Assembly: GCA_024403355.1 (NCBI GenBank)
Contig: JAKSRW010000012.1
Coordinates: forward strand, 16,797 to 80,796
From: Lachnospiraceae bacterium
GTDB lineage: Bacteria > Bacillota > Clostridia > Lachnospirales > Lachnospiraceae
Direction of reading: 5' to 3'
DNA length: 64,000 nucleotides
Shown here: positions 1 to 64,000 of the stretch, one piece after another
How the letters are laid out: every line of letters begins with the position of its first letter
Numbering within the stretch: the stretch's first letter is position 1
The notes under the pieces: model-generated
Told to the model about the DNA's origin: nothing
Seen by the model: only the letters and a program-made list of their open reading frames with translations
The model's database searches: none
Translations under genes and position numbers: made by a program

Positions 1-21
1 TATCTTGAATCACTAAAGCTT

Positions 22-792
22 ATGCTGGTGGGCGGAGAAACCGCAGAGGGTGTTCACTATCCTTCCAAGACCCGCAATTTTGAATGCATATATAAGCTTT
101 CAGGGTTGAAAACACTGCAGCTTTACAGTGTTTCGGTCCCTAAGATAGATATTTCCCGCTTTGACAAGCTTACCACTCTGTACCTGTATGACAATCCCGA
201 ACTGACAGACCTTACGCTCAATAAAGCTCTTAAGAGCCTGAAGCTTGATGGTCTCGCCAAGCTTCAGCATTTTGATATTCCAGCCTTAAAGTATCTTAAA
301 AAATGCGAAATAAGCGGAGTATCTGCTGAGTATATTAAGTTTGGCAAATGTCCGAGGCTAAAGACTCTTACCTTGTGTGCAGTTACGGCAGACAAGCTGG
401 ATATATCAAAGCTTTCAAATCTTGAAAAAATCTATTTTGATGAGGGTTCAATCAGTAATCCTGATTTCAGCGCAAACAAAAAGCTTCAGCTGTTTTCAGC
501 TAACAGAACCGAAATCAATAAGCTTGATTTGTCGGAAAATTCCGCCCTTAAAGAGGTACTGCTGGACGGAAAAAAGATTAAAAACCTTGTTCTTCCCAAG
601 GATAACATTATTGCCGCCTTCAGGTGGGCAAATGCGGGCTTAAAGCAGATTTCCCTGGCAGATTTGGGACTGAATCCCGAATATCTTGAGGATATTATCC
701 TTTGGAACAATAAGCTGACCTCCCTGGATATAAGGGGCTATTACAAATTAAACGATCCCTGGATTGAGGATAGGGTTGAGATAATAAGATAA
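22..792 (+). CDS. leucine-rich-repeat (LRR) protein; the start is likely truncated or uncertain at the window edge
   Basis: Regular ~22-24-aa L-x-x-L-x-L periodicity (LKTLQLYSV, LTTLYLYDN, LKSLKLDG, LKTLTLCAV…). No clear start context is visible. Confidence 0.55.
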   Translation: MLVGGETAEGVHYPSKTRNFECIYKLSGLKTLQLYSVSVPKIDISRFDKLTTLYLYDNPELTDLTLNKALKSLKLDGLAKLQHFDIPALKYLKKCEISGVSAEYIKFGKCPRLKTLTLCAVTADKLDISKLSNLEKIYFDEGSISNPDFSANKKLQLFSANRTEINKLDLSENSALKEVLLDGKKIKNLVLPKDNIIAAFRWANAGLKQISLADLGLNPEYLEDIILWNNKLTSLDIRGYYKLNDPWIEDRVEIIR

Positions 793-1080
793 CGGAGATT
801 ATATGAATAATTCAAACCTGAACCTTCGGATGCTAAGAAGACCTTTGAAGTGCTTCCCTTTGATGAGATTCCTTATCTGGATGAAGAGACTGCAATTTAC
901 GGCTCCATTACCAGCCTTGAATATGAGAGAAATGACACAGTATATGCCATGATGCTGGAGGACTATGATTACTTCTTTGATGGCGGCTCGCTGACCTAAC
1001 AAACGTTTACAGCGTAATCTCGGTGTGGTAACACCGATGGAAAAATACAAATCTTATTTAGCAGCATAAAAACCGGGAGT

Positions 1081-1180
1081 GTGAAAGTTTGAAAATAAAT
1101 TTTCAAACTGAAAGATTGGTGCAAAAAATCGCACCAATCTACTCCATGAGCAACTCATTACATTCGTTGCATTAGGAGGA
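1081..1180. repeat. Compound-palindrome intergenic repeat (REP/MITE-like), one copy, inverted relative to the 18.5-kb copies
   Basis: Contains the hairpin GTTTGAAAAT-N2-ATTTTCAAAC and the hairpin AGATTGGTGC-N7-GCACCAATCT. It ends with CATTCGTTGCATTAGGAGGA. The same modules recur at 18531-18780, 29141-29170 and partially at ~32637. Confidence 0.6.
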
Positions 1181-1237
1181 AAAGTGATTTCTCATTTTTT
1201 CACACTCCCTATATTTTTGTCAAATTTAAAGCTGAAA

Positions 1238-2404
1238 TTACATAACTGCTACAGTTCTGACACCCTCGATAGCCTTAATAGCTGCAACAGCTGCGTCTGT
1301 AGCCTCCTTAGCATCAACCAAGCAGTAGCCTACATTTCCACGCTTGCCATCCTTTACAGCATTGATTACAAGACCAACACCGTTTACGGCAGTAACCATA
1401 TCAGCTACCTTGTCAGCCTCGTAACGAACTGCGATACGAGTGCCTGTCTTTGCGCCAAGATCAACTCTGGGATAGTTTACTGAATTAACGATATTGCCGT
1501 TCTCTACATAATCCATAAGCTGCTTAACAGCCATAACCGCACAGTTATCCTCAGCCTCTTCTGTAGAAGCACCAAGGTGAGGAGTAGCAATAGCGCCGGG
1601 CATATTTGCTGTCTTAGGATTAGGGAAATCTGTCATGTACTTACGTACCTTACCATCAGCAAGTGCCTTAGCGATAGCATCGTCATCAACCAGCTCGCCA
1701 CGTGCAAGGTTCATGATAACTACGCCATCCTTCATCATAGCAATCTTCTCTGCGTTGATCATCTTCTTTGTATTCTTCTCGGGATCGGGATCCTCGATAA
1801 GAGGTGTGTGAACAGTGATGAAATCTGACTTAACGTAAATCTCATCTCTGGTATTTACAATCTCAACAGCGGGATCAAGTGCAGCCTTTGCAGCCTCTGA
1901 AAGGAAAGGATCAAAGCCTACAACCTTCATGCCAAGACCGATTACAGCATTTGCTAAAGGTCCGCCGATAGCACCCATTCCGATGATACCGAGTGTCTTG
2001 CCCTTAATTTCTGTACCTGCGAACTGGCTCTTGCCTTTTTCAACAAGCTTTGCAATATTCTCGTCTTCCTTTACTGTCTGAACCCAGTTGATACCACCAA
2101 CGATATCACGTGATGCGAGAAGCATAGCTGCGATAGCAAGCTCCTTAACTGCGTTAGCATTTGCACCGGGAGTATTGAAAACTACGATATTCTCATCTGC
2201 ACAACGGTCAAGAGGGATGTTGTTTACGCCTGCGCCGGCACGTGCAATAGCCTTAAGTGATGCGGGGAACTGCATCTCATGCATAGCCGCACTTCTTACA
2301 AGTACCACATCAGCCTCATCAAAATTCTCAACTACTGTATAATTATCTGTAAGATTCGCCATACCAACAGCTGAAATCTTATTTAAGCAATTTACCTTAA
2401 ACAT
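1238..2404 (-). CDS. serA: D-3-phosphoglycerate dehydrogenase
   Basis: 388 aa. Rossmann 2-hydroxyacid dehydrogenase motifs (GxIGxGxIG, catalytic R/H region) and a C-terminal ACT-like domain. Adjacent to serC. Confidence 0.88.
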   Translation of the reverse strand: MFKVNCLNKISAVGMANLTDNYTVVENFDEADVVLVRSAAMHEMQFPASLKAIARAGAGVNNIPLDRCADENIVVFNTPGANANAVKELAIAAMLLASRDIVGGINWVQTVKEDENIAKLVEKGKSQFAGTEIKGKTLGIIGMGAIGGPLANAVIGLGMKVVGFDPFLSEAAKAALDPAVEIVNTRDEIYVKSDFITVHTPLIEDPDPEKNTKKMINAEKIAMMKDGVVIMNLARGELVDDDAIAKALADGKVRKYMTDFPNPKTANMPGAIATPHLGASTEEAEDNCAVMAVKQLMDYVENGNIVNSVNYPRVDLGAKTGTRIAVRYEADKVADMVTAVNGVGLVINAVKDGKRGNVGYCLVDAKEATDAAVAAIKAIEGVRTVAVM

Positions 2405-2435
2405 GTCAGTACTTCCTTTCGTATTATTATATAAA

Positions 2436-3518
2436 TTAAGCGTTCTTTGCTTCGTAATCCTTTAAGAAATCAACAAGTGCCTGAACACCCTCGATAGGCA
2501 TTGAATTGTAGATTGATGCACGAAGACCACCAACGCTTCTGTGACCCTTAAGGTTATCGAAGCCTGCTGCCTTTGTAGCTGCAACAACTGCTGCATCCTT
2601 ATCTGCATCGCCTGTAACGAAGGGAACATTCATAAGTGAACGGTACTCCTTCTCTACTGTTCCCTTGAAAAGCTTGCTGCTGTCAAGGTAATCATAGAGG
2701 ATAGCTGCCTTCTTCTTGTTAAGCTCGTTCATCGCCTCAAGTCCGCCAAGGCTCTTTAAATACTTGAATACCTTACCGCATACATAAATGCCCCAGCAGT
2801 TAGGTGTATTGTACATTGAGCCGTTGCCTGCATGAATATCAAATCTGCAGTAGGTGGGAACTGATGTGGGAAGATCCTCGCGGATAAGGTCCTCACGGAT
2901 GATAACAATTGCGAGACCTGCAGGTCCGATGTTCTTCTGAACACCGCCGTAGATTAAGCCGTAATCAGATACGTTGCAGGGCTTGCTTAAGAACATTGAT
3001 GACTGGTCTGATACAAGAATCTTGCCCTTTGTATTGGGAAGTGTCTGGTATGTTGTACCATGAATTGTCTCGTTCTCACAAATATATACATAATCTGCAT
3101 CATCATCGATGGGAAGATCTGAAAGATCGGGAATATAGCTGTAATTCTTGTCCTCGCTGCTTGCGATTACATTAACCTTACCGAACTTCTTAGCCTCTGA
3201 AGCAGCCTTCTTTGACCATGCACCTGTTACAATATAATCAGCTACACCGTTCTTCATAAGGTTCATGGGAATCATAGCAAACTCAAGTGTTGCACCGCCC
3301 TGAACGAAGAGAACCTTGTAATTGTCGGGAATACCCATTAAATCACGTAAATCAGCCTCAGCCTCATCAATAATCTGCTGGAAAACCTTTGAACGATGTG
3401 ACATCTCCATAACGCTCATTCCGCAGCCACGGTAGTCAACAACTTCCTTTGCGATTTCCTCAAGTACGGGCAGGGGCATCATAGCGGGACCTGCTGAAAA
3501 GTTATAAATTCTAGCCAT
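2436..3518 (-). CDS. serC: phosphoserine aminotransferase
   Basis: 360 aa. The N-terminal MARIYNFSAGPAMMP… stretch is typical of SerC class-V aminotransferases. Lies upstream of serA on the same strand. Confidence 0.88.
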   Translation of the reverse strand: MARIYNFSAGPAMMPLPVLEEIAKEVVDYRGCGMSVMEMSHRSKVFQQIIDEAEADLRDLMGIPDNYKVLFVQGGATLEFAMIPMNLMKNGVADYIVTGAWSKKAASEAKKFGKVNVIASSEDKNYSYIPDLSDLPIDDDADYVYICENETIHGTTYQTLPNTKGKILVSDQSSMFLSKPCNVSDYGLIYGGVQKNIGPAGLAIVIIREDLIREDLPTSVPTYCRFDIHAGNGSMYNTPNCWGIYVCGKVFKYLKSLGGLEAMNELNKKKAAILYDYLDSSKLFKGTVEKEYRSLMNVPFVTGDADKDAAVVAATKAAGFDNLKGHRSVGGLRASIYNSMPIEGVQALVDFLKDYEAKNA

Positions 3519-3640
3519 TTTTAAATCCTCCTTCTTATTTGGGGCAGCTTATTCTTACTCCTTAAGAGAACCTTACTCCTCTTCCGGAGTATCCCTCGGT
3601 GTGAATGCTGCAAAATATATAAAGTCATTATCAGGTCTGC

Positions 3641-3882
3641 ATTTACGAAATAAAAAAGCCCATGCAAACCAAACGGTTCACATGGGACGATAATTCAAAT
3701 CGTGGTGCCACCCAAATTCGTCATGCACTGCATGACCTCATAGCTCGATATAAAGGTCGAACCCTTCGACTCCTCGCCGACAGCTCCGAAAGTGGACGGT
3801 ATCAATTCCCCTACTGCCTCACACCTGCCGGCAGCTCTCTGAAAAGGTACTAATGAAACTTATTTTTCATCATTGCTGAACA
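3641..3882 (-). promoter_or_regulatory. T-box riboswitch leader of the serC-serA operon (probably Ser-specific)
   Basis: The minus strand contains AAUUUGGGUGGCACCACG, matching 15 of 18 positions of the T-box consensus AAUUAGGGUGGUACCGCG. It is followed by the terminator CCCAUG-N16-CAUGGG plus a U6 run. An AGAGAG / AGUA-containing stem I region lies upstream. Confidence 0.62.
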
Positions 3883-3888
3883 GTACAC

Positions 3889-3918
3889 ATTATACGCACG
3901 TTATGTTGAAAAAGTCAA
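3889..3918 (-). promoter_or_regulatory. sigma-A-type promoter driving the T-box leader and serC
   Basis: On the minus strand: TTGACT, an 18-nt spacer, then TATAAT. Confidence 0.5.
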
Positions 3919-4142
3919 TAGGGAAAATAAAAAAATGTTTTTCCCTCACAAACATTTGTCTTTTGGGATTGCGGTCGCTCTTTATCTGCCATTAATCAAC
4001 TCCTCCCTTTTATAAAGCTCACGTCTTACGCCCCCATCATCCTGAAGACCCAGAAGAAAGATAAGCTCAGTATAAAAGTGATTTATTGGCCTCAAATTAA
4101 TTCTCTATTGCATTTACACATATATGGTAGTATAATAATAAA

Positions 4143-4238
4143 CATAAAAGGTGTTGCCGATAGACGGCTAGCCCTTAAACAGATTCAAAACGACTTCCGT
4201 TCTTAAATCTTGTGAGGATCTAACGGCGGTCGTTTTTT
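4143..4238 (+). ncRNA. antisense sRNA (putative type I antitoxin), copy 1
   Basis: Promoter TTGCAT-17 nt-TATAAT at 4108-4136. The transcript ends in an intrinsic terminator (ACGACUUCCGUU…AACGGCGGUCGU followed by U6) that overlaps the 3' end of the convergent small ORF. Its 5' segment CCUUAAACAGA is perfectly complementary to UCUGUUUAAGG, which lies next to an SD-like AAGGAGGG in the toxin mRNA leader. Confidence 0.5.
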
Positions 4239-4384
4239 GTATGTTTATGTGATTTATGTTTTTTATGTGTATCGTCGTCATTTCTGCGAATAAATCCTTC
4301 GATTTTTTCCACAAATCTTCCGACAGATACACCGACTATAAGTACTGATATTATAAGACCTAATATCGATAAATAATCATTCAT
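4220..4384 (-). CDS. 54-aa membrane peptide, type I toxin-like (hydrophobic N-terminal helix plus a highly charged tail), copy 1
   Basis: Reads MNDYLSILGLIISVLIVGVSVGRFVEKIEGFIRRNDDDTHKKHKSHKHTKNDRR. GGGGG lies 8 nt upstream of the ATG. Own promoter TTGAAA-17-TATGAT at 4492-4520 on the minus strand, with a ~100-nt structured leader. Not in the ORF track because it is under 60 aa. Confidence 0.5.
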   Translation of the reverse strand: MNDYLSILGLIISVLIVGVSVGRFVEKIEGFIRRNDDDTHKKHKSHKHTKNDRR

Positions 4385-4846
4385 ATTCACACCCCCCTTC
4401 TAACTCGGAGGGCTCAACAACAATCCCTCCTTAAACAGAGGGCCAGCCGCCTACCGTTATGGCAACACCATATCTCTTTTGAGACAGTATTATCATAACA
4501 TATTTCAGCAAATTTTTCAAGAACATTTGTTCGGCTCATTATTGTTCTATTAGTTCCTCTTCTACGTAATGTGAATTTTTATGAAACCGCTGTCAATAGT
4601 TCGCTACGCGTCTCCAATTATCCCAGCGTTATATCCAGCATCATCATGCCGACGAAGCCCACCATAAAGGCAATTGTTGCGAAATTTGAATGCTGCCCCT
4701 CTGACATTTCGGGGATAAGCTCCTCCACTAAAAATTTTATGTCATAGTGCATCCTTATTGGCAATATCATCTGTAAGTTCTCTGTAGGCCTGTTTGAGTT
4801 GCCGCCTGATATTATTTATGATTCTCCCCATAAAAAGTTCGAAGAT

Positions 4847-6178
4847 TTATATAAACACTACCATATAGTGCGGCAAAGTCTCTTTAACACCAGCTTTCCC
4901 ATTTCTGTTGGCAATAAGTTTATATGCCGACGAAGGGCTAAAATCACTGATAAAGGAATTTAAAGATACCGAAGCAGTATTACCTGCTTTTACCTCTAAC
5001 GGCACAACAGAACCGTCCTTTTCCAGCAAAAATTCCAGTTCATGATTATCGTCCGGCTTATAATAATAGAGCTTATACCCACGTTTAACCAAGGATTCCG
5101 CAATAACATTCTCATATAAGCCACCCCTGGCATTTCCTTTGATAGTGTTATTAAGTATAGCCCTTTTGGTTTCGAATCCATAAAGGCAAGTTAACAAGCC
5201 CGTATCATTGATATACAATTTAAACTGATCCTCTTTCGCATTAGCCATAAGTGGAATAAACGGTTCAGATATATTATAACAGGGATTTACCATACCTGAA
5301 TCTATAAGCCATTGAACACTTCCGCCATACTTTCGACGTGTCTGTCCCTTTTCGACAGTAGAATACTGAAACTTCTTTAATTCCTTTGCCAATTGCTTCG
5401 GAACCGCGTCATAACACATCCGAACATATTGTTTTTCCCTGCCCTTTGCATGTTTGGAAATATCGTCCTGATATTCATTAATGATACTGTTCTGAATATC
5501 AAATACCCTATTAAAATCCTTATATTGCACAAAATCTTTTACTACTTCTGGCATTCCGCCAACCACCATGAATTCCCTGAAAAGCGACTCGTATTTATTA
5601 TGTACAGACTCATGAATCTGCTCATCCGCCCCCAGGTACCTTTTCAGTTCTAAAACAGAATCCTTTGAATAACCATTAGCCCATAAAAACTCTTCAAAAT
5701 CCAACGAGCACATTGTTAGCGTACTCTCATATCCGACCGGAATAGATTCAACTTCATCAACTTCCTTATCTGCGTCCATACCATATGCTAAGCCCAATAA
5801 GGAACCTGATGAAATAACATCAAAACGAAAATCTTCCGCAAGAAACTTTATAGCTGTACGGGCATTCCCGCAACGCTGTATTTCATCAAGAAAAATAAGA
5901 GTGTTCCCCGGAACCAGTCTAATCCCCGGTATATTGGCAGTGATTCTCTTATAAACAGCATCAGAAGTGATTTCGCCATCGAAAATAGCTTTTAATTCCG
6001 GATGTTCATAAAAATTAATCTCTATAAAAGAATCATATTCGTTTTCACCAAATCTTTTTATTATATATGATTTTCCTACCTGCCTTGCACCCTTAACTAT
6101 CAAACATTTACTCAGTTTCTCTTCTTTCCGTTTACGCTTCCACTCTATAAGCTCTGAATATATCTTTCTTTCAAGCAT
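4847..6178 (-). CDS. AAA+ ATPase of the DUF4143 / AAA_14 family
   Basis: Walker A motif GARQVGKS; Walker B motif LIFLDEIQ. The start is moved to MLERK (RBS AGGGGTG) because the first 17 codons of the tracked ORF lie inside a direct-repeat array. Confidence 0.7.
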   Translation of the reverse strand: MLERKIYSELIEWKRKRKEEKLSKCLIVKGARQVGKSYIIKRFGENEYDSFIEINFYEHPELKAIFDGEITSDAVYKRITANIPGIRLVPGNTLIFLDEIQRCGNARTAIKFLAEDFRFDVISSGSLLGLAYGMDADKEVDEVESIPVGYESTLTMCSLDFEEFLWANGYSKDSVLELKRYLGADEQIHESVHNKYESLFREFMVVGGMPEVVKDFVQYKDFNRVFDIQNSIINEYQDDISKHAKGREKQYVRMCYDAVPKQLAKELKKFQYSTVEKGQTRRKYGGSVQWLIDSGMVNPCYNISEPFIPLMANAKEDQFKLYINDTGLLTCLYGFETKRAILNNTIKGNARGGLYENVIAESLVKRGYKLYYYKPDDNHELEFLLEKDGSVVPLEVKAGNTASVSLNSFISDFSPSSAYKLIANRNGKAGVKETLPHYMVVFI

Positions 6179-6191
6179 TCCGACACCCCTA

Positions 6192-6310
6192 TGCATAAAA
6201 TCGTAATATGATTTTACACTAAAATGCACAAAATCGCAACATCAGTTTTTTTGATTTTTACATAAAATCGTAACATCATTTCTCCATTTTTTGCATAAAA
6301 TCGTAACATT
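6192..6310. repeat. Four direct 18-nt repeats (GCATAAAATCGTAACATN) spaced 33-34 bp apart, iteron- or operator-like
   Basis: Copies at 6192, 6226, 6260 and 6293, in the promoter region of the ATPase gene. Confidence 0.6.
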
Positions 6311-7399
6311 CATCTGTCCAAAGGCCTTGAAATTTTCCTGGTTCGAACAGGTAACTAAAATATACTTGCCGTCACTACTGTAATACGCCGGATACTCGCA
6401 GATTTCACCATCAGGACCGCTTCGGTCCACCCAGGCATAAGTCCCATCATGAACCTTTTCCGGCTGCCATATACAGGACCTGTAAAGCATAACATAATCA
6501 CCCCTTGAGCCAGTTGCGCCAAAGATAGTTCCGTCCTCAAGCTTCGAAAAGTTGTATACGTTCTCGTCCGTTGTCCCAAACACGGCGGTAAAATACTCCT
6601 CTACGAATTCCACGAACTCCGCTTCCTCCGACTCCACCATCTGTATCTCCCTGGCCAGATATTTATCAAGGAATTTCCCATCCAGCGCAGTAAACTTCGC
6701 CAGATATTGTGTAATCGGCAGCATCGGATTCCAGTTCTTTCCGCCAATAATATCCGCCATTCCCAGCTTCTGGCTTCGTATCATGTCCTCCAGACTTCCA
6801 TTTACAAAAACAGAATCATCGATTGCAAAGGTTTCACTATACCATTCCGAAGAAAATACCAGCAGCTCCGGATTGGCATCAAAAGCATCGACCTCAATAA
6901 TATCATTCACAATCGCAACAAATTCAGGCCAGCATTCCGGCAGGGCCTCGTATCCCCTGATTATCTTGCTCACATTTTTTCCCGACGAATCATTGCAGCC
7001 AAATCTTATCTTATATGTATAGTTCTCCTTGTCAAAAGATGTCCGGTTCCCCTCCGCGGAAGGATCCTGTTCAATCTTATCTACCAGTTCAACAAGCTTA
7101 TTTAACACATCCTTATCCACTTGCTTGTCACGAATGCTCCGCGCCAGCTCTTTACGACTGATTCCGCCATGGTCACCGGCGTCCCCATTTGCCTGCACCA
7201 GGCTATACGTGTAATAAGGATAATACACATGAACGATTCCACTGCTGTTATTCGCCGCCACCTCAACCTCCAGGGCGTACATCTCATCATATCCATCTTT
7301 ATTCGCAGTCTGCGTCCTGCAGCCGGCAAACACAGTCATTGCAAGAACCATAACAGCTATTATAATTATAAAAGGTTTCTTCTTAATCTTCAGACTCAT
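6242..7399 (-). CDS. lipoprotein of unknown function
   Basis: Signal peptide with lipobox (…VFAGC). The C-terminal codons run into the repeat array, so the true 3' end is uncertain. Confidence 0.55.
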   Translation of the reverse strand: MSLKIKKKPFIIIIAVMVLAMTVFAGCRTQTANKDGYDEMYALEVEVAANNSSGIVHVYYPYYTYSLVQANGDAGDHGGISRKELARSIRDKQVDKDVLNKLVELVDKIEQDPSAEGNRTSFDKENYTYKIRFGCNDSSGKNVSKIIRGYEALPECWPEFVAIVNDIIEVDAFDANPELLVFSSEWYSETFAIDDSVFVNGSLEDMIRSQKLGMADIIGGKNWNPMLPITQYLAKFTALDGKFLDKYLAREIQMVESEEAEFVEFVEEYFTAVFGTTDENVYNFSKLEDGTIFGATGSRGDYVMLYRSCIWQPEKVHDGTYAWVDRSGPDGEICEYPAYYSSDGKYILVTCSNQENFKAFGQMNVTILCKKWRNDVTILCKNQKN

Positions 7400-7584
7400 A
7401 GAAATCCTTTCTTATACTCAATATGCAAGCGCATAATCAACCAATCAAACACTTCTTACAAAAATGTAAGAACTTTGTAAGCAGAATCGATGGAGAATCC
7501 TCCCCGCCCCTGTTATTATTAATACATCAAATGAAAACCACTGATAAAAACAGCGAACAATAAATTCACAAAGAGGTATCCACC

Positions 7585-7791
7585 ATGAAAAATTTCATCA
7601 ACAAAATCTCAGGCAAGAAGGCACTCGTAATCGTAACAGTCCTCGCATGCATCTGCGAAGTACTCGAAATCATCACAGCCATCCGTCTCGGAAACAAAAT
7701 CAATTTCACCGCCATGTGCGTAATCTTCTCAGCCATCACAATATGGGCATGCGCAGTAGAGAAGAAGGAAAAGGAAGCTGGGGAGAGGTGA
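7585..7791 (+). CDS. small membrane protein (68 aa)
   Basis: Two predicted TM helices. RBS AGAGG upstream. Confidence 0.35.
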   Translation: MKNFINKISGKKALVIVTVLACICEVLEIITAIRLGNKINFTAMCVIFSAITIWACAVEKKEKEAGER

Positions 7792-7910
7792 GAGGGCACT
7801 CAGTATAGTAATTCAATGTAGTGCCCATAGGCCCTCCATTTCTCCAAAGTCTATTCGTAGATATTATAATTCATATTGCATTTACACAAATATGGTGTTA
7901 TTATTAATAT

Positions 7911-8006
7911 ATAAAAGGTGCTGCCGATAGACGGCTAGCCCTCGTGTTGATTCAAAACGACTTCCGTTCTTAATCTTGCTAGGGATCTAACGGCGGTCGT
8001 TTTTTG
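7911..8006 (+). ncRNA. antisense sRNA (putative type I antitoxin), copy 2
   Basis: Promoter TTGCAT-17-TATTAT at 7876-7904. Same terminator as copy 1; about 95% identical to it. Confidence 0.5.
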
Positions 8007-8151
8007 TATGTTTATGTGATTTATGTTTTTTATGTGTATCGTCGTCATTTCTGCGAATAAATCCTTCGATTTTTTCCACAAATCTTCCGACAGATACACC
8101 GACTATAAGTACTGATATTATAAGACCTAATATCGATAAATAATCATTCAT
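7987..8151 (-). CDS. 54-aa type I toxin-like membrane peptide, copy 2
   Basis: Identical peptide to copy 1. Promoter TTGATT-17-TATAAT at 8259-8287 on the minus strand. Confidence 0.5.
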   Translation of the reverse strand: MNDYLSILGLIISVLIVGVSVGRFVEKIEGFIRRNDDDTHKKHKSHKHTKNDRR

Positions 8152-8535
8152 ATTCACACCCCCCTTCTAACTCGGAGGGCTCAACAACAATCCCTCCTTA
8201 AACAGAGGGCCAGCCGCCTACCGTTATGGCAACACCTTATCTCTTACGAGACACTATTATTATATCACAAACCGAGCAAATAATCAAGAACACTTGTTCG
8301 GCATTTTATGACCAAATTGTTTACATTGTAAAAAGCATTTCATTCTTTAACTCTGATATCTTGCTCTCACCATTTCTATAATCGATATCAATCCCCGGTT
8401 GTACATTATATACATATACGCCAAAACGAATCCCTGCTCCATTATCTTCGACAGAATATGCCTCAATAAAAACACCACTTGCTACTAAATTACTACTTTC
8501 AAATATCGGAGTTTGGTTCCATAAAGTTCTCCAGT

Positions 8536-9993
8536 CTAATACTCTATAAATTTTAAATTACCCATTCCAAGAATTATTTTTTTTCCATCTAAAACAATAA
8601 TTTTAATCCCTTTTATTACTGCAGGTGATGATGCAATATTCCCCGATACCTTTAAAGCATTAATCATATTGCCAAACTCATTGTTCAAATGCCCTAAAAT
8701 GTTTCCATCCCTCTCTAGAATCATATAACCATTCTTTTCTTCTACAATAGAAACATAATATTCTCCATCTTTTATCACATCAAAATCAGCAATATCATTT
8801 TCATCTACGACCACGTGTGTAACACCATAAAGATTTCGGCAGCACCATCTTGACTTATTATCATACTTATACTCGTAATATTCTCTGTCAGGAATACTTA
8901 ATTCATACACTTCATCCATATTTGACAATAGTTTCCAAATTTGTAGATTATCTTTTTTACTTCCCCCTTTTAACACATTACTTGTAAGTACAATCTTTGC
9001 ATTTGTACTTGCAAATTTGTAATCATCCAAAACAACAATATTTACCCTATCATCATTCGAAAAGCCATGCTTTATTTCGCTCAAAAGCAACATACTTGAT
9101 ACATATGCTTTTTCAGCTAAATTATCTACCAATATTACATTTTTATCCGCAGAGAAATATTTTTCCTCCAGTTCTGTAAATTTATAGCAATTCCGTATGC
9201 GATTCCGTACACGTTCCTCATATAAATTCTTGTTTATGTCGTCAGTCTCCGTATTATTACCGGGAGTTTCTATGTTTTTTACAGCATGTCGAGATTCTTT
9301 TTTTTCTATCTTTTTTGTTTTTTTTCTTGCAATAGTTTTTCTATCAGCTACTTCATCAACATATCCCCAAATAGGCACCAATTCTTCATTTTGATAATCA
9401 TTGTTATCTGTAATTCTCCATTTATGACCGATAACAACCATTCTCCGTCCGTTTAACGGATTAATCATATAAGTATTGGTATCCTCTTTTGCATTATAAT
9501 CAGGTATTACCGGATTAGTATTGATTGGAAATTCTAATCCATCGTTCAATGGATTACATTCATACCTCATCATCTCCTCTTCCGATATCATATCGACTTT
9601 ATAATACAACGATAGCTTGCTTGGATTACCATATAGCAATCGCTCTTCGTCAGTCATACTCCACTCTTTAGCCATTTCATCTGAATAATCGGGATTACAC
9701 TCTAAAATATGACTACATTCTCTGTTAATACATGCACATACGACCTTATTCTTTTCTTTAGAATAACCAAAGCAAGGATCATTCTGGGCATAAATGCACC
9801 TACATTCTGTCTTTCTTATTCCATGTTGAACCTTTGATAAATTAGCAACTCTAAAGTCAACTTCTCTTCTTTTATATATAGCCCGAATGCACTTATACTC
9901 TACAACTTGGTCCACAAATGTTTGATCAAACATTGGATCTTCTTCTCTACTAAAGAACACATTGCTTCCAACAACAATATTGCTTTCAAACAT
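8536..9993 (-). CDS. hypothetical 485-aa protein; Cys-rich N-terminal region, no recognised domain
   Basis: RBS GAGGTGG. Third gene of a translationally coupled operon with an Hsp70-like ATPase. Contains a CRCIYAQNDPCFG…CACINRECSH cluster. Confidence 0.6.
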   Translation of the reverse strand: MFESNIVVGSNVFFSREEDPMFDQTFVDQVVEYKCIRAIYKRREVDFRVANLSKVQHGIRKTECRCIYAQNDPCFGYSKEKNKVVCACINRECSHILECNPDYSDEMAKEWSMTDEERLLYGNPSKLSLYYKVDMISEEEMMRYECNPLNDGLEFPINTNPVIPDYNAKEDTNTYMINPLNGRRMVVIGHKWRITDNNDYQNEELVPIWGYVDEVADRKTIARKKTKKIEKKESRHAVKNIETPGNNTETDDINKNLYEERVRNRIRNCYKFTELEEKYFSADKNVILVDNLAEKAYVSSMLLLSEIKHGFSNDDRVNIVVLDDYKFASTNAKIVLTSNVLKGGSKKDNLQIWKLLSNMDEVYELSIPDREYYEYKYDNKSRWCCRNLYGVTHVVVDENDIADFDVIKDGEYYVSIVEEKNGYMILERDGNILGHLNNEFGNMINALKVSGNIASSPAVIKGIKIIVLDGKKIILGMGNLKFIEY

Positions 9994-10004
9994 GAAACCA
10001 CCTC

Positions 10005-11477
10005 TTAATCAATCTCAGCATTCTTTTTAGGCGCTGGTGCGTCTAACTCATATGAAACTTTTAAATTTGAATATGTCCAAACTCTAAATACATCATCAGG
10101 CATACGATTAGAATGAATCTTTATCCTAAATACCATATCTGCATCTATATAACAGGATATCTGTAAATACTCATCACTGAACCCTCTTAATTTAACAGGA
10201 AAATATTCAACAAAAGACTTGTCCCCATCATCCTCACCATCAGAAAATACAAAACGTGCTTCCTTTGTTGCTTCAACAACACCAAATTTGATACACTTTT
10301 CTTCTGTCGGAACTCTTTGTCCTACTTTTAATAACGGATAAAATTTATTATTTGATTGAATAATTCCAATAGGTTTATTCAATGTATAACATCCTGGTCT
10401 ATAGGATATTTCAGCAGCTCCAGATCCTATATCCCACATCGCCGTACGCGGAAATAATAGTTTTTCTCTGTCAAAATATTCTAATAATTTAGACTGCAAT
10501 GGTCTAAGGCGGCTTGAACCGCCTTCGCAAATAATGCAATCTATGGACTCTCTATTCATTCCAGCTTCAGATAATGCTTTTAACAAGCAATCTATTGCCT
10601 GATCCACTTCATTCTCTATAATTTCATAGAAATAATCATAATCAATCTTTTCTAATGCTCTTCCAAATTTATCAAGCTTAGCTATTGAAATAGTTGCTAT
10701 ATCTTCGTCAGAAAGATTACACTTTGCTTGTTCACAAAGATTCAATAATCTAAGCTTAAATTCCGGGGCAAGATCATCATATGTAAAATTTTGATTTGTT
10801 TTTCTAGCCACTCTAGTACAGACTTTTTCTGCAATAATTCTATCAATATCGTTTCCTGCTAATGGCATACCCACTGTGGCAAGCTCATTAATGATATTGT
10901 TCTCGATTCGTAATACTACAACATCAAGAGTACCGCCACCCCAATCAAACACGGCTACGTTCTTATACTTTTTCATTTCGTTCAAACGACTACAGTATGC
11001 AGAAGTCGGCTCACTGATGAACATCTTAATCTTTATGCCAGCTTCTTTTGCAGCTCTACGAACACTATTCTTTTTCTTAGGAGAAAATCCTACTGGCACA
11101 GCAACTACAGCCTGGTCTAATTCCATCCCCCCCGCAGTCTTATCTTTAACATTTACCTTCAACGCTTTGAATAATTCAGTTGCTATATCTATCGGTGTCC
11201 ATTTTCTTCCAGCAATCTCCCATTCCTTATCTTCATCTATAACACTCTTAATAGATGAGAATACTCGGTAATCAGCAGAATCGGCAATTGTGTTTTTTGC
11301 ATCTAATCCAGTTTTAACCTCACCTGTTTTTTTGTTAATTGCCACAAAAGAAGGTAGTGGATTTCTTTCATCCTCACCTATTTTCCTTGCTTCACCTACA
11401 CGTTCGCCATTAATATCAGCAATGGCTACCACTGCGCTATTAGTTGTTCCAAAGTCAATTCCAAAATAATTTGCCAT
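10005..11477 (-). CDS. Hsp70/DnaK-superfamily ATPase (actin-like NBD) with a truncated or divergent C-terminal region
   Basis: N-terminal GIDFGTTNSAVV phosphate-1 motif. DWGGGTLDV phosphate-2 motif. A CEGGSSRLRP adenosine motif. Only 490 aa with no canonical substrate-binding domain or lid. Confidence 0.75.
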   Translation of the reverse strand: MANYFGIDFGTTNSAVVAIADINGERVGEARKIGEDERNPLPSFVAINKKTGEVKTGLDAKNTIADSADYRVFSSIKSVIDEDKEWEIAGRKWTPIDIATELFKALKVNVKDKTAGGMELDQAVVAVPVGFSPKKKNSVRRAAKEAGIKIKMFISEPTSAYCSRLNEMKKYKNVAVFDWGGGTLDVVVLRIENNIINELATVGMPLAGNDIDRIIAEKVCTRVARKTNQNFTYDDLAPEFKLRLLNLCEQAKCNLSDEDIATISIAKLDKFGRALEKIDYDYFYEIIENEVDQAIDCLLKALSEAGMNRESIDCIICEGGSSRLRPLQSKLLEYFDREKLLFPRTAMWDIGSGAAEISYRPGCYTLNKPIGIIQSNNKFYPLLKVGQRVPTEEKCIKFGVVEATKEARFVFSDGEDDGDKSFVEYFPVKLRGFSDEYLQISCYIDADMVFRIKIHSNRMPDDVFRVWTYSNLKVSYELDAPAPKKNAEID

Positions 11478-12574
11478 TATTCTACCTTAATTCCTTTTTT
11501 ATCTAATATCTTAAATATATTTTCTATTTTTACCCTGTATATCTCTCCTAATTGGATATCCATGTCATCTGCTTCCGATGCCTTAAAATCTCTATATTCA
11601 GCTTTTAATTCGTTAGCGATATCCTTTAAAAGAGCTCCCTCATCATTTTTCTTTAATGCATCAAAAGCGTCATTTATGGCCTTGCGCTCTTCAATTTCCT
11701 TTCCTGCTTCAACAAGACTCTTCTGTTGCTCTTGCATATTTCCATTCAATTCGCAAATTTGTCTTTCTAAATCATTCTTTTGTCTATTCAATTCTTCAAT
11801 TTGTAAATTGAGTTCAACTATATCTTTTTGGAGTTTATCCTCTCTGTAGACACCGTCTCTAAATTGCTTTTCGACTTTTGTATAATGTTCAAGAATAGAT
11901 TTTATATCATCTATCTTGCTCTTAGGTATTTGTTCTTCAATTCTCTCTCTTTCTATTGCATCTGCTGCTATTTTTTTCCCCTTATTCAACCACTTATTTA
12001 AATCATAATAATCTTTCAATGTGTCATTTTTATTAATAATATCTATGGCTATTTCAATAAAACTATTCACTATTTGGGGTGCAATTTTTAAATCTTCCCA
12101 TTCAGGAAACTTGTTATACTGTTTTTGCAATTCACTAAAACAATAATCTACTAATATAGGCCCATATACACTAGCAATTATAGGCTTTTTATCATCATTA
12201 ATTAAATTAATAAACGACCTAAAAACTCCTGGACAAATGACAATAACATTCTCATTTTTAATAAGCGTCATATATATCATTCCAACCAGTAATTTGACAG
12301 ACGCATTTTTTTTATTATCCTTAAACACAGTGTTTTTCTTTATTTTTTTCCAGCAATCCTGTATATCAGATTTTTGAGCTGACTCAAAATAATCAAAAAG
12401 CGCAGATGCCCTATCAATATCAATTCCATTAATTATAACTGATATAATTTCATCTGTTGTCTTTTCGTCATTTAAATACTTCTCTAATAATTCTGAATAC
12501 CTACGTGCAAGACTATAATCATCAAGATGATCTAAACATTCTTTCTGTAATTCTCTTATTTCATTTATTGACAT
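11477..12574 (-). CDS. hypothetical protein with a long C-terminal coiled coil (GrpE-like architecture?)
   Basis: 365 aa. Its stop overlaps the start of the Hsp70-like gene. Heptad-rich region between aa 200 and 330. Confidence 0.55.
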   Translation of the reverse strand: MSINEIRELQKECLDHLDDYSLARRYSELLEKYLNDEKTTDEIISVIINGIDIDRASALFDYFESAQKSDIQDCWKKIKKNTVFKDNKKNASVKLLVGMIYMTLIKNENVIVICPGVFRSFINLINDDKKPIIASVYGPILVDYCFSELQKQYNKFPEWEDLKIAPQIVNSFIEIAIDIINKNDTLKDYYDLNKWLNKGKKIAADAIERERIEEQIPKSKIDDIKSILEHYTKVEKQFRDGVYREDKLQKDIVELNLQIEELNRQKNDLERQICELNGNMQEQQKSLVEAGKEIEERKAINDAFDALKKNDEGALLKDIANELKAEYRDFKASEADDMDIQLGEIYRVKIENIFKILDKKGIKVE

Positions 12575-12810
12575 CTTACCAGTTCTCCTTTACAGTCATA
12601 AAAACATATCATTTTCAAAGTAACACATATTGCAAAAAACTATTATAATAATACCATAATTATATGATTTTTACAACTAAACAGACAAAAAACAGCCCAA
12701 ACAAAAACAAATCACATATATGCTCCTAACCAATTCAATATAAGAATTTTGTTCATTTCGTTGAATTGTTCTAACAATGCAACCATTTCCACTCAACGTC
12801 AAAAGCCTGC

Positions 12811-12845
12811 CGGCCACATTTGTCCCGCAGGCTTAAATACATATT
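12811..12845 (-). terminator. intrinsic terminator downstream of the acid-tail gene cluster
   Basis: Stem AAGCCTGC…GCAGGCTT followed by a T-rich tract on the minus strand. Confidence 0.45.
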
Positions 12846-12968
12846 TTCTCTTACCCCATATCCTCCACACATTTTTCAAAATGTGCACATCCAATACACA
12901 GCTTCCTGCACTGCCGCTCATTCCGTCGCAGGTTCCATAGCCAAAACAGCAGCCTGTTCATCATTTAC

Positions 12969-13412
12969 TCAGTAATTCTCCTCCCAGTAGTCATACGCAT
13001 CGTCCCAGTTGTCAAAATCATCCTCCCAGTCGTCGGCGAAATCATCGGCGTTGCTGTATTTATGTACATCGTAAATGTCACTGTAGTACACATGATAGTT
13101 TTTATCATTTGTGGAAGATGTATTTGTGTTCTTTTTCTTACCGTTTTTTTCCCATTCTTTTAGCTTTTGCATTCGCTCATAGCTTTCTTGACGTTTTTCT
13201 TCATCTTTCTTTATATGGTAATCACAGAATATTTCCTTCTCATCGCGGTAATTATCGCAGCCATCCTTAAGGCACTTTTTCGGAAGGTCCGAGAAAAACA
13301 TATGCCAAATATAAAACAGAATGGCTGCCAGAATCAGCCAGTCCGAAAGATCAAGCTTAGTTCCATTTTCCATGATTATGCTCTCCTCTTGCTGTAATAA
13401 ACCTCGTACCAA
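12969..13412 (-). CDS. single-TM protein with a C-x2-C…C-x2-H motif and a conserved aromatic-acidic C-terminal tail
   Basis: TM helix LILAAILFYIWHMFF. Tail IYDVHKYSNADDFADDWEDDFDNWDDAYDYWEENY. Paralogous to the 13585-14523 and 15889-16818 genes. Confidence 0.6.
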   Translation of the reverse strand: MVRGLLQQEESIIMENGTKLDLSDWLILAAILFYIWHMFFSDLPKKCLKDGCDNYRDEKEIFCDYHIKKDEEKRQESYERMQKLKEWEKNGKKKNTNTSSTNDKNYHVYYSDIYDVHKYSNADDFADDWEDDFDNWDDAYDYWEENY

Positions 13413-13588
13413 CGCGCCGTGCGTACGTAGGGCTTAGTCGGTGCATGCTCTGCGCAGCGCACCTCCTTCTGGAAGAAGGCGCAGGTCATATAACCCTCAC
13501 AATGCTCCCTGTCTGCCAGAAGCTTAGTGCATCGATTGATATCCGCATCCAAAGTGCAGATGTACTCTTCAGAATCTCCCATACTCAA
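13376..13588 (-). CDS. small Cys/His-rich protein (70 aa)
   Basis: Overlaps both neighbours (ATGA coupling at 13585-13588). Motifs CTKLLADREHCEGY and CAEH resemble the C-x2-H-x-C units of the upstream gene. Confidence 0.45.
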   Translation of the reverse strand: MSMGDSEEYICTLDADINRCTKLLADREHCEGYMTCAFFQKEVRCAEHAPTKPYVRTARWYEVYYSKRRA

Positions 13589-14523
13589 TAGTTATCCTCC
13601 CAGTAATCAAAGGCCTCATCCCAGTCATCAAAATCATCGCCCCACTCATCTGCGAAATCATCAGCATCGTAATAATTGTGTACATCATATGGATCCGAAG
13701 CCCCTGTCACTTGGCCCGAGCTGCTGCCGCTACTGCCTGTCGAAGACGAATATGTCGTATTCTTATAAGAATATGGCTTACTTTTATAAACGGTCGGTCT
13801 CTTCCAAGGATTATCACGGTAGTCGCTTATATGGAAAACCACACCCTCTACAACATTCACTGCAAATATTATGTCCCTGTCCTTGTAATAGTAATATATG
13901 TCAGAACTCTTATACCCTTTGCCTGTACCTATATGATTCCCTCCGTAGAAATACGCCGTGCCCAGGCCGGTACTTGAAAGATATCTCTCCGACATACCCA
14001 CATACGGCAATTCAACAGATTCTCCCTCGCATTTGTGGGTATAGCAATAATTGCTTGAACCGATTTTAACATTTTTACAGTTCGTGAAAACGCAGGTATG
14101 GTCCACACAATACTCGCCCCCTTGAATTTCCAATTTATCACAATCATATTCCGAACATTGTTTCTCTGCCTCAGCACGCCTAGCACTTATTTGTTTTTGA
14201 ACTCCATGATGATATTCACACAATTGAAAATACTCATCGTAAACTTCGTCACGGCAAGCAAACGCACCACAAGTATGAGCAAAACAATACTTTCTATTTG
14301 TCAGCTGCATTTTCATGCATAACTTTCCCCCGGAATATTTACATCTTAAGCCAAAAAAATATACAAGAAATCCCACTACAATAGCAACACCTATTACCAC
14401 AAGTATAACGATAGTCTTTTTGGCATTCTTTTTATTAAATTTTATATTGTCTACAGCTATCCAGATACCAAAGGACAAAGCCATAACACTCAGTATAATT
14501 ATATATATTTTTGTTTCCAACAT
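13585..14523 (-). CDS. two-TM protein with repeated C-x2-H-x-C-x4-5-C-x10-11-C-x2-H units and the conserved aromatic-acidic C-terminal tail
   Basis: Motifs YCFAHTC…CEYHH and YCVDHTC…YCYTHKC. Tail DPYDVHNYYDADDFADEWGDDFDDWDEAFDYWEDNY. Confidence 0.65.
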   Translation of the reverse strand: MLETKIYIIILSVMALSFGIWIAVDNIKFNKKNAKKTIVILVVIGVAIVVGFLVYFFGLRCKYSGGKLCMKMQLTNRKYCFAHTCGAFACRDEVYDEYFQLCEYHHGVQKQISARRAEAEKQCSEYDCDKLEIQGGEYCVDHTCVFTNCKNVKIGSSNYCYTHKCEGESVELPYVGMSERYLSSTGLGTAYFYGGNHIGTGKGYKSSDIYYYYKDRDIIFAVNVVEGVVFHISDYRDNPWKRPTVYKSKPYSYKNTTYSSSTGSSGSSSGQVTGASDPYDVHNYYDADDFADEWGDDFDDWDEAFDYWEDNY

Positions 14524-14690
14524 ATTAGTTGCACAATCCTTTCCAAATACGATATTTCATCATCCAACAGAACTCCGCAGCAACTTAAAAATCATAATCG
14601 TCAGAATCCTGACTCGCGTCCTCTACAGCAGAATATCCTCTTCCTACATCAGAGCTGTCCGGTCATCAGAATTTCCTCCTCATATTATTT

Positions 14691-14939
14691 TTATTTAGAC
14701 TCATAATTCTGATACTTATAACAATCCCAGCAATATATCACGTCACTTCTCCAACAGTTATCCCCACAGCAAATACATTTTTTCTCATCCTTACCATTCT
14801 GCTTCTTTTTCAGATCAACAAATACATTTTTACTTCTGTTAACAGTCATATTAATCATATTTTTCCTCCACAAATACATTTTCCAGTTTCTTAAACTATA
14901 CTCACCTAAGAATTCTCTTGTAATCCTCCCGATATTCAA
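14691..14939 (-). CDS. small Cys-rich protein; the true start may be an internal Met
   Basis: Motif CICCGDNCW…YCWDCY. Confidence 0.3.
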   Translation of the reverse strand: MNIGRITREFLGEYSLRNWKMYLWRKNMINMTVNRSKNVFVDLKKKQNGKDEKKCICCGDNCWRSDVIYCWDCYKYQNYESK

Positions 14940-15249
14940 ATGATAACATGATACAAGGGAGTTTTATCGGACTCTGAGAAACATTTAAAGAACATTTTAT
15001 AACTTCTATGTCGCCACTAAGCCGTCCTCCGCTGCGATGCCATTGTCATTATTACCACCAGCAGGTCATCTATCGGGCCCGGGCAGGCATCAATAGGTGA
15101 TATAACATATAAAATAGCTAATACAAGTAACATACCTTTCATTCCATTCTTCATAACGATTTCCTCCTGGTAAATAATTTTCTTTTTCGTTTTAGATTAT
15201 AGCGAATACTTCATAACCCTTTTTGCAAATAAACTGTAATAATTTTGAA

Positions 15250-15405
15250 TCAGTAGCCATAGCCACGTACTTGCTTACGCGTGTCAGCCTTTAACTCATT
15301 TCTGGACGGACGAGTGGCAAGCTTGTGATCCATAGTTCCCATTTTAATGTTAATCATAACTCTGTAGCGTTTAGCACACTGCTTCTTCATATTCTTCTCA
15401 AGCAT
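15250..15405 (-). CDS. 51-aa basic protein of unknown function
   Basis: Strong RBS GGAGGAAATTACA-ATG. Sequence MLEKNMKKQCAKRYRVMINIKMG… Not in the ORF track because it is under 60 aa. Confidence 0.3.
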   Translation of the reverse strand: MLEKNMKKQCAKRYRVMINIKMGTMDHKLATRPSRNELKADTRKQVRGYGY

Positions 15406-15888
15406 TGTAATTTCCTCCGTTTAGTTTGAACTTTTAACTTTGTCAACAAATAATGGTTTCATCGTTTCTTTTGTTGTTATGTAGCTATTATAAAGCAGAA
15501 TAAAAAAGCCTTTTCGTAAAAAAGTGTAAAAAAGAAAGCCTTTCCTAAAAACAGAAAAGGCTATTTTTCATAAAATATCAAATTGTGATTCGTTCAATGT
15601 CCTGGCGGGCTTCATCGGTTTTCTAGCCAAGCCCATCGCCTCCCAAACGGGCCTTTAGTAAACTTTTAAGCTCAGTAACGGCCTCTTCGCCGGAGTGATA
15701 CCTTCCGGTATCAACTAATCTATTCTCAAATTCATCAAACAAATCTGCCTGACTATCATAGTATAATTTCCTCAAAGCTGAACTACTTCTATAAAAGCCT
15801 GTAACAATCTACGTTTTTTTAACAGTTCCTGCCATTCTTTCATACGTAATGTCCTCCCTTTACTTGATCGATTTGCCACAATCCCCCC

Positions 15889-16818
15889 TCAATAATTATC
15901 CTCCCAGTAGTCAAAGGCATCATCCCAGCTGTCGAAATCGTCCTCCCATTCATCCGCGAAATCATCAGCACTGTAATAATTATGGACATCGTAAGGGTCC
16001 GCATAGAATGAATAACCCGAATAGCTATTTTTTTGTCCACCGGAGCTTCCGGATGAATTATTCTTATGCTTGTTATTATCTTCATCCAGCTTATATCTGT
16101 AGTCATTCGTAGAATAAACATAACCATACTTTGCATCCGCATGAAAAATCTGTTTTCCATCAACCACCCAGTCATAGGCCATATGCCTCCCGCCCCCTAT
16201 AATATCCATTTCTATCTTGGATTTGCTCGGTACTCCCAGTGAGCAAACATCAAAATATATCGTTTTCATACCAGCTCTGGGTAACTCGCCCGCATAGTGT
16301 TTTTCCTCACTGTAGAACCTGATATTCTCCGGATTCTTTTGTTTTAAAGCAATGACATGCGATTTAACTTCATAAAAAAAGTCCTGATACTTTCCTGAGT
16401 ATTCCCAGTTAAAATAGTGATCCACTATCTCAAATATGTCCCTGTAATTAACATTCTCTACAACTGTCTCGGAATATATAGAATCTAAAACTTTACTGTT
16501 ATCCTCCAAAAAGATATCCAACCAATAAAGGGCTTCGGCATCTTTATTCCCATATTTAGCCATTGTATCTAATTCTATTCTTTTATCGCACTCAAGATAT
16601 TCCCCTTTCTTAAGTGTATTATATGCTTCCTCGAGCTTATAATCGTCAGTGTTTATCCGGTAATAACGAACAGTTAATGCAATAATAACTATCAATACAA
16701 CCGCAGCAACCGCGATATAACACCTTATAATCTTACGCTTAGAAGCTGTTGTGCGTCCCTCTAAATTAAGCATTCCAAGCGAAATTACACCTATTATTCC
16801 CATTATTATTCCCGCCAT
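15889..16818 (-). CDS. two-TM membrane protein with the conserved aromatic-acidic C-terminal tail; third paralog
   Basis: Tail DPYDVHNYYSADDFADEWEDDFDSWDDAFDYWEDNY. The middle domain differs from the other two paralogs. Confidence 0.65.
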   Translation of the reverse strand: MAGIIMGIIGVISLGMLNLEGRTTASKRKIIRCYIAVAAVVLIVIIALTVRYYRINTDDYKLEEAYNTLKKGEYLECDKRIELDTMAKYGNKDAEALYWLDIFLEDNSKVLDSIYSETVVENVNYRDIFEIVDHYFNWEYSGKYQDFFYEVKSHVIALKQKNPENIRFYSEEKHYAGELPRAGMKTIYFDVCSLGVPSKSKIEMDIIGGGRHMAYDWVVDGKQIFHADAKYGYVYSTNDYRYKLDEDNNKHKNNSSGSSGGQKNSYSGYSFYADPYDVHNYYSADDFADEWEDDFDSWDDAFDYWEDNY

Positions 16819-16832
16819 TCAAGATAACCCCC

Positions 16833-17393
16833 TCAGATCCTCGACAGCACTGCAGGCATCGCCTCACCATTGATATAAAGCCTCGGTATCCCGTCATGTG
16901 TAACCCTGATGCGGTACTGGGCCAGGCTGTATTCAGTACCCTCCAGGGAAATAGTCTTCGTAGCCCTGCCCATATCGAAGCTGCTCGCGCCGAAGCAAAT
17001 CAGATATTTCGGGGCATTTCCCTGCATGATGATACAGTGACCTATGGGACGGCGGCTGATTCTCGGACCGGCGGCCGGAACCTCCGGCTCAGGCTGATAA
17101 CGATTAATAAAATCCTGCAGCTTTTCGCAGATTTCTGCTACTGTTCCTGCCCCGCAGCCGCGAATCGAATTAATCTCGCCAAGCCGCTTCGCCAGATCTC
17201 CTATTGTAAATATCCCGCCTCTTTTCAGGCAGTGTTCAGCCCTCGGCTGAAACTCCAGCGTATCTACCCCCTCCTTGCAATCATAAACCTTTCGAAGTTC
17301 GGACTCGTCCAGTCCCACAGCTTCATTTCCCTTTGCATCCGATGCTTTCTTATCAACCTTATTATTCAATCTGCTCTTCATGTGATTTCCCAT
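16833..17393 (-). CDS. standalone RNA polymerase alpha-subunit C-terminal-domain (alpha-CTD)-like protein
   Basis: The segment LEFQPRAEHCLKRGGIFTIGDLAKRLGEINSIRGCGAGTVAEICEKL matches the RpoA CTD helix-hairpin-helix signature (…SVRSANCLK…I…GDL…L…GKKSL.EI). Lies 15 nt upstream of the 15889-16818 gene. Confidence 0.6.
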   Translation of the reverse strand: MGNHMKSRLNNKVDKKASDAKGNEAVGLDESELRKVYDCKEGVDTLEFQPRAEHCLKRGGIFTIGDLAKRLGEINSIRGCGAGTVAEICEKLQDFINRYQPEPEVPAAGPRISRRPIGHCIIMQGNAPKYLICFGASSFDMGRATKTISLEGTEYSLAQYRIRVTHDGIPRLYINGEAMPAVLSRI

Positions 17394-17974
17394 ACCTTTC
17401 CACGATTTTCGCCTGCATAGCCTTCAAACAGTATCCATAGATAATCATCCTCATAGTCTGTCCGCAGAACCGTCCGCATAACTGCCGCGTGCGTGGCCCA
17501 TTCGTCATTTCCGGTCCCTCCGAAAGCCCCTTTCCCTAAAAAAGGGCGCAGTTAATAAAGCCGGGCAAAACCCGCGCTAATAAGCATAAAATCCTTGGGG
17601 TTACTTTCGAAATGAAAATGATTCTGTAAATTAGATCCTTTTGAAACGTTTTAACGATGTCGACTTCGTTGTGATAGTAATAATAACACCCTTTTAGAGT
17701 GAAATCAAGACCCATTCAGACAATACGTAAGCATATTCATTTCATATTGTCATTGAAATCCACCCCGTTTAATACAAATTGTAAGTATAACTTTCATATG
17801 CTCCTGCATACACTCCTACACCTTCCCTTCAAAACTCGTAACCACTTATGCCGGTCTCGGACTGCTTTTTATACATTCCCGGCTACCTGCAATCCACCTT
17901 ACCGGCTGCCCATGCAAAAAGCACCCTTCAGTCAGCCGGTGAGCCTACCCTCGGGGTGCTAATAAATCAACCTG

Positions 17975-18529
17975 TTATTTATTTGTATCTGCCGATTCTT
18001 TCTCTGCTTCAGGTGCTTTTCTTTCTTCAGGCTCTTTTCCTTCTTCTGCCTTCATATGCTCGTATCTGATACCTGCCGCCTCATCCTTCACTGTCGACAT
18101 GATAATATAGGTGGAAATACTTTTTATTACCTTTCCGTTTTGTCTGTAAAGCCTGTTTATCAGCTGATTGAAACTTGCATTATATAAATAGACGCCCTCT
18201 GCCATAATGAGGTCATTACCGCTTATAACGTGAACTTCCTTTATCATCCTTTCGCGGGATAAAATCTCAAGAACGCTCTCATAATTGTCCGGATATACAC
18301 CCAGCATCATCACAAACCTTGTCCCCATTTCAGGTACAGCCTTTTGGTTAATCACGGTCTTATATCCGCATATCACGCCCTTAGTTTCCAGGGCATCCAT
18401 CCGGGCCTTTACTGCCACTCGGGAAAGTCCTACCCGCTCTCCTATTTCAGAATAGGTCAGACGCGCATCGTTTTCTATTACATTCAGTATTTTATTATCC
18501 TTTTCATCAAGTTCAGAAATATCTATCAT
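17975..18529 (-). CDS. Lrp/AsnC-family transcriptional regulator
   Basis: N-terminal HTH (DNKILNVIENDARLTYSEIGERVGLSRVAVKARMDAL) plus a RAM domain. Confidence 0.85.
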   Translation of the reverse strand: MIDISELDEKDNKILNVIENDARLTYSEIGERVGLSRVAVKARMDALETKGVICGYKTVINQKAVPEMGTRFVMMLGVYPDNYESVLEILSRERMIKEVHVISGNDLIMAEGVYLYNASFNQLINRLYRQNGKVIKSISTYIIMSTVKDEAAGIRYEHMKAEEGKEPEERKAPEAEKESADTNK

Positions 18530-18530
18530 A

Positions 18531-18780
18531 ATTCCTCCTAATGCAACGAATGCAATGAGTTGCTCATGGAGTAGATTGGTGCGCTTTTTGCACCAATCTT
18601 GCAGTTTGAAAATTTATTTTCAAACTTAACCTCATGCTAAGAGCGTAGCGATTAGCTAATGGTTTAGATTGGTGCGCTTTTTGCACCAATCTCGCAGTTT
18701 GAAAATTCATTTTCAAACTTTAACCTCCGACTAAGAGCATAACAATTAGCTAATGCTTGATATTGGTGCTTTTTCATGCA
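18531..18780. repeat. Two tandem copies of the compound-palindrome repeat; it contains TGAAAAT-N-ATTTTCA, an Lrp/AsnC-operator-like palindrome
   Basis: GTTTGAAAATTTATTTTCAAAC at 18604-18625 and GTTTGAAAATTCATTTTCAAAC at 18705-18726. AGATTGGTGCGCTTTTTGCACCAATCT hairpins. A leading TCCTCCTAATGCAACGAATGCAATGA motif. Confidence 0.6.
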
Positions 18781-18818
18781 GATTTACCGGCCTACGCCCT
18801 CTTCTGTAAATCCGCTGA

Positions 18819-20114
18819 TTAATAAAGCCTTGCCAGCGCAGCATCGAATTCCTTCTTTGCGGCTTCAACATCGATAGTTGTATAAATTCCGTTATCATAG
18901 AGAATATTTCCGTCTACCATTGTCATGATGACATCCGAACCCTGCGCCGAATATACCAGCAGATTCAGAATATCAAATGCAGGATACATATGGGGCGCAT
19001 CCATTGAGACTGCGATAATATCTGCCTTTTTGCCAACCTTCAGCTCTCCCGTATCCTTTCTTCCGAGCGCCTTTGCACCATTGACGGTAGCCATTTTCAG
19101 GATGGTTTCTGCAGGGGTAACGGTAGGATCAAGTACCGTAGGCTTTGAAATCATTGCGGCCATATGAAGCTCTTCAAACATATTCAGGTTATTATTGCTT
19201 GCCACACCGTCTGTACCGATAGCCAGATTCACACCCTTTGAAAGCATCAGGGGTACGCGTGCAAAGCCGGATGCCAGCTTACAGTTGCTGGCGGGATTAT
19301 GTACTGCAGTGGTTTTTTTTGCAGCCATTATTTCCATATCTTCATCAGTTACCCATACACAGTGCGCCGCATAAACCTGCTCATCCAAAAGTCCGCATTT
19401 ATCCAGATACTGAATCGGTGTGAGCCCGCCATGGCGCTCCATGCACTCCTCATGCTCCTTTTTAGTCTCGGAAACATGAATGTTTACAGTCTTGTGAAGA
19501 GAGGAATTTGCCTCTGCGATTCTTCTGACAAAGGCCTCATTTGTGAGATATTCCGAATGCAGACAGAACTCTGCCTGTACTCGTCCGCTCTCATCCTTCC
19601 AGTTGTTTACGAATTCCACGCACTCATCAAATCTGTGAGGCGGAATCTCAGCCTTATCGGAAAATGCCAGACCCACACGGCAGATATTTGCCTTCATGCC
19701 CGCTGCCTTCAGCACCCCGCCGCTCGCATAAGGGAAATCATACATCTCCGAAACAAGTGTTGTACCGCTTCGAAGCATTTCTATAACAGCCCATTTCTCG
19801 CCCGCTGCGATGTCCTCAGGCTTCATTTTGTCTTCCACAGGGAAAATGGCCTTATTCAGCCAGTCCTGAAGCGCAAGTCCGCTGCCTGCACCTCTCAGAA
19901 GTGTCATCGGTCCGTGGCCGTGCGCATTTACCAGTCCGGGCATCAGAATTGCGCCCTTCATATCACGCACCTCGTCATAAGTGCTTTCATCAGCCTCGCA
20001 GCCGATATAGTCTATAATATCATCATTTATGCCAACCGCGCCGTTCTTAATTACCTCAAAAGCTCCGTTATCATCAGTCGACACTACCATTGCATTCTTT
20101 AACAGTCTCTTCAT
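18819..20114 (-). CDS. amidohydrolase, 5-methylthioadenosine/S-adenosylhomocysteine deaminase-like (MtaD / chlorohydrolase family)
   Basis: Metal-binding HGH motif near the N-terminus (GLVNAHGHGPM), plus downstream H and D ligands typical of the family. Confidence 0.75.
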   Translation of the reverse strand: MKRLLKNAMVVSTDDNGAFEVIKNGAVGINDDIIDYIGCEADESTYDEVRDMKGAILMPGLVNAHGHGPMTLLRGAGSGLALQDWLNKAIFPVEDKMKPEDIAAGEKWAVIEMLRSGTTLVSEMYDFPYASGGVLKAAGMKANICRVGLAFSDKAEIPPHRFDECVEFVNNWKDESGRVQAEFCLHSEYLTNEAFVRRIAEANSSLHKTVNIHVSETKKEHEECMERHGGLTPIQYLDKCGLLDEQVYAAHCVWVTDEDMEIMAAKKTTAVHNPASNCKLASGFARVPLMLSKGVNLAIGTDGVASNNNLNMFEELHMAAMISKPTVLDPTVTPAETILKMATVNGAKALGRKDTGELKVGKKADIIAVSMDAPHMYPAFDILNLLVYSAQGSDVIMTMVDGNILYDNGIYTTIDVEAAKKEFDAALARLY

Positions 20115-20420
20115 ACTAATAAACCATGCCTTTCTTCCTGCACCGCAAACTTTGAAGCATCAGCCGCAAATTTGCGTGTATAAAATCAGGGGCAAATACT
20201 TTTGTCCCTTACATCATATGATATATTAAAAGCCCCTGCCAGTCAATAGCGTGCAGGCACCAGCGGCCTCCCCATTCCCTTCAGACCCTTCCGCTCAAAG
20301 CGTTCCGTAAAACCTTCACAAACATTTCATCATTTGTTCTATTGAAATAAAACCGTAGTCGGTGTAAGATAAATACTGCATATACTATTAATATTTTCAG
20401 AAAGGTCTGTTGGTAAATAT

Positions 20421-20840
20421 ATGTCTGAATTATTCTCAAGGAAAATGACTTTTACATTAAACGAGAAGGATCAGCGAAATGTACGAATCCTCTTCATATG
20501 CAGAATCATACTCTGGTGCATAGCCTTTGCAGGCTTTGTTTACTGGGCATACTGGTCCTTTGAATTATACCATGAGGGTATCTGGGATGAGCATGATTAC
20601 GCCACTATCCTGCGCCCCATTCTGGCAAAGGGTATGCTGATTTCGATAGTATCAATCGTTATCAGCTTTATTCTTCGCAAAATCAGTGATATGATCAAAT
20701 ACCGCGCCGAGCAGGAAATTCTGGCCGGCGAGACTGTTCTCGTGAATCCCGAGCTTCTGGCAAAGGAAGAGAACCGCACGGCAACAGGCGCTAAGCCTAA
20801 CAAATATTCAAAAACAAAAAAATTGCAGATGAAGGACTAA
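20421..20840 (+). CDS. small membrane protein
   Basis: Two TM helices. Confidence 0.45.
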   Translation: MSELFSRKMTFTLNEKDQRNVRILFICRIILWCIAFAGFVYWAYWSFELYHEGIWDEHDYATILRPILAKGMLISIVSIVISFILRKISDMIKYRAEQEILAGETVLVNPELLAKEENRTATGAKPNKYSKTKKLQMKD

Positions 20841-20842
20841 TC

Positions 20843-21550
20843 ATGGACGATAACGAAAAAAAGAAGCAGCGTATCATTACCCTCATTTGTATAGGAATCG
20901 CAGTAATTCTGATAGGTCTGGCATGCTGGTTTATAGGTATTCCTTTGCTGAAAATGGCCAGGGAGCCCGAAGAGTTTCGTGCCTGGATAGAAGGTCTGGG
21001 CTTCTGGGGTCCCATTGCTTATATCGGACTGGTGGTATCGCAGATACTTATCGCATTCATGCCGGGTGAACCCTTTGAACTGGTGGCCGGCTACGCTTTC
21101 GGTGCCTTGCAGGGTACGGTACTGTGCTTTATAGGAGAAGCCCTCGGAAGCATCATCGTACTGCTTCTGGTAAGAAAATACGGTATTAAGCTGCTCGAAA
21201 TATTCTTCCAAAAGGAAAAGATTGAGAGCCTGAAAATTCTTCAGACCTCAGAAAAGCGCACCATGCTGTTTACCATTCTTTTCCTGGTCCCCGGCACTCC
21301 CAAGGACCTGCTTTGTTACTTCGCAGGACTTACGGACATCCCCATGCCCCTGTTAATGTTCATCTGCATAGTATGCCGTTTTCCTTCCATCATTACCTCC
21401 ACCGCAGGCGGAAGTGCTATAAATGAAGGTAAATATCTGCAGGCGCTGATAATTTTCCTGGTAACTTTGGCTGTCAGCATCGGCGGCGTGCTGCTCTATA
21501 ATAAATTTACCCAAAAACGAAATTCTGAAAAGACACAAAATAATGACTGA
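20843..21550 (+). CDS. TVP38/TMEM64 (DedA-related) family membrane protein
   Basis: Multi-TM protein with a conserved …LVPGTPKDLLCYFAGLT… segment. Confidence 0.7.
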   Translation: MDDNEKKKQRIITLICIGIAVILIGLACWFIGIPLLKMAREPEEFRAWIEGLGFWGPIAYIGLVVSQILIAFMPGEPFELVAGYAFGALQGTVLCFIGEALGSIIVLLLVRKYGIKLLEIFFQKEKIESLKILQTSEKRTMLFTILFLVPGTPKDLLCYFAGLTDIPMPLLMFICIVCRFPSIITSTAGGSAINEGKYLQALIIFLVTLAVSIGGVLLYNKFTQKRNSEKTQNND

Positions 21551-21652
21551 TAAGCTAAGCGGTTACGAGTTTTGAAGCTAAAAAAAGGCCGGGTTAATAC
21601 CCGGCCTCAATTAACTCATATTCAATTATCAGTGACCTCTGTCAGCGGCATA

Positions 21653-22954
21653 TTAGCCTGCGAATGACATCTTACGGGCCACTCTGTCCTCGTCCTCATC
21701 ATCGCTTACCTTTTCAATCTGAGCACCGAGACTCTTAAGCTTAACCTCGAATTCCTCATAACCACGCTCGATATACTCTACCTGCTCAACTGTACTGAAG
21801 CCCTCAGCCACAAGTCCCGCGATAACAAGCGCAGCACCGGCTCTGAGGTCGGGTGAACAGATTGTAGCTCCCGTAAGCTTGCTTACACCGGTGATAATGG
21901 CGATATTGCCTTCAACCTTGATGCTTGCGCCCATTCTGGTGAGCTCATCCACGTACTTGAAACGATTATCGAAAATATTCTCCGTAACGGTACTTGTACC
22001 ATTGCTTAATGCCAGAAGTGTAGTCATCTGAGGCTGCATATCTGTAGGGAAACCGGGATATGCAAAGGTCTTAATCTGAGCACTTGTAAGTCTCTCTGTA
22101 GCAACTACTCTTACCGAATCATCGTTCTCTATAACCTCGGCACCAATCTCTGTAAGCTTGGCTGTAATAGCCTCAAGGTGCTTGGGAATTACATTTTTGA
22201 TAAGTAAATCGCCCTTTGTGGCAGCTGCTGCCATCATAAAGGTGCCCGCCTCAATCTGGTCGGGAATAACTGCGTAGGTGCTTCCGTGAAGCTTCTCTAC
22301 ACCGCGAATTTTGATAACGTCTGTACCTGCACCCTTGATATTTGCGCCCATGCTGTTAAGGAAGTTCGCAACATCAACGATATGGGGCTCCTTAGCGACA
22401 TTCTCAAGAATAGTCATACCGGGTGTGAGTGAAGCTGCCAGCATAACATTAATTGTAGCACCGACAGATACAATATCGAAGAAGATATGGCTTCCCTTAA
22501 GCTCTGTAGCCTCTGCGGTAAAAATTCCGCCGTAGGTAATCTCTACCTTTGCACCAAGCTGTCTGAAGCCCTTAATATGCTGCTCTACAGGACGGCTTCC
22601 GATATTACATCCACCGGGAAGCGGAACCTGTGCCTGCTTATATTTTCCAAGAAGTGCTCCGAGAAGATAGTATGAACCTCTCATTCTTCTCATGTTCTCA
22701 TCCTCAACGATGGAACGGCACATCGAACCAACAATTCTTACTGTATGTTTGTCAATTCTGTCAACAATGGCACCCATATTCCTGATAGCATCCAGCATTA
22801 CATTGATATCCCACACATCAGGCAGGTTTTCAATGGTTACAGGCTCATCTGTCATAATGGCTGCAGCTACGATACCGAGTGCTGCATTCTTCGCACCATT
22901 TATTATAACATCTCCGGCGAGAGGCTTCCCGCCTTTAATAACATACTTGCTCAT
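21653..22954 (-). CDS. murA: UDP-N-acetylglucosamine 1-carboxyvinyltransferase
   Basis: 433 aa. N-terminal MSKYVIKGGKPLAGDVIINGAKNAAL… is canonical for MurA. Confidence 0.88.
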   Translation of the reverse strand: MSKYVIKGGKPLAGDVIINGAKNAALGIVAAAIMTDEPVTIENLPDVWDINVMLDAIRNMGAIVDRIDKHTVRIVGSMCRSIVEDENMRRMRGSYYLLGALLGKYKQAQVPLPGGCNIGSRPVEQHIKGFRQLGAKVEITYGGIFTAEATELKGSHIFFDIVSVGATINVMLAASLTPGMTILENVAKEPHIVDVANFLNSMGANIKGAGTDVIKIRGVEKLHGSTYAVIPDQIEAGTFMMAAAATKGDLLIKNVIPKHLEAITAKLTEIGAEVIENDDSVRVVATERLTSAQIKTFAYPGFPTDMQPQMTTLLALSNGTSTVTENIFDNRFKYVDELTRMGASIKVEGNIAIITGVSKLTGATICSPDLRAGAALVIAGLVAEGFSTVEQVEYIERGYEEFEVKLKSLGAQIEKVSDDEDEDRVARKMSFAG

Positions 22955-23110
22955 TTATAATCTCCATCCTCTGTACAACAAACAGTTCGCAGAGTACTGT
23001 TCTTTTTTAGGGTATAGTTCGCCTAAAGGCGCACTTCAATAAATTGCATTATAGCATTTTGTGAACTTTTTGTAAACCCCTATTTTGAACAGGCTTTTAT
23101 GGCCATTCTT

Positions 23111-23449
23111 TTATACCGAAAATGAAATATCTATCTCATTCTTCAGACGCTGTCCGCCCTTTGATTCTACCGCTCTTGTAACATGAAGCGTATAGGTTTC
23201 ACCCTGAACATAAGCCTCCGTGGGCTCGATTTCTATGGTATGCGCTTCCGCATCGTAGGATATTCTGGTGTTCAGCTTCTTTCCGTTTGCCCCGATCACC
23301 GAAAGATTCTGGTTATTAACGGTCGCGGGATTCAGGGCTATATTGAACATTACCTTCCATACAAACACGCCTGTCCTAAACTTCAAATCCTGCTTTACCT
23401 TATTCGAGTATCCCTCCGATACTGATTTTATATCAAGATATTCGCTCAA
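23111..23449 (-). CDS. hypothetical Ig-like (Big-type) domain protein
   Basis: 112 aa, beta-rich. Lies 15 nt downstream of the 841-aa gene. Confidence 0.4.
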   Translation of the reverse strand: MSEYLDIKSVSEGYSNKVKQDLKFRTGVFVWKVMFNIALNPATVNNQNLSVIGANGKKLNTRISYDAEAHTIEIEPTEAYVQGETYTLHVTRAVESKGGQRLKNEIDISFSV

Positions 23450-23464
23450 CTTTTTACTTCTCCT

Positions 23465-25990
23465 TTAGATGTCCTCCGAAATATCCTCCGCCAGAACAAC
23501 ATTATCCTGCTTATGCTCGCCGCCCTCCATGGTCATCTTTATAAAGGCCTTGGCATTACGCTGTTCAACACTGTCAATTACCTTTGCAATATACTTCTCG
23601 GTTCTTGCAAGTCCGCCTTCTTCCGTTGCCCTGCAAATGCATCTGATTCTCTTGGTAAGGAGCTCATAGGCTGCATTTTCCATCTGAAGTCCGGCCTTCT
23701 CAAGCTTGTATTCAGCAAGTCTTAACAAATCATCCTGTCCGAAATTCGGGATGGTAATTCTAAGCGTGAAGGCTTCATTAAGGCTTGTATTGCCCTTGAA
23801 AATTTCAGAAAGATTTCTTCTGTAATCCATCAGTACAATGGATGCCGAATCGCCGTACTTCTTACAGATATCAGTTATTTCAGCGGTGGCCTTGGCCGAA
23901 AGATTTCCTGCTCTGTCTACCGCAAAGCAGCGGCTTACAAGCTTGGGCGCTCGGTCTGTAATGCTGATTTCGTTTACCTTTGCGGCATCTGTCCAGATAA
24001 TGGGTGTATTTCCCAGAATACCGGCGGTCTTCATAATGCCCGAAAGTCCGTTAACAATTACCTTCTTGCCGGCGCCTCTTTCTCCGAATACGCAGTAGCT
24101 GATGCTGCCGCCCTTTGGATTAAGGATTGCCTCAAGCACGCCAAGCAGCTGTCCCGCAATTTCAGGCTGATATGCAAAGAAACCGAAATAGCGCTCCATG
24201 GTGGTTCTGGTTTCGTTAAAGAAGGCTGCTACGCAGCTGTTCGGTCTGGGTTCAATCGGCGCAAGCTTTTCCGACCTGTGAATTTCATGCTCTGAATTCG
24301 CTGTGCGCGGTCTGTTATCCTCGTCAAAAATCGCACCGACCAGGGATGCGAGATATTCCTCTTCGCTGCTTTTGGGCTGTTCAGGCGCTGCCTTTTGGCG
24401 CTCTTCCGCCTCCGTCTCTGCTTCAGCACGCTTTTCAGCCTCTGTCTGCGCACGCTCTTCTTCCTTACGGCGCTCTTCAGCCTCAATCTCAGCTCGCTTT
24501 TCTGCCTCTGTCTGTGCACGCTCTTCTTCGGCTCTTCGGCGCTCCTCTGCCTCAATCTCAGCTCGCTTCTCTGCCTCTGTCTGTGCACGCTCTTCTTCGG
24601 CTCTTCGGCGCTCTTCTGCCTCTCTTTCGGTGCGGTGCTGCTCTACCTCAAGCTGGCGCTGGCGCTGCTTCTCGCGCTTACGCTCACGGCGGCTCTTTTT
24701 ATCATTCTTATTATGCGCTGCGGGCTCATTCAATGAACCAAGCTCACGTTCAACCACCTCAAGCAAGGCTGAATTGTGGCTCTCCTCCGCAGGCTCTTCG
24801 GCCACAGCATCTAAAACTCCGGTCCATATCTTAATGTCATCATCAGCAGCCTTTTTATTATCGTCTGCGGCTCCGGCTAAAGCGCTTTTTTCATTATCCT
24901 TTACGCCGGCCTCAGCCTGATTCTGCTGCCTGCTTCTATCCCTGTCATTGACCGTAACGGGTCTGTTAGCCAGCTCATTTTCTTCTCTGAGCGCAGCCTC
25001 TACAGCCTTTGCTATATCATCGTCTGTCAGCTCACCGCTAACGCTTCCAAGCATCTCCTCAACAGTAGCCGCAGATTTGGGCTCTGCCGCTTTCTCAGTG
25101 GGCTCAGGCTGCTTTGTGTCTGCTGCAGCCACAGCCGCATTTTGCTCTGCCCCGGCATTCTTCATTTCCTCTGCCTGCTCCTTAGCTTCTATCTCAGCCA
25201 GCGCCTCCTTGGTGATCCAGCCGCCCGCAGCAAGCTTTGTCTCGCCCATATTCTGCTCAGGTCCGGCCTCTGCCTGCATTGCCTCCCTGCGCTCACGGCG
25301 TCTTGCGCGGCGTTCCTCCTCGGCAGCCTTCTTTGCCGCCTCCTCATCATTATTTTCCTGAGGAACAGGCTTTACAAGCTTGTCCGCAACAGTCTTTTCA
25401 GACATTTCCTTAAAGGTCAGCTCACCCTTATAATATGCCTTAAGAGCCTTCGCACGCTCCACAAATTCACCGTCGCCAAACCAGAGAATAACCTCATCAC
25501 AGATGCTTACACACTTATCAACCTCACCCATCTTGTGATATACCTTCGCAAGCTCATAGCCCCAGTTATCAAAAAACTCGGCATCCTTCAAAGCCTCAAG
25601 GCTGGCCGCAAGCTCCTCAAGAGGCTTATTCTTCAGACGGTCAATCTTGTATCTGAAAATATAATTGTAATAGTCCCCGGCAGCAAGCTCCTTATACTCC
25701 TTATAGTATTCTTCAGCCTCATCTGCCTGCTTAAGTCTGATGGAAAGATTTACAAGCTCCATAACAACACGGCGGCTCTTCTGACGCTCATACATAATTT
25801 CAAAGCATTCCTTGGCCTTGCTCAGCATACCGTTATGAAGATAGACCTGTGCCAGAACGCTGCAGTCAAAATTTCCCTTGATTTTTCTGGGATCCATTCC
25901 GTCAGTCAGTTCAAGAGCCTCCTCATTTCTGCCCTGACGCAGCATCTCCCTGATTTCCTCGATTTTTACGTAGTTCTTATACTTGTCCAT
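23465..25990 (-). CDS. TPR-repeat protein with a central charged tandem-repeat region and a C-terminal domain bearing a degenerate P-loop (SpoVK/CbbX-like?)
   Basis: N-terminal TPRs. 23-aa repeats RAEIEAEERRRAEEERAQTEAEK. GERGAGKKV in place of a Walker A motif. Confidence 0.6.
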   Translation of the reverse strand: MDKYKNYVKIEEIREMLRQGRNEEALELTDGMDPRKIKGNFDCSVLAQVYLHNGMLSKAKECFEIMYERQKSRRVVMELVNLSIRLKQADEAEEYYKEYKELAAGDYYNYIFRYKIDRLKNKPLEELAASLEALKDAEFFDNWGYELAKVYHKMGEVDKCVSICDEVILWFGDGEFVERAKALKAYYKGELTFKEMSEKTVADKLVKPVPQENNDEEAAKKAAEEERRARRRERREAMQAEAGPEQNMGETKLAAGGWITKEALAEIEAKEQAEEMKNAGAEQNAAVAAADTKQPEPTEKAAEPKSAATVEEMLGSVSGELTDDDIAKAVEAALREENELANRPVTVNDRDRSRQQNQAEAGVKDNEKSALAGAADDNKKAADDDIKIWTGVLDAVAEEPAEESHNSALLEVVERELGSLNEPAAHNKNDKKSRRERKREKQRQRQLEVEQHRTEREAEERRRAEEERAQTEAEKRAEIEAEERRRAEEERAQTEAEKRAEIEAEERRKEEERAQTEAEKRAEAETEAEERQKAAPEQPKSSEEEYLASLVGAIFDEDNRPRTANSEHEIHRSEKLAPIEPRPNSCVAAFFNETRTTMERYFGFFAYQPEIAGQLLGVLEAILNPKGGSISYCVFGERGAGKKVIVNGLSGIMKTAGILGNTPIIWTDAAKVNEISITDRAPKLVSRCFAVDRAGNLSAKATAEITDICKKYGDSASIVLMDYRRNLSEIFKGNTSLNEAFTLRITIPNFGQDDLLRLAEYKLEKAGLQMENAAYELLTKRIRCICRATEEGGLARTEKYIAKVIDSVEQRNAKAFIKMTMEGGEHKQDNVVLAEDISEDI
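24400..24640. repeat. ~3.5 tandem copies of a 69-nt coding repeat inside the 23465-25990 gene
   Basis: Direct DNA repeat encoding the 23-aa EAE/RRA-rich unit. Confidence 0.7.
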
Positions 25991-26023
25991 TAAATCATGC
26001 CTTTCCTTTTATCAACCTCTTAA

Positions 26024-26734
26024 TCATTTCTGCAAATACAGCTCACTGAGTGTTTTGCAGCCTCTTTCCGCAAGCAGCGCATTCTTCTCTCCGTAGGCTG
26101 TGCAGCGTCCCTGCTCCATAATGCAGATATGGGTGCTGATTCGCTCAACCTCTTCCATATAGTGGCCTACGTAGATAATGGCTGTACCGGCCGCACGCAG
26201 TCCCTCGATTGCCGAAAGAATCTGATTTCCGGACTGGATATCAATACCTGTCGTGGGCTCATCCAGCACCACAAGTCCGGGACGGTGCAGAAGGGCAACG
26301 CCTATATTGAGTCTTCGCTTCATACCGCCCGAATACTCGCTGACGCGCTTTTTAAGCATTTTCTCATCGAAGGAAATAATCCCGCATACTCTCTTAATTT
26401 CATCCTTGAGACTGTCTGCGGGAACTCCGTAGCTTTTGCCCCAGAACTTCAGATTATCAAGTCCGTTCAAGGTTTCGTAGAGGGCAATATCCTGCGGAAC
26501 CAGACCCAGTCTTTTTCTAATTGCGGAAGGATTTTCAACGATATCGCTGCCCTCAAAAAGAATTTTTCCCGAATCAGGCTTAATAAGTGTGGATATCATA
26601 CTGATGGTTGTCGATTTTCCGGCACCGTTTGCACCGATTATACCCAGAGTCTGCCCTGCCTCCAGCTTAAATGACAGGTTCGATACAACCTCTGTATTCT
26701 TATATTTTTTTGTAACATTTATTAATTCAAGCAT
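26024..26734 (-). CDS. ABC transporter ATP-binding protein
   Basis: Walker A motif GANGAGKST, ABC signature YSGGMKRRL, Walker B motif VVLDEPT. Confidence 0.85.
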   Translation of the reverse strand: MLELINVTKKYKNTEVVSNLSFKLEAGQTLGIIGANGAGKSTTISMISTLIKPDSGKILFEGSDIVENPSAIRKRLGLVPQDIALYETLNGLDNLKFWGKSYGVPADSLKDEIKRVCGIISFDEKMLKKRVSEYSGGMKRRLNIGVALLHRPGLVVLDEPTTGIDIQSGNQILSAIEGLRAAGTAIIYVGHYMEEVERISTHICIMEQGRCTAYGEKNALLAERGCKTLSELYLQK

Positions 26735-26805
26735 ATTTACTTACCATGCCTCCCGTTTGTATTGCTTAGCAGCCCCTCCTGAGGCCGCATTTTTGCCCGG
26801 CTTTA

Positions 26806-29178
26806 TTACAATTCCCGGTAAAAGCTCATTGTAGTCCTAAGCTCTGCCGGCAGCTCTGCACCGTTTTTCTCGATTGCCCGGTAACGAAGCTCCAGCTCAT
26901 GGATTTTCTTTACACGCTCGCGGCCGTTTTTCGAGAAAGCCTCCTCGTAAAGAGGCTGTCTTTGCAGCTGCTTTCTTACCTCACTCTTAAAAGGGCAATA
27001 GGTCGCCAGAATCTCACGGGCAACCTTATTCAGACGTATCGAGCCGGCCGACTCCGCCTTCATCCAAAGCTCGTAATCCATCGTAAATATTCTGCCGAGC
27101 GAATTTCTTCCGCGCTGAATCTGAAGCTTCAGCTTCTCCTTTTTCTCCTCGGAAAGAGCCTTATTTTTACGGAAAAACTGTATATAATCAGAATACTCCG
27201 CCGTAAGCGACTGGTACTGGATATTGTTCCAGTTTGCACCCTGTACGGTTTTGCAAAGCGCCCAGCGGAACTCTCCCATAGCCTTTATCAGCATGTCACG
27301 AAGCGAGGAATAGGTTAACATCGAGCTCATAAAACGGGCCTGACTGTCTCTTTTTCTTCCTGTAATCTCCTGCCACATGATTACATTCGAGCCTACCGTC
27401 GGACAGAGAATGATATCGGGGAATACCTCCTTCTGGATAATTTCCCTCTCGATTCCAAGCTCCGGCTTCACATAAAGTGCCTCACGGTAGAATATCGAAT
27501 AATCAAGCTCAGACAGCTCCAAAATCATGTTATTTATGCGCTTCGGAGAATTGTACGCATCCAGAATATCACCTATCAGCTGCTCCGAATGAAGTATCGG
27601 AACAAACACTGAAAGCTGTCCGTTTACGATACGGTTCACCTTGCTGAACACATTTTTTATCTCATAATCGAGCTTCATCGCCCCGTTGGTCTGAAGCTCC
27701 TTTTCCTTTGCATCATCTATTCTGCCCTGCTTTTTCAGTTCACGCAAAACCTCTGCATAATCCTGGCCGAGCTCATTTCTCGAGGGCTCCTTTTCACCCT
27801 TGCAGATGGCCATCAGCCACTGGCGCATAGTGTAAATATGGCAGGGACTGTTGAAGGTAACGGGCGTAATCCTCAGAAACTGCTCCAGCTCCTCTTTTTC
27901 CAAAAGCCTCTCGCTGAGATAGCCGTAGTCAAGAAAAAGCTCCACCGCCTTAGGAAGTCTTTTCTGACCGAAGGAAGCACCGAAGGCCATCGCATAAAGC
28001 TGGTAAAAATGCTCGCTAAGCCCCTTCCTGAGGGACTTTAAGCGGTCATCCTGTACCGACCTGTCTGGCAGTGCGATAAACTGCTCCAGCATAGGTCTGA
28101 GCTCTGCCACAGCCGCCTCCGGATATCTTGCGAACTTAACAATCTGGTCAAAGGACCCTCGAAGTGACGCCAGCTCCGAAGCAATGTCTGCGGGCTCATC
28201 GCTTTTTTCCCTTTTATTTGTTCTTATGTCTATTCCCTTTGCGGCCTTTTCACGCAGCTGAGCTATTCTGACCTCATCCGTCTCCACCATAAGCTCACGT
28301 CCCGTGCGCGCCGCAAAAAAGCTTTTAACCTCTTCGCCCAGCTCATAACAGCCTTCCGCAAGAGCCATGGCATTCGGTGCCGCAAGCCCGTTTCTTTTCG
28401 CATCCGAGCAAAGCACCAGAAGATTTTTATAAAAACAATCGGATGATTTTCCATACAGAAGATTGAACAGATACTGTATGTTGTCCGCCCTCTCATTGCA
28501 GGCATCGGTCAGAATTTCCTGTACACGGTAAAGCTCCTTAAGCAGTCTGGCTGTGATAAGTACACTTGAAGAATAGAAGTTTTTTATTGTCTCATAGGGC
28601 AGCCTGTCATATTCATGAAGAAGCTCCGGGGTGAAATCAGAATACTCACAAGACCGGTCCGAATTCTCCGCATTCTCATCCAGACGGCTGATGTCAGGCA
28701 TCGGTTCAGGCACGCAGCCTGTGCTTTTTGCCTCAGCCAGATACTCCGCATAGCTTTCCTTAAGAAAGCCCTCCAGCCTGTTCTCAAGCGCTGTCAGAGC
28801 CTTAAGCTGCCTTTCAAGCTCATTTACGAATTTTATCTCAACATATGCCGCAGGACCGCTATATTCCCTGCGCTGGCTCAGAAATTCCTCTAAAAAATCC
28901 GGATTATCAAAAGCGAAGGCATAAATCACGGAGGCTTCCTCGGTTATGGCACAGTAGGAATAGGCCCCGCTTGCAAAATCGCTCACGAAAAGAAGCGCCC
29001 CTGCGCCTACAACAGTTGAAAAGCTGTTATTGTAGACACGGACCTTACCCTTCAGAACAAGATATACCGCTTCTGCCTTTTCCCCTTCTATTGCCAGCAG
29101 TTCTCCTGCCGCCGGCTGATTGTTAGCGTTTAAAATCATCCTTCCTCCTAATGCAACGAATGCAATGATTTCTGCCAA
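26806..29178 (-). CDS. large cyclic-nucleotide-binding (cNMP/Crp-like) domain protein with a ~600-aa uncharacterised C-terminal region
   Basis: N-terminal beta-barrel cNMP-binding signature. The likely true start is the Met at 29139, 14 codons in (MILNANNQ…), which sits just downstream of the repeat-borne SD motif GCATTAGGAGGAAGG. Confidence 0.6.
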   Translation of the reverse strand: MAEIIAFVALGGRMILNANNQPAAGELLAIEGEKAEAVYLVLKGKVRVYNNSFSTVVGAGALLFVSDFASGAYSYCAITEEASVIYAFAFDNPDFLEEFLSQRREYSGPAAYVEIKFVNELERQLKALTALENRLEGFLKESYAEYLAEAKSTGCVPEPMPDISRLDENAENSDRSCEYSDFTPELLHEYDRLPYETIKNFYSSSVLITARLLKELYRVQEILTDACNERADNIQYLFNLLYGKSSDCFYKNLLVLCSDAKRNGLAAPNAMALAEGCYELGEEVKSFFAARTGRELMVETDEVRIAQLREKAAKGIDIRTNKREKSDEPADIASELASLRGSFDQIVKFARYPEAAVAELRPMLEQFIALPDRSVQDDRLKSLRKGLSEHFYQLYAMAFGASFGQKRLPKAVELFLDYGYLSERLLEKEELEQFLRITPVTFNSPCHIYTMRQWLMAICKGEKEPSRNELGQDYAEVLRELKKQGRIDDAKEKELQTNGAMKLDYEIKNVFSKVNRIVNGQLSVFVPILHSEQLIGDILDAYNSPKRINNMILELSELDYSIFYREALYVKPELGIEREIIQKEVFPDIILCPTVGSNVIMWQEITGRKRDSQARFMSSMLTYSSLRDMLIKAMGEFRWALCKTVQGANWNNIQYQSLTAEYSDYIQFFRKNKALSEEKKEKLKLQIQRGRNSLGRIFTMDYELWMKAESAGSIRLNKVAREILATYCPFKSEVRKQLQRQPLYEEAFSKNGRERVKKIHELELRYRAIEKNGAELPAELRTTMSFYREL

Positions 29179-29320
29179 ATGCCCGTCAAATGTGAATAGT
29201 ACACTTACTCAAATTACAGTATACTATAATAGTATACATAATTGCAACAAAAGAAAATGCACCACTGCCGTTTTCACGGCACATGGTGCACTGTAAGGAG
29301 AGTGTTTGTTAAAACCTAAT

Positions 29321-30127
29321 TCATTTCTTTGCGTCAGATACCTGCATTGACTTCTGGTAGCTTGCTGCTGCCGCCTCAGTTCTGGTATATGATGCCGATA
29401 CCTTGATGCTTGTGGTAGTCTGCTTTGCAGCCACAGCAGTAACCGAATTACTGCCTGATGAGCTGTCCTGTGCGGGCGCGCTGCTGCCGCCGAGTGACTC
29501 AATCCACTTATTCATCTTTTCCTCCGTAGCCTTCATGGTATCCTGTGAAAGCTGGGGAAGCTTCTCGCCCCAGGCCTTTTCAGCCTCTTCAAAGCCCTGC
29601 TTGATAGCCTCAAGCATCTTCTTTGCGGCTTCGGGATCGTCCCCTGCGAGAGCCTTTGCAAAATCAACCATTCTGTCAGAGGTCTGTTCTACGCCCCAGT
29701 ATCCATCCTCAGCAATATCCTTCTGAGCCTGGAGTCTGGTTTCTTCATCAACCTCAAGTCCGCGATAAAAGTCTGCGAGCTTTTCTGTGGGAAGCTTTCC
29801 GTCAGCTAAAAGGCTTGTTCCGCCCTGCTTTAAAAGAAGCTTCTCAACGATGCCCCGAAGCGATTCATTTCTCTTCTCCGCATCAGCCTTCAGCCTGTTA
29901 ATCGTATCCATATCTACTTTTCTTTCGGCAGTCTTTGCAGGCTGTTCCTCATTTGCGCTCTTCTCGTAAACTGCTGCCGCACCGTTTGAATCAGCCTTTT
30001 TTGCACTGACCATAGCGACGCTGGTCTCAGTTTTTGTAATTTCTGCAGAAAAACTTACCGACTCATATGAGCCTGCTGCCACCGTAAGATTCGAATTTAC
30101 ACTGTTTACTGCCATATTTACGACCAT
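29321..30127 (-). CDS. hypothetical soluble protein
   Basis: 268 aa. Ala/Ser-rich ends. No recognised motif. Confidence 0.45.
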   Translation of the reverse strand: MVVNMAVNSVNSNLTVAAGSYESVSFSAEITKTETSVAMVSAKKADSNGAAAVYEKSANEEQPAKTAERKVDMDTINRLKADAEKRNESLRGIVEKLLLKQGGTSLLADGKLPTEKLADFYRGLEVDEETRLQAQKDIAEDGYWGVEQTSDRMVDFAKALAGDDPEAAKKMLEAIKQGFEEAEKAWGEKLPQLSQDTMKATEEKMNKWIESLGGSSAPAQDSSSGSNSVTAVAAKQTTTSIKVSASYTRTEAAAASYQKSMQVSDAKK

Positions 30128-30335
30128 CCTTCCTTGAAAGTCAATCCATGAAAAATCCGTTTTTCATCAATCCGATAGGGAATATTTCGAACAGAAAGAA
30201 CCACAATCTGTCTACTCATAAATTATATCGGACAGATCCCCGAAAAACTTTATAGGCATTTTTGAAAAAAAGCAAAAAGAAAAACAGCCATGTAATCATA
30301 GCTGCCCTTCCGCTGTTTATTTCACTTAGACATAA

Positions 30336-30575
30336 TCAGAATACAAGCTCTACATCACGAATAAGTACGTCTGTATAGCTATAGGAAACTGTTTTAATCT
30401 GCTCATCTGCGTCTGAATCAAGTCTTACACAGAAAACGTAGGGATGCATTTCTTCGATAACGCCCTCTGCCTCATCAAAGCGATTACGACCCTGGTTTGT
30501 TCTAACAAGAACTCTCTTGCCCATGTTGTGCTGAATCATGTTGTATACGGTACACATATTAGCCGGTTGTCTCAT
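30336..30575 (-). CDS. veg: Veg-family protein
   Basis: The 79-aa product aligns with B. subtilis Veg (…GKRVLVRTNQGRNRF…VSYSYTDVLIRDVELVF). RBS GAGGAG. The tracked ORF is over-extended at the 5' end. Confidence 0.75.
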   Translation of the reverse strand: MRQPANMCTVYNMIQHNMGKRVLVRTNQGRNRFDEAEGVIEEMHPYVFCVRLDSDADEQIKTVSYSYTDVLIRDVELVF

Positions 30576-31142
30576 TTCGTCTCCTCTTTCCCACTGCCAT
30601 GTTAATATTTGGGGGACTCCCGTATAAGGTCTGCTACCCGACAGCGGGAGCATACAGCCTATCACAACGGATTGTGTCCGGGAAATCCTCATACCACAAG
30701 TACTTGCACATTTTACCATAACGCATAAATAAAGTCAAAACTATGGGGAGCTTTGTTGACGCAAATTTCCGTGTTTTTCAAAAAATATGCACAATTTTAT
30801 CGCCGTCAATTATGCACTTTTACTATCTTAAAATGTATTCCTGCTACAATATATCGTATTTTCTCTGTTAATATTGCACAATTACTTGTGCCTCTTTTTG
30901 TTCATAATTCACAGACTTTTAAAAAATCTCCATATTTTTCACCCAATATCTAGTTAATGGCGCTTTTTTATAATACTACATCTTGTTTTTAAATTTTCGG
31001 ACATTTTAACTAAAGATTTCTTTGATTATATACCTATTATAGTGTATACTGTATCTTGGAAATTAATATTTTAGAATATTTACGATTTTCTGCAACCTTT
31101 TACGGAATGCAGAGTGTTATATATGAAAGGTTAGGTATAAAA

Positions 31143-32642
31143 ATGCAGCTTGCTGATCTTCTTGGCTTTGACCACATTACAATTCAGTGCCACGACAATC
31201 CCGATGCGGATGCACTCGCATCAGGCTATGCCCTCTACACATATTTTAAATCGCTGGAAAAGGACGTGCATTTTATCTACAGCGGCAAGTTCCCGATTCA
31301 GAAGTCGAATCTGAAGCTTATGCTGGAGCATATCAACATTCCCATAGAGTATATTTCTCCGGTGGTAAGTCCCCGCAAGGGTCTGTTAATCACCGTTGAC
31401 TGCTGCTACGGTGAAGGAAATGTGACTCACTTTGATGCTGATGAAATCGCGGTCATCGACCATCATCAGACCTACTGGCCCGGCCCCTATTCAGAGATTA
31501 ATCCCCTGCTTGGCAGCTGTTCCACACTCGTATGGAAGCTGCTTACGGATGCCGGCTTTGATGTAAATACCGACAAAAAGCTCTGTACTGCGCTCTACTA
31601 CGGACTCATGACCGATACCGGCAATTTTGCCGATATTCATTATCCTGTGGACCGTGATATGCAGGACGCTCTTTATTATGACAAGGCATTAATCAGTCTT
31701 TTTGTGAACAGCAATATTTCCATCGACGATATGGTTATCGCAGGAAAGGCAATGATTAATTACACCTTTTATTCGAACTATAAGTGCAGCGTTATTCATG
31801 CGGATGCCTGTGACCCCAATATTCTCGGTCTTATAAGCGATCTGACCCTGCAGGTAGACAAGTTTGATATCTGTCTTGTTTACAACGAGCTTAATGACGG
31901 CTTCAAAATTTCCGTAAGAAGCTGTGTAAAGCACATCCGTGCCAACGAATTTGCAGGCTATATCTGCCGCGGTGTAGGTTCAGGCGGCGGACATTCCGAC
32001 AAGGCCGGCGGCTTTATTTCAAAGACTAAGCTGCAGGAGCTGACAGGCGATCTCATTATCGACAATTTCCTGTCGGAGAGAATTAAAACCTATTACGAGC
32101 AAAGTGAAATCATAGATGTGCGCAACTACACACCCAATACCGACGGCATGCGCCTCTATGCAAAAAAGCGCTTCCAGCTCGGCTATGTGGACCCCACAGA
32201 GTTCCTTCCCATCGGTGCAAGAGTTACGGTTCGTACCATCGAAGGCGATGTGGACCTGCTTGTTGACGGCAGCTATTATATCATGATCAATATCAAGGGC
32301 GAGATTTATCCTCAGAGAATTGACCGCTTCCAGAAATCCTACGAATTCTCCGATGAGCCCTACAACCTTGATACTGAGTACATACCTACCCTTCATTGTC
32401 ATTCAAACGGCTCCGTATACAAGCTCAACCAGTATGCGCACAGCTGCTATGCACATGCAGGAGCAAAAATTCTTGCACGCCCCTGCAATAAGATTGTTAA
32501 AATTTTCACTCTTTGGGATGATGAAAACTATTACCTCGGCAATCCCGATGACTATTTTGCCTGCAGAGTGGATGCCCCCGAGGACATTTACATCATTGCA
32601 AACGATATCTTCAATCTTACATATGATGAGGTAAAAGTTTGA
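31143..32642 (+). CDS. DHH/DHHA1-family phosphoesterase (NrnA-like) with a ~200-aa uncharacterised C-terminal extension
   Basis: DHH motifs (DHITIQCHDNPDADALAS, ITVDCC, IDHHQ) and DHHA1 GGGH (GSGGGHSDKAGG). The tracked ORF starts at a TTG; an ATG at 31143 is preferred. Confidence 0.7.
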   Translation: MQLADLLGFDHITIQCHDNPDADALASGYALYTYFKSLEKDVHFIYSGKFPIQKSNLKLMLEHINIPIEYISPVVSPRKGLLITVDCCYGEGNVTHFDADEIAVIDHHQTYWPGPYSEINPLLGSCSTLVWKLLTDAGFDVNTDKKLCTALYYGLMTDTGNFADIHYPVDRDMQDALYYDKALISLFVNSNISIDDMVIAGKAMINYTFYSNYKCSVIHADACDPNILGLISDLTLQVDKFDICLVYNELNDGFKISVRSCVKHIRANEFAGYICRGVGSGGGHSDKAGGFISKTKLQELTGDLIIDNFLSERIKTYYEQSEIIDVRNYTPNTDGMRLYAKKRFQLGYVDPTEFLPIGARVTVRTIEGDVDLLVDGSYYIMINIKGEIYPQRIDRFQKSYEFSDEPYNLDTEYIPTLHCHSNGSVYKLNQYAHSCYAHAGAKILARPCNKIVKIFTLWDDENYYLGNPDDYFACRVDAPEDIYIIANDIFNLTYDEVKV

Positions 32643-32702
32643 AAATAAATTTCCGGACTGAGTGATTATTTCACCCTGTATTTTTAGAGAAAGGCATAAC
32701 AA

Positions 32703-35700
32703 ATGAGTTTAGAAAATGTACATTATGATGCTTTTATAAGCTACAGACATTCAGAGCATGATATGTTTGTCGCAACAAATCTGCAGAAGAAGCTGGAGGC
32801 CTTCAAGCTTCCCAAGCCCCTGGCGGCAAATGCAAACGGCAAGACACGTATCGAGCGTGTATTCCGTGACCAGGACGAGCTTCCTCTGGCAAGCAATCTG
32901 AGCGACCCTATCGAGGAGGCACTTAAGAATTCCGACTTTCTTATCGTAATCTGCAGTCCCCGTCTTCCCGAGTCTATGTGGTGTAAAAAGGAAATTGAGA
33001 CCTTCGCAGCCCTCCACGGCCGTGACCGCATTCTTGCGGTACTCTGCGAGGGCGAGCCTGCCGAGTCATTTCCTCCCTTCCTGCAGAGTGAAACCGTGGA
33101 AACGGTGAACGAACAGGGCGAGAAAATCCTCGTTACACGTGCCATAGAGCCTCTTGCGGCAGAAGCAAGAGCAAAAACCCAGAAGGAAACCAAAAAGCTT
33201 CTGGATGATGCGGTGCTTCGTATCGCGGCTCCCATTTTCAATCTCAATTATGATGACCTCAAGCAGCGCCATAAGGAGCAGCGTTTTAAAAAGCTCGCGG
33301 CCATCTGGGGCTCCATCAGTGCGGCTGTGCTTATTTTCGCGCTTGTATGTATCATTATGCTTTTCAGAATAAGCGCACAGAACAAAACCATCGAGCAGCG
33401 TAACGCCGAAATTGAGACTCAGAATGCAGAGATTACAAAACAAAATGAAGAAATAACACTGAAGAGTCAGGAAATCCTTAAGCAGAACGAGGAAATATCC
33501 AATAAAAACAATGAGATTTCCAAGCAGAATGATGAGATTACCAGACAGCGTGACGAAATAGCCGCACAGTATATCGCAGCGGCAAAAAACTATGCGGTTT
33601 CAATGGTTTCTGTTTCGGACAGACTTATTTCCGGCGGCCGCAGAATTGATGCAATTGCCGCACTCAGAAATGCAATGCCGGCAAGCATCGACGGGGACGA
33701 GCTTCCCTACAGTGCCGAGGCCCACAGCGCATTGGCAAATCTTACAGAGGCCTACAATGACGGCAGCACATTCATTCCCTCACGCGTAATAGAGACACCT
33801 TTTACAATTTCAAGCTATTCCGTAAGCCCTTCGGGAAAAACCGTTGCCATCTATGATATCGAATTCGGCGTTCAGGTTTTCGACACCACCACAGGCAGGC
33901 TTATTTATGAGAACACCAATGCCAGCGGCGACTACAGCTATTCGGCAACTCTTGTAAATGACAAGAGTCTGATTTTAGACAATAACGGACTTTGCAAAAC
34001 AGACCTCGAAACAGGCGAAGAAAGCAGTTATACAGACAACTATGACTGCTTCAGTTCAATCTTTTCGGTATGGGATTGTATAAGCATGCCTAATTGCGGA
34101 CGCTACATCATTACAGACAATAAAAACATCCTTGTTTTTGATGCTGCAGACGATTCTCTTAAGGCTCAGTTAAATCTTAACGCCGACTTTGAAAACAGTA
34201 CAAGATCTCTTAATTCTGTGGGAATCACAGATGACGGAAAATACCTTTATGCACTGGTTCTGACCAATTATTCGGACAGTCAGGAGCTTTCAATCTATGA
34301 CCTGACAGACGGAAGTCTCTGCAACAGCACACCTCTCGACATTCCGCTTTCAGCTTCAATTGCCAGTGACGGCAAGAGAGTTTTTGTATCCTACCCTTAT
34401 ACCGATCCCAATGTAAAGTATCTTTTCTCGGATGCAAAAATCGAAGCCTACAGTATAAAAACCGGTAAGCTTCTTTGGGAAAACACCTATAAGCAGTATG
34501 GAATTGATTATATAGGTGAAATAACCTACTGCTCTGACGGTGATTATCTGCTCGGCTGCAGTTCTTCAAATTTCGAGTCGATTGACGTCAAAACAGGTGA
34601 AATAATAGAGCATATCAGCCTTGATTCAATGAAAATGAACTACAGTATCCGCAATAACGGACGACTGGTTCTCATTTTCTGCAACGATGAATCAGTATTG
34701 TTATGGTCTCCTCTGACCAACAGATATTATGAGTATACGGACACACTTTATAAGTTTGCGCCCAAAGAAACTATGCTCAGCTGCGGAATGTATGGTTCCA
34801 CAATTATTGTCTGCCCGTCAAACGAGAACTATCTTGCTATCTACGAGCAGTCAAAGGTTGAGCAATTTCCTCTTCTGGGCAATGCACGCAGCTCCGACAG
34901 GCTTTCTGCAAACGGCAAATACGCCGTGCATCAGGCCGGTGACGGTTACTCGGTTTATTCTACGGAAAACGGTCAGGATTTATTTGCAATAGGTGAAACC
35001 GGATACCTGGCACATTTTACGGATGACGGTAAATATCTTGTGAATACAGAAGATGATGTTGTAAATATTTTTGATATCGCAGAGGCTAAGCTTTCACACA
35101 GCATATATCTTCCCGACCTCACAAGCATTAATGCCGAAACCTGCATGTCACCTACCGGCAAATATGTTGAAATAACAGAGCGCGGAAGCGACTATTCAAT
35201 TATCGGAAAAGATATTTTCTTAACAGAAAGCGGTGATTTTGTTACATCAGCCCCCGCAAACAGGGATACAATTCTTACCTTTGCGGATGGCCGCGATATT
35301 TACGCAAGCACCTATTCAGCAGCCGCCAACAGCAATACTTCTTCTGTTAAGCTTTATAATTTCGGTGCTGACGAGCCCTACGCAGAGAAGGAGCTTGATA
35401 TCAGATTCCTTTCCGATATGTTTTTCACCGATGATGCGAAATACCTCTTTGCAGAGTATAATAACAGTACAATTGAGATATATGACACAGATTCGCTTCA
35501 GCTTGTAAATACCCATTATGGTATTTCAAAGAAGCCTATGTCCGCACACTATATCAAAGAACATGATATATACGGCTTATTCTTCGGCGATGAAATGTAT
35601 CTTCTCAACAGCAGCATGGAAGTAATTTCCAAAATCACCGGTGCACACAAATATGATGCGGAGCATGATGCCTTCGTTATCTTCGTTGATGACGAAATCA

Positions 35701-35807
35701 GCTATGCACCTTATATGAGCTATGAGGATATTATTGCCAAAGCGGATGCAATTCTTGACGGATATGAAATCCCTGCCCGCATCAAGGCTGAAAACGGTAT
35801 AAAATAA
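32703..35807 (+). CDS. TIR-domain protein with a TM helix, a heptad coiled coil and a large C-terminal beta-propeller (WD40/PQQ-like)
   Basis: N-terminal TIR (YDAFISYRHSEHD…FRDQDELPLASN…WCKKEIE). TM AAIWGSISAAVLIFALVCIIMLF. Repeats QNAEITKQNEEIT…QNDEIT. About eight xS/TxDGKY beta-strand repeat signatures. Confidence 0.75.
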   Translation: MSLENVHYDAFISYRHSEHDMFVATNLQKKLEAFKLPKPLAANANGKTRIERVFRDQDELPLASNLSDPIEEALKNSDFLIVICSPRLPESMWCKKEIETFAALHGRDRILAVLCEGEPAESFPPFLQSETVETVNEQGEKILVTRAIEPLAAEARAKTQKETKKLLDDAVLRIAAPIFNLNYDDLKQRHKEQRFKKLAAIWGSISAAVLIFALVCIIMLFRISAQNKTIEQRNAEIETQNAEITKQNEEITLKSQEILKQNEEISNKNNEISKQNDEITRQRDEIAAQYIAAAKNYAVSMVSVSDRLISGGRRIDAIAALRNAMPASIDGDELPYSAEAHSALANLTEAYNDGSTFIPSRVIETPFTISSYSVSPSGKTVAIYDIEFGVQVFDTTTGRLIYENTNASGDYSYSATLVNDKSLILDNNGLCKTDLETGEESSYTDNYDCFSSIFSVWDCISMPNCGRYIITDNKNILVFDAADDSLKAQLNLNADFENSTRSLNSVGITDDGKYLYALVLTNYSDSQELSIYDLTDGSLCNSTPLDIPLSASIASDGKRVFVSYPYTDPNVKYLFSDAKIEAYSIKTGKLLWENTYKQYGIDYIGEITYCSDGDYLLGCSSSNFESIDVKTGEIIEHISLDSMKMNYSIRNNGRLVLIFCNDESVLLWSPLTNRYYEYTDTLYKFAPKETMLSCGMYGSTIIVCPSNENYLAIYEQSKVEQFPLLGNARSSDRLSANGKYAVHQAGDGYSVYSTENGQDLFAIGETGYLAHFTDDGKYLVNTEDDVVNIFDIAEAKLSHSIYLPDLTSINAETCMSPTGKYVEITERGSDYSIIGKDIFLTESGDFVTSAPANRDTILTFADGRDIYASTYSAAANSNTSSVKLYNFGADEPYAEKELDIRFLSDMFFTDDAKYLFAEYNNSTIEIYDTDSLQLVNTHYGISKKPMSAHYIKEHDIYGLFFGDEMYLLNSSMEVISKITGAHKYDAEHDAFVIFVDDEISYAPYMSYEDIIAKADAILDGYEIPARIKAENGIK

Positions 35808-36496
35808 TGAATCTCAGATATGAAACAAAAAGACTCATCCTGGCGGCCGGCAATGATAGTATGGCCGGCGCCGTGGCTGATTATCTTACGAGAAACCGTG
35901 AGGATTTTTCGAGATACGATGTCGAAATGTCAGATGAGTATTACACCGCCGACTATCAGGCCAGAGCCCTGAAGGCTGAGCTGCATCTTTTACTGCGCTC
36001 GGCGGGCTGCCGCTTCTACCTCTTTTTGAAGAAGCCCTCGGACGATATCAGGCTTTCAGAGCTTCGTGCAAGCGCCGGTATCGACTCATTTTCCGGAACC
36101 GATACCTTCGGGGCCTCCCGACAAAAGGAGGAGCTTTATAATAAATACGCCTCCGAGCTGAGCAGGATTTCGTTAGATAAACGCAGAATTATCGGTAATA
36201 TCAGCTTTGCTTACCTTAACGGTGAGGACGGTCACCAATGCACTCTCGGCTACAAAATAGACAGTGACTACCGCCGCAGGGGCTACGCCTACGAGGCTGC
36301 CTCATTTTTACTTGATATCGTAACAAGCGAATTTTCAGGCATAAATCTGATAGAGGCGGATATCCTTCCCGAAAACAGGGCCTCCCTGGCACTTATTAAA
36401 AAGCTGAAATTTGAATACACCGGTCTTAAAAGAAGCGGCCACAATATAGCCGGCATGGACCGTGACAATTTAAAATTCGCATGGATACGCAGCTGA
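35807..36496 (+). CDS. GNAT-family N-acetyltransferase
   Basis: Start overlaps the stop of the TIR gene (ATGA). Acetyl-CoA-binding-type motif (…RRRGYAYEAA…). Confidence 0.65.
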   Translation: MNLRYETKRLILAAGNDSMAGAVADYLTRNREDFSRYDVEMSDEYYTADYQARALKAELHLLLRSAGCRFYLFLKKPSDDIRLSELRASAGIDSFSGTDTFGASRQKEELYNKYASELSRISLDKRRIIGNISFAYLNGEDGHQCTLGYKIDSDYRRRGYAYEAASFLLDIVTSEFSGINLIEADILPENRASLALIKKLKFEYTGLKRSGHNIAGMDRDNLKFAWIRS

Positions 36497-36548
36497 TTTT
36501 TCAGTCTCTGTATCCAAAAGACAACTATATTTAGTAAATGGAATTATT

Positions 36549-37130
36549 ATGACTGCAAAAAATAATAGCGCATCAAAGAAAACTATTGAAGATAGGGCAA
36601 AAGAAGATATAAAATATATGAAAAAGGCACTGGCACAGGCCAAATGTGCCATAAAGCTCGGTGAGGTTCCCATCGGCTGCGTAATAGTCTGCGACGGCAA
36701 AATCGTAGGCCGCGGCTTTAATAAGCGCAATACCAGAAAAACCACCCTTGCCCATGCGGAAATTACCGCGATAGATAAGGCCAGCAGAAAGCTTGGTGAC
36801 TGGCGACTCGAGGGATGCACGATGTATGTCACGCTTGAGCCCTGCCAGATGTGCTCAGGTGCCATCGTCCAGTCCAGAATCGACCGCGTGGTAATCGGTG
36901 CCATGAATCCGAAAGCGGGCTGCGCAGGCTCTATTCTGAACCTTCTGAACCGCCCCGAATTCAATCATCAGGTGGAAATCACCTACGATGTATGTGCCGA
37001 ATTAAGCTGTGAAATTCTGCAGCTTTTCTTCACTGACCTGCGTAAACGCAACAAGGCAGAAAAGGAAGCCCGAAAAAAGGCCGAGCAGGCAGCCGCCGAA
37101 GCTGCCGGGGAGTCAGAAGTTCAGTCCTGA
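36549..37130 (+). CDS. tadA: tRNA-specific adenosine deaminase
   Basis: HAE…PCxMC zinc-deaminase signature (LAHAEITAI…TLEPCQMCSGAI). Confidence 0.85.
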   Translation: MTAKNNSASKKTIEDRAKEDIKYMKKALAQAKCAIKLGEVPIGCVIVCDGKIVGRGFNKRNTRKTTLAHAEITAIDKASRKLGDWRLEGCTMYVTLEPCQMCSGAIVQSRIDRVVIGAMNPKAGCAGSILNLLNRPEFNHQVEITYDVCAELSCEILQLFFTDLRKRNKAEKEARKKAEQAAAEAAGESEVQS

Positions 37131-37157
37131 AGCAAATGAGAAAGGATTCCGTTTGAT

Positions 37158-39134
37158 ATGATAATTCAGATTGATATTAATTTTTCACCTAATTTCATAT
37201 TGAAGCATCAGTTCGACCGGGTGCTTCCCGTAGACCTGGCAGTAGCCTCATTAAAGGCTCTGAAGCTCGAGCAGTTTGAAGCCCTCTCAAGCGACCTCAC
37301 AAAGGCCAGCTGCAGGGCTAATTACAAAAGCTGCAGTGAGCTTCTGTCTCTTGTGATTCCGGCTCTTTCAAATACCTCCAGACTCAGTTCTGAGGACTTT
37401 ATAATCGAGGACAACGGGAATTTTATAAAGGCCTTCGCCCCCGAATGTCTGACAATCACACTTAATGAACCTGCATCAAATAATCCCGCATCAAAGCAGT
37501 CAATGCATGATATCAATAACAAGGTGGGCTGGGATGATTTCAAGGAGCTCTGTGCCGAAATTATGACCGTGGCTCCCCAGATTAAGCGAAACGGTACCTT
37601 TAAAAGCTTCATGTTCCAGAATTACCTTATCTCGGTAAATGAGGGCTACGGTCTTTCTACCGCTCTGGACGAATTCGCGGATCTGATTGAAAAGCTCGAG
37701 CTCTTTCAGTTTCTTGGTGACCAGCATGTACTCGAGGTTCACCTTACGACAAAATCCGGCGGAAGCGATACAATGACCCTCGACGAGGCCAGCGATGCCC
37801 TCTACAATACAGACGGCCGCGGCAAGCTTATCTGCTTCGATATTAGTGAATTTATCGAAAAATCAAAGCATACCGAGTTCAAACAGTTTATCCAGAAAAT
37901 GGTGGACCTTCAGGAATATTATCTCTTTGTATTCCGCGTGCCCTTCCTCGAACCGGATGCATTAAAAACCATTCAGAGACTGCTGGCAGACGTGCTTTAT
38001 ACCCGTGTCATCACGGTTCAGCCCTTCAACAATGAGCAGCTGAAGGAATGCGCAATCCGCGCACTTTCGGAGTTTGGCTACGCAGCCGATGAACAGGTCT
38101 GGGATGTATTCTTCTCGCGTCTGAGTGAGGAAAAGAGTGACGGCCGCTTCTACGGAATCCAGTCCGTCCGCAAGGTAATTTACGAAATGCTCTGGCTTAA
38201 GGCCAAGGCAGCCGCAGCCAATCCGGATGTTGACGAAAAGCTCATACACCGTGAGGAAATACTTGAGCTTTCAGCCAGCTACCTTAAGAAGGCAAAGGAC
38301 GGCTTTGATTCACTTGCAGAGATGGTCGGCATGGAAAAAATTGCCGAACGCATACGTGAAATTGTGGCTCAGGTTCGCCTCGCCATTGAAAATAAAACCA
38401 TGGAGCGTCCCTGTCTGCACATGCGCTTCGTAGGTGCTCCCGGTACAGGAAAAACCACCGTTGCCCGAATACTCGGTCAGATTTTCCGCGAGAACGGAAT
38501 CCTTCGAAACGGATATTTCTTCGAATTTTCAGCCCGGGACCTGTGCGGCGAATATGTAGGTCAGACAGCACCAAAGACCTCCGCAATCTGCCGTGACGCA
38601 TACGGCTCGGTACTCTTTATAGATGAGGCCTACGCCCTTTATCAGGGTGACGACCGAGGCAATGACTACGGCCGCGAGGCCCTTACTACCCTTGTTTCAG
38701 AAATGGAGAATCACCGAGATGATATGGTGGTGGTAATGGCCGGCTATAAGGATGATATGAACAAGCTGATGGAGGGAAATGCGGGACTTCGAAGCAGAAT
38801 GCCCTTCCTTCTGGAATTTGAGAGCTATTCAAAGGCACAGCTTTTAGAGATTTTTATGTCCTTTGTAAGCAGGCATTTCAAATACGAGGAGGACTTCACA
38901 GAGGCCGCCCGTCAGTATTTTGATTCACTCTCGGACGATTACATGAAATCCGCAGAATTTGCAAATGCCCGTTTTGCCCGAAATCTTTATGAGCGCTGCT
39001 GGTCAAAGGCCGCAATGCGTACCTCTCTTTCGGGAGTAAAGGATATCATACTGAACCGTGAGGACTTTACAGCCGCCTCAAGCGAAAAGGAATTTTCGGA
39101 AAAGCTCGCTATTCACAGTAAAATCGGATTCTGA
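37158..39134 (+). CDS. SpoVK/CbbX-type AAA+ ATPase with a ~400-aa N-terminal domain of unknown function
   Basis: Walker A GAPGTGKTT, Walker B LFIDEAY, and an AGYKDDMNKLMEGNAGLRSR region characteristic of the SpoVK/CbbX/EccA clade. Confidence 0.75.
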   Translation: MIIQIDINFSPNFILKHQFDRVLPVDLAVASLKALKLEQFEALSSDLTKASCRANYKSCSELLSLVIPALSNTSRLSSEDFIIEDNGNFIKAFAPECLTITLNEPASNNPASKQSMHDINNKVGWDDFKELCAEIMTVAPQIKRNGTFKSFMFQNYLISVNEGYGLSTALDEFADLIEKLELFQFLGDQHVLEVHLTTKSGGSDTMTLDEASDALYNTDGRGKLICFDISEFIEKSKHTEFKQFIQKMVDLQEYYLFVFRVPFLEPDALKTIQRLLADVLYTRVITVQPFNNEQLKECAIRALSEFGYAADEQVWDVFFSRLSEEKSDGRFYGIQSVRKVIYEMLWLKAKAAAANPDVDEKLIHREEILELSASYLKKAKDGFDSLAEMVGMEKIAERIREIVAQVRLAIENKTMERPCLHMRFVGAPGTGKTTVARILGQIFRENGILRNGYFFEFSARDLCGEYVGQTAPKTSAICRDAYGSVLFIDEAYALYQGDDRGNDYGREALTTLVSEMENHRDDMVVVMAGYKDDMNKLMEGNAGLRSRMPFLLEFESYSKAQLLEIFMSFVSRHFKYEEDFTEAARQYFDSLSDDYMKSAEFANARFARNLYERCWSKAAMRTSLSGVKDIILNREDFTAASSEKEFSEKLAIHSKIGF

Positions 39135-39171
39135 CGCCTTACTCATTTTACAGAAAGGAACGAAGTGTATA

Positions 39172-39618
39172 ATGACTGAACAGGAAGCAAAAAATGCAGC
39201 CGACAGGCTCTTTGAAATATCCAAGGACATTATGTACCGGATCTGTCCTAAGGACAGCATCAGTATCACAGAAGAGAAATATCTTATAGAAGGTGATGTA
39301 ACCGCAGACCCCTTTACCGTACATCTCAAGGTCACCGTATACAGTGAAAACGGCCTTCTGACCATCTTCTCGGTCCTGCCCTACGATGTACCCGTAAATA
39401 AGGCTCTGGAGTTTTCAAAAATGATATGTCTTACAAATTATAACGACTTTTATGCAGGCAACTTTGATTATCATCCAGACCGCGGAAAGATAGTTTTTCG
39501 AATGACCATTCCCTACAGGAACAGCCTTATCTCCGAGGAGCTCGTGGATGAATGCTTAAATTACACAATTAATACAGTATCAAAATACAATCAGAAATTT
39601 TTTGAGGCGACACGTTAG
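39172..39618 (+). CDS. YbjN-like (T3SS-chaperone-fold) protein
   Basis: 148 aa starting at MTEQEAK. Overlaps the 3' end of the AAA gene. Duplicated alpha/beta halves typical of the YbjN family. Confidence 0.5.
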   Translation: MTEQEAKNAADRLFEISKDIMYRICPKDSISITEEKYLIEGDVTADPFTVHLKVTVYSENGLLTIFSVLPYDVPVNKALEFSKMICLTNYNDFYAGNFDYHPDRGKIVFRMTIPYRNSLISEELVDECLNYTINTVSKYNQKFFEATR

Positions 39619-39681
39619 GTGCCGCCTCTCTTTTATTTTTTATTTAATTTTATAAACGATTTACTGCTCTTATTTAATTAA

Positions 39682-41583
39682 TTATTCGGCACGATCAAAG
39701 AGAATATCATAGCCATAGGATTCACCCTCATGCTCAACAACGATAAGAAGCTCAGAAAAATCATTGTTACTCTCATCTACATACACATAAATGAAAGCAC
39801 CGTCTTCCTCGCTTACCTCATCACAGATTTCGCCCCTCCAGGAAAGGTCTCCGTCTGAGTTTGAATTCACAGCATTGAAGATAAGAATCGGAGCCTTCAC
39901 AATATCGAAGGAATCCTCCCCATAGCTGAAGCTGAAGTTTGCATTTCCGCCAACCACCGAAAAATCTACCGTACATGCAGAATTATCAAGAAGTATACCG
40001 TCAGAATCTGCAGTATCATCATTAAAATCCAGGAGATATGCGCTGTTCAGGCTCCAGGTGCCCTCTAAAATCTCCATGCATGCATTATAGCTCTCGTCGT
40101 CCTCATAATAGGATTCGGGCCAATCAATGGAAGCTGCCATATTATAGGCTGCTGTACCCACAGATCCAAATTCTGTCGCCGAATAGTAGGAATACATTTC
40201 GCTGTAGTCCTCATTAGACCCTGCATAATAATCCTCCAGCATAGCCTGAGCCTCATCCTCGAGGTAGGACTTACCATTAATCAGGAAGCTGCCATTTTCT
40301 TCGTCATAGATGAATACTGCCTCGACTTCAGTAGAAACACCGTTATACTTAAGTATCTCGAGAACCTCATTCTCGTTCTCATCATAATAGCCGTAAGCAA
40401 TATAATCATTCATGCCGATTGCACAGAACATGCAGTTATCAACAAAGGCGTAGCGGCCTACTTCAGCAACCTCACCCTCATCGGTCAGTCTCAGTAAAAT
40501 AACCTCGGAATCCTCGTCGGTCTGAACCACAAGCTCAGGAATATCATCTCCATCTACAAACATTGCCTCGTAGCTGAGAGTTTCCGCACAATTCTTCTCT
40601 GCTGCAAGCAGGGAAAGATAGCTTGAATAACTATCACAGATTGTCTTTGCAGCAGAATTAGGGAAGGGGTTATAGATAAGTCCGTCATTATCAGAGCCGG
40701 TAACGTCCGGAGTCTTCTGGCCTCCGTCACCCGGTTCTGTACCTGCACTCTCGCTGCTTCCGTCTCCAAATAAGCCGGACCAGAAATCTACATATTCAAA
40801 GTTCGCAGGCGTATCATCAATTCTGATAGAGGCAAGGATTGTAAGCAGGTCCTCATCTTCAAAGGAAAGCTCCTCACCGGTCTCACTGTTTGTCATAGTT
40901 ACCGAAACACTGATGTCTCCGCGTCCGTCGGGATTAAGAGTTGCGGTCTTGTAGTTTCCGTCCTCATCGGTTCCGATAAAGCCCGTCCACTGATAGCTTC
41001 CGGCAGTGAAATCAAGCTCCTCAATATTGTAATAATAGGATCTTGTATCCCAGATGCCATAATCATTTTCACTATAATCAATCTTGATACCTGCGCAGGT
41101 CCAGCTGTCGCTGGTATCCTTCGCACCCTTTAAAAAGCTGAGTGAGCAGGGATCAACCTGACCGCTTGCTTCAAGGTCATCCTCGGTCCAGATAAAGGAC
41201 TGAATGGGATTGTTCAGCCATCCTGTAGGCAGGAAGGCTGCAATTTTGCCGGCATACATATACTCACCATCAATGGCAGGCTTGTAATCGCCTCCGTTTA
41301 GAGTCACTGAGTCAAGCTTTTTCTGCTCCAGGATTTCATCCTCGGTTAATGCAGGTGTTACCAGCTCGTTCTTGCCCTGCTCCTCAGGAGCAGCTGTCAC
41401 TGCAGGCTCATTTGTGGGCTTCATTGTCAGAATCTGAGCCTGTGTCGGTACAGGAGTTGTATCTATTTTCTGCTCTGTCGGTGTGGGCACAGGCGCATCG
41501 TTATTTTCCTTGCTCGAGCATGCCGCAAGAGAAAACATTAAAACAACCGCCATTAATACTGCCACAATCTTCTTTTTCTTCAT
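39682..41583 (-). CDS. large secreted lipoprotein of unknown function
   Basis: Signal peptide with lipobox (…SLAAC). 633 aa. Confidence 0.6.
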   Translation of the reverse strand: MKKKKIVAVLMAVVLMFSLAACSSKENNDAPVPTPTEQKIDTTPVPTQAQILTMKPTNEPAVTAAPEEQGKNELVTPALTEDEILEQKKLDSVTLNGGDYKPAIDGEYMYAGKIAAFLPTGWLNNPIQSFIWTEDDLEASGQVDPCSLSFLKGAKDTSDSWTCAGIKIDYSENDYGIWDTRSYYYNIEELDFTAGSYQWTGFIGTDEDGNYKTATLNPDGRGDISVSVTMTNSETGEELSFEDEDLLTILASIRIDDTPANFEYVDFWSGLFGDGSSESAGTEPGDGGQKTPDVTGSDNDGLIYNPFPNSAAKTICDSYSSYLSLLAAEKNCAETLSYEAMFVDGDDIPELVVQTDEDSEVILLRLTDEGEVAEVGRYAFVDNCMFCAIGMNDYIAYGYYDENENEVLEILKYNGVSTEVEAVFIYDEENGSFLINGKSYLEDEAQAMLEDYYAGSNEDYSEMYSYYSATEFGSVGTAAYNMAASIDWPESYYEDDESYNACMEILEGTWSLNSAYLLDFNDDTADSDGILLDNSACTVDFSVVGGNANFSFSYGEDSFDIVKAPILIFNAVNSNSDGDLSWRGEICDEVSEEDGAFIYVYVDESNNDFSELLIVVEHEGESYGYDILFDRAE

Positions 41584-41652
41584 TTCTACATACCTTTCTT
41601 CGTAGGGCCCACGCGAATAATCCAGCCAATCCTATCGGCTTATCCGCGCGTA

Positions 41653-42315
41653 TTATGCCCAGGGGTCAGCCTCTACGGCTGTTCTGATGCCTGACACCAG
41701 AGAAGCGAAGTCCCAAAGGAACCACTGTCCTGATGAGGGCTTATTTCTGAGGGTAACAGGACGGGGGGAATCCGCTCCGCCCGACTTAAGATAAAGTGTA
41801 AGATAGCCCTGTGCAAACTGGTCACGGCTGTAGGGATTCTCACTTACACTGATAGTGTAGGGTGTTGAAGGAGTATAGTTATTCTGAGGTGTTGCACCCT
41901 CAAAATATGACATGGGAAGATGAGAGGTTCCGTCGAATCTGTCGTGAAGGAAGCTCTTATCTCTCTCTGAAAGAGGAGCAGGTCCCTTGAGTGCGTTAAG
42001 CATCTCAACACCTGTTGCCTCATTTTTTGAAAACTGGATAAGCGCAAGCACTGCAAGTGCCGCAACCGCATTTGCGTCTGTAAGTGCTGCCTCGGGTAAA
42101 GCCATAAGCTCTGCCGCATTCTGAGGAAGCTCATTGAATTTATAAGTCTTTGTCTTTGAATTTGCCACTGCATTTGAAACAGCCTTTGTCGCTGCGTTGG
42201 TTGCCGCATTTACTGCCTCATGCTCTGCTTTTCTTACAGTCTGATTAACTGCATTCTGTGCTGAACTCTTTACGCTTCTTCCGAGTGAATTAGCTAATGA
42301 ATCAAAAAATCCCAT
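41653..42315 (-). CDS. hypothetical protein
   Basis: 220 aa. Ala-rich N-terminal helix. Confidence 0.45.
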   Translation of the reverse strand: MGFFDSLANSLGRSVKSSAQNAVNQTVRKAEHEAVNAATNAATKAVSNAVANSKTKTYKFNELPQNAAELMALPEAALTDANAVAALAVLALIQFSKNEATGVEMLNALKGPAPLSERDKSFLHDRFDGTSHLPMSYFEGATPQNNYTPSTPYTISVSENPYSRDQFAQGYLTLYLKSGGADSPRPVTLRNKPSSGQWFLWDFASLVSGIRTAVEADPWA

Positions 42316-42512
42316 ATTTTACCTGCCTTTCTATAATCAGTATGAGCTGTCTTCATACATTTTCCGCTCTGTCTAAAACCCATCTTCAGCCCATACTGTC
42401 TATCCCTTTGCGGCATACCCGCATATTTTGTGGATTTCTGTCCACGTCAGTTAGTATTATAAAGGCATTTAAAAATAACTCATTATACTAAAGTATTAGA
42501 TTTACAAAAGAT

Positions 42513-43169
42513 TTACTCAGGTATTACAATTCCGCGCACTCTCGCCTCAATGGCAAGCTCAGTTCTGTTACGGCAGCCTGTTTTCTGAATCATATGCATG
42601 ATGTGCTGCTTTACGGTATTAACGGAAATATTCATATGCTCGGCAATTTCCACATTCGTTGCACCGGTAGTCATTTCACGAAGTACCAGAAGCTCCGTAT
42701 CGGTAAATTCCACGCTTTTGGCCTCGCCGATTTCCTGCACGGGAGTACTGTCCGGGAAAATATGCTCGCCCGCCATGGTTCTGTCCATTACCTCAAGCAA
42801 AGGCTTGCCCTCTACCTCCTTATACCAGAAGCTGTCCACACCTATCTGTCTGGCACGCTCGATATAAGACACCTCCGGCATCGAAGTTACAATAATGATT
42901 TTAATATTCGGGGTCTGCTTCTTAATTCTTTTTGCCGCATCAAGTCCGTTTGAACCGTCGTTCATTACAACATCCATAATAATAAGGTCCACGGGATATT
43001 TCAGGCAGTAAACATCCACCGCCTTTGCGGTTTTAAGTGAATACAGCAGATTATAATTCTTCGAGGAATTTACGAAGGTCTCAAAAAGCTGCCGGGGCAT
43101 ATTCTGATCATCAACAATAATTACGTTATAGGGTACCATATCAGTCCTTTCCGCAGATATTCTGCACAA
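42513..43169 (-). CDS. two-component response regulator, NarL/LuxR family
   Basis: REC domain (VIIVDD…) plus a C-terminal LuxR HTH (…EIAEHMNISVNTVKQHI…). Confidence 0.8.
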   Translation of the reverse strand: MCRISAERTDMVPYNVIIVDDQNMPRQLFETFVNSSKNYNLLYSLKTAKAVDVYCLKYPVDLIIMDVVMNDGSNGLDAAKRIKKQTPNIKIIIVTSMPEVSYIERARQIGVDSFWYKEVEGKPLLEVMDRTMAGEHIFPDSTPVQEIGEAKSVEFTDTELLVLREMTTGATNVEIAEHMNISVNTVKQHIMHMIQKTGCRNRTELAIEARVRGIVIPE

Positions 43170-43189
43170 TTTTCAAAGCCTGTAACCGC

Positions 43190-44473
43190 CTAACGGCTCG
43201 GGCATTCCAGCCTCAGCAGAAATTCAGGTTTGCCTTCCACCGTCATTTTTGCTCCGCATTCATCCGCAAGCTTACGCAAGGAGCCAAGTCCGCCGCTCTC
43301 CGAAATCTCCTTTTCGGGCGCTCTTCCGTTATTTCTTATATTAACAATACAGCCTTCTCCTGCCTCCTGCACGCTGATAAAAAGCCTGTCCCCGTTCGCG
43401 TGCCGGATGGTGTTCGTCATACATTCATGCATTGCGGTCGATACAAGCTTTTTCACCGCAGGCTCCTGCGGCAGCTCACCCTCCAGTTCAAGGGTCATGC
43501 CCACATCCTCCGCAGTTTCATAAAGAAGCTCGTAATCATCCGCCTCAGTCTCCGCACGCTCATGTCTCAGCAAATCGACATTCTGCGTCCATGCGGCAAT
43601 GATTTCCTGCCTGTCCCCGGGAGCGGGATTAGCCAGGTAACGTCTCGATGCCAGAAGCATCGCACCCAGATTATCATGGATTCTGATTTTTGCCTCCAGA
43701 ACCTCCTTGTCGATAACCATGCGGTTGATACCCTCACCCATCGCACGCAGACGCTTATTCATCTCCGTAAGTCGGGCATTACTTTCGCGGTATGACTTGG
43801 TAATATCGTAAAGAGAAGTAATTTCGGTCGCAAAAATCTGGTACATGCCCTCGTCAATTTCGAGCTTCGTCTTCACAAAGCTGTAAACCATTCCGTCAGA
43901 AAGCATAACCATCGGCGTATCACCGCCCCTGATGCTCAGATTACCGTCCTCAAGACGCCCGTAGTAGAGCCTGTCCCAGAACTCGCACGCATCATTCATA
44001 TAAGACCCCGTCAGAGCCATACTCAGCTGCTCCATCCTTCTGTTCACCTGATAGGCCAGTCCGTTCTCACTGTAATAGCAGATTCCGTCCTGCATCAAAT
44101 CCGTTGCCTCCTTCAGCGAACGGGGCGTAATATGCTTTCTCTCCCAGTCATTTACATGCTTTACAGTATATCCGATGACAGTAAACATCGCAATAAGCTC
44201 TGCCACAATCATCCACACGGGAAGTCCGCCGAACCACTCCGCAAAGCGCACGCCGCGGATATTCCTATTCACCAGATAATCCTCAACGACTGCGAAAAAC
44301 TGGACCATTGCCAGGCTGACACAAAGCACCAGAACACATTCAACTACCTTCATGCCCCCGCGCTTTTGGCCCGTTACACGCACTAAAAGGTATAAGGATA
44401 ATATAACCTGCACCATTGCAAACAGTGCAAAAACCGTTCGCCAGGCCGGCGCAAGCTCAAATATATTCGTCAC
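43190..44473 (-). CDS. membrane sensor histidine kinase (HisKA_3 / NarX-DesK type)
   Basis: N-terminal TM helices, an H-box (IHDNLGAML) and HATPase N/G boxes. Confidence 0.78.
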   Translation of the reverse strand: MTNIFELAPAWRTVFALFAMVQVILSLYLLVRVTGQKRGGMKVVECVLVLCVSLAMVQFFAVVEDYLVNRNIRGVRFAEWFGGLPVWMIVAELIAMFTVIGYTVKHVNDWERKHITPRSLKEATDLMQDGICYYSENGLAYQVNRRMEQLSMALTGSYMNDACEFWDRLYYGRLEDGNLSIRGGDTPMVMLSDGMVYSFVKTKLEIDEGMYQIFATEITSLYDITKSYRESNARLTEMNKRLRAMGEGINRMVIDKEVLEAKIRIHDNLGAMLLASRRYLANPAPGDRQEIIAAWTQNVDLLRHERAETEADDYELLYETAEDVGMTLELEGELPQEPAVKKLVSTAMHECMTNTIRHANGDRLFISVQEAGEGCIVNIRNNGRAPEKEISESGGLGSLRKLADECGAKMTVEGKPEFLLRLECPSR

Positions 44474-44513
44474 CGGTATACTCCTTTCCCGCAGATAATT
44501 CTACCTCTGATAA

Positions 44514-46250
44514 TCATCGTTTTACAAATCTCAGACGGATAAGCAGCCCCTCTTCATCGCCCTGCTTTGTAATAACACCGCCCATGTCACTTATCTGCTC
44601 CACGAAAAAGTCCGTGATTACAGGCAGTGTCAGGAAGTAATCGGGCTGCACGTCATTTGCTTCAATATCAAGCATCATTCGCAGCTCAAAGCCCTCACCG
44701 CTCTCCAAAAGACTCACCATAAGCGAGCAGCCGCTGTCTGTCAGCTCCTCAATATAAGCCTCAAAAAATTCATAAGCCGCTATGACCTTATCTGCGGAGC
44801 AAATGCCCTCCACCTGCTTTACCGAAGTACAGTTCACGCCGCAGTTTTTCAGATTATCAAGCGATTCGCTAATAGAAAGGTAAAGCTCACCCAGCTCCAG
44901 CTCCCCTGTCGAATCCGAAAGCAGACACATATTTGAAAAACGCTTCACATAGGCTCCGATTACACATACTTTGGCCAGATTCCTGTCAAAATCCTCGTCT
45001 CCGGACTCCTTCAGAAGCTCATTGATATAATCAAGGCGCGGCCTTAGACAGAGCGCAATATGGTCATAAAGGCGGTTCTGCGTCTCAAAGCTTATACGCT
45101 GCGCACGAAGCTCATTCTCCTGATGGATAAGCTCACGTTCCTCGGAAAGCTGCTCATTAACATCCTGAAGCAGGTTATTAAGTCTGGTAATCTCCGAAAT
45201 ATCATCCACCCAGTAGATGCTTCCGCCGGAGATAAAATAATGATGCAGACGTCTGTTATCATCCAGAAAAACCAGGCCCTTTTTTGCCTCCTCACGATGC
45301 TTTGCCGTGATATCCCGTGCATTATTCGATTCATATCTGACCGTACCGTTTGCATCCGTCAGCTGGGCCGGAATAGGTGAATTTATAAAAAAGAGGTCGT
45401 AATTAACATTACTTCTTATAAGACCGATCTGCAGCAGAACCTCCCACTCGCCGATAATGGTAAATGAATAAAGCTCCTGAAAATCCAGCAAAAACACACC
45501 GTAATAATTCATTCTGAAAACAAATATCACGAAAACGGCGCCAATCAGAATACCATAGGTAATAGGCACCCAGATAAAACGCTTTATAGCGGAAAGACGG
45601 CATTTATCGAAGGCAACGTATATCGCTCCCAGCAGAATCGACACTACCCAGAATACAAAAAACCAGTAAATCGGGCCTCCCGAGAACCTGTCCTTAGTCT
45701 CATCCTCCACTATCAGCATCAGCTGATGCATATCGTTTGTCATCGTGATGATACTCATCACGGTTCCGCCCAGATAGAGGATAGTCATAAATTTTCTCTT
45801 CCTGATACCCTCCGGCCGGTTGATTGAAAGAGCAGCATGAAGCGAGCAGACCGGCACAATAATCATGGGAACATAGGCCCCGTAGGTCATAAGTCTGTCC
45901 GTCACGGAATGCTTCACCACAAAACCGTTCTGAAGCATTTTCAGAACCATAAGCACAATAAGAAACGACGCGACACACATCAGTAGGCGGCGGGTATTAT
46001 CCTGAATCGCCCTGCGCCGTACCGAAAGTCCCCAGCCGATTATTATTCCTATAAATATGAAATTTGAAGCCTGGTAAATAATAAAGCGCTCCGGTATCAG
46101 GCCCACGCCTATTCCCAGAACGAACATACCCAGAAAAAGAAGTATGTTTCTTACCGATCCTTTCGCTAATTTCATATAAAACCATACCCTTCTGCCTGCA
46201 GGATTATAATGGGCTCTAACCTCCCCTGACGCAGGCATAAATAAACTCAT
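44514..46250 (-). CDS. polytopic membrane sensor-like protein with a degenerate histidine-kinase-like C-terminus
   Basis: About seven TM helices, then a GHKL-like region that lacks clear G1/G2 boxes. Confidence 0.5.
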   Translation of the reverse strand: MSLFMPASGEVRAHYNPAGRRVWFYMKLAKGSVRNILLFLGMFVLGIGVGLIPERFIIYQASNFIFIGIIIGWGLSVRRRAIQDNTRRLLMCVASFLIVLMVLKMLQNGFVVKHSVTDRLMTYGAYVPMIIVPVCSLHAALSINRPEGIRKRKFMTILYLGGTVMSIITMTNDMHQLMLIVEDETKDRFSGGPIYWFFVFWVVSILLGAIYVAFDKCRLSAIKRFIWVPITYGILIGAVFVIFVFRMNYYGVFLLDFQELYSFTIIGEWEVLLQIGLIRSNVNYDLFFINSPIPAQLTDANGTVRYESNNARDITAKHREEAKKGLVFLDDNRRLHHYFISGGSIYWVDDISEITRLNNLLQDVNEQLSEERELIHQENELRAQRISFETQNRLYDHIALCLRPRLDYINELLKESGDEDFDRNLAKVCVIGAYVKRFSNMCLLSDSTGELELGELYLSISESLDNLKNCGVNCTSVKQVEGICSADKVIAAYEFFEAYIEELTDSGCSLMVSLLESGEGFELRMMLDIEANDVQPDYFLTLPVITDFFVEQISDMGGVITKQGDEEGLLIRLRFVKR

Positions 46251-46529
46251 TAGTTATTATTCTAACACTTGTTAAAGATATTGGCAATCCGCTTCGCCGC
46301 CTGCTCATATAAAAGCTGCACCTCGCTCTTTACAAGCTGTCAATCATAATTACCTCAAAAGCCGTATCAGTATTAGAAATCTAATTTGCCGTTTTCGAGG
46401 AATAAATACGCTTATTTTTGCTGCAAACCGCTATACAATCGTCATTTTATAGGCTATAATCTAATCACAGGCAGCAAAGAAAAGCCTGTCACACACAGTG
46501 CGTTAAGCACGGAAGGAGAGGTTATTTTT

Positions 46530-48023
46530 ATGAGTACGGGACAGATTATTTTAATCGCCGCAATCGTGGTAGCGGTACTAATCATCTTATTAACAGGTTA
46601 TGTTAAGGCACCGCCGGATGTTGCTTATATCATTTCAGGTATGAAGAAGAACCCCAAGATTCTCATTGGTCGTTCAGGCATCAAGGTTCCATTCTTTGAG
46701 CGAAAGGATAACCTGATTGTTAAGCAGATAAGTGTAGACATTAAAACAAACGGTTATGTACCTACTCTCGACTTCATCGGTGTAGATATCGATGCAGTTG
46801 CAAAAATCAGAGTGAAGACAGATCCCGACGGAATCAAGCTTGCTATGAAGAACTTCCTTAATATGAAGGAGGAGCAGATTATCACAGCTCTCACAGATTC
46901 CCTTCAGGGTAACATGCGTGAAATTATCGGTACTGTTAAGCTCAAGGAATTATGTACAGACCGTAAGAAGTTCGGTGATGAGGTTCAGGAGAAGGCCCAG
47001 AAGGATATGAACGCCCTGGGTATTGAAATCATCTCATGTAACATTCAGAGAATCGATGACGAGAAGGGTCTTATCGTTGCCCTCGGTCAGGACAATATGT
47101 CACAGATTCAGAAGGATGCTTCTATCGCAAAGGCTCAGGCTGAGCGAGATGTTGCAATCGCAGAGGCAGAGGCTAGCAAGGCCGCAAATGAGGCCAGAGT
47201 TTTAGCCAACACCGATATCGCTATTAAGCAGAACGAATTAAAGATCAAGCAGGCTGAATTAAAGAAGGAATCAGACTTAAAGCAGGCTGAGGCCGATGCA
47301 GCCTACAAGATTCAGGAAGAGTCACAGCGTAAGATTATCGAGGCTACAGCCGTTGAGGCTGATATCGCCCGTCAGCAGAAGTCAGTTGAGCTCCGTAAGC
47401 AGGAAGCAGAGGTTAAGGAGCAGGAGCTTGCCGCTTCAATCAAGAAGCAGGCAGATGCCGACAGATACCGTCAGCAGCAGATGGCCGATGTAGAGCTTTA
47501 CCGTCGTCAGAAGGACGCTGAGGCCCGCAAGTTCGAGATGGAACGTGAGGCAGAGGCTATGCGTATCAAGGCCGATGCCGTTAAGTATCAGGCTGAGCAG
47601 GATGCAGAAGCTATCCGTGCAAGAGGTGTCGCTGAGGCAGAGGCTATCCGTGCAAAGGGTATCGCTGAAGCAGAAGCTACCGAAAAGAAGGCAGAGGCTA
47701 TGTCAAAGATGAAGGAAGCCGCAGTCCTTGAAATGTTCTTCAAGGTACTTCCCGAAATCGCTGCAAACGTTGCAAAGCCTCTCGAGAACATCGACAAGAT
47801 TACAATGTACGGCGAAGGCAATACAGCAAAGCTTATTGAGGATATCACAAAGTCCACAACCCAGATTTCTACCGGTCTTACCGAGGGTCTCGGCTTCGAC
47901 TTAAAGAGCATGCTCGCAGGTGCACTCGGCGGAAAGGTAGTCGGTGATGCAGTTAAGAATGCAGTAAAGTCTGAGGATAAGGATACTTTCACAGAGACTG
48001 CTGCCACAGAAGCTGCAGAATAA
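46530..48023 (+). CDS. flotillin-like SPFH protein (FloT/YuaG family)
   Basis: N-terminal TM, SPFH domain and an EA-rich coiled coil (AEAEAIRAKGIAEAEA). Start moved to MSTGQ, where RBS GGAAGGAGAGG is present. Confidence 0.78.
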   Translation: MSTGQIILIAAIVVAVLIILLTGYVKAPPDVAYIISGMKKNPKILIGRSGIKVPFFERKDNLIVKQISVDIKTNGYVPTLDFIGVDIDAVAKIRVKTDPDGIKLAMKNFLNMKEEQIITALTDSLQGNMREIIGTVKLKELCTDRKKFGDEVQEKAQKDMNALGIEIISCNIQRIDDEKGLIVALGQDNMSQIQKDASIAKAQAERDVAIAEAEASKAANEARVLANTDIAIKQNELKIKQAELKKESDLKQAEADAAYKIQEESQRKIIEATAVEADIARQQKSVELRKQEAEVKEQELAASIKKQADADRYRQQQMADVELYRRQKDAEARKFEMEREAEAMRIKADAVKYQAEQDAEAIRARGVAEAEAIRAKGIAEAEATEKKAEAMSKMKEAAVLEMFFKVLPEIAANVAKPLENIDKITMYGEGNTAKLIEDITKSTTQISTGLTEGLGFDLKSMLAGALGGKVVGDAVKNAVKSEDKDTFTETAATEAAE

Positions 48024-48166
48024 AATAAGCTAATCAAAAGCCCCGGGATTTATCAGACTAATGGAATGATTAATTCCGGGGCTTTTATACCCTATCCTCC
48101 AAGATAATAAAAAGCGATCTGACTCACGCCAAATCGCTTTTAGAATTCCTCTGTCAAATTTTCTTT

Positions 48167-49081
48167 TTAGTTGATTTTAGTCGATTCGACCTGATGTGCC
48201 AGCAGCTTATCAGCCAATGCTTCAAACTTCTCCTGATCTGCTGCCGCAGACGCATTAATAATCAATTGCGACAAAATGTTTTCATCATTAACTGACTTAA
48301 TACGTTCTGTCAGACTGTCTGATATGGTAAAACGGGTGTTAATCACCTGTAATGCAAGATTGTTTTGTCCAATCTGCACACCCTTCTGTATACCTTCCTG
48401 CATGCCATTATTAAATTCTTTTTTCATCATTTCCTCGAACAGCATGTACCTCTCCTCCATATCACGACTGGTTTTCACCTTTTTCACAGAATTCTGCAGC
48501 TGCCTTACAAAACTGTCACCATAGTCTTCCTCGCTGGCTTCAGGTCCTGCAGCTACATACCTTAAGAATTTAACAAGTGCCTCTGGCACCTCGTTTTCAT
48601 TGGTTCCTACCGTACTCAGAAACACCGTATGCCTTCCGTCAGAGTAGGAAATTTTCTCGTCTTCCGCGACATACTGGCTGATGGTGTATCTGTACTTTTT
48701 CAGTTTTAACGGATCATAATCACAAATAAAGAGAACATAACTGTCCGGAAGCTTCTCATAGTCTTGTCCGGAAAGAAGCATTTCCATGTCCATATGGCTG
48801 TGATAATACCTGGCTCGCTTACTAACAGGCTGTGCATCCGCCTGCATCTCCACATTGAAGTGTGTTCCCGCCGTATCCTTAAGAAATACATCAAGCCTTA
48901 CACCCTTGTACTCCGGGTTATAGACAATGCTTTTCTCATACGAGATATCAACGTGATCCACCTTTACTCCAAGTGCAAGCTCAAGCAGGCCCTTGGCATT
49001 CTCCGGTTCAAGCATCACCGCTGCGAACATGAAATTGTTCTTTATCGTGAGATCCTTAAGTCTTTTTCTATGGTATTCCAA
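48167..49081 (-). CDS. Rpn/YhgA-like PD-(D/E)XK recombination-promoting nuclease / putative transposase
   Basis: N-terminal …DLTIKNNFMFAAVM… and …DVFLKD…NVEMQ… motifs typical of the family. Confidence 0.65.
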   Translation of the reverse strand: MEYHRKRLKDLTIKNNFMFAAVMLEPENAKGLLELALGVKVDHVDISYEKSIVYNPEYKGVRLDVFLKDTAGTHFNVEMQADAQPVSKRARYYHSHMDMEMLLSGQDYEKLPDSYVLFICDYDPLKLKKYRYTISQYVAEDEKISYSDGRHTVFLSTVGTNENEVPEALVKFLRYVAAGPEASEEDYGDSFVRQLQNSVKKVKTSRDMEERYMLFEEMMKKEFNNGMQEGIQKGVQIGQNNLALQVINTRFTISDSLTERIKSVNDENILSQLIINASAAADQEKFEALADKLLAHQVESTKIN

Positions 49082-49360
49082 TAAATCCCTCCTTTTTGCA
49101 GAGGAATTCTAAAATTATTATACACTTAGGAATACTATTCAGTCAAGCGTAAATGAAAACATTTTCGTTTTTACGTAATCTTTATAAATTCAAGAAAAAA
49201 TCACAACCACCCTTCCAAAGGGTGGTTTGTACTTGGGCTATAAGCCCTTGCTACTAGGCCAGCGTCTCAAGGCGCTGGCTTTTGATTCGTCGCTACTCCT
49301 GAAGGGGTATTATTACTACTTCACATTAACCCTTAAAAGGGTCTTCATATTCTTTAACAC

Positions 49361-49564
49361 TCAATATTCCATAACAAGTTCAAAATCAGAATCTTCAAGA
49401 ACACAATCAAAAGAGGATCGGTGGCATGTGGGTATTTTTTTTGCAGAAACCGGATCATCAACATATTCGATACCATATTTGCAAAGGACTAGGCCCCAAT
49501 ATGCTTCTGCTTCTTCCGGAAAATCTGTAACAATGTTCTCATAAACACCAAATGCTTTGTCAAA
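49361..49564 (-). pseudogene. decayed fragment of a Zn-ribbon-TPR-TIR-LRR family gene (paralog of 54387-56810)
   Basis: Translation …EAEAYWGLVLCKYGIEYVDDPVSAKKIPTCHRSSFDCVLEDSDFE aligns with aa ~63-125 of the 807-aa protein. No start codon; upstream stop codons are present. Confidence 0.55.
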
Positions 49565-49783
49565 TTCACATGGTCAATTACTGTTCTTGGAGAACTTTAT
49601 ATTTATTGAAGATTAAGAAAAATATTAAACAAAGCAGCTAAGTTTTTACATCAATAAAAACCCTTACGAAAATACGCAGTGGCTTCATTAACAGTATTCC
49701 GTTGCCTAACATAATGTATAATCTGGTAAACGTCAAATTTCCTTTAAACTTCAGATAACAACTACAAACGCCAGTTTTTGTTC

Positions 49784-50320
49784 TCACTTTACCAGTAGCT
49801 TTCTCAGGTTATTTAAATCTGTTTGAGATAAAAGAACCCTTGCAGTTAAGTTTTTATTACTATTATAATCATCAAAAATCACATACTTTCGAGTTTTATC
49901 CAACAAGTACACATTGCTATGGGCTATTGAATTTCTTATATGGCGCAACAGACATACCAGTTCATCTTTTTCATCATTTTTGTAACAACAAACAAATCCC
50001 TTACTTTTTCGATTAACTGTATGATTAGCTTTTAATCTATATATATCTAACTGCTTTTCATTGATATTACCTGACTTATATATATAATAATTACCTTGTT
50101 TTATGGCAATCTTTGCTATAAATTCTTTCCATATTGTACTCACACCCCTTGCAGGAATAGACTTTGCACTCTTACTGTCCACTGTAGGAGCTAAATGTAA
50201 ATAAAAACTAAACAAAGATTTCATTTTTTCATCTACTATTTCGAAAGGAGCTATTCGATTTTTTAAAATATCACTAATTTCCATTTTTCTCATTTCTTGT
50301 TTGTAAATAATAGACCACAA
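49784..50320 (-). CDS. HEPN-like protein (putative RNase or Abi component)
   Basis: R-x4-H motif (LRHIRNSIAHSNVY) near the C-terminus. The true start may be MRKMEISD or MEISD. Confidence 0.45.
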   Translation of the reverse strand: MWSIIYKQEMRKMEISDILKNRIAPFEIVDEKMKSLFSFYLHLAPTVDSKSAKSIPARGVSTIWKEFIAKIAIKQGNYYIYKSGNINEKQLDIYRLKANHTVNRKSKGFVCCYKNDEKDELVCLLRHIRNSIAHSNVYLLDKTRKYVIFDDYNSNKNLTARVLLSQTDLNNLRKLLVK

Positions 50321-50347
50321 GTTTCAACTGCTTAATTAAAATACGCC

Positions 50348-50500
50348 TTATTGTTTCAGCATTTTCTCTACACCCTTCTTCCTTTGATGATGTAACTTAT
50401 GAAATGTCATTGTACAGCCGCAATATTCACAGATTCCAAGAGTTTTATCTTCAAATAACTCTATACCTCCACCAAACATTTTGCATTTTAAGATTGCCAT
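50348..50500 (-). CDS. 50-aa zinc-ribbon peptide; N-terminal gene fragment of the Zn-ribbon-TPR-TIR family
   Basis: MAILKCKMFGGGIELFEDKTLGICEYCGCTMTF…; compare MAILKCKMCGGTLEINSDETISTCEYCG in the 807-aa protein. Weak RBS. Confidence 0.35.
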   Translation of the reverse strand: MAILKCKMFGGGIELFEDKTLGICEYCGCTMTFHKLHHQRKKGVEKMLKQ

Positions 50501-50612
50501 TGTATCATACTTCACAATTACAGTATCATTCCAATACAGATTGTTTTATTTTTTTAATCGCAAGCATTCGTAATATTATTAAAAATCATAATTTATCCTT
50601 TTCCCAATCAGT

Positions 50613-50747
50613 CTCACACCTTCAAATATCCCTTCGGATTACGGCTTGTAAATGTCATTGTACAGCCACAATATTCACAGGTCCCAAGAGTTTTATCTTC
50701 AGATAACTCTATATCTCCACCACACATTTTGCATTTTAAGATTGCCA
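50613..50747 (-). CDS. 44-aa zinc-ribbon peptide; second N-terminal fragment of the same family
   Basis: MAILKCKMCGGDIELSEDKTLGTCEYCGCTMTF… RBS GGGAGA. Confidence 0.35.
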
Positions 50748-50792
50748 TTTTTTTATTCTCCCTGTATAATCTGTATTCCCCTTACTCCAAAG

Positions 50793-51563
50793 CTAAATAT
50801 CCCAAATAACGTTTTTATTCAACTCACTTAATCTTCCGGTTTCGACACCCTCTGTATACAACGGAGAGCGAATCAATCTATCTTTTCGCATTCTATTTAA
50901 ATATTTGTCAGGTAATGTTATTCTAATACTTGTTAGTTTTTCATTTTGGGCTATTTTATTTATTTCGTCTGATAATCTAAGCACTAATCTGGATTCGACC
51001 TCGTATGACCATGCATAATTTTTACAAAAAATATCATCATGGACCAGTATTGGGGGATTCACAGTAGCATGATCATTTCTAACAGTTATTTTTGCTTTAT
51101 TTTTACATAAATCAACATATAGTACATCTGTCATAAACAAATCAAACGAACCATCTGTTTTTTTTAACTTATATTTTTTATCAAACTGACCATTCCCATC
51201 AAATAGCCCCAGTTCAACTGTATCTATATCCAGAATACTTTTTATCACAGAAGGTAAAAAATCAATTACAGCGCCCTTTTTACCATGTTCTCCGCTATAA
51301 AGCATCCACATAGCAATATTCTCTTTAGTTGAACATGAAAAGCTATGACCATAGACCTTTTTTTCATTCATACTAATTCGGTCCTCTTTATCATTCCATT
51401 TTTGCCCATCACTTAAATAGATTTTTCCTGTAAGCAAGAATGCAAGAGCCCTTTCCATAGAGGTATACACTTTATAGTTTTGATGAAGTCCTCCATTAAA
51501 ACGTAATGCTTTAGCTAAACTATTACTATCAGAAATATTATTTTTCAGTAATTTTATTCCCAT
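50793..51563 (-). CDS. DUF2971-like protein
   Basis: Motif …GHSFSCSTKENIAMWMLYSGEHGKKGAVIDF matches the SFS…N..MW..Y…HKG hallmark recalled for DUF2971. Confidence 0.5.
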   Translation of the reverse strand: MGIKLLKNNISDSNSLAKALRFNGGLHQNYKVYTSMERALAFLLTGKIYLSDGQKWNDKEDRISMNEKKVYGHSFSCSTKENIAMWMLYSGEHGKKGAVIDFLPSVIKSILDIDTVELGLFDGNGQFDKKYKLKKTDGSFDLFMTDVLYVDLCKNKAKITVRNDHATVNPPILVHDDIFCKNYAWSYEVESRLVLRLSDEINKIAQNEKLTSIRITLPDKYLNRMRKDRLIRSPLYTEGVETGRLSELNKNVIWDI

Positions 51564-51626
51564 ATAACCAAACTATTTCCTAACACTAATTTAATCATTT
51601 TAAACACTTAATTCCCTAATCAAACT

Positions 51627-52322
51627 CTACTTACTCACCTTACAAACTCGATTTCTCTCAGCAAGCATTCCCTTAAGGTCCCTGCACAGAGCAGTTATTT
51701 TTTCCGGATGTCCAGCCGCAACTGCTGCCTGCATTTCATTTGCAACCGCCATCATATCTCGTTCAATTTCTTCTGTTGCTTCATTTGATACAGGATCGCT
51801 GTATCTGAATTCCTCTGCAAGAGCATCCAAATTCTTTTTAACCGCTGAATCCTCGCACGTGCTTGCAACTGATGAAATAACAGACCGCAGATCTCTCATT
51901 ACTGATACATCTTTCTTAAGTTTTATGTCCTGTTTTTCTACCTCATCGCGCATAGTTTCCGCCGTAATACATCCAATAGCCGCCGCACCGAGAATAATAA
52001 TATTTAATACTATAATTATCCAATTAGGAAATGCTGATACAAAAGTTGAAAGAAGCATTCCTGCAAGACTGACCGCAAGCTGTACTACCAGATAAATAAA
52101 TCCTATTTTCGCAATCGGAAATCCATAGAATCTGCTTTTGGCATCCTCGTCTCTGAAAGCAACCCTGAATACATAAAGCTGCATCAAAACAGCTATCACT
52201 CCGAATATATATGAGCACCAAAATCCCGAATTTTTGCTAAATGGTACCACAAATGCTATTACAGAAAAAATCACAATAATTATTGCCAGAATCGCAAATC
52301 CCCTATTTCTGTTTTTGTTCAT
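51627..52322 (-). CDS. four-TM membrane protein with a cytoplasmic helical C-terminal domain; partner of the SPFH protein
   Basis: Start lies 4 nt from the stop of the upstream SPFH gene. Confidence 0.6.
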   Translation of the reverse strand: MNKNRNRGFAILAIIIVIFSVIAFVVPFSKNSGFWCSYIFGVIAVLMQLYVFRVAFRDEDAKSRFYGFPIAKIGFIYLVVQLAVSLAGMLLSTFVSAFPNWIIIVLNIIILGAAAIGCITAETMRDEVEKQDIKLKKDVSVMRDLRSVISSVASTCEDSAVKKNLDALAEEFRYSDPVSNEATEEIERDMMAVANEMQAAVAAGHPEKITALCRDLKGMLAERNRVCKVSK

Positions 52323-52326
52323 AGGC

Positions 52327-54201
52327 TTATTCTCCTCTCTTTGCTCCGCAATTACTGCAGAAATTGCCTGTTATACCACTTTGTCCGCATGCACAATTCC
52401 AGGTATCAGATACAACCGGCATCGGTCTTTTCGCCCCACAGTTATTACAGAAATTTCCGATTACACCGGTCTGTCCACAACTACAATCCCAGGTATCCGT
52501 CTGTACAAGCATTGGTTTCTTTGCCCCGCAATTATTACAGAAATTACCAATTATTCCTTTATGACCGCAGGCACAATCCCAAGCTTCTGCCATATTTTGT
52601 GGCTGAACCGGATTTGTAATATACGCAGGTACACTCATCTGCTGATTATTTCCCTGCCCCATATTTCCAAAATTATTCATCATCTGACCAATCTGAGGTG
52701 AAATAGCAGATGCTGCTGCCAGTCCGACTCCAAGGCCCATCATATCTCCAACAATACTGCTTCCACCGCCAGCAGAAATAGCAGGCCCCATATTTCCTAT
52801 ACCCTCTGCATAAGCCTTCTGAACCTCTGCAGTGAGTACATCCTTCTGGCTATATCCTTTCGCAGCCATGATTTCAGCTTCGGTAAGTCCCTGCATACGT
52901 GCTGCCTGCGCTTCTGCCTGTGCCTCAATTACACGGCGTTCCGCTTCTCTTTTTGCAATCTCGGTTTCTGTAGTCTGCTGTTCAAGAACGGCTGCACGAT
53001 GTGCTGCTTCAATCGCTGCTTTGCTCTGTTCTTCTGCAGTTCTGTAGATAGTCTCCGACTGAGCCTTTGCAGTTCTGACTGTAGCCTCAGCCTGCAGCAT
53101 TCTTGTTTGAAGTGTAATTGTATGTAATTCCTTAATCCTCTTAAAGTTAGGGTCATCTTCAGGAAGAACTATATTTGTAACATAGAATTGCGGTATAGTA
53201 AGTCCGTATTCCTCAAAACCGGGAATCAACTTCTCACGAAGATTTGTGGATATTATGTCCAGTTTTGAATCTATCTCTAATAAATCGATAGCTTCATTTG
53301 TTATCACTGATGAAAGATTAGTTTTTAATGTACTTGATATTAATGGTCTAAAAGAGTTCTGAATTGATTTTGTTAACCCCGGGCCTTCTTCCCAGGCTAT
53401 TCCCTTTGTTGTACCAACAAGCTTTATTAATAATTTTCTCGAATTACTTACTTGAAGATTCAATTCTCCTGAAGCGCCTATTTGAAGAGGCGTTCCCGTC
53501 AGAGGATCTATGAATCTGACCTTGTCCGGTGTTCCCCACTTAATCGCCATCTGAACAGTTTTATTGATGAAATATACTTCAGAATGGAAGGTCCCTTCTG
53601 TGTCCGTAGGAAGCTGATACGTCTTTTCTAATAAAGGCAACTGCTGTGTTTCGAGAGTATAACGACCCGGGCCGAATAAATCGAGAGCCTGTCCGTCCTT
53701 AAAGAAAATCGCTTCCTGACTCTCATGAACAATAAGCTGAGACCCATAGTTGAAATCTTCAATAGGATGCTTCCAAATAAATGTATTATTATCACCCTCA
53801 TATTTTATGACACTCGCCAGTCCATCCCTTTTAATCTTTTCAGATGTAAGTCTTTCCTGTACATCATTCATATAATCACACACCGGGCAAACATAGGTAG
53901 ACGCACTTCTTGTAGTCATTAATCTAACGCCGCACTGTGCACATGAAAATTCTTCAACTTTCTGTTGTTCAGCCATTGTATTTATCTTTCCATTACAAAT
54001 GGGACATACGGCATCAGCACCTTTTGTCTGATCAAACACAACCTGATTTCCACAATGTGGACATTCTCTTGATGCCAATTTATCTGTACGGATATTAATT
54101 ACATTTCCGCAGGAACAATCAATTTTTTTCTTTGCAAAAAAACCTGTTTTTGCCTCTGCATATTTTCCACAAACAGGGCATTCAATAGCAAACTTAGCCA
54201 T
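52327..54201 (-). CDS. SPFH/band-7-like protein flanked by multiple zinc ribbons
   Basis: Three to four N-terminal CxxC…CxxC ribbons, a central SPFH-like domain, and three tandem C-terminal W-x-C-x-CG…GNFC-x-NCGAK ribbons. Confidence 0.65.
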   Translation of the reverse strand: MAKFAIECPVCGKYAEAKTGFFAKKKIDCSCGNVINIRTDKLASRECPHCGNQVVFDQTKGADAVCPICNGKINTMAEQQKVEEFSCAQCGVRLMTTRSASTYVCPVCDYMNDVQERLTSEKIKRDGLASVIKYEGDNNTFIWKHPIEDFNYGSQLIVHESQEAIFFKDGQALDLFGPGRYTLETQQLPLLEKTYQLPTDTEGTFHSEVYFINKTVQMAIKWGTPDKVRFIDPLTGTPLQIGASGELNLQVSNSRKLLIKLVGTTKGIAWEEGPGLTKSIQNSFRPLISSTLKTNLSSVITNEAIDLLEIDSKLDIISTNLREKLIPGFEEYGLTIPQFYVTNIVLPEDDPNFKRIKELHTITLQTRMLQAEATVRTAKAQSETIYRTAEEQSKAAIEAAHRAAVLEQQTTETEIAKREAERRVIEAQAEAQAARMQGLTEAEIMAAKGYSQKDVLTAEVQKAYAEGIGNMGPAISAGGGSSIVGDMMGLGVGLAAASAISPQIGQMMNNFGNMGQGNNQQMSVPAYITNPVQPQNMAEAWDCACGHKGIIGNFCNNCGAKKPMLVQTDTWDCSCGQTGVIGNFCNNCGAKRPMPVVSDTWNCACGQSGITGNFCSNCGAKRGE

Positions 54202-54386
54202 ACCGTAGGCCTCCCTTATATTTTAGTAATTTCCATATGCTCAAATACAAATTCTATACTCATCACTAGAATTTCATTTCGTGTTCTTTCTGTTTTTTTA
54301 TTCACAACATCAATGTCTGCCAGCATATTCTTTTGCATTCTCATTTTCTTTATATGGTAACAGCATACTTAAAATTTTAACCATAA

Positions 54387-56810
54387 TTAATAGTCTTTTT
54401 TTACTCTACAAAACGAACATTTTTTAATTATTAACCCCTTAAATGCAGCCCCACAATACTGGCAACGACCATTATTTCGATACTCTTTCATACGATCCAA
54501 TTTATTTTGTTGCTCTTGAAATCTTTTTTCTTCTTCTTTCTGTTGCTCTTGACGTATTTTTTCTTCTTCTTTCTGTTGCTCTTGACGTATTTTTTCTTCT
54601 TTTTTTCTTTGTTCTATAATCGACTTTTCCGACCAGGTAATTATCTCAGCTTTTTCAACACCCATATCTTTCTTTGCTATATTTTTTAACTTGTCAGGAA
54701 TAATAATTTGCGTCAAACTGCTACAGCCGCTAAATGCCCATCTGCCAATACTTGTTACACTATTCGGTATTTCGATTTGCGTCAAATTACTACACCTGCT
54801 AAATGCACTTTCTCCAATACTAGTTACACTATTCGGTATTTCAATTTGTGTCAGACTGCTGCAATCTGAAAATGCACTATCACCAATACTTATGACACTG
54901 TTGGGTATTTCAATTTGTGTCAAATTACTGCAGTTATAAAATGCACTATCACCAATACTTGTGACACTGTTGGGTATTTTTATTTGTGTCAAATTACTGC
55001 AGTTATAAAATGCACTATCACCAATACTTGTGACACTGTTGGGTATTGCAAATTCACTTATATCTCCATTAAAAGGAAAAAATGTATGTAGAATAGTTAA
55101 ATCATCGTTATATAATACTCCCCTATCTAACTTATAATATTTGTTTCCATCAGGAATTATAATCTGTGTCAAATTACTGCAGTTACTAAATGCACCTTCG
55201 CCAATAAATGTAACACTATTCGGTATTTCTATTTGTGTCAGACCGCTGCATTCTAAAAATGCCCAATCACCAATACTTGTAATACTGTTTGGTATTTCTA
55301 TTTGTCTCAAGCTACTGCATTCCGAAAATGCCCAACCACCAATACTTGTGACACTGTTTGGTATTTCTATTTGTGTCAGACTACTGCATTCTGTAAATGC
55401 ACAATCACCAATACTTGTGACACTGTTGGGTATTTTTATTTGTATCAAATTACTGCATTTATAAAATGCATATTCTCCAATACTTGTAACACTATTCGGA
55501 ATCTTGAATACAGATAACTCTGAGGCATCTGAATGAATATCAATTCTTTGCAATTTACCATTTACAATCCTAAAAATATCAGCAAAATCCCGTCGAAAAT
55601 TATTATTTATTTTAGTTTGAACATCTTTGTGCGCATATTTCATTACCTTACTGTAATTTTTAGTTTTAGTAATATCTTCCTTAAGTCCAAACTCAACATC
55701 AAAACTTTTAATTTTACATTCGACCATCAATTTAGCTACATACGCATCCCCACATTCCGGATTAATATCAAGAACACGCTCTGCATATTCCTCTGCAGAA
55801 TCCCATTCTTCATCCTCAATGAACATGAACGCACGTTTTAAAAGTGGTGCAACATTTGAGACAGACATATTATTCTGCTGTACATCATTTCCATTATCTG
55901 CTGTTTTACCCTCATCCTTTTTTATAACCTTTTTAATTCCCCGTAAAATATCATTAATAAATCCTATTTTCGACATATCCTGCGCCTGCAAATGCGCAAA
56001 TTCTTCCGGGAGTTCATATGCGTCCATATCCTTATAGCAAGGGATTAGCAGTTTACTGCGATCATTCTTCATAAGTTTCATAAAGCGTGACCATTCGTTC
56101 TTTACCCATACAGCACTAAAGTATTCCGGCTTTGAACCGATAGAAATCATTACCTTTGAACTATTGATTGCAGCGAATATATAGGGCTCATACTCCTGAC
56201 CAAGCTTGTCCTCCAAAGTAATCGCAGCATAGAAAACCTTAAAGCCTTCCTGTGTGAGCTGATGATATATGTCATTAGCTAAAACACTGTCAAATGTACG
56301 ATTACCATTTTCATCAGTTTCCTTGTAACTGATGAAAACATCATAAGGTTCTTCATTCTGGGAAATAGCAAGGATTCCCTTTTGTATCTCATCTATGGCC
56401 TTTGCTTCTGTCTCATAAATAGTTTTCTGTCCGATATCCGCATATTTTATCGCAAACCTATAATCCTCATCAGCAGTTATCGCATCAAAAGAAGACCTAT
56501 GGCAGGTTGGAACACGCTTGAGTGTTTTAGGGTCTTCAACATATTCAATACCATATTTACAGAGAATTATTCCCCAATATGCTTCTGCCTGTGTATTGTC
56601 AATTTCAATTATTTTGCTATAAATTTCTTCAGCTTTGTCAAACTCCGACTTCATACGAAGTGTATTTGCACGATTGAAAAGATTCCCGAGGATATCGTCT
56701 GTAATTTTCGGAATCGTCTGTTCTGTACCACAGTACTCACATGTCGAAATAGTTTCGTCTGAATTAATTTCTAATGTACCGCCACACATTTTACATTTTA
56801 ATATTGCCAT
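54387..56810 (-). CDS. Zn-ribbon-TPR-TIR-LRR(BspA-type) protein with a C-terminal coiled coil and zinc ribbon
   Basis: TIR signature YDVFISYKETDENG…KVMISIGSKPEYFSAVWVKNEWSRF. About twelve 23-aa IPNSVTSIGxxAFxxCSxLTQIE repeats. Tandem repeats EEKIRQEQQKE. Terminal CQYCG…CSFC. Confidence 0.8.
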   Translation of the reverse strand: MAILKCKMCGGTLEINSDETISTCEYCGTEQTIPKITDDILGNLFNRANTLRMKSEFDKAEEIYSKIIEIDNTQAEAYWGIILCKYGIEYVEDPKTLKRVPTCHRSSFDAITADEDYRFAIKYADIGQKTIYETEAKAIDEIQKGILAISQNEEPYDVFISYKETDENGNRTFDSVLANDIYHQLTQEGFKVFYAAITLEDKLGQEYEPYIFAAINSSKVMISIGSKPEYFSAVWVKNEWSRFMKLMKNDRSKLLIPCYKDMDAYELPEEFAHLQAQDMSKIGFINDILRGIKKVIKKDEGKTADNGNDVQQNNMSVSNVAPLLKRAFMFIEDEEWDSAEEYAERVLDINPECGDAYVAKLMVECKIKSFDVEFGLKEDITKTKNYSKVMKYAHKDVQTKINNNFRRDFADIFRIVNGKLQRIDIHSDASELSVFKIPNSVTSIGEYAFYKCSNLIQIKIPNSVTSIGDCAFTECSSLTQIEIPNSVTSIGGWAFSECSSLRQIEIPNSITSIGDWAFLECSGLTQIEIPNSVTFIGEGAFSNCSNLTQIIIPDGNKYYKLDRGVLYNDDLTILHTFFPFNGDISEFAIPNSVTSIGDSAFYNCSNLTQIKIPNSVTSIGDSAFYNCSNLTQIEIPNSVISIGDSAFSDCSSLTQIEIPNSVTSIGESAFSRCSNLTQIEIPNSVTSIGRWAFSGCSSLTQIIIPDKLKNIAKKDMGVEKAEIITWSEKSIIEQRKKEEKIRQEQQKEEEKIRQEQQKEEEKRFQEQQNKLDRMKEYRNNGRCQYCGAAFKGLIIKKCSFCRVKKDY

Positions 56811-57019
56811 TGAATCACATCCTCCATTTATTTTGTAACAACAGACTGCTAATTTCTCATTTCAATTGCTCTAAATCCCCATTTTTACCTATGTACGGGT
56901 AATATATTATAATAATACTTTATTTTTTCTTCCAAATCAACCATGTGTGGGTAATTTTTGCTTTTTCATCTGTTATCATTAGTGTATGATTTACTACTAT
57001 TTCATCCAGAGGTGACAGA

Positions 57020-57271
57020 GTGAAATATTCTGAATTATATGCCTTCAGAATTAAGCAATTATGCACGAAGAAGGGCATTACGATAAACCGATTAGCAACA
57101 TATTCGAATGTTAAACAATCTACCATAGACAATATAGTTCACGGGGCGAGCAAAAATCCAAAAGTTCGTACCTTACATAAAATAGCAACCGTTTTTGATA
57201 TGACATTAAGTGAATTCCTTGATTTTCAGGAGTTGAATGACTATTCCATTGATGACGAGGAAGAAGATTAA
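57020..57271 (+). CDS. XRE-family HTH transcriptional regulator
   Basis: …GITINRLATYSNVKQSTIDNIV… HTH. Terminator hairpin at 57277-57325. Confidence 0.75.
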   Translation: MKYSELYAFRIKQLCTKKGITINRLATYSNVKQSTIDNIVHGASKNPKVRTLHKIATVFDMTLSEFLDFQELNDYSIDDEEED

Positions 57272-57471
57272 CAGGGTATATGAAAATGAACCGAACATTT
57301 TCATATACCCTGTTTTTTTTATTCTCTTTTTCAAAAAATTAACAATCTATTTACAAATTTGGAACGCATTTGGAACGCTTTGGGGCCCGTGAGGGAACAG
57401 AGAACGAGTATATTTATTGCAGCAGGCAGACAAATAGCGCCTGAAAAAATATCATTTTGGAGGCATTTATT

Positions 57472-57798
57472 ATGTACTTTGATTCAATCGCAAAAATCGT
57501 TTCTGAACGTACAGGCTGTGACGTTTCTTCTATAAAGCCCGAGAGCAAGTTCTCAGAGCTTGGCATCGATTCACTCGACACCGTAGAGCTTCTTATGAAC
57601 CTCGAGGACGAAATCGGCATCGAAATCGAGCTGGAGGAAGAGCCTGTAAACACTCTTACTCTCTCCCGCTACCGCAAGGTCGCTCTTCGATTAAAGAGTA
57701 CCCTCGAGGAATACTCCCAGCTCTTCCAGGGCAGTTACCTGACAAATTACAGCTGGGGCGAGACCACTCTGGGCGGACTGCTCAGCAACCAGAAATAA
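57472..57798 (+). CDS. acyl-carrier-protein-like protein with an atypical C-terminal extension
   Basis: Phosphopantetheine-site context LGIDSLDTVELLMNLEDEIGIEIE. RBS GGAGG. Confidence 0.4.
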   Translation: MYFDSIAKIVSERTGCDVSSIKPESKFSELGIDSLDTVELLMNLEDEIGIEIELEEEPVNTLTLSRYRKVALRLKSTLEEYSQLFQGSYLTNYSWGETTLGGLLSNQK

Positions 57799-57896
57799 AT
57801 GGTCTCTTGGGGACGGGGTTGTTGGTGGTCCCCAAGAGACCACCAACAGCCCCCGCCCCCCAAGAGACCACCAACAACCCAATAAAGGAAAAGAAA

Positions 57897-57950
57897 AAAC
57901 AAGCCGATTGAAGCTTGCCGTTAATGGCAGACCTCAATCGGCCTTTATTT
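57897..57950. terminator. bidirectional intrinsic terminator between the ACP-like gene (+) and rsmA (-)
   Basis: Stem GCCGATTGA…TCAATCGGC flanked by A-runs and T-runs on both sides. Confidence 0.55.
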
Positions 57951-57955
57951 ATGAG

Positions 57956-58891
57956 CTACTGACCCCGTCCCCAAGAGTCCAAAAGGTAGTCGGCGAGCTT
58001 CGCGAATTCCTCGAGTCCGAGGGCCTCGCCGCGCACGGTTGCGCTGAGTCCAACATCTACGATGGCCTGCCCCACCAGCTCCTTAGGAAAGCTCAGCTCA
58101 GCTGAGTTCGAAATGCCGTTCTGAAGCGTTTTTCTGCGCTGGTTAAAGGCGGCACGGATAAGCTTAAACATCAGCTCCGGTGACTTGACCTGCACAGGCG
58201 GCTCAGGGCGCCTTGTAAGGCGGATAACGCATGAACCCACATTAGGACGCGGCATAAAGCAGTTAGGGGGCACATTGGCCGCAATATAGGCCTCAGAGTA
58301 GTACTGCACCGCCATAGACAGGGCACCGTAATCCTTCGTGCCGGGGCCCGCCTGCATACGCTCGGCCACCTCCTTCTGCACCATCACCGTGATACTGTCC
58401 ACCGGCAGCTGCTTCTCCAACAGTGCCATAACAATCGGAGTAGTTATATAGTAAGGCAGATTCGCCACGACCTTTATGGGCCGGCCGCCGTTCTTCTCCT
58501 CCACAATTTTTTTAATATCAACCTTCAGAATGTCCTCATTGATAATCTCGACATTATCGTAATCCTTCAGCGTGTCCTCGCGAAGAATCGGGATAAGTGC
58601 CTTGTCGATTTCCACCGCCACAACCTGACGTGCGTTTTCGCAAAGATACTGGGTAAGCGTACCTATTCCGGGGCCTATTTCCAGTACTAAATCATCCTTC
58701 GTAATACCCGCAGAATGAATTATTTTCTCCAGAACGTGCGTATCAATCAGGAAATTCTGGCCGAACTTCTTCTGAAATGTAAAATCATATTTATTTAAAA
58801 TTGCAATCGTATTTTTAGGATCTCCAAGTGTCGCCATTCGTATTTCCTTATCTTCTGTATAAATCTTTTTTTGCCGCTTCCAAGTCTTCAT
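57956..58891 (-). CDS. rsmA: 16S rRNA (adenine1518/1519-N6)-dimethyltransferase
   Basis: KsgA motifs QNFLID…EIGPGIGTLT. The start may be the internal Met 17 codons in (MATLGD…). Confidence 0.85.
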   Translation of the reverse strand: MKTWKRQKKIYTEDKEIRMATLGDPKNTIAILNKYDFTFQKKFGQNFLIDTHVLEKIIHSAGITKDDLVLEIGPGIGTLTQYLCENARQVVAVEIDKALIPILREDTLKDYDNVEIINEDILKVDIKKIVEEKNGGRPIKVVANLPYYITTPIVMALLEKQLPVDSITVMVQKEVAERMQAGPGTKDYGALSMAVQYYSEAYIAANVPPNCFMPRPNVGSCVIRLTRRPEPPVQVKSPELMFKLIRAAFNQRRKTLQNGISNSAELSFPKELVGQAIVDVGLSATVRGEALGLEEFAKLADYLLDSWGRGQ

Positions 58892-58999
58892 GCGGGCTTA
58901 TCTGTCTTCAAAAAGCCCAGCATAATTCCCCGCATCTGCCATCACTCTGCGAAGGCTTGTCTGCCTTCTAAGCCCATCATAACTCCCCCGCATCTGCCA

Positions 59000-60031
59000 T
59001 CACTCTGCAAGCCCGAAAAATCTGCAGGCATTCGCATAGCTTGCCTCGTAGACCTCAGCCACGGAAATGCCCTTTATTTCGGCTATCTTCTCTGCCACAT
59101 ATGTCAGATAACCCGAATTGTTTCTTGAACCCCTGAAGGGCTCAGGTGCGAGATAAGGACAGTCTGTCTCGAGTAAAATCTTATCGAGAGGCAGCTCAGC
59201 CACAGTCTCCTTAAGCTTCTTCGAATTCTTAAAAGTAATCACGCCCCCTATGCCGAAATACATACCCATTTTCAGGTACTCCCTCGCCTGCTCGGGGCTG
59301 TAGGAATAGCAGTGCATAACCGCACGGAATTCCCTATTCTCACGCTGCGCCTGCTGATATATTTCACGAACCATTTCCAGCGTATCCTCAGCCGCATCAC
59401 GACTGTGGATAATAACAGGCTTATTCAGCTCAAAAGCCAGCTCCCACTGCTTTTTGAAGGCCTCCTGCTGGACCTCCTTCGGCCAGACATTCCAGTGATA
59501 ATCAAGTCCGATTTCACCTATCGCCAGGCATTTATCATCCTGTGCGAGAGCAGCCAAAAGACTGAAATTATTAGCACAGACCGCAGGAGTCAGACGCGCA
59601 AATTTGGGATTTACGGCAGAATCCTCAGGCCGGCCTGCATCGGACCCTGCGTTTTGCTCACAGTAGCAGACCTCTCCCGCCTCATCGGGATGCACGCCTA
59701 CTGCCGCATATACAAAATCATAACGATGCGCCAATGCCACGCTCTCAAGCGAGCCATGCACGCTTGCACCGACATTGACTATGCGGGCCACCCTCGCCTT
59801 AGGACTGCTTTCGGGCATAATTCCATCGCTGTCCTCTGCGTCTGCTGCCGCTTTGGGCCGTCCTTCAGCCGCTGCCTGACAGTCAGCCGGTGTAACAAAA
59901 TTCTTCGTGCCGACCGAAGCAAATCCCGCAAACAGCTCATCCCTGTCCGCATCAAACTGCTCATCATCATAATGAGCATGTGAATCAAATATTTTAAAAT
60001 CTTCCATGTCTGCGACGCCTTCCCCTGACAA
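59000..60031 (-). CDS. tatD: TatD-family metal-dependent hydrolase
   Basis: N-terminal FDSHAHYD metal-binding motif. The start is probably MEDFKIFDSHAH. Confidence 0.78.
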   Translation of the reverse strand: MSGEGVADMEDFKIFDSHAHYDDEQFDADRDELFAGFASVGTKNFVTPADCQAAAEGRPKAAADAEDSDGIMPESSPKARVARIVNVGASVHGSLESVALAHRYDFVYAAVGVHPDEAGEVCYCEQNAGSDAGRPEDSAVNPKFARLTPAVCANNFSLLAALAQDDKCLAIGEIGLDYHWNVWPKEVQQEAFKKQWELAFELNKPVIIHSRDAAEDTLEMVREIYQQAQRENREFRAVMHCYSYSPEQAREYLKMGMYFGIGGVITFKNSKKLKETVAELPLDKILLETDCPYLAPEPFRGSRNNSGYLTYVAEKIAEIKGISVAEVYEASYANACRFFGLAE

Positions 60032-61517
60032 TTAACAAACCGCCGATTACAAAAATCAGCACACCGATTCCTATACCTATGGCGATGGCATTACGCTCCT
60101 CCGCCTCACTCTTTTCCTTCGCAAGCTCCTTATTTCCGGGCTTGCCGAGCATATCCGGGGTCACATCCTTAAATGCCACCTCGACCGGAATCATATAGCC
60201 GGGCCACTCCTTCTTAAAGACCTTCTCCGTAATCGGATAATCATTATTATAATAAATAATATCCGTCGAGCCTATCACGCGGTCACCGTAGGTATAAGCC
60301 ACATTTCCGATGATATTCTCGCCGTGCTCAATCTCCCTGCTCTGGATATTAACCTCGCGCTTTGCATTGCTTACATCAAAGCCCTCGGGAATCATCAGCG
60401 TCCCCGCACCCGAAATCTCCAGAATCTGCGGCGTCTGACGCTCAAACTTTTCGATATCTCCAAACGGGGACTGGAATTCAAAATGCACGTCCTTTTTGCC
60501 CAAATCAGACATCTTATAGACCTGATAATTATTAAAGCAGTACTCAAGGAGCTTACGCGAATCAGAATAAACCGCCTCCCAGGTAGGCGCATGCATAACA
60601 ACGCTTATCAAAGTCTTGCCATCCTTACGCGCATAAGTCACCAGCGCATAGCCTGCCTGCGTGGTCGCACCGGTCTTGCCGCCGATACAGTAATCATAAG
60701 GCTGCGTACCGTTCAAAAACCAGTGGTGATTCGTCAGAATCTTCTCCGGATTCTTATTCGTGGCAGGCATATCAAAGAATGCCGTGCCTGTAATTTTCAT
60801 AAAATAATCGTTTTTATAGGCCGCCCTCGCAATCAGCGAAAGGTCATAAGGACAGGTATAATGGTCATCATCATGAAGACCGTGCGAATTCGCAAAATGT
60901 GAACGCTCGCAGCCTAACTGCTGGGCCTTCCTGTTCATCAGCTTAATAAAGCCCGCAATAGAGCCGCCCGCATGCTCACCTACCGCATAGGTCGCCTCAT
61001 TTGCCGACTCCAGCATAATTCCGTAGAGAGCCTGCTCCATGGTCAGCTGCTCACCCTCCACCAGACCCATTCGGCTACTGGTCTTCGAAACATAATTATC
61101 AGCCGCATAGGACACGGTCACTATCTCGTCCGGTGTACTGTTCTCGATTGCCACCAGAGTGGTCAGAACCTTAGTCGTGCTCGCCGGATAAAACTGCTGA
61201 TAAATATTCTTCTCATAGAGAATATTGCCGGTCTCTGCATCCACCACTATCGCGCCATCGCCCTCTATCGCCGGCCCCGCAGGCCAGCCGTCGTCCGTAG
61301 CTGCAGAATTCCCCGCATTCTCTGCGGCCAAAGCCTGAACAGTGTTCGAAAAAAACTTATTTACAGAATCCGCATTTCGGACATTTTGCGAAATATCAGT
61401 AGGAATCAGCACAAAAATCATAGCAAAAAGAACTACAAAAACAAGAGGCACACGGAAGCTCTTCCTTCCACGTCCCATTATCCTGCCCTCTGTATTTTTA
61501 AAGCTTCGTTTCTGCAT
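59994..61517 (-). CDS. D-alanyl-D-alanine carboxypeptidase (peptidase S11, PBP5-like) with a C-terminal membrane anchor
   Basis: Active-site SxxK (ASTTK), SxN and KTG motifs. C-terminal TM helix. Confidence 0.78.
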   Translation of the reverse strand: MQKRSFKNTEGRIMGRGRKSFRVPLVFVVLFAMIFVLIPTDISQNVRNADSVNKFFSNTVQALAAENAGNSAATDDGWPAGPAIEGDGAIVVDAETGNILYEKNIYQQFYPASTTKVLTTLVAIENSTPDEIVTVSYAADNYVSKTSSRMGLVEGEQLTMEQALYGIMLESANEATYAVGEHAGGSIAGFIKLMNRKAQQLGCERSHFANSHGLHDDDHYTCPYDLSLIARAAYKNDYFMKITGTAFFDMPATNKNPEKILTNHHWFLNGTQPYDYCIGGKTGATTQAGYALVTYARKDGKTLISVVMHAPTWEAVYSDSRKLLEYCFNNYQVYKMSDLGKKDVHFEFQSPFGDIEKFERQTPQILEISGAGTLMIPEGFDVSNAKREVNIQSREIEHGENIIGNVAYTYGDRVIGSTDIIYYNNDYPITEKVFKKEWPGYMIPVEVAFKDVTPDMLGKPGNKELAKEKSEAEERNAIAIGIGIGVLIFVIGGLLIVRGRRRRHGRF

Positions 61518-61596
61518 CTGATTTCACCACCCGTAACCGCTAATCCGGTCAAACTCATTTCTATCATATTATCACAAAAATATGAAAAAAGCGAGA

Positions 61597-61700
61597 AAAT
61601 TCAAAATTTATCCTATTGCATTTTGAATATTTTAATGTATAATAACTATCAACAGGAGCCCCCACACCTCTCACTGAAGTGTCAAATGGGGGCACATTTT
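61597..61700 (+). promoter_or_regulatory. consensus promoter followed immediately by a GC hairpin and a U-tract (a ~50-nt transcript or attenuator?)
   Basis: TTGCAT-16-TATAAT, then GGAGCCCCCAC…GTGGGGGC, then ACATTTTTT. Confidence 0.35.
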
Positions 61701-61757
61701 TTACAGAAAGGAGCAATATAATTATCAAGAAACCCCAAACATTTGACCAGTTAGTCA

Positions 61758-61884
61758 GTCAAACTCGTGACCGCTTCGCTTGTCACTCGTTATAAAATCG
61801 CTGCTACCGCAGCTTACGAGGTACGGGGCTTGAACCCCGCACCTCGCGAAAGCTTCACCCACCGCCTAAAGGCAGTGGGTTATC
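61758..61884 (-). ncRNA. structured RNA-like repeat element, copy 1 (T-loop-capped 12-bp helix plus two further hairpins)
   Basis: On the minus strand: CCCACUGCC-UUUA-GGCGGUGGG, then CGAGGUGCGGGG-UUCAAGC-CCCGUACCUCG, then CGUGAC/GUCACG. Near-identical to 63919-64000. Confidence 0.4.
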
Positions 61885-62098
61885 TTTCTATTTTATATAC
61901 TAAAAGAAAAAAATATACTCATTCCCAACGAAACCACTAATTAATCTTGTAAATACTTATAAGCCCTATATTTCTATGAATCATCTTGATTTTCCGTATC
62001 GTTGGAAATCGATGATAAAACAATAGTTAAAAAAACAGCATAGTCAACAATGACTATGCCGTTTTGCTTTTAATCAATAATTCACAGCAATTATTCAA

Positions 62099-62476
62099 TT
62101 AAGAATTAAGCTTGATAAGTCTGAGCTGACCAACGATAGGAAGGTCCTTAACTCTGCCCTGTGCACTGAATACAATACCCATAATAGCGATTGCTAAAAG
62201 GCCTAAATCCAGAAGATAGAAAATGATACCGAATACTAAACCTACTACAGGGATGAAGCCAAAGATTACTGAAAGAACTGAAATGATAGCCTCAAAGATA
62301 AAAAGCATAATACCCTGCTCAGCGTTTGACTGTGCAAATTTTGACTGCTTGCATGCAAACATGGGAATGAACACAAGGGGTCCGATGTATGCGAGAATAC
62401 CCATAGCCTTGTTAGCCTGAATATCAGCAGGATCAAACTCGTTTGTGCGATCTACGATTGAAAATAAATTGCCCAT
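62099..62476 (-). CDS. small polytopic membrane protein
   Basis: 125 aa, three to four TM helices. Confidence 0.55.
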   Translation of the reverse strand: MGNLFSIVDRTNEFDPADIQANKAMGILAYIGPLVFIPMFACKQSKFAQSNAEQGIMLFIFEAIISVLSVIFGFIPVVGLVFGIIFYLLDLGLLAIAIMGIVFSAQGRVKDLPIVGQLRLIKLNS

Positions 62477-62599
62477 AATGTCCTCCTATAATAAAATTTA
62501 TGAATGCGGTTCCCTGGCAGGTCCGCTCATTTGACTAAATTATATCGCAAAATAAACCTAATGTAAAGTGCAGAAATAGGGAAATAAACCGTGTTTTTC

Positions 62600-63259
62600 T
62601 CAAAACTCCTCCAAAAGCATTTCAACTTCACAATTTAAGACCTTCGCCATTCTGACCAGATAATCCACATTGGCCTTATTAATATCCTTCGCTCTCTGCT
62701 CGTACTGCTGGATGGTTCTCAGAGGAACCCCGCTCCTTTCCGCCAGCTGACGCTGAGAAATCCCTGCGTAGCAGCGAAAGCGCTTCAGTCTGCTCTCAGT
62801 CTGTGCCCGCCTGCGGATTTCATCGACACCGTCAACAAACTGCGTAATATCCATCTCATGATACTTATCATACATATTCCAGTAAGTATTGATATCCACC
62901 CCATCAGTAATCTTAGAAAAAGGAATTCCCTTAACCCACTGATAATATGCCAGCACCCATCCCAGCCAATAGGATTGGCTTCTGTCAAGCGTGTAATACT
63001 CCGGCTTACACAGGTCCTGATAGCCATTCGCTTCCAATATATCAAAAGCCAGTTCACGTCCCGAGCGTCCCTCAATTACAGAAGAGCTTCCCACCTCAAT
63101 TTTTTTTGAAACTGACGAATTTAAAAACATATGATAAAAATGCTTGAGCTCAACACCGTAAAAATTCATGCCGGTATCAAACATCCAGCCCATCACTCTT
63201 TGTGCACGCGGCAGCAAATCATAATCGTAAGCGTTCATCCTCCGGTCCGACCTCCTCAT
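62600..63259 (-). CDS. protein with an N-terminal uncharacterised domain and a C-terminal XRE-type HTH
   Basis: …YAGISQRQLAERSGVPLRTIQQYEQRAKDI… HTH. Overlaps the upstream gene. Confidence 0.55.
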   Translation of the reverse strand: MRRSDRRMNAYDYDLLPRAQRVMGWMFDTGMNFYGVELKHFYHMFLNSSVSKKIEVGSSSVIEGRSGRELAFDILEANGYQDLCKPEYYTLDRSQSYWLGWVLAYYQWVKGIPFSKITDGVDINTYWNMYDKYHEMDITQFVDGVDEIRRRAQTESRLKRFRCYAGISQRQLAERSGVPLRTIQQYEQRAKDINKANVDYLVRMAKVLNCEVEMLLEEF

Positions 63260-63893
63260 TCATTAAAGACATCATGTACAGATTTCCTTTTGTCCATGAT
63301 TCTTTTCTCATTTCTCTATAGCGGCTTCTCGCTGATGTATCCCGCTCCTTCTTTGCATTGTACCAGACAGCCGACTCTGCTTCCTCTGCTCCGATAAACT
63401 CGATTTTTGAAAAAGCTCGTTCGCTCTTCAGCACAACCTGTTCACCCAGACATCCCAATTTCATTGCCTTTGATAACGTCTGCAACGAAATACTATTATT
63501 GATAAAATCCGAAGCATATGAAAAGTAACTGTCATCCGCTCTGTATCCTATTATAATATCAGCCTCCATATAAGGCAGTTGAAAATTAGTTTTCAGATAT
63601 TCAACCGCTTCCCGCGCGAAATCGCTTTGGACATCAAAAGTCCGATTTTCCAGCAATACCGTAATCCAATGAAGAATCGAATACCTTGAATCATTTAGCC
63701 GAAGTATGTTCATATTATCTAAATCAATGCTATATTCGTTACAATAACCATTCCTGTTTTGATCGACGGCCCATTCAAAGGCAAGCGGCTTATGTTCAGT
63801 ACAATAGAATCCTCTTCCATAATCATTATGCAATTTGCCTTTGCCCAAAATCGGCCTCTCAATAATAAATTCCGAGCCATGATATAAAGTCAT
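63219..63893 (-). CDS. hypothetical protein (DUF3990-like, N-terminal LYHGS motif)
   Basis: Sequence MTLYHGSEF…GFYCT… The family assignment is from memory only. Confidence 0.45.
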   Translation of the reverse strand: MTLYHGSEFIIERPILGKGKLHNDYGRGFYCTEHKPLAFEWAVDQNRNGYCNEYSIDLDNMNILRLNDSRYSILHWITVLLENRTFDVQSDFAREAVEYLKTNFQLPYMEADIIIGYRADDSYFSYASDFINNSISLQTLSKAMKLGCLGEQVVLKSERAFSKIEFIGAEEAESAVWYNAKKERDTSARSRYREMRKESWTKGNLYMMSLMNEEVGPEDERLRL

Positions 63894-63918
63894 AGAAATT
63901 CCTCATAATAGTTTTGTT

Positions 63919-64000
63919 GTCAAACTCGCAAACGCTTCGCTTTTTGCTCGTTATAAAATCGCTGCTACCGCAGCTTACGAGGTACGGGGCTTGAACCCCG
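63919..64000 (-). ncRNA. structured RNA-like repeat element, copy 2; truncated by the window end, directly 5' of the 63219-63893 gene
   Basis: Identical T-loop helix and 3' segment. The distal hairpin carries compensatory changes (GCAAA/UUUGC instead of GUGAC/GUCAC). Confidence 0.4.

Follow-up and report, generated by a model that had tools for sequence, protein, structure and literature searches.

A conserved TIR-SPFH-4TM gene module in a candidate defense island of a Lachnospiraceae bacterium

Genes and boundaries of the low-GC block

This study analyzed a 64,000-nucleotide stretch of a Lachnospiraceae genome (the window), in which all genes of a 7.7-kb low-GC block lie on the minus strand except for an XRE gene on the plus strand. 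The GC content of the block is 0.31-0.43, compared with 0.50-0.51 on one side (58-61 kb) and 0.42-0.50 on the other (46-49 kb). The block and its flank comprise the following features.

57020-57271, plus strand: XRE/Cro-type HTH regulator gene, 83 aa (Pfam HTH_26, 6.8e-11; HTH_3, 5.4e-10)
56935-56906, minus strand: promoter-like site upstream of the TIR gene (TTGGAA-18-TATAAT, 10/12 matches; a consensus match only)
54387-56810, minus strand: TIR protein gene, 807 aa (TIR_2, 6.3e-12; LRR_5, 5.5e-109; TPR; Zn-ribbons at both ends)
52327-54201, minus strand: SPFH protein gene, 624 aa (Pfam Band_7_1, 1.7e-37)
51627-52322, minus strand: 4TM protein gene, 231 aa (four hydrophobic helices in the TM scan)
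50793-51563, minus strand: DUF2971-like gene, 256 aa (Pfam 19.6 bits, slightly short of the gathering score of 22; PADLOC PDC-S31, 5.6e-6)
49784-50320, minus strand: HEPN gene of the pEK499_p136 family, 178 aa by the longest ORF (Pfam 28.2 bits, gathering score 26.6)
49227-49205, minus strand: terminator-like hairpin closing the minus-strand block (10-bp stem with 5 GC pairs, then a T-run)
48167-49081, minus strand: flanking gene for an Rpn-family recombination-promoting nuclease (TIGR01784, 78.5 bits, cutoff 52.1; PDDEXK_2)

The predicted promoter-like site and the hairpin at 49227-49205 bound the block at its two ends. The XRE gene is divergent from the TIR gene, and a further terminator-like hairpin lies at 57270-57314. 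The Rpn gene is a flank outside the module, and no Rpn homologs were found in related loci. The domains named in the earlier note were all present where it placed them, and Pfam, NCBIfam, and PADLOC profile matches upheld its list of immunity-type domains (HEPN with R-x4-H, DUF2971-type, TIR with LRR and TPR, and XRE). Its picture of an island beside an Rpn gene with decayed paralog fragments agreed with the GC shift, the TIGR01784 match, and three fragments identified by tblastn.

The N-terminus of the TIR protein carries a Zn-ribbon (C6/C9/C24/C27), followed by a TPR-like module and the TIR domain (approximately residues 150-300); TPR, two BspA-type LRR blocks, a coiled-coil repeat, and a C-terminal Zn-ribbon (C783-C801) come after it. 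The LRR-encoding DNA consists of 8 repeat copies spaced 69 nt apart, and neither a TM segment nor a signal peptide was found in the protein. In alignments, the predicted catalytic residue E239 falls on the SKWCLMEL-motif Glu of the flax L6 TIR and on the corresponding position of TcpB. E239 is invariant across 30 homologs, and the WxxNEW motif occurs in 184 of 199 family ORFs. On the basis of this alignment and invariance, the TIR domain looks catalytically competent. The structure model of the TIR module was mediocre over the TIR part (pLDDT 47-75).

The SPFH protein carries three Cys4 Zn-ribbons at each terminus, with a coiled coil and a Gly-rich linker between them; the scan revealed no TM segment, and the protein is predicted to be soluble. 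The identity of the SPFH core is 82-90% in the top 120 homologs. Both this core and the TIR domain are unusually conserved for defense genes, and a housekeeping role would fit such conservation too. A canonical FloT flotillin is encoded in the same window, 4 kb away.

The start codon of the 4TM gene lies 4 nt past the SPFH stop codon. The fourth TM helix of its product is prolonged on the cytoplasmic side by a long helix and a helical bundle, and the alignment revealed the conserved motifs SRFYGFPIA, RYSDP, and ERNRxC. The AF2 model (pLDDT 85) matched only generic helical bundles in structure comparison, and the protein had no match in Pfam, NCBIfam, or PADLOC. Its family contains 1938 clusters when grouped at 90% identity; at 50% identity, 3455 representatives were counted. 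No nucleotide-binding domain was recognizable in the SPFH or 4TM protein.

Accessory genes and remnants of a TIR paralog

The DUF2971-like protein bears an ExE motif at residues 188-190 and is predicted to adopt an ADP-ribosyltransferase (ART) fold. The DUF2971 domain belongs to the ART folds, with DarT and AbiGi as relatives (PMC12522546), and the lactococcal DUF2971 protein Aristaios is a validated single-gene Abi system (PMC11381338). The 256-aa gene resembles Aristaios/PDC-S31 in its DUF2971-like sequence with the ExE motif, but its Pfam score is just under the gathering score and it is nested in a TIR cluster rather than carried on a plasmid; a tblastn search of PLSDB plasmids returned no match. 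An ortholog with 38% identity occupies the same position in one related locus (L096, order SPFH-4TM-DUF2971-TIR), and another was found in L020.

The HEPN protein, the true start of which is possibly M10 or M13, contains the R-x4-H motif R129-NSIA-H134 and is predicted to be an RNase. The above-threshold Pfam match, the motif, and the DUF2971-like gene approximately 470 nt upstream all recall the pEK499_p136 family, for which operon pairings with ART-like genes have been described (Anantharaman et al. 2013, PMC3710099); the gene in the window differs in that its insertion site is a decayed TIR paralog. In L066, two TIR paralogs flank a homolog that shares the ELVCLLRHIRNSxAH motif. The paralog remnants surrounding the HEPN gene are as follows.

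50653-50748, minus strand: pseudogene fragment of TIR residues 1-32, N-terminal Zn-ribbon (tblastn, 66% identity)
50393-50500, minus strand: second Zn-ribbon fragment, TIR residues 1-36, with one Cys changed to Phe (tblastn, 56% identity)
49364-49567, minus strand: pseudogene fragment of the TPR-like module (TIR residues 56-123), including the TCHR motif (tblastn, 54% identity, E 1.7e-20)

The fragment at 50653-50748 is one copy of a 248-nt tandem duplication (repeat family D2), and the fragment at 50393-50500, located inside a 55-aa ORF (50348-50515), is 91% identical to it at the DNA level. Direct repeats D5 and D7 occur at 49364-49567. The three fragments would derive from a second TIR paralog located downstream, which may have been broken up through duplication, insertion of the HEPN gene, and deletion beside the Rpn gene.

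Conservation of the module and diversification of its TIR paralogs

Comparison of related loci revealed that the TIR, SPFH, and 4TM genes form one conserved same-strand module, as indicated by a near-obligate two-way association and tight same-strand spacing across host groups. Of the 50 genome loci anchored on TIR and spanning 12 kb or more, 39 had SPFH on the same strand, and all 14 metagenome loci anchored on 4TM with 6 kb or more to each side carried both SPFH and TIR. Where at least 4 kb was available on one side, TIR was found in 42 of 48 4TM-anchored metagenome loci. The SPFH gene adjoins the TIR and 4TM genes on the same strand, and most SPFH-to-4TM gaps measure 1-34 nt; where the 231-aa protein is absent, SPFH is followed by a shorter homologous 4TM protein. 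The remaining TIR-anchored loci (11/50) had no SPFH within reach, suggesting that some members of the TIR family work alone.

The HEPN, DUF2971-like, and XRE genes are optional accessories outside this module, each being found in only 1-3 of approximately 157 related loci; HTH genes accounted for only 3 of 147 nearest neighbors of related clusters. The earlier note had treated the whole gene set as one candidate island, a proposal that stands for the locus but is refined to a single TIR-SPFH-4TM module accompanied by these rare accessories.

The module spans Lachnospiraceae, Oscillospiraceae, Christensenellales, and Erysipelotrichales among gut and rumen Firmicutes. It had no match in 50,697 phage records, and IMG/VR yielded 0 matches for the 4TM protein and 2 for the TIR module. 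The module is host-borne and essentially absent from phage collections.

Related loci contain 1-4 TIR paralogs, whose N-terminus (Zn-ribbon, TPR, and TIR with the predicted catalytic Glu) is constant and whose C-terminus is exchangeable. Paralogs within a locus are approximately 60% identical over the N-terminal 296 aa, whereas their C-termini were alignable in only 32 of 78 within-locus pairs. The median size of the TIR proteins is approximately 776 aa. The 118 sampled C-termini included DUF6273 (34), RCC1-type (22), TPR (at least 15), and LRR_5 (2) domains; the LRR C-terminus in the window is a rare variant. DUF6273, a C-type-lectin-like fold, undergoes hypermutation in the receptor-binding proteins of phages (PMC10743442). 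This combination of a constant N-terminus and a variable C-terminus suggests sensor-like diversification.

Genes nested in related clusters include SIR2_2, AbiH, RES, DUF4760, RT UG26, DUF2971, and pEK499 HEPN. Their flanks carry integrases, resolvases, and Mob genes, as well as MADS, Mokosh, PARIS AriA, DrmC, and type IV REase genes; the enrichment of these defense neighbors is a qualitative one. Insertion sites of related modules varied, and some loci, such as L162, lie among ordinary metabolic genes. We infer a defense function for the module from guilt by association and conservation of the catalytic residue. With the low GC content and the bounding promoter- and terminator-like sites counted as island features, the block has about an even chance of being a horizontally acquired defense-type island with an uncharacterized three-gene immune-like core.

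Candidate mechanism and alternative readings

No named system for the module was found in PADLOC, NCBIfam, the 2025 Thoeris catalogue, or the full-text literature, and we found no prior description of it as a defense system. The earlier impression that the SPFH pair and the TIR-LRR protein belong to no named system held: the only PADLOC match among the three proteins was a weak TIR-domain match to PDC-S66, and the NCBIfam ThcB4 score of the TIR protein was 18.5 bits against a cutoff of 220.

Several known systems share parts of the arrangement. The SPFH protein resembles YdjI of B. subtilis, a Band_7-family SPFH protein that is likewise soluble and has a low-complexity linker followed by a Zn finger at the C-terminus; YdjI recruits PspA, requires membrane partners, and is encoded beside the membrane proteins that place it (PMC8581546). 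However, the present module has no pspA, carries extra N-terminal Zn-ribbons and an obligate TIR neighbor, and encodes a 4TM protein without a detectable domain common to YdjG or YdjH. SpbK of B. subtilis (PMC12847820) is comparable in layout in fusing a TIR NADase to a region recognizing a phage protein and in its abortive infection logic, whereas the present module is tied to SPFH-4TM, has another N-terminal module, and forms paralog arrays. Thoeris (types I-XI) shares a TIR with a conserved catalytic Glu, several TIR paralogs beside one non-TIR partner, and a defense island setting, but the partner here is SPFH plus 4TM, without a known signal-binding domain, and the TIR proteins are large, combining a conserved N-terminus of Zn-ribbon and TPR with C-terminal binding domains that are exchangeable. 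As an analogy only, animal TLRs join LRR and TIR, and plant HIR (SPFH)-NLR nanodomain complexes put an SPFH scaffold at the membrane. In the window the order is reversed, with TIR before LRR, and the protein is cytoplasmic with no TM segment; the comparison implies homology only in the shared domains.

The reading we favor, while giving it only an even chance of being right, is a TIR-based immune module on an SPFH-4TM membrane platform, with ligand-binding C-termini and add-on toxin or Abi genes. By analogy with YdjI and its dependence on YdjG/YdjH, the 4TM protein may anchor an SPFH oligomer at the cytoplasmic face of the membrane. The strict synteny and strong conservation of the constant N-terminal TIR module suggest that it would dock on this platform, and the constant/variable pattern of the paralog arrays suggests that the variable C-terminal domain, here LRR, would recognize an invader-derived ligand. 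The TIR domains, in which the catalytic Glu is conserved, would then cleave NAD+ as their putative activity, and the infected cell may be stopped through NAD+ depletion or through a product acting on the SPFH-4TM complex.

A Thoeris-like arrangement, in which the TIR paralogs would be ThsB-like sensors making a cADPR-type signal and SPFH-4TM a signal-activated membrane effector, is a possible but rather unlikely explanation; it departs from the favored one solely in the component that would kill the cell. The layout of a single shared SPFH-4TM pair beside 1-4 TIR paralogs parallels that of one ThsA with several ThsB, the TIR family conserves the catalytic Glu, the invariant cytoplasmic domain of the 4TM protein bears charged motifs, and the 2025 survey found many TM-protein effectors beside signaling TIRs. 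However, SPFH/Band_7 is missing from the main text and supplements of that survey, which catalogues 29 effector types, and Pfam, PADLOC, and NCBIfam detected no signal-binding domain (SLOG, Macro, SLATT, etc.) in SPFH or 4TM. The large sensor domains of the TIR proteins themselves are also more typical of self-contained sensor-effectors such as SpbK.

The kinship of SPFH with YdjI in Pfam family and architecture (solubility, low-complexity linker, C-terminal Zn finger, and membrane-partner dependence), the very strong conservation of the SPFH core, and the housekeeping flanks at some loci would also fit a membrane-organization or envelope-stress module akin to B. subtilis YdjGHI/PspA with no immune role. 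In that case an SPFH microdomain would have the TIR proteins as NAD-linked or scaffold clients, and the defense neighbors would be coincidental island cargo. We consider this improbable: the families listed within and near the clusters do not include pspA, the lack of any Pfam match leaves a kinship of 4TM to YdjG/YdjH unsupported, the FloT flotillin is already encoded in the window, and the block is low in GC with varied insertion sites. Conflict systems, moreover, are marked by arrays of paralogs whose binding domains are exchangeable and by nested Abi, SIR2, RES, and RT genes. Least probable, and in our view very doubtful, is that independent single-gene defense or toxin genes were piled at one hotspot with SPFH-4TM functionally unrelated to TIR. 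The HEPN and DUF2971 genes are indeed sporadic, some TIR family members have no nearby SPFH, and single-protein TIR defenses such as SpbK exist (PMC12847820), but the two-way association (14/14 and 39/50) with tight same-strand spacing holds across four host groups.

On the favored reading of a TIR-based module on an SPFH-4TM platform, the HEPN gene and the DUF2971-like gene with its predicted ART fold would be toxin or Abi add-ons nested within the cluster, and the XRE gene would act as a local regulator.

Layout of the block and its decayed TIR paralog

The block at 49.2-57.3 kb differed from its surroundings in base composition, with a GC content of 0.31-0.43 versus 0.50-0.51 at 58-61 kb and 0.42-0.50 at 46-49 kb. 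The following features were identified:

56935-56906, minus strand: promoter-like site, the upstream bracket of the minus-strand block
54387-56810, minus strand: TIR protein, 807 aa, first in transcription order (TIR_2, 6.3e-12; LRR_5, 5.5e-109)
52327-54201, minus strand: SPFH protein, 624 aa (Band_7_1, 1.7e-37)
51627-52322, minus strand: 4TM protein, 231 aa, four TM segments, starting 4 nt past the SPFH stop codon
50793-51563, minus strand: DUF2971-like protein, 256 aa
49784-50320, minus strand: HEPN protein, 178 aa, pEK499_p136 family
49227-49205, minus strand: terminator-like hairpin, the closing bracket of the minus-strand block
57020-57271, plus strand: XRE regulator, divergently transcribed

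An Rpn-family nuclease gene and a canonical FloT flotillin gene were located just outside the block. The FloT-type flotillin (46386-48023, plus strand; NF058507, 3.6e-82) has one TM hairpin and is encoded 4 kb from the Band_7_1 gene; thus, the genome encodes an additional, housekeeping SPFH protein. Rfam and tRNA scans of the window yielded no match inside the block, and the sole Rfam match of the window was a T-box leader at 3680-3882 on the minus strand (RF00230, 100.6 bits). Exact-sequence searches with the window proteins matched one assembly only, the source Lachnospiraceae MAG GCA_024500545.1.

The earlier note had described immunity-type domains in the block and decayed paralog fragments beside the Rpn gene, and both descriptions were borne out. 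TIR_2 and XRE domains were present, and the HEPN gene, which encodes R129-x4-H134, scored 28.2 bits against Pfam PF18736 (gathering score, 26.6). The DUF2971-like gene remained below the Pfam gathering score (19.6 versus 22 bits) and matched PADLOC PDC-S31 at 5.6e-6; its product contains ExE at 188-190 and a MWMLY motif, and its orthologs in two related loci, L096 and L020, reached DUF2971 at up to 1e-10. A tblastn search of this protein against plasmids returned no match. The ART fold of DUF2971 is related to those of DarT and AbiGi, and its Aristaios member is a validated abortive-infection gene (PMC12522546, PMC11381338). HEPNs of the pEK499_p136 type have been noted in operons with ART-like genes (PMC3710099).

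The paralog remains comprised three stretches homologous to the 5' part of the TIR gene:

50653-50748: TIR-gene fragment matching residues 1-32
50393-50500: TIR-gene fragment matching residues 1-36, one copy of a 248-nt tandem duplicate
49364-49567: TIR-gene fragment matching residues 56-123 (54% identity, E 2e-20)

The HEPN gene sits between the latter two and hence within these remains. The gene order in L096 is SPFH-4TM-DUF2971-TIR-TIR, and another locus, L066, carries a homologous HEPN gene between two TIR paralogs. The simplest history would be an ancestral TIR-SPFH-4TM-DUF2971-TIR array, the downstream TIR paralog of which was probably destroyed by duplication, HEPN insertion, and deletion beside the Rpn gene. 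The debris of this paralog is real and would account for the present layout of the block.

Conservation of the triad and its genomic context

We collected 74 loci from species-representative genomes by anchoring on the TIR module, that is, the first 420 aa of the TIR protein; they belonged to Lachnospiraceae, Oscillospiraceae, Ruminococcus, Acutalibacteraceae, Christensenellales, Allobaculum, Coprobacillus, and others. Of the 50 loci that spanned 12 kb or more, 39 encoded SPFH on the same strand, usually with the 4TM gene 1-34 nt behind it. Each locus carried between one and four TIR paralogs, located on one side or on both, and the TIR-SPFH-4TM order of the window was among the commonest. The reciprocal analysis, anchored on the 4TM gene in metagenome loci, revealed SPFH and TIR genes in 14/14 loci with at least 6 kb on both sides and a TIR gene in 42/48 loci with at least 4 kb on one side. 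In loci lacking the 231-aa protein, its place after SPFH was taken by a 4TM protein of only 141-151 aa, the membrane part of which is homologous. TIR, SPFH, and 4TM constitute a conserved triad, and the putative functional unit is TIR(n)-SPFH-4TM.

The module is widespread in gut and rumen Firmicutes. A phage-borne element was considered and rejected, given that tblastn of the TIR module against 50,697 phage records returned no match and that IMG/VR contained none for the 4TM protein and two contigs for the TIR module.

The HEPN, DUF2971-like, and XRE genes are optional cargo of the module. Pfam and PADLOC scans of 56 ORFs located between cluster genes in other genomes identified SIR2_2 (3), AbiH (2), DUF4760 (2), DUF2971 (2), pEK499 HEPN (2), a UG26-type reverse transcriptase (1.2e-139), RES, DUF559, FRG, DUF4365, and an MTES_1575 REase, together with LmuA-like and ThsA-STALD-like matches. 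The 147 nearest flanking ORFs, from 87 loci, included mobile-element genes (six phage-type integrases, five resolvases, Mob relaxases, and IstB) and defence genes, namely MADS (mad2, mad3, mad8), Mokosh (MkoA, MkoC), PsyrT, PbeA, DrmC, PARIS AriA, and a type IV REase. The flanks were otherwise not conserved from locus to locus, and one locus, L162, was set among plain metabolic genes. The context of the clusters points to conflict, not housekeeping.

Further gene families accompanied the clusters. In L162, a PBECR4 (Barnase/EndoU/RelE-like nuclease) gene at 17708-18292 directly follows two TIR paralogs. A helical family of 150-210 aa with a conserved R-N-x-x-I-H (Rx4H) motif lies directly upstream of SPFH in 11 loci (L010:13043-13663, L014:13224-13862, L027:6921-7373, L036:12701-13150, L074:1514-1960, and six more), at a distance of 2-19 nt in several of them; it had no Pfam match and may be another HEPN. 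Four clusters contain a nested member of a family that combines a Zn-ribbon at the N-terminus with a conserved GGCY(V/I)ATCVYGSYDCPEVWTLRRYRD...YYAISP motif at the C-terminus:

L029:9069-9998: Zn-ribbon/GGCY family member
L037:8955-9998: Zn-ribbon/GGCY family member
L041:2573-3175: Zn-ribbon/GGCY family member
L066:6858-7910: Zn-ribbon/GGCY family member

TIR proteins, exchangeable heads, and the SPFH and 4TM proteins

The 807-aa TIR protein comprises, in order, an N-terminal Cys4 ribbon, TPR, TIR_2 (46.5 bits; gathering score, 28), TPR, BspA-type LRR_5, a coiled-coil repeat, and a C-terminal Cys4 ribbon. Signal peptides, TM segments, and secretion domains were all absent. Its E239, in the motif VWVKNEW, aligned with the matching position of Brucella TcpB and with the Glu of SKWCLMEL in the flax L6 TIR, which is the NADase catalytic residue of plant TIRs. 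E239 was invariant across 30 aligned homologs; of 199 family ORFs, 184 contained the W-x-x-N-E-W motif and 189 the N-terminal ribbon. The catalytic Glu is therefore conserved in the family, and NADase activity is predicted. A fold search with the model of the 420-aa TIR module, the TIR part of which was poorly predicted, returned TPR proteins only, with TM-scores below 0.25, and a PDB sequence search with the TIR-module profile likewise yielded TPR matches only. The TIR module formed at least 7,984 clusters at 90% identity; homologs among the matches listed were 60-79% identical and 358-735 aa long.

The constant N-terminus of the TIR paralog arrays is joined to a variable C-terminus. Paralogs of the same locus shared approximately 60% identity over the first 296 aa, and their C-termini could be aligned over at least 150 aa in only 32 of 78 pairs. 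Among 118 sampled C-termini, the heads were DUF6273 (34), RCC1-type propellers (22), TPR (at least 15), and LRR_5 (only 2); the LRR of the TIR protein in the window is consequently a rare variant of an otherwise common architecture. DUF6273 is a C-type-lectin-like domain that is hypermutated by diversity-generating retroelements in receptor-binding proteins of gut phages (PMC10743442).

The DNA encoding the LRR (54505-55587) contains eight repeat copies at 69-nt spacing, in two blocks with 61-82% nucleotide identity, and the EEKIRQEQQK coiled coil is encoded by three 33-nt repeats; both suggest recent repeat expansion or recombination. Stand-alone BspA-type LRR_5 ORFs occur on the same strand beside or inside the clusters in nine loci (L005, L012, L013, L014, L015, L027, L034, L035, and L068), and LRR modules may have been exchanged between them and the TIR proteins.

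The SPFH protein contains Band_7_1, three N-terminal and three C-terminal zinc ribbons (the latter CxC...CxxC), and no TM segment, and its core was 82-90% identical among the best 120 relatives. The adjacent 4TM protein was far less conserved, at approximately 50% identity. The 4TM family comprised 1,938 clusters at 90% identity and 3,455 representatives at 50%, all of approximately 225-235 aa, and no member had a Pfam domain. In the structural model (pLDDT 85), the last of the four TM helices extends as a long helix on the cytoplasmic side and leads to a helical bundle. SRFYGFPIA, RYSDP, and ERNRxC, the invariant motifs, are all predicted to face the cytoplasm, a topology that is suggested by the positively charged N-terminus. 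PADLOC and NCBIfam scans yielded no match for either protein, and a PDB sequence search with SPFH returned nothing.

Candidate mode of action and competing explanations

The defence-island reading of the earlier note was supported and sharpened: its core is the TIR(n)-SPFH-4TM unit, its HEPN, DUF2971-like, and XRE genes are optional additions, its LRR is an uncommon head, and its second TIR paralog has decayed. The module probably functions in defence. We consider the chances about even that it is a defence module in which SPFH-4TM most likely serves as a platform. The 4TM protein would anchor an SPFH oligomer at the inner membrane face, and the conserved Zn-ribbon/TPR N-terminus would dock the TIR proteins on SPFH-4TM. 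The variable head may then bind an invader-derived ligand, upon which the TIR domains would cleave NAD+, leading to its depletion or to a product acting on SPFH-4TM. We propose, more tentatively, that gut and rumen Firmicutes share a widespread and undescribed form of TIR immunity in which a 4TM-anchored SPFH cage would be the platform or executioner for head-swapping TIR receptor arrays, with C-lectin-like DUF6273, RCC1 propellers, TPR, and LRR swapped between paralogs.

Thoeris-like signalling with SPFH-4TM as the effector appears less likely. The TIR protein resembles Thoeris in carrying a TIR domain with a conserved catalytic Glu; however, the adjoining SPFH and 4TM proteins are of no recognised Thoeris effector type (SIR2-SLOG, Macro-TM, caspase-like, DUF2270, DUF6650, SLATT, or others), and the NCBIfam Thoeris ThcB4 model scored 18.5 bits versus a cutoff of 220. 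A December 2025 survey of TIR signalling systems described 29 effector types, and its text and supplements made no mention of SPFH, Band_7, or flotillin. A full-text literature search for SPFH with TIR, anti-phage, or defence found nothing relevant. PADLOC PDC-S66, a single-gene TIR candidate, matched the TIR protein (E 9.2e-8, 29.9 bits) at the domain level only, with TIR residues 142-266 covering profile positions 135-248 of 282. In agreement with the earlier note, the SPFH pair and the TIR-LRR protein thus matched no named system. An STAND/NLR-type (Avs-like) TIR sensor was rejected because Pfam and NCBIfam detected no NTPase (NACHT/NB-ARC) domain in the 807-aa protein, which has a TPR-like linker between TIR and LRR. 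A polymorphic toxin was also rejected, because the arrangement of constant and variable parts is inverted: the enzymatic TIR is constant and the binding domain varies.

An envelope-stress or housekeeping role is improbable; the main point in its favor is the unusual conservation of SPFH and TIR. The nearest characterised SPFH protein is B. subtilis YdjI, which requires two membrane proteins, YdjG and YdjH, and connects PspA with the membrane (PMC8581546). The SPFH protein of the window is similarly a soluble Band_7-family protein with a C-terminal Zn finger. In contrast to PspA-YdjGHI, no pspA accompanies the module, the PspA family being absent from the block and from the 25 commonest families listed from the 56 nested and 147 flanking ORFs; the 4TM protein had no Pfam match that would relate it to YdjG or YdjH. 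More improbable still is a collection of unrelated neighbours, which the reciprocal synteny opposes.

TIR-based immunity is a theme common to bacteria, plants, and animals. To our knowledge, all characterised bacterial examples pair TIR with an enzyme, a nucleotide-sensing effector, or a simple TM protein, and a concrete function for bacterial SPFH (Band_7_1) proteins is largely lacking. On sequence grounds, the module is a candidate new variant of TIR-based immunity with a partner class previously not linked to defence. An obligate SPFH scaffold partnership would add a new effector or platform class to TIR immunity and give Band_7_1 proteins a concrete function; if true, the module would be the bacterial equivalent of receptor-TIR signalling within SPFH microdomains of the membrane. 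The exchangeable heads would amount to a naturally occurring collection of recognition domains; among them, DUF6273 is of the type mutated by diversity-generating retroelements in gut phages. The families are large (approximately 8,000 or more TIR-module clusters at 90%; approximately 3,500 for 4TM at 50%), and because the module is concentrated in gut and rumen Clostridia, which are difficult to study, it may represent a large component of their defence repertoire that has gone unrecognised.

Elsewhere in the window, a second, unrelated TIR protein of 1034 aa (32703-35807, plus strand) combines an N-terminal TIR_2/ThsB_TIR with a beta-propeller (PQQ_2/WD40-like). It is preceded by a DHH/DHHA1 phosphoesterase gene and followed by GNAT, MafB19-like/CMP deaminase, and AAA ATPase genes (31056-39134, plus strand), which may constitute another TIR-based system. 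A low-GC block (0.31-0.35) at 8536-12574 on the minus strand encodes an Hsp70-like ATPase (10005-11477), flanked on either side by a large protein (485 and 365 aa) without a Pfam match. At 62600-63893 on the minus strand, overlapping genes for a DUF3990 protein (4.5e-41) and a 219-aa protein with a C-terminal HTH_3 domain resemble a toxin-antitoxin layout.

Follow-up and report, generated by a model that had tools for sequence, protein, structure and literature searches.

Gene content of the island and its three fragments

The window analyzed here, by which we mean the whole 64-kb stretch of DNA, contains an island at about 49.2-57.3 kb with a GC content of 29-42%, as against about 46% in its flanks, a composition that fits a variable island acquired by horizontal transfer. 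Read along the minus strand, its features follow one another as an intact gene of 807 aa belonging to the Zn-ribbon-TPR-TIR family (its subfamily is called sf3 below), a Zn-ribbon-SPFH gene, a membrane-protein gene, a DUF2971-like gene, two short zinc-ribbon pieces that we call ribA and ribB, a HEPN-domain gene, a third piece called frag3 and a terminator-like hairpin (Table 1). The hairpin is likely the end of the transcription unit of the array. A gene for a recombination-promoting nuclease (Rpn) is adjacent; flotillin and Rpn genes border the island on the left, and XRE and ACP genes on the right. The 807-aa protein is composed of a CxxC...CxxC zinc ribbon, a TPR, a TIR_2 domain and BspA-type LRRs, and it retains the core of the family, including the invariant E239 in WVKNEW. 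The likely start of the HEPN gene is the ATG at 50293, which would give a protein of 169 aa.

Table 1. Positions of the island features in the window.
Feature	Position	Strand	Description
Intrinsic-terminator-like hairpin	49205-49227	-	10-bp stem and T-run, about 140 nt downstream of frag3
frag3	49364-49570	-	In-frame stub corresponding to family aa 55-123; no start codon, stops at both ends, no TIR
HEPN-domain gene	49784-50320	-	178-aa ORF between ribB and frag3; RNSIAH motif; Pfam pEK499_p136 HEPN, E 1.8e-6
ribB	50402-50501	-	5' stub, codons 1-33 of an sf1-type paralog; within a 55-aa ORF (50348-50515); C9F
ribA-ribB spacer	50502-50649	-	148 nt, AT-rich; contains the unique 11-codon tail of ribA
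ribA	50650-50749	-	5' stub, codons 1-33 and 1 nt upstream, sf1-type; corresponds to a 44-aa ORF (50614-50748)
DUF2971-like gene	50793-51563	-	256 aa, immediately upstream of ribA; weak Pfam DUF2971 match; PADLOC candidate PDC-S31
Membrane protein	51627-52322	-	231 aa; conserved partner of the SPFH gene
Zn-ribbon-SPFH protein	52327-54201	-	624 aa, multiple zinc ribbons; Pfam Band_7_1, E 1.7e-37
Zn-ribbon-TPR-TIR-LRR gene (intact)	54387-56810	-	807 aa; Pfam TIR_2, TPR, LRR_5; third subfamily
XRE-type HTH gene	57020-57271	+	Diverges from the TIR gene; bidirectional terminator behind it (57270-57314); right edge of the low-GC island

As for other elements, the tRNA scan found no tRNA genes and hence no tRNA integration site, the Rfam scan of 48-58 kb gave only hairpins matching miRNA models below threshold, and the promoter scan returned fewer matches than in shuffled sequence. 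Exact-protein look-ups for ribA, ribB, the HEPN, DUF2971 and membrane proteins and the 807-aa protein led to a single assembly, GCA_024500545.1, or to nothing; the exact product of ribA is called as a gene in that assembly only.

A tblastn search with the 807-aa protein against the whole window detected exactly three extra matches, all on the minus strand: ribA with aa 1-32 (50653-50748; 66% identity, E 1e-8), ribB with aa 1-36 (50393-50500; 56% identity, E 3e-7) and frag3 with aa 56-123 (49364-49567; 54% identity over 68 aa, ungapped, E 2e-20). By these alignments, the similarity of the fragments to the intact gene is significant and goes far past the common CxxC spacing. The original prediction of three N-terminal family pieces beside the intact gene is thereby confirmed, and the peptide strings it quoted are exact. 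Its details need some amendment: the start of ribA is at 50748 and not 50747, and the third match, which had been placed at aa ~63-125 and called unframed, holds as a match but spans aa 55/56-123 in one frame of 68-69 codons. Protein queries taken from 142 members of the family brought up no further remnants (TIR, repeat domain or C-terminus) elsewhere in the window, and TIR homology was found neither in 49100-50800 nor in the rest of the window, the intact gene excepted.

The two ribbon pieces are closely related and differently preserved. ribA keeps its four Cys and all invariant ribbon residues (K5-C6-K7-M8-C9-G10 ... C24..C27), and GGGAG about 9 nt upstream of its ATG is a plausible Shine-Dalgarno sequence; the ribB peptide, which starts as MAILKC at 50500 inside the longer ORF, has lost an invariant zinc ligand through C9F, and inspection by eye revealed no obvious Shine-Dalgarno sequence upstream of it. 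They are identical at 94 of 100 nt, the shared part being exactly 100 nt long, beginning one base ahead of the ATG and running to the end of codon 33. A shuffle test found their flanks, upstream as well as downstream, no more alike than shuffled sequence, and the spacer between them shows no homology to the downstream flank of ribB, to the 79 loci described below or to the rest of the window. Tandem duplication of ribA/ribB was therefore rejected, with the identity stopping at 100 nt and the flanks unrelated. The likeliest route to the pair, as far as the two sequences tell, would be that a stub was copied after its truncation, or that gene conversion acted within the shared segment only. Their common end point at codon 33 despite unrelated flanks is not simply explained by two independent decays.

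frag3 is a single open frame without indels or internal stop, bounded by a stop two codons upstream and another right after Y123. The TPR of the family is a single repeat at aa 45-81, and frag3 opens in the middle of it at aa 55; its content is thus the second half of the TPR followed by the AEAYWG..LCKYGIEYV.DP..PTCHR element. This TPR-and-element segment (aa ~45-110) is present, from aa 55 on, in frag3 only and is absent from ribA and ribB, and the N-terminal ribbon region is not present in frag3. All 16 invariant residues of the family are retained in it, together with 13 of the 14 near-invariant ones.

The Zn-ribbon-TPR-TIR family and the subfamilies of the fragments

Family loci were collected by a frag3 scan with one genome per species, which gave 79 loci (best identity 85%; the source species is not represented) with a subfamily sampling that is biased, since the loci were picked by frag3 similarity. 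An earlier frag3 homologue search had returned only proteins of at most 119 aa, mostly truncations at contig ends or by frameshift, in which the full-length architectures were not visible. All 79 loci come from gut/rumen Clostridia and related Firmicutes, and together they hold 142 N-terminal modules, 132 of them complete. The complete modules whose ORF ends inside the locus nearly all belong to proteins of 390-1691 aa, two being cut short at 46 and 211 aa; none of the three pieces of the window is a continuous ORF of such a length, as they measure 44 aa, 55 aa and a 68-codon stretch without start. Arrays are common, with two to five same-strand copies in 36 of the 79 loci.

When 51 members are aligned, a conserved core of ~295 aa stands out, which comprises the ribbon, the TPR, the element described for frag3 and the TIR domain with the invariant E239 in WVKNEW, followed by a variable C-terminus. 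TIR_2 was scored in each of the 51 members scanned; their C-termini carry RCC1 repeats in 16 cases, DUF6273 in 12 and TPRs in many, and LRR_5 in the window gene only. Among 1.84 billion representatives, the 125-aa N-terminal module matched 2104 clusters (50% identity) at E <= 1e-30, and in each of the best 150 matches it lies no more than 20 residues from the N-terminus. The Zn-ribbon-TPR-TIR family is very large and apparently uncharacterised, and it is a candidate TIR-based conflict system.

The partner genes of the island recur around the family. Of the 79 loci, 47 have an SPFH homologue (35-76% identity), which invariably shares the strand of the family gene; among the 38 loci that span 15 kb or more, the number is 30. 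Homologues of the membrane protein occur in 36 of the 79 loci, 27 of them directly downstream of the SPFH gene. Given this linkage across the loci, the 807-aa gene, the SPFH gene and the membrane-protein gene of the window represent, by gene order, the usual core arrangement of the family. The two smaller genes have counterparts in similar arrays of relatives. A HEPN homologue with 29% identity stands between two intact family genes in locus L040 (9316-9825); a metagenome scan with the HEPN protein found no relatives. DUF2971 homologues are flanked by two intact family genes in L053 and are placed directly upstream of such a gene in L030, whereas in L015 and L059 they separate a family gene from the SPFH gene; two further ones from the metagenome scan (L080 and L081, 51-52% identity) stand alone in unrelated contexts and are silent on the ancestral locus.

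The comparison with these genes assigns the fragments to subfamilies other than that of the intact neighbour. Over 33 aa, ribA is 67-88% identical to 19 genes of a subfamily termed sf1 ('CGSTMTFPKVDDEQR'; signature CGSTMT[FL]PKVDDEQRAAAFNRGNHFRR), with a mean of 78%, as compared with 39-67% (mean 54%) for non-sf1 members and 64% for the neighbour. frag3 in turn has a mean identity of 75% and a maximum of 85% to genes of subfamily sf2 (signature ...QTVP..NEKKLTLFARANRLR..CEFDKA), against a mean of 53% and a maximum of 56% to sf1 and 54% to the neighbour; the 85% is reached with the L001 and L003 genes. The intact gene itself groups with L047_3648 and L049_16390 in a third group, sf3, at 64-65% over the first 125 aa. 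The nearest relatives thus beat the neighbour clearly, with E 7e-35 for frag3 at 85% identity and E 1e-13 for ribA at 82-88%. At the DNA level, too, the fragments are 72-79% identical to genes of other genomes, whereas the ribbons reach only 63% with the intact neighbour gene.

The two fragment types are kept apart throughout the family. A ribA-like ribbon together with a frag3-like TPR segment occurs in none of 123 complete members; among these, no member at least 67% identical to ribA exceeds 56% to frag3, and no member at least 65% identical to frag3 exceeds 61% to ribA. Genes of both types do meet within one array, as the mixed sf2 and sf1 arrays of L001-L004 and L006 demonstrate, and L002 holds three tandem sf1 genes. 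On these comparisons of sequence, ribA/ribB and frag3 are from two anciently diverged subfamilies, both differing from that of the intact gene, and the fragments are to be taken as leftovers of at least two deleted sister genes and not as copies of the neighbouring gene.

Origin of the fragments

The borders of the fragments bear on how they were truncated. Homology to external genes stops abruptly, namely at codon 33 for both ribbons and at 49362-49364 and 49570-49572 for frag3, where the DNA homology of the latter to more than 70 genes ends and begins, respectively. In the four spacers, no residual homology was found at the DNA or protein level by blastn and tblastx against the 79 loci and the window. 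Such sharp junctions and blank spacers, together with the kept invariant residues, point to deletion or replacement instead of slow decay, and on this evidence we take ribA and frag3 to have been truncated relatively recently in that way. The original prediction of repeated duplication, recombination and decay stands as far as family remnants and turnover are concerned, but not for the "decay" of ribA and frag3; likewise, local copying holds for the ribA/ribB pair only, and not in the sense of copies of the neighbour. Comparable damage is seen in other genomes: in L084 and L085, independent sf1 5' stubs break off at codons 28 and 35 and are followed by unrelated genes, and L082/L083 carries a nonsense allele, that is a full-length gene with a premature stop at codon 54.

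We therefore consider it quite probable that the locus derives from a paralog array of a large Clostridial family which has eroded to one intact gene and the stubs of lost paralogs. On the minus strand, the ancestral layout would have been the intact sf3 gene, the Zn-ribbon-SPFH, membrane-protein and DUF2971 genes, one or two sf1 paralogs, the HEPN gene, an sf2 paralog and the terminator; this order is modelled on distant analogues (29% identity for HEPN, 30-42% for DUF2971) rather than on an orthologous intact locus. Large deletions or replacements would then have taken nearly all of the sf1 and sf2 genes, so that two 100-nt sf1 5' stubs (ribA and ribB) and one internal 207-nt sf2 stub (frag3) would remain, with ribA and ribB presumably going back to one truncation event and subsequent copying or gene conversion within the 100 homologous nt. 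The stubs would be co-transcribed passengers upstream of the array terminator, without function. In the simplest reading, the array once had three or four TIR paralogs, of which one was kept; two or three paralogs would thus have gone from the island, cleanly deleted or replaced and not slowly worn away. Annotators should label ribA a probable pseudogene stub. As gene remnants, the fragments are nothing unusual and reflect ordinary turnover in a variable island; more valuable is the context to which they led, a TIR family in variable arrays that is consistently accompanied by a Zn-ribbon-SPFH gene and a membrane-protein gene in gut/rumen Clostridia.

Another explanation, which we hold to be unlikely, gives the stubs a role in the turnover: the highly conserved first ~100 nt of family genes would be a handle for homologous recombination through which gene bodies or cargo are swapped, and the stubs would be footprints of this cassette turnover. 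The four sf1 5' stubs (two in the window, one each in L084 and L085) agree with it in breaking at codons 28-35 with unrelated genes behind each, as do the first ~35 nt, which are 83-100% identical across distant genomes, the accessory HEPN and DUF2971 genes interleaved in the arrays, and the adjacent Rpn gene. However, the sample comprises four stubs only, and breakpoints just past the most conserved segment are also expected from detection bias. Moreover, the copies are without exception direct repeats, a dedicated recombinase is lacking, Rpn genes are commonly found in Clostridia, and frag3 is an internal stub and not a 5' one. A wider version would be less likely still: the stubs would be footprints, and possibly substrates, of turnover through the ~100-nt handle within an immune-type TIR/SPFH/membrane-protein island, and a translated ribA ribbon would compete with the ribbon of the TIR protein for a partner. 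If it were true, the locus would be an undescribed immune-type island made up of Zn-ribbon-TPR-TIR sensor arrays, a Zn-ribbon-SPFH scaffold and a membrane protein.

It is highly unlikely that the HEPN gene was inserted into a single paralog, leaving ribB and frag3 as its ends, and that ribA was copied from ribB later. The order of ribB, HEPN and frag3 is indeed collinear with codons 1-33 and then 55-123, and HEPN and frag3 are 213 nt apart, which is about the room that the missing 54 codons and an intergenic gap would take up. Nevertheless, ribB is of sf1 type and frag3 of sf2 type, and the lack of any such chimera in the 123 complete members argues against the two as halves of one gene; in addition, codons 34-54 are missing, the spacer has no residual homology, and the HEPN gene of L040 stands between two separate intact genes.

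Even less probable is that ribA, and perhaps ribB, is a functional small zinc-ribbon protein that acts on the TIR protein or its Zn-ribbon-SPFH partner as a decoy or regulator; the original prediction had suggested that the ribbon peptides could persist as one or the other. As the ORF of ribA has a start codon, a plausible Shine-Dalgarno sequence, the four Cys and all invariant ribbon residues and lies within the transcription unit, upstream of the terminator, its expression as a 44-aa zinc-ribbon peptide is possible, and a gene with its exact product is recorded in the NCBI assembly named above. Against a function, the search of 5.8 billion proteins found no conserved small-ORF homologue with the length or the tail of ribA: it yielded nine short ribA-like proteins, none with the TSRNPKGYLKV tail, and most of them run on into normal family sequence and are read as truncated copies. 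Three of the nine were inspected at the DNA level and proved to be one premature-stop gene (that of L082/L083) and two relics with different tails (L084 and L085). Stubs like ribA elsewhere thus break at other codons and carry unrelated tails, and stubs are rare altogether (about 5 of the 142 modules). In ribB the zinc ligand C9 is lost, and the substitutions between ribA and ribB, four non-synonymous and two synonymous, give a pN/pS of 0.46 that does not differ from 1 with six differences only (Fisher p = 0.32). Judged by these sequences, the stubs show no sign of being working small genes conserved on their own, and the conserved decoy or regulator is left without support.

The least probable origin is the one implied by the original prediction, that the fragments are local duplicates of the adjacent 807-aa gene which later decayed by point mutation: all three lie 3.6-7 kb downstream of it on the same strand with 54-66% identity to its N-terminus, but the ribbons have only 63% DNA identity to it, genes elsewhere are much closer (82-88% and 85% in protein, 72-79% in DNA) and of different subfamilies, and frag3 with its invariant residues and 69 codons free of stop or indel is incompatible with neutral decay down to 54%.

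Comparison with known systems

Plant TIR-NBS-LRR clusters are a case of clustered immune-receptor genes with pseudogenes and truncated paralogs among them. The arrays studied here resemble them in having tandem paralogs with a conserved TIR core and variable repeat ends (LRR, RCC1, TPR), a copy number that differs between genomes, and truncated remnants beside intact genes. However, the island family is without an NB-ARC/STAND ATPase, the stubs of the window are without TIR, unlike the TIR-only genes of TX/TN type in plants, and the remnants are from different ancient subfamilies instead of being recent duplicates of the neighbour.

In Rhs/CdiA loci, the variable 3' toxin tip is displaced together with its immunity gene and is often still usable. 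The orphan modules of these loci are similar to the present fragments in that pieces of a conserved segment are left beside the intact gene while the rest is replaced, with unrelated small genes interleaved. In the window, unlike in Rhs/CDI, what is left is the conserved 5' end in the case of ribA and ribB and an internal piece in that of frag3, with no cognate immunity gene and no sign of reuse.

With respect to bacterial TIR defence proteins such as Thoeris ThsB and PDC-S66, the intact gene and all 51 scanned relatives share a TIR_2 domain with the conserved glutamate (WVKNEW), and the locus of the window is a low-GC island with HEPN and DUF2971 genes. No named anti-phage system fits the intact gene or the island, for which PADLOC gives only PDC-S66 in the TIR region and PDC-S31 for the DUF2971 gene; the PDC-S66 match is at domain level only (E 9e-8, TIR region). 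The ThcB4 NCBIfam score is 18.5 bits against a cut-off of 220, and a partner of ThsA type is not present, in contrast to Thoeris. What further distinguishes the island family from both Thoeris and PDC-S66 is its conserved partners, the Zn-ribbon-SPFH protein and the membrane protein. Our literature search found nothing on PDC-S66/PDC-S31 or GCA_024500545.1 that is relevant to the Zn-ribbon-TPR-TIR family, and nothing that links SPFH proteins with TIR arrays.

For the partner module itself, a parallel exists in Bacillus subtilis, where the SPFH protein of YdjGHI/SamGHI is encoded together with membrane partners (PMC8581546; bioRxiv 10.64898/2026.02.06.704340). The window likewise has a Band_7_1 SPFH protein, here fused to zinc ribbons, followed by a membrane protein, and differs in having no PspA gene. 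Among described systems, YdjGHI/SamGHI would, by this likeness of gene make-up, be the closest relative of the SPFH partner module.

Ribbon stubs and a nonsense allele in other contigs

Short 5' ribbon stubs of sf1, the subfamily of Zn-ribbon-TPR-TIR genes to which the stubs ribA and ribB of the window belong, are also found in two further contigs, L084 and L085. Their breakpoints lie at codons 28 and 35, in both contigs an RHH gene precedes the stub, and unrelated genes stand behind it in place of the family gene body; this is the same phenomenon as in ribA and ribB. In L082 (8001-10028) and L083 (4541-5428), a full-length sf1-like gene is broken at codon 54 by one in-frame stop. The identical nonsense allele occurs in these two different metagenome samples, and it is carried by a mobilisable element with genes for a MobA/MobL relaxase and two serine recombinases as well as HTH and RHH genes.

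Homologues of the DUF2971 gene (PADLOC candidate PDC-S31), with 51-52% identity, stand alone in unrelated contexts at L080 469-1230 and L081 2225-2986, which suggests that this gene is a single-gene cassette moving independently.

Edges of the island and repeats in the intact gene

The low-GC island has the Rpn gene immediately at its left edge, about 250 nt from the stub frag3. A 21-nt inverted repeat flanks this gene on both sides (48138-48158 and 49094-49114; 2 matches, where 0.01 would be expected). The flotillin gene just outside scores 277 bits with the NCBIfam FloT model, below the cut-off of 700 bits. As at the right edge, the arrays in L020 and L045 are flanked by XRE-like genes. The product of the intact TIR gene, besides its internal repeats, has a second CxxC...CxxC ribbon at the C-terminus.

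Features in and around the island and in further contigs
Feature	Position	Strand	Details
FloT-like flotillin gene	46386-48023	opposite	second SPFH-superfamily protein; just outside island
Rpn-family (PDDEXK_2) gene	48167-49081	minus	recombination-promoting nuclease / putative transposase
LRR units	within 54505-55587		eight, 69 nt (23 aa) each; 61-82% DNA identity to reference unit; intact gene
EEKIRQEQQKE-encoding units	within 54505-55587		three, 33 nt each; intact gene
XRE-type HTH gene	within 57020-57314	divergent to TIR gene	83 aa
Bidirectional terminator	within 57020-57314		19-bp stem; after XRE-type gene; right boundary of island
sf1 5' ribbon stub	L084 516-650
sf1 5' ribbon stub	L085 206-430

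The TIR-SPFH neighbourhood

The arrays (window 51627-56810; loci L001-L079 from other genomes) hold one to five Zn-ribbon-TPR-TIR paralogs with varied C-termini (RCC1, DUF6273, TPR or LRR), accompanied on the same strand by a Zn-ribbon-SPFH (Band_7_1) protein and a membrane protein of about 230 aa. The Zn-ribbon-SPFH gene is present in 30 of the 38 loci of at least 15 kb, and a search with the N-terminal module of the family gives about 2100 clusters with E<=1e-30. PADLOC and NCBIfam offer no system name for this arrangement of Zn-ribbon-TPR-TIR, SPFH and membrane-protein genes, a neighbourhood that is conserved in gut and rumen Clostridia and apparently undescribed.

Follow-up and report, generated by a model that had tools for sequence, protein, structure and literature searches.

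What role does an SPFH protein play when its gene is joined to that of a small membrane protein and lies among genes for TIR and HEPN proteins? SPFH proteins are universal membrane organisers whose bacterial clients are mostly unknown, and we know of no bacterial SPFH protein that has so far been tied to immunity. The question is raised by a locus of a Lachnospiraceae bacterium (GenBank assembly GCA_024403355.1, contig JAKSRW010000012.1) within the 64,000-nucleotide stretch of DNA that was analysed, hereafter the window. A preliminary description of this locus had pictured an unusual SPFH protein that, with its four-TM (4TM) partner, might form a membrane scaffold or pore, possibly as an effector of the neighbouring TIR and HEPN genes. 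We found that the SPFH/4TM pair almost always clusters with TIR-domain sensor proteins in gut and rumen Clostridia; since many of these are predicted to span the membrane, the pair looks like part of an undescribed membrane-based immune module. The features of the locus are collected in Table 1.

Table 1. Features of the SPFH/4TM locus and adjoining genes, numbered by position in the window (ZnR, zinc ribbon; RHH, ribbon-helix-helix).
Feature	Position	Strand	Description
TPR remnant (residues 56-123) of TIR-family gene	49364..49567	-	tblastn 54% identity, E=1.7e-20
HEPN protein	49784..50320	-	178 aa, RNSIAH motif; Pfam pEK499_p136 E=1.8e-6
Two ZnR-head remnants of TIR-family genes	50653-50748 and 50393-50500 (span 50393..50748)	-	tblastn with TIR-LRR protein
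DUF2971-like protein	50793..51563	-	256 aa; weak Pfam DUF2971, PADLOC PDC-S31 E=5.6e-6
4TM partner gene	51627..52322	-	231 aa; four TM helices, N- and C-termini inside, cytoplasmic four-helix bundle (predicted)
SPFH-zinc-ribbon gene	52327-54201	-	624 aa; open reading frame spans exactly these positions
SPFH protein, C-terminal ribbons, residues 541-624 and stop codon	52327..52581	-	three tandem zinc ribbons
SPFH protein, Gly/Ala/Met-rich linker, residues 469-540	52582..52797	-	conserved columns in alignment A2
SPFH protein, long helix/coiled coil after SPFH core, residues 351-468	52798..53151	-	AF2 secondary structure
SPFH domain (Band_7_1), residues 131-350	53152..53811	-	Pfam PF13421 and PF01145 matches
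SPFH protein, N-terminal ribbons, residues 1-113	53863..54201	-	three tandem 4-Cys zinc ribbons
Small ORF, RHH-like	54216..54344	-	42 aa; short form of a 63-67-aa protein
TIR-LRR protein, ZnR-TPR-TIR-TPR-BspA-type LRR-coiled coil-C-terminal ZnR	54387..56810	-	807 aa; Pfam TIR_2, LRR_5, TPR

Read from its N-terminus, the SPFH protein comprises three zinc ribbons, the Band_7_1 SPFH domain, a coiled coil, a linker rich in Gly and Met and, at the C-terminal end, another three ribbons. Its central domain, earlier proposed to be SPFH-like, was confirmed as such by an HMM search of Pfam, which returned PF13421 (Band_7_1) over residues 149-349 (E=1.7e-37, 129.5 bits against a cut-off of 24) and PF01145 (Band_7) at 26.2 bits (cut-off 23.6). 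The N-terminal ribbons, previously counted as three or four, are present and number exactly three four-cysteine units (C8/C11 with C29/C31, C47/C50 with C66/C69, and C87/C90 with C105/C108). All 12 cysteines are invariant across the 27 homologues of alignment A2 (70-82% identity); in the family at large these ribbons are optional, being missing from 12 of 81 related SPFH genes. At the other end, the three tandem ribbons of the pattern W-x-C-x-C-G...GNFC-x-NCGAK were recovered as described, and their copy number ranges from 3 to 5 in A2 and from 0 to 5 by a strict regular expression over the 81 SPFH genes. The idea that the number of C-terminal ribbons tracks the number of TIR genes was rejected (Spearman rho=-0.23, p=0.2).

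The protein appears to carry no membrane anchor of its own. No TM segment was found in it by a Kyte-Doolittle scan at a threshold of 1.6, and the N-terminal TM helix or hairpin of the stomatin, flotillin or HflK/C type is absent, the N-terminus consisting of zinc ribbons. The hydropathy maximum (1.54, residues 481-502) falls in a conserved Gly/Ala/Met stretch (481-505) of the linker, which is moderately hydrophobic and glycine-zipper-like (GDMxGLGVGxAAA); a motif of the same kind occurs in distant Butyrivibrio and Bacteroides homologues. The coiled coil is weakly similar to that of erlin/flotillin. The window also holds a canonical flotillin gene at 46386-48023, whose product has the Flot domain (PF15975); the SPFH protein has no match to this domain, and an hhalign comparison of the two proteins aligned them in the coiled coil only. 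AF2 modelling of the full 624 residues, based on 27 close homologues, reached a pLDDT of 53.8, with residues 126-284 below 50. In this low-confidence model beta strands precede a long helix (351-436) and shorter ones at 441-447 and 452-468, a pattern compatible with an SPFH core. Because the core was modelled at a pLDDT below 50, and sequence and profile searches of the PDB returned nothing significant, ring formation by this protein is suggested by analogy only.

Full-length homologues (47-82% identity) were found in 80 species-level genomes, and the matches listed from 8000 scored candidates include more than 100 full-length proteins at 68-82% identity. As judged from sequence, an SPFH protein with flanking ribbons is far beyond chance occurrence, and the predicted ribbon-SPFH-ribbon architecture is standard in a large clostridial family. 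[quoted passage not shown]

The 4TM gene begins 4 nt after the end of the SPFH gene (TAA-GCCT-ATG), as had been noted, and a GGAGA Shine-Dalgarno-like motif lies within the 3' end of the SPFH gene, so that translational coupling of the two is plausible. AF2 modelling of the partner (pLDDT 85.8) bore out the expectation of a 4TM protein with a helical cytoplasmic tail that is not an NfeD: it predicts four TM helices and a cytoplasmic four-helix bundle, the tail is all-helical (pLDDT 86), and Pfam gave no match to the NfeD OB-fold (PF01957). The motifs SRFYGFP, YSDP and ERNRxC are invariant, and several basic and polar residues of the bundle are invariant or nearly so (K136, K137, R143, R223, R225, K231 and the YSDP loop). 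The partner has no Pfam, NCBIfam or PADLOC match, and neither it nor the SPFH gene found a meaningful match in PADLOC, NCBIfam or PHROGs. With 3463 clusters at 50% identity and no Pfam model, it belongs to a large, unannotated family of predicted membrane proteins. Its gene immediately follows the SPFH gene in 65 of 80 distinct loci, and another 6 have it within 2 kb; it was undetected in four loci that had enough room for it.

Only four families, encoded on a single strand, are conserved across the 85 loci compared, and the flanks of these loci show no relationship to one another. TIR paralogues are present in 66 of 84 SPFH loci and in all 32 loci whose flanks both extend for 6 kb or more, at one to five per locus and on the same strand. 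This strict co-occurrence is reciprocal: starting from the TIR head, the SPFH gene was found in 24, and the 4TM gene in 20, of 35 metagenome loci that were 6 kb or longer. Minimal loci consisting of SPFH, 4TM and TIR genes, same-strand and tightly packed, also exist, and cultured carriers include Eubacterium xylanophilum ATCC 35991, Ruminococcus flavefaciens MC2020 and YAD2003, and Pseudoflavonifractor capillosus An827. No description of the cassette was found in the literature on SPFH, Band-7 or COG4260 in connection with anti-phage functions or TIR. The earlier suggestion of a link to the TIR and HEPN neighbours thus holds for TIR and is weak for HEPN: only 7 distinct loci have related small HEPN genes embedded in them, that of the window lies among decayed TIR-gene remnants, and HEPN is only an occasional accessory or passenger of the cluster.

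The TIR-LRR protein of the window is a soluble member of its family, with no TM segment in the scan. Its catalytic-type glutamate (E239, motif AVWVKNEWSR) aligns with the Glu of WCLMEL in the flax L6 TIR; 102 of 106 paralogues retain this residue, an indication that they act as enzymes and not as adaptors. The paralogues range from 300 to 1700 aa; most share an N-terminal head (the first 370-400 aa) at about 50-65% identity and differ in their C-termini, which carry RCC1 (33/100), DUF6273 (33/100), TPR, LRR or Ank domains. A single strong TM helix is present in 45 of 109 paralogues, with K/R counts of 6.4 before the helix and 2.0 after it, and wherever DUF6273 or RCC1 is present in such a protein it follows the helix (25 of 25). 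This predicts a single-pass topology for the 45, in which the variable domain faces the cell exterior. In prophage proteins DUF6273 is a diversified ligand-binding domain, and in Faecalibacterium prophages it is targeted by diversity-generating retroelements (PMC11792537). The idea that those described here are such targets was discarded, as no locus contains an adenine-biased template/variable repeat pair.

A triad of SPFH, 4TM and ZnR-TPR-coiled coil proteins, devoid of TIR, is carried on the Butyrivibrio plasmid pNP21 and also on an integrase/TnpV element inserted at different sites. Its SPFH protein is 38% identical to ours (E=3e-94), its ZnR-TPR head is homologous at E=8e-10, and its 4TM protein matches the family of the window at an hhalign probability of 100% (E=1e-41). 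All three parts are thus true homologues, and it is therefore the ZnR-TPR head, not TIR, that travels with the pair; the pair can work without TIR, which may not be the only or main output. A further SPFH-4TM-ZnR/TPR triad, from Bacteroides finegoldii, resembles these in layout, but its 4TM protein shows no detectable homology (hhalign probability 0.2) and its head matches in the ribbon only.

We propose that a three-part cassette associated with the membrane is built around the SPFH/4TM pair as its conserved core, that the pair serves as a sub-membrane platform for ZnR-TPR-headed sensors, and that the whole is a candidate anti-phage system; to this proposal we give an even chance. What the analysis shows is the domain make-up, the coupling of the genes, their strict and reciprocal association, the topology signals and the presence of defence-island genes; docking, ring formation, trigger and output are inferred along the following lines. 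The soluble SPFH-zinc-ribbon protein would assemble into a ring, as other SPFH proteins do, and the 4TM protein, plausibly coupled to it in translation, would tether it to the inner face of the membrane, much as SamG/SamH do with YdjI/SamI in Bacillus subtilis. This platform would receive proteins that share the conserved ZnR-TPR head; in the family of the window these clients would be TIR enzymes that keep the catalytic Glu and carry LRR, RCC1, DUF6273, TPR or Ank as a fused variable domain. About 40% of these proteins are predicted to have a single membrane passage, with the variable domain on the outer side. A cue of phage or envelope origin, once bound by this domain, would alter TIR clustering on or in the SPFH platform, leading to NAD+ cleavage and a stop to the infected cell. 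The 4TM protein may contribute a membrane effect, and the small RHH protein may regulate the operon. Such a scaffold or platform role fits the evidence at least as well as a pore or effector role. In its most complete form the proposal would describe an undescribed innate-immune architecture of gut and rumen Clostridia, in which arrays of enzymatic TIR receptors, many of them single-pass with RCC1 or DUF6273 ectodomains and thus of inverted Toll-like topology, dock through the ZnR-TPR head on an SPFH ring tethered by the 4TM protein, and the platform gates TIR clustering and therefore NAD+ cleavage; this fuller picture we advance only tentatively.

Among the known systems closest to this cassette are those of Thoeris (types I-XI), in which a conserved non-TIR module likewise accompanies one to several divergent TIR genes with a catalytic Glu in a defence-island setting. 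The TIR proteins of the cassette might make an ADP-ribose-derived signal that the SPFH/4TM pair, as shared effector, binds and answers by damaging the membrane. This reading comes closest to the pore or effector idea of the preliminary description. The arrangement of one conserved non-TIR module flanked by 1-5 divergent TIR genes is classic for Thoeris, the catalytic Glu is conserved, the conserved basic and polar residues of the 4TM bundle could form a ligand pocket, the pair is the sole obvious output candidate in the TIR-less triads, and the recent validation of new Thoeris types whose TM effectors carry unknown domains provides a precedent (bioRxiv 10.64898/2025.12.03.692087). However, neither the SPFH nor the 4TM protein contains a recognisable SLOG, Macro, SAVED or SLATT domain, and the partner genes hold no known domain that binds a TIR-made signal. 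Unlike the small ThsB, the TIR proteins here are predicted to be large multi-domain receptors with a conserved docking-type ZnR-TPR head, repeat domains and often a TM helix. The pair and head also persist in the TIR-less triads, so that a TIR product cannot be the universal trigger, and SPFH, Band_7, PF13421 and RCC1 are absent from the text and supplements of the 2025 TIR survey of 29 types. We regard a signal-binding effector role as unlikely.

A second comparison concerns the SPFH protein itself. Bacillus subtilis YdjI is a member of Band_7_1 (COG4260). A precedent exists for a soluble SPFH protein of this kind that is recruited by co-encoded membrane proteins and restrains them (PMC8581546, bioRxiv 10.64898/2026.02.06.704340). 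The clostridial protein resembles YdjI/SamI in its anchorless Band_7_1 domain, Gly-rich low-complexity linker and C-terminal zinc ribbon; in both systems recruitment to the membrane depends, or is expected to depend, on integral membrane proteins encoded alongside, and a partner bears N-terminal zinc ribbons (two in YdjG). A role of the SPFH protein as brake or organiser of its membrane partners, described for YdjI/SamI (PMC8581546, PMC11237479, bioRxiv 10.64898/2026.02.06.704340), is here proposed by analogy. The surroundings differ. The composition of the pspA-ydjGHI operon, with pspA, ydjG (two zinc ribbons, an NTF2-like domain and a TM segment) and ydjH (TPM), was not seen across the 85 loci: no pspA or NfeD gene appeared among their conserved families, embedded genes or Pfam lists, no TPM domain in the precomputed Pfam lists or embedded genes, and the cassette has no NTF2-like YdjG. 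The SPFH protein of the window adds three ribbons at the N-terminus and has three at the C-terminus where YdjI/SamI has one, other members differing in number; its partner combines four TM helices with a helical bundle and comes from a family that no Pfam model covers; and the cassette is mobile, found in defence-type islands and always joined by ZnR-TPR-headed, mostly TIR, proteins. The SPFH-NfeD pairs (HflK/C-FtsH, QmcA-YbbJ, FloT-YuaF) share the tight coupling of an SPFH gene to a small membrane-protein gene and the expectation of an oligomeric sub-membrane assembly that corrals membrane proteins, whereas the clostridial SPFH protein lacks a TM helix or hairpin and the tail of its partner is all-helical rather than an OB-fold.

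The analogy with YdjI also allows the order of events to be turned round. The SPFH/4TM pair, as the invariant part of the cassette, would then sense membrane perturbation (phage DNA injection, holins or envelope stress) and release or activate the TIR effectors, the variable domains merely tuning localisation, in keeping with the view of YdjI/SamI-SamGH as a membrane-stress sensing or restraining complex (PMC8581546; bioRxiv 10.64898/2026.02.06.704340). This would leave unexplained the large, rapidly diversifying domains of ligand-binding type in the TIR proteins, with several paralogues per locus and many predicted to be extracellular, and we consider it improbable. We continue to favour variable domains that sense and a pair that serves as platform.

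The genes interspersed with the cassette bear on its context. Defence genes embedded between core genes include AbiH (6), SIR2_2 (5), DUF2971/PDC-S31, HEPN and CAP12 TIR, together with RES, ParE, LmuA/B, AriA and HEC-02, and such interleaving could mean that the cluster is a mere insertion hotspot. The triad on a plasmid and an integrase/TnpV element, the small serine recombinases that adjoin the module in 6 loci and a predicted display of RCC1/DUF6273, the latter a ligand-binding domain diversified in prophage proteins (PMC11792537), that would suit surface or environmental ligands could also be turned towards a non-defence function of mobile elements, such as element exclusion, addiction or the sensing of extracellular cues from host or microbes. 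The catalytic-Glu TIR, the paralogue arrays and the interleaved Abi, SIR2 and HEPN genes are instead the signature of an anti-phage island, and the cassette is almost absent from phage collections; we regard this reading as very improbable. When a phage-borne module was looked for, 50,697 phage records yielded only 4 weak partial matches, and IMG/VR a single locus. That the pair merely organises membranes as YdjI or flotillin do, beside TIR genes brought in by an insertion hotspot, as its Pfam family shared with YdjI, the many unrelated defence genes inserted in the cluster and the decayed TIR remnants in the window might suggest, is hardly credible given a TIR paralogue in all 32 full-flank loci with reciprocal association, the same-strand, tight packing that recurs in the minimal loci, a ZnR-TPR head that stays with the pair even without TIR, unconserved flanks, low GC, carriage on a plasmid and an integrative element, and no PspA or NfeD gene.

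Several smaller features of the window complete the description. The small ORF corresponds to a 63-67-aa RHH-like protein that heads the cluster in other loci; its homologues occur in 38 loci, and in the window an in-frame stop codon lies upstream of it. Its match to Pfam RHH_1 is weak and below the cut-off (E=0.023), and 4 of its 5 PDB profile matches, also weak (E=0.014-0.6), are RHH proteins or RHH-type antitoxins (EndoAI, CopG, Arc, 3h87); it is probably a transcriptional regulator of the cluster. The ZnR-head remnants are 66% identical to residues 1-32 and 56% identical to residues 1-36 of the TIR-LRR protein, the second with a Cys-to-Phe change. Genes similar to that for the DUF2971-like protein are embedded in a few other loci, and this gene is an inserted accessory or independent defence candidate outside the core. 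GC is low (0.33-0.41) across 48-58 kb of the window. A scan for promoters and terminators was uninformative, promoter-like sites being no commoner than in shuffled sequence; a single such site, at 56906-56935, lies upstream of the TIR gene.

The clients assigned to the proposed platform invite comparison with immune receptors of eukaryotes. The 45 single-pass paralogues would share with Toll-like receptors a repeat-rich ectodomain and a cytoplasmic TIR; the orientation is inverted, TIR lying at the N-terminal end and the ectodomain at the C-terminal end, RCC1, DUF6273 or TPR take the place of LRR in the ectodomains, and the window's own member is soluble. As summarised in PMC13534476 (citing Qi et al. 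2011), plant HIR (hypersensitive-induced reaction) proteins, which belong to the SPFH superfamily, associate with LRR-type immune receptors (FLS2 and the NLR RPS2) and with membrane cell death. The association of an SPFH protein with LRR-type receptors is the analogy here; the plant evidence in that account is physical and ours genomic, with no specific homology beyond the superfamily.

To our knowledge, extracellular sensor domains are unusual among anti-phage systems, a point that counts against the proposal. What is new is the genomic context of the pair, the SPFH and C-terminal ribbon design itself being already known from YdjI/SamI. These observations identify a very common clostridial SPFH/4TM pair with unambiguous conserved clients, the ZnR-TPR-headed proteins, which are mostly catalytic TIR sensors, and point to a candidate defence system missed by PADLOC and whose key terms are absent from the 2025 TIR survey. 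The pair offers a directly testable system for the control of a signalling enzyme by an SPFH platform, and bacterial transmembrane TIR receptors could sense extracellular cues, which is rare in known anti-phage systems. If the proposal is correct, the cassette would be a bacterial counterpart of the plant nanodomains of SPFH (HIR) proteins and immune receptors, and would give a bacterial SPFH protein its first role in defence.

The preliminary description had placed two genes 4 nt apart on the minus strand, one for an SPFH-like protein bracketed by zinc ribbons (ZnR) and one for a four-transmembrane (4TM) partner, and both were recovered as open reading frames. The SPFH protein matches the Pfam Band_7_1 profile (E=1.7e-37) and also exceeds the cut-off for Band_7, which upholds the proposed central domain by profile comparison. 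Its N-terminal four-cysteine ribbons, first put at three or four, number exactly three, with all 12 cysteines invariant in 27 homologues; three tandem ribbons of the form W-x-C-x-C-G...GNFC-x-NCGAK form the C-terminus, as described. Residues 351-468 are predicted to form a long helix in a structure model whose SPFH core is of poor quality, and sequence searches of the PDB with this protein gave no significant match. No transmembrane (TM) segment was found in it; a conserved Gly/Ala/Met-rich stretch is only moderately hydrophobic. The linker carries a conserved glycine-zipper-like motif (G-x-G-L-G-x-G/A...), also seen in the SPFH genes of loci L166 and L167 and retained in distant homologues, even those with a GYF-like domain instead of zinc ribbons; this motif could be a membrane-contact element. 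The two genes meet at TAA-GCCT-ATG, and this short gap, together with a GGAGA motif within the 3' end of the SPFH gene, makes translational coupling plausible.

Although this architecture was first called unusual, it proved to be common. NCBI records the identical protein, from a Lachnospiraceae MAG, under the name 'SPFH domain-containing protein', and more than 100 full-length homologues at 68-82% identity are found among the matches listed from 8000 scored candidates; given this number, the ribbon-SPFH-ribbon arrangement is the norm of a large family. C-terminal ribbon copies range from three to five in the alignment and from zero to five by strict regular expression in 81 SPFH genes, and N-terminal ribbons are optional, being absent from 12 of the 81. 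The protein belongs to the Band_7_1 branch of SPFH proteins. YdjI/SamI of B. subtilis, already described as an SPFH domain with a low-complexity linker and a C-terminal zinc ribbon (PMC8581546, PMC11237479), has this design in common with it, although its PspA/YdjG/YdjH surroundings differ from those of the gene studied here. Membership comparison rejected the SPFH protein as a flotillin and, in agreement with the preliminary description, the partner as an NfeD; at 50% identity the partner's family falls into 3463 clusters, almost all of them stand-alone proteins of ~230 aa. At a distance of 4 kb from the module stands a canonical flotillin with Band_7 and Flot domains, which makes two SPFH-superfamily genes within a span of 8 kb; in other loci the flotillin's position beside the module is not conserved.

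Coordinates of the SPFH cassette and of associated features
Feature	Source	Position	Strand	Remark
SPFH gene	window	52327-54201	minus	624 aa
SPFH linker	window	52582-52797	minus	glycine-zipper-like motif
4TM partner gene	window	51627-52322	minus	231 aa
Small ORF	window	54216-54344		42 aa; short form of a 63-67-aa protein, usually first in cluster
TIR-LRR gene	window	54387-56810	minus	807 aa
TIR-LRR gene, 3' end	window	54387-54700	minus	EEKIRQEQQK repeats, second zinc ribbon
Decayed ZnR-TPR-TIR-family remnants	window	50653-50748, 50393-50500, 49364-49567	minus	one ribbon Cys changed to Phe
PD-(D/E)XK 'transposase' family gene (PDDEXK_2, Rpn-like)	window	48167-49081	minus	edge of low-GC stretch
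Flotillin	window	46386-48023	plus	545-aa ORF
XRE-type HTH ORF	window	57020-57271	plus	by eye, translation only
Acyl-carrier-protein-like ORF	window	57457-57798	plus	DSLD motif; by eye, translation only
Small serine recombinase	L001	220-828		~200 aa
TM-bearing TIR paralogues (examples)	L009; L035; L014; L020	9905-12895; 5725-8958; 2902-5853; 13182-16061		among 45 of 109
TIR-less triad, plasmid pNP21	L166	6700-10053
TIR-less triads	L171-L174	4140-7461
TIR-less triads	L169-L170
Analogous Bacteroidota triad	L167	5944-8555

We examined the conserved neighbourhood by selecting one genome per species, which gave 270 confirmed relatives, and keeping 80 loci (47-79% identity) from Lachnospiraceae, Oscillospiraceae, Ruminococcus and relatives; ORFs were called in 85 loci and matched against the window's proteins. 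The 4TM gene lies directly 3' of SPFH for 65 of 80 distinct SPFH genes and within ~2 kb for six more, usually with a TIR-family gene between; five genes stand at a contig end, and four have room downstream and no detectable 4TM gene. The latter (L024, L069, L070 and L072, among them Ruminococcus flavefaciens MC2020 and Ruminococcus sp. YRD2003) are arranged TIR-TIR-SPFH. Only four families emerged as conserved from all-against-all clustering, and their genes share one strand: SPFH in 81 loci, 4TM in 71, a TIR family with 110 genes spread over 69 loci, and a small ORF present in 26 loci by clustering and in 38 by BLAST. The flanks are unrelated between loci, since the next commonest family reaches only 8. 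Of 84 loci, 66 contain TIR paralogues (one to five each), as do all 32 whose flanks reach 6 kb or more on either side, a strict co-occurrence. Minimal clusters read SPFH-4TM-TIR or TIR-SPFH-4TM, and the window reads TIR-(small ORF)-SPFH-4TM. In the reciprocal test, residues 1-403 of the window's TIR protein served as query; of the 35 metagenome loci recovered that measure 6 kb or more, 24 contain an SPFH gene and 20 a 4TM gene, including termite-gut variants with a short SPFH protein without N-terminal ribbons. The small-ORF profile matches ribbon-helix-helix proteins weakly but consistently, and its product is probably a regulator of the operon.

Some relatives lack TIR altogether. Plasmid pNP21 of Butyrivibrio fibrisolvens carries a Band_7_1-ZnR gene followed by a truncated-looking 4TM homologue with the motifs YSDP and ARNKKC (corresponding to the partner's ERNRxC) and by a ZnR-TPR-coiled-coil protein of 464 aa, the head of which shows homology (E=8e-10) to that of the window's TIR protein. 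Relatives of this last protein stand in the same triad at every place examined. One triad group belongs to an element that also carries an integrase, TnpV and DUF6076 and has differing chromosomal insertion sites; there the SPFH protein shares 38% identity with the window's (E=3e-94), and the match of the 224-aa protein to the partner profile has 100% probability (E=1e-41). Across these triads the proteins measure 388-394, 223-224 and 463-486 aa, a gene of 172-196 aa follows in metagenomic copies (L169-L174), and one protein cluster recurs in over 70 sample blocks from human-gut assemblies. What is conserved is therefore a unit of SPFH, 4TM and one or more ZnR-TPR-headed proteins; by homology, it is the head rather than TIR that is tied to the pair, the payload being a coiled coil or else TIR together with a sensor domain. 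The unit of interest exceeds the gene pair first noted; that observation is confirmed, its interpretation supported in part. An analogous triad, of no demonstrable homology, stands among housekeeping genes on Bacteroides finegoldii 'plasmid 5' (L167): its SPFH protein has a GYF-like C-terminus, its 4TM protein measures 251 aa and has a helical tail, and its ZnR-TPR protein is 192 aa long.

The TIR paralogues consist of an N-terminal zinc ribbon, TPR, TIR_2 and a second TPR-like stretch; in most, the head region is ~50-65% identical across 370-400 aa, with divergence beyond. Their C-termini carry RCC1 (33 of 100), DUF6273 (33 of 100), TPR, ankyrin repeats or BspA-type LRR, the last being that of the window's protein. 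The Glu of the motif AVWVKNEWSR (E239 in the window) is retained in 102 of 106 paralogues and aligns with the WCLMEL Glu of flax L6 TIR; we take it to be the catalytic residue of TIR NADases. Unexpectedly, 45 of 109 distinct paralogues have a single strong TM helix C-terminal to the TIR-TPR part, within a clearly bimodal hydrophobicity distribution, and at least one such paralogue occurs in 36 of 69 loci. The 15 positions before the helix hold 6.4 K/R versus 2.0 in the 15 after, which places TIR inside the cell and the variable part outside; DUF6273 or RCC1 lies C-terminal to the helix in all 25 TM-bearing paralogues with either domain. The predicted ectodomain (TPR plus DUF6273 or RCC1) reaches 1078 aa, a conserved 'vIIPxxKYNxA' motif directly follows the helix, and some members are only tail-anchored, with 2-42 residues past it. 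The window's own TIR-LRR protein belongs to the soluble class; the tandem repeats at its end form a charged coiled coil, and a C-terminal ribbon like its CQYC...CSFC occurs in only 5 of 109 paralogues.

Across loci, the genes embedded between the core genes encode AbiH (6), SIR2_2 (5), DUF2971/PDC-S31, HEPN, CAP12-type TIR, RES, ParE, AAA_21, HNH, LmuA/B, AriA, HEC-02 and PDC-S35, with small RNxxAH-motif HEPN proteins in 7 distinct loci. The module lies in a low-GC stretch (48001-58000, 0.33-0.41 vs 0.45-0.51 around); a second low-GC block spans 8001-16000 (0.33-0.37, background 0.42-0.51). The 4TM gene is followed 3' by a DUF2971-like gene, a HEPN gene, three TIR-family remnants and the Rpn-type gene. 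Gene turnover is visible at this site, and the interleaving of the remnants with the DUF2971-like and HEPN genes suggests that TIR paralogues once stood where these two were inserted. Hardly any trace of the cassette appears in phage collections. Small serine recombinases, lately proposed as defence-island markers (PMC13552941), adjoin the module in L001 and five other loci, and XRE-type and acyl-carrier-protein-like ORFs lie 5' of the window's cluster on the opposite strand.

YdjI/SamI is recruited by SamG/SamH and itself restrains them (PMC8581546; bioRxiv 10.64898/2026.02.06.704340), and by this precedent the soluble SPFH protein may be tethered beneath the membrane by the 4TM protein. The resulting platform would be the docking site for the ZnR-TPR head, since the head always accompanies the pair, with or without TIR. 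The variable domain, in or out of the cell, would then bind a ligand and alter TIR clustering, leading to NAD+ cleavage. We regard this model of tether, docking and ligand-triggered clustering as evenly poised between right and wrong. The gene layout, which resembles that of Thoeris, and the TIR-less triads would also suit SPFH/4TM as a signal-activated membrane effector; however, the cluster has no known effector domain, the pair has no recognisable signal-binding domain and the head is of docking type, and we consider this scheme unlikely. That the pair senses membrane damage upstream of TIR effectors appears less probable still, and a mobile-element function other than defence is improbable. 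A housekeeping role with coincidental neighbours is very improbable.

A survey from 2025 that covers 29 types of TIR-signalling system does not use the terms SPFH, Band_7, PF13421, RCC1 or zinc in its supplements, nor SPFH, Band-7, flotillin or stomatin in its main text. Open-access full texts in which SPFH, Band-7 or COG4260 was sought together with anti-phage or TIR terms gave no description of the cassette, an absence that is no proof. The closest conceptual parallel is offered by plant HIR proteins, SPFH members associated with LRR immune receptors (PMC13534476). The cassette unites two known kinds, the SPFH-partner pair and TIR-based defence; that it may also embody a new principle, an array of transmembrane TIR receptors gated by SPFH, is a tentative and rather doubtful proposal.
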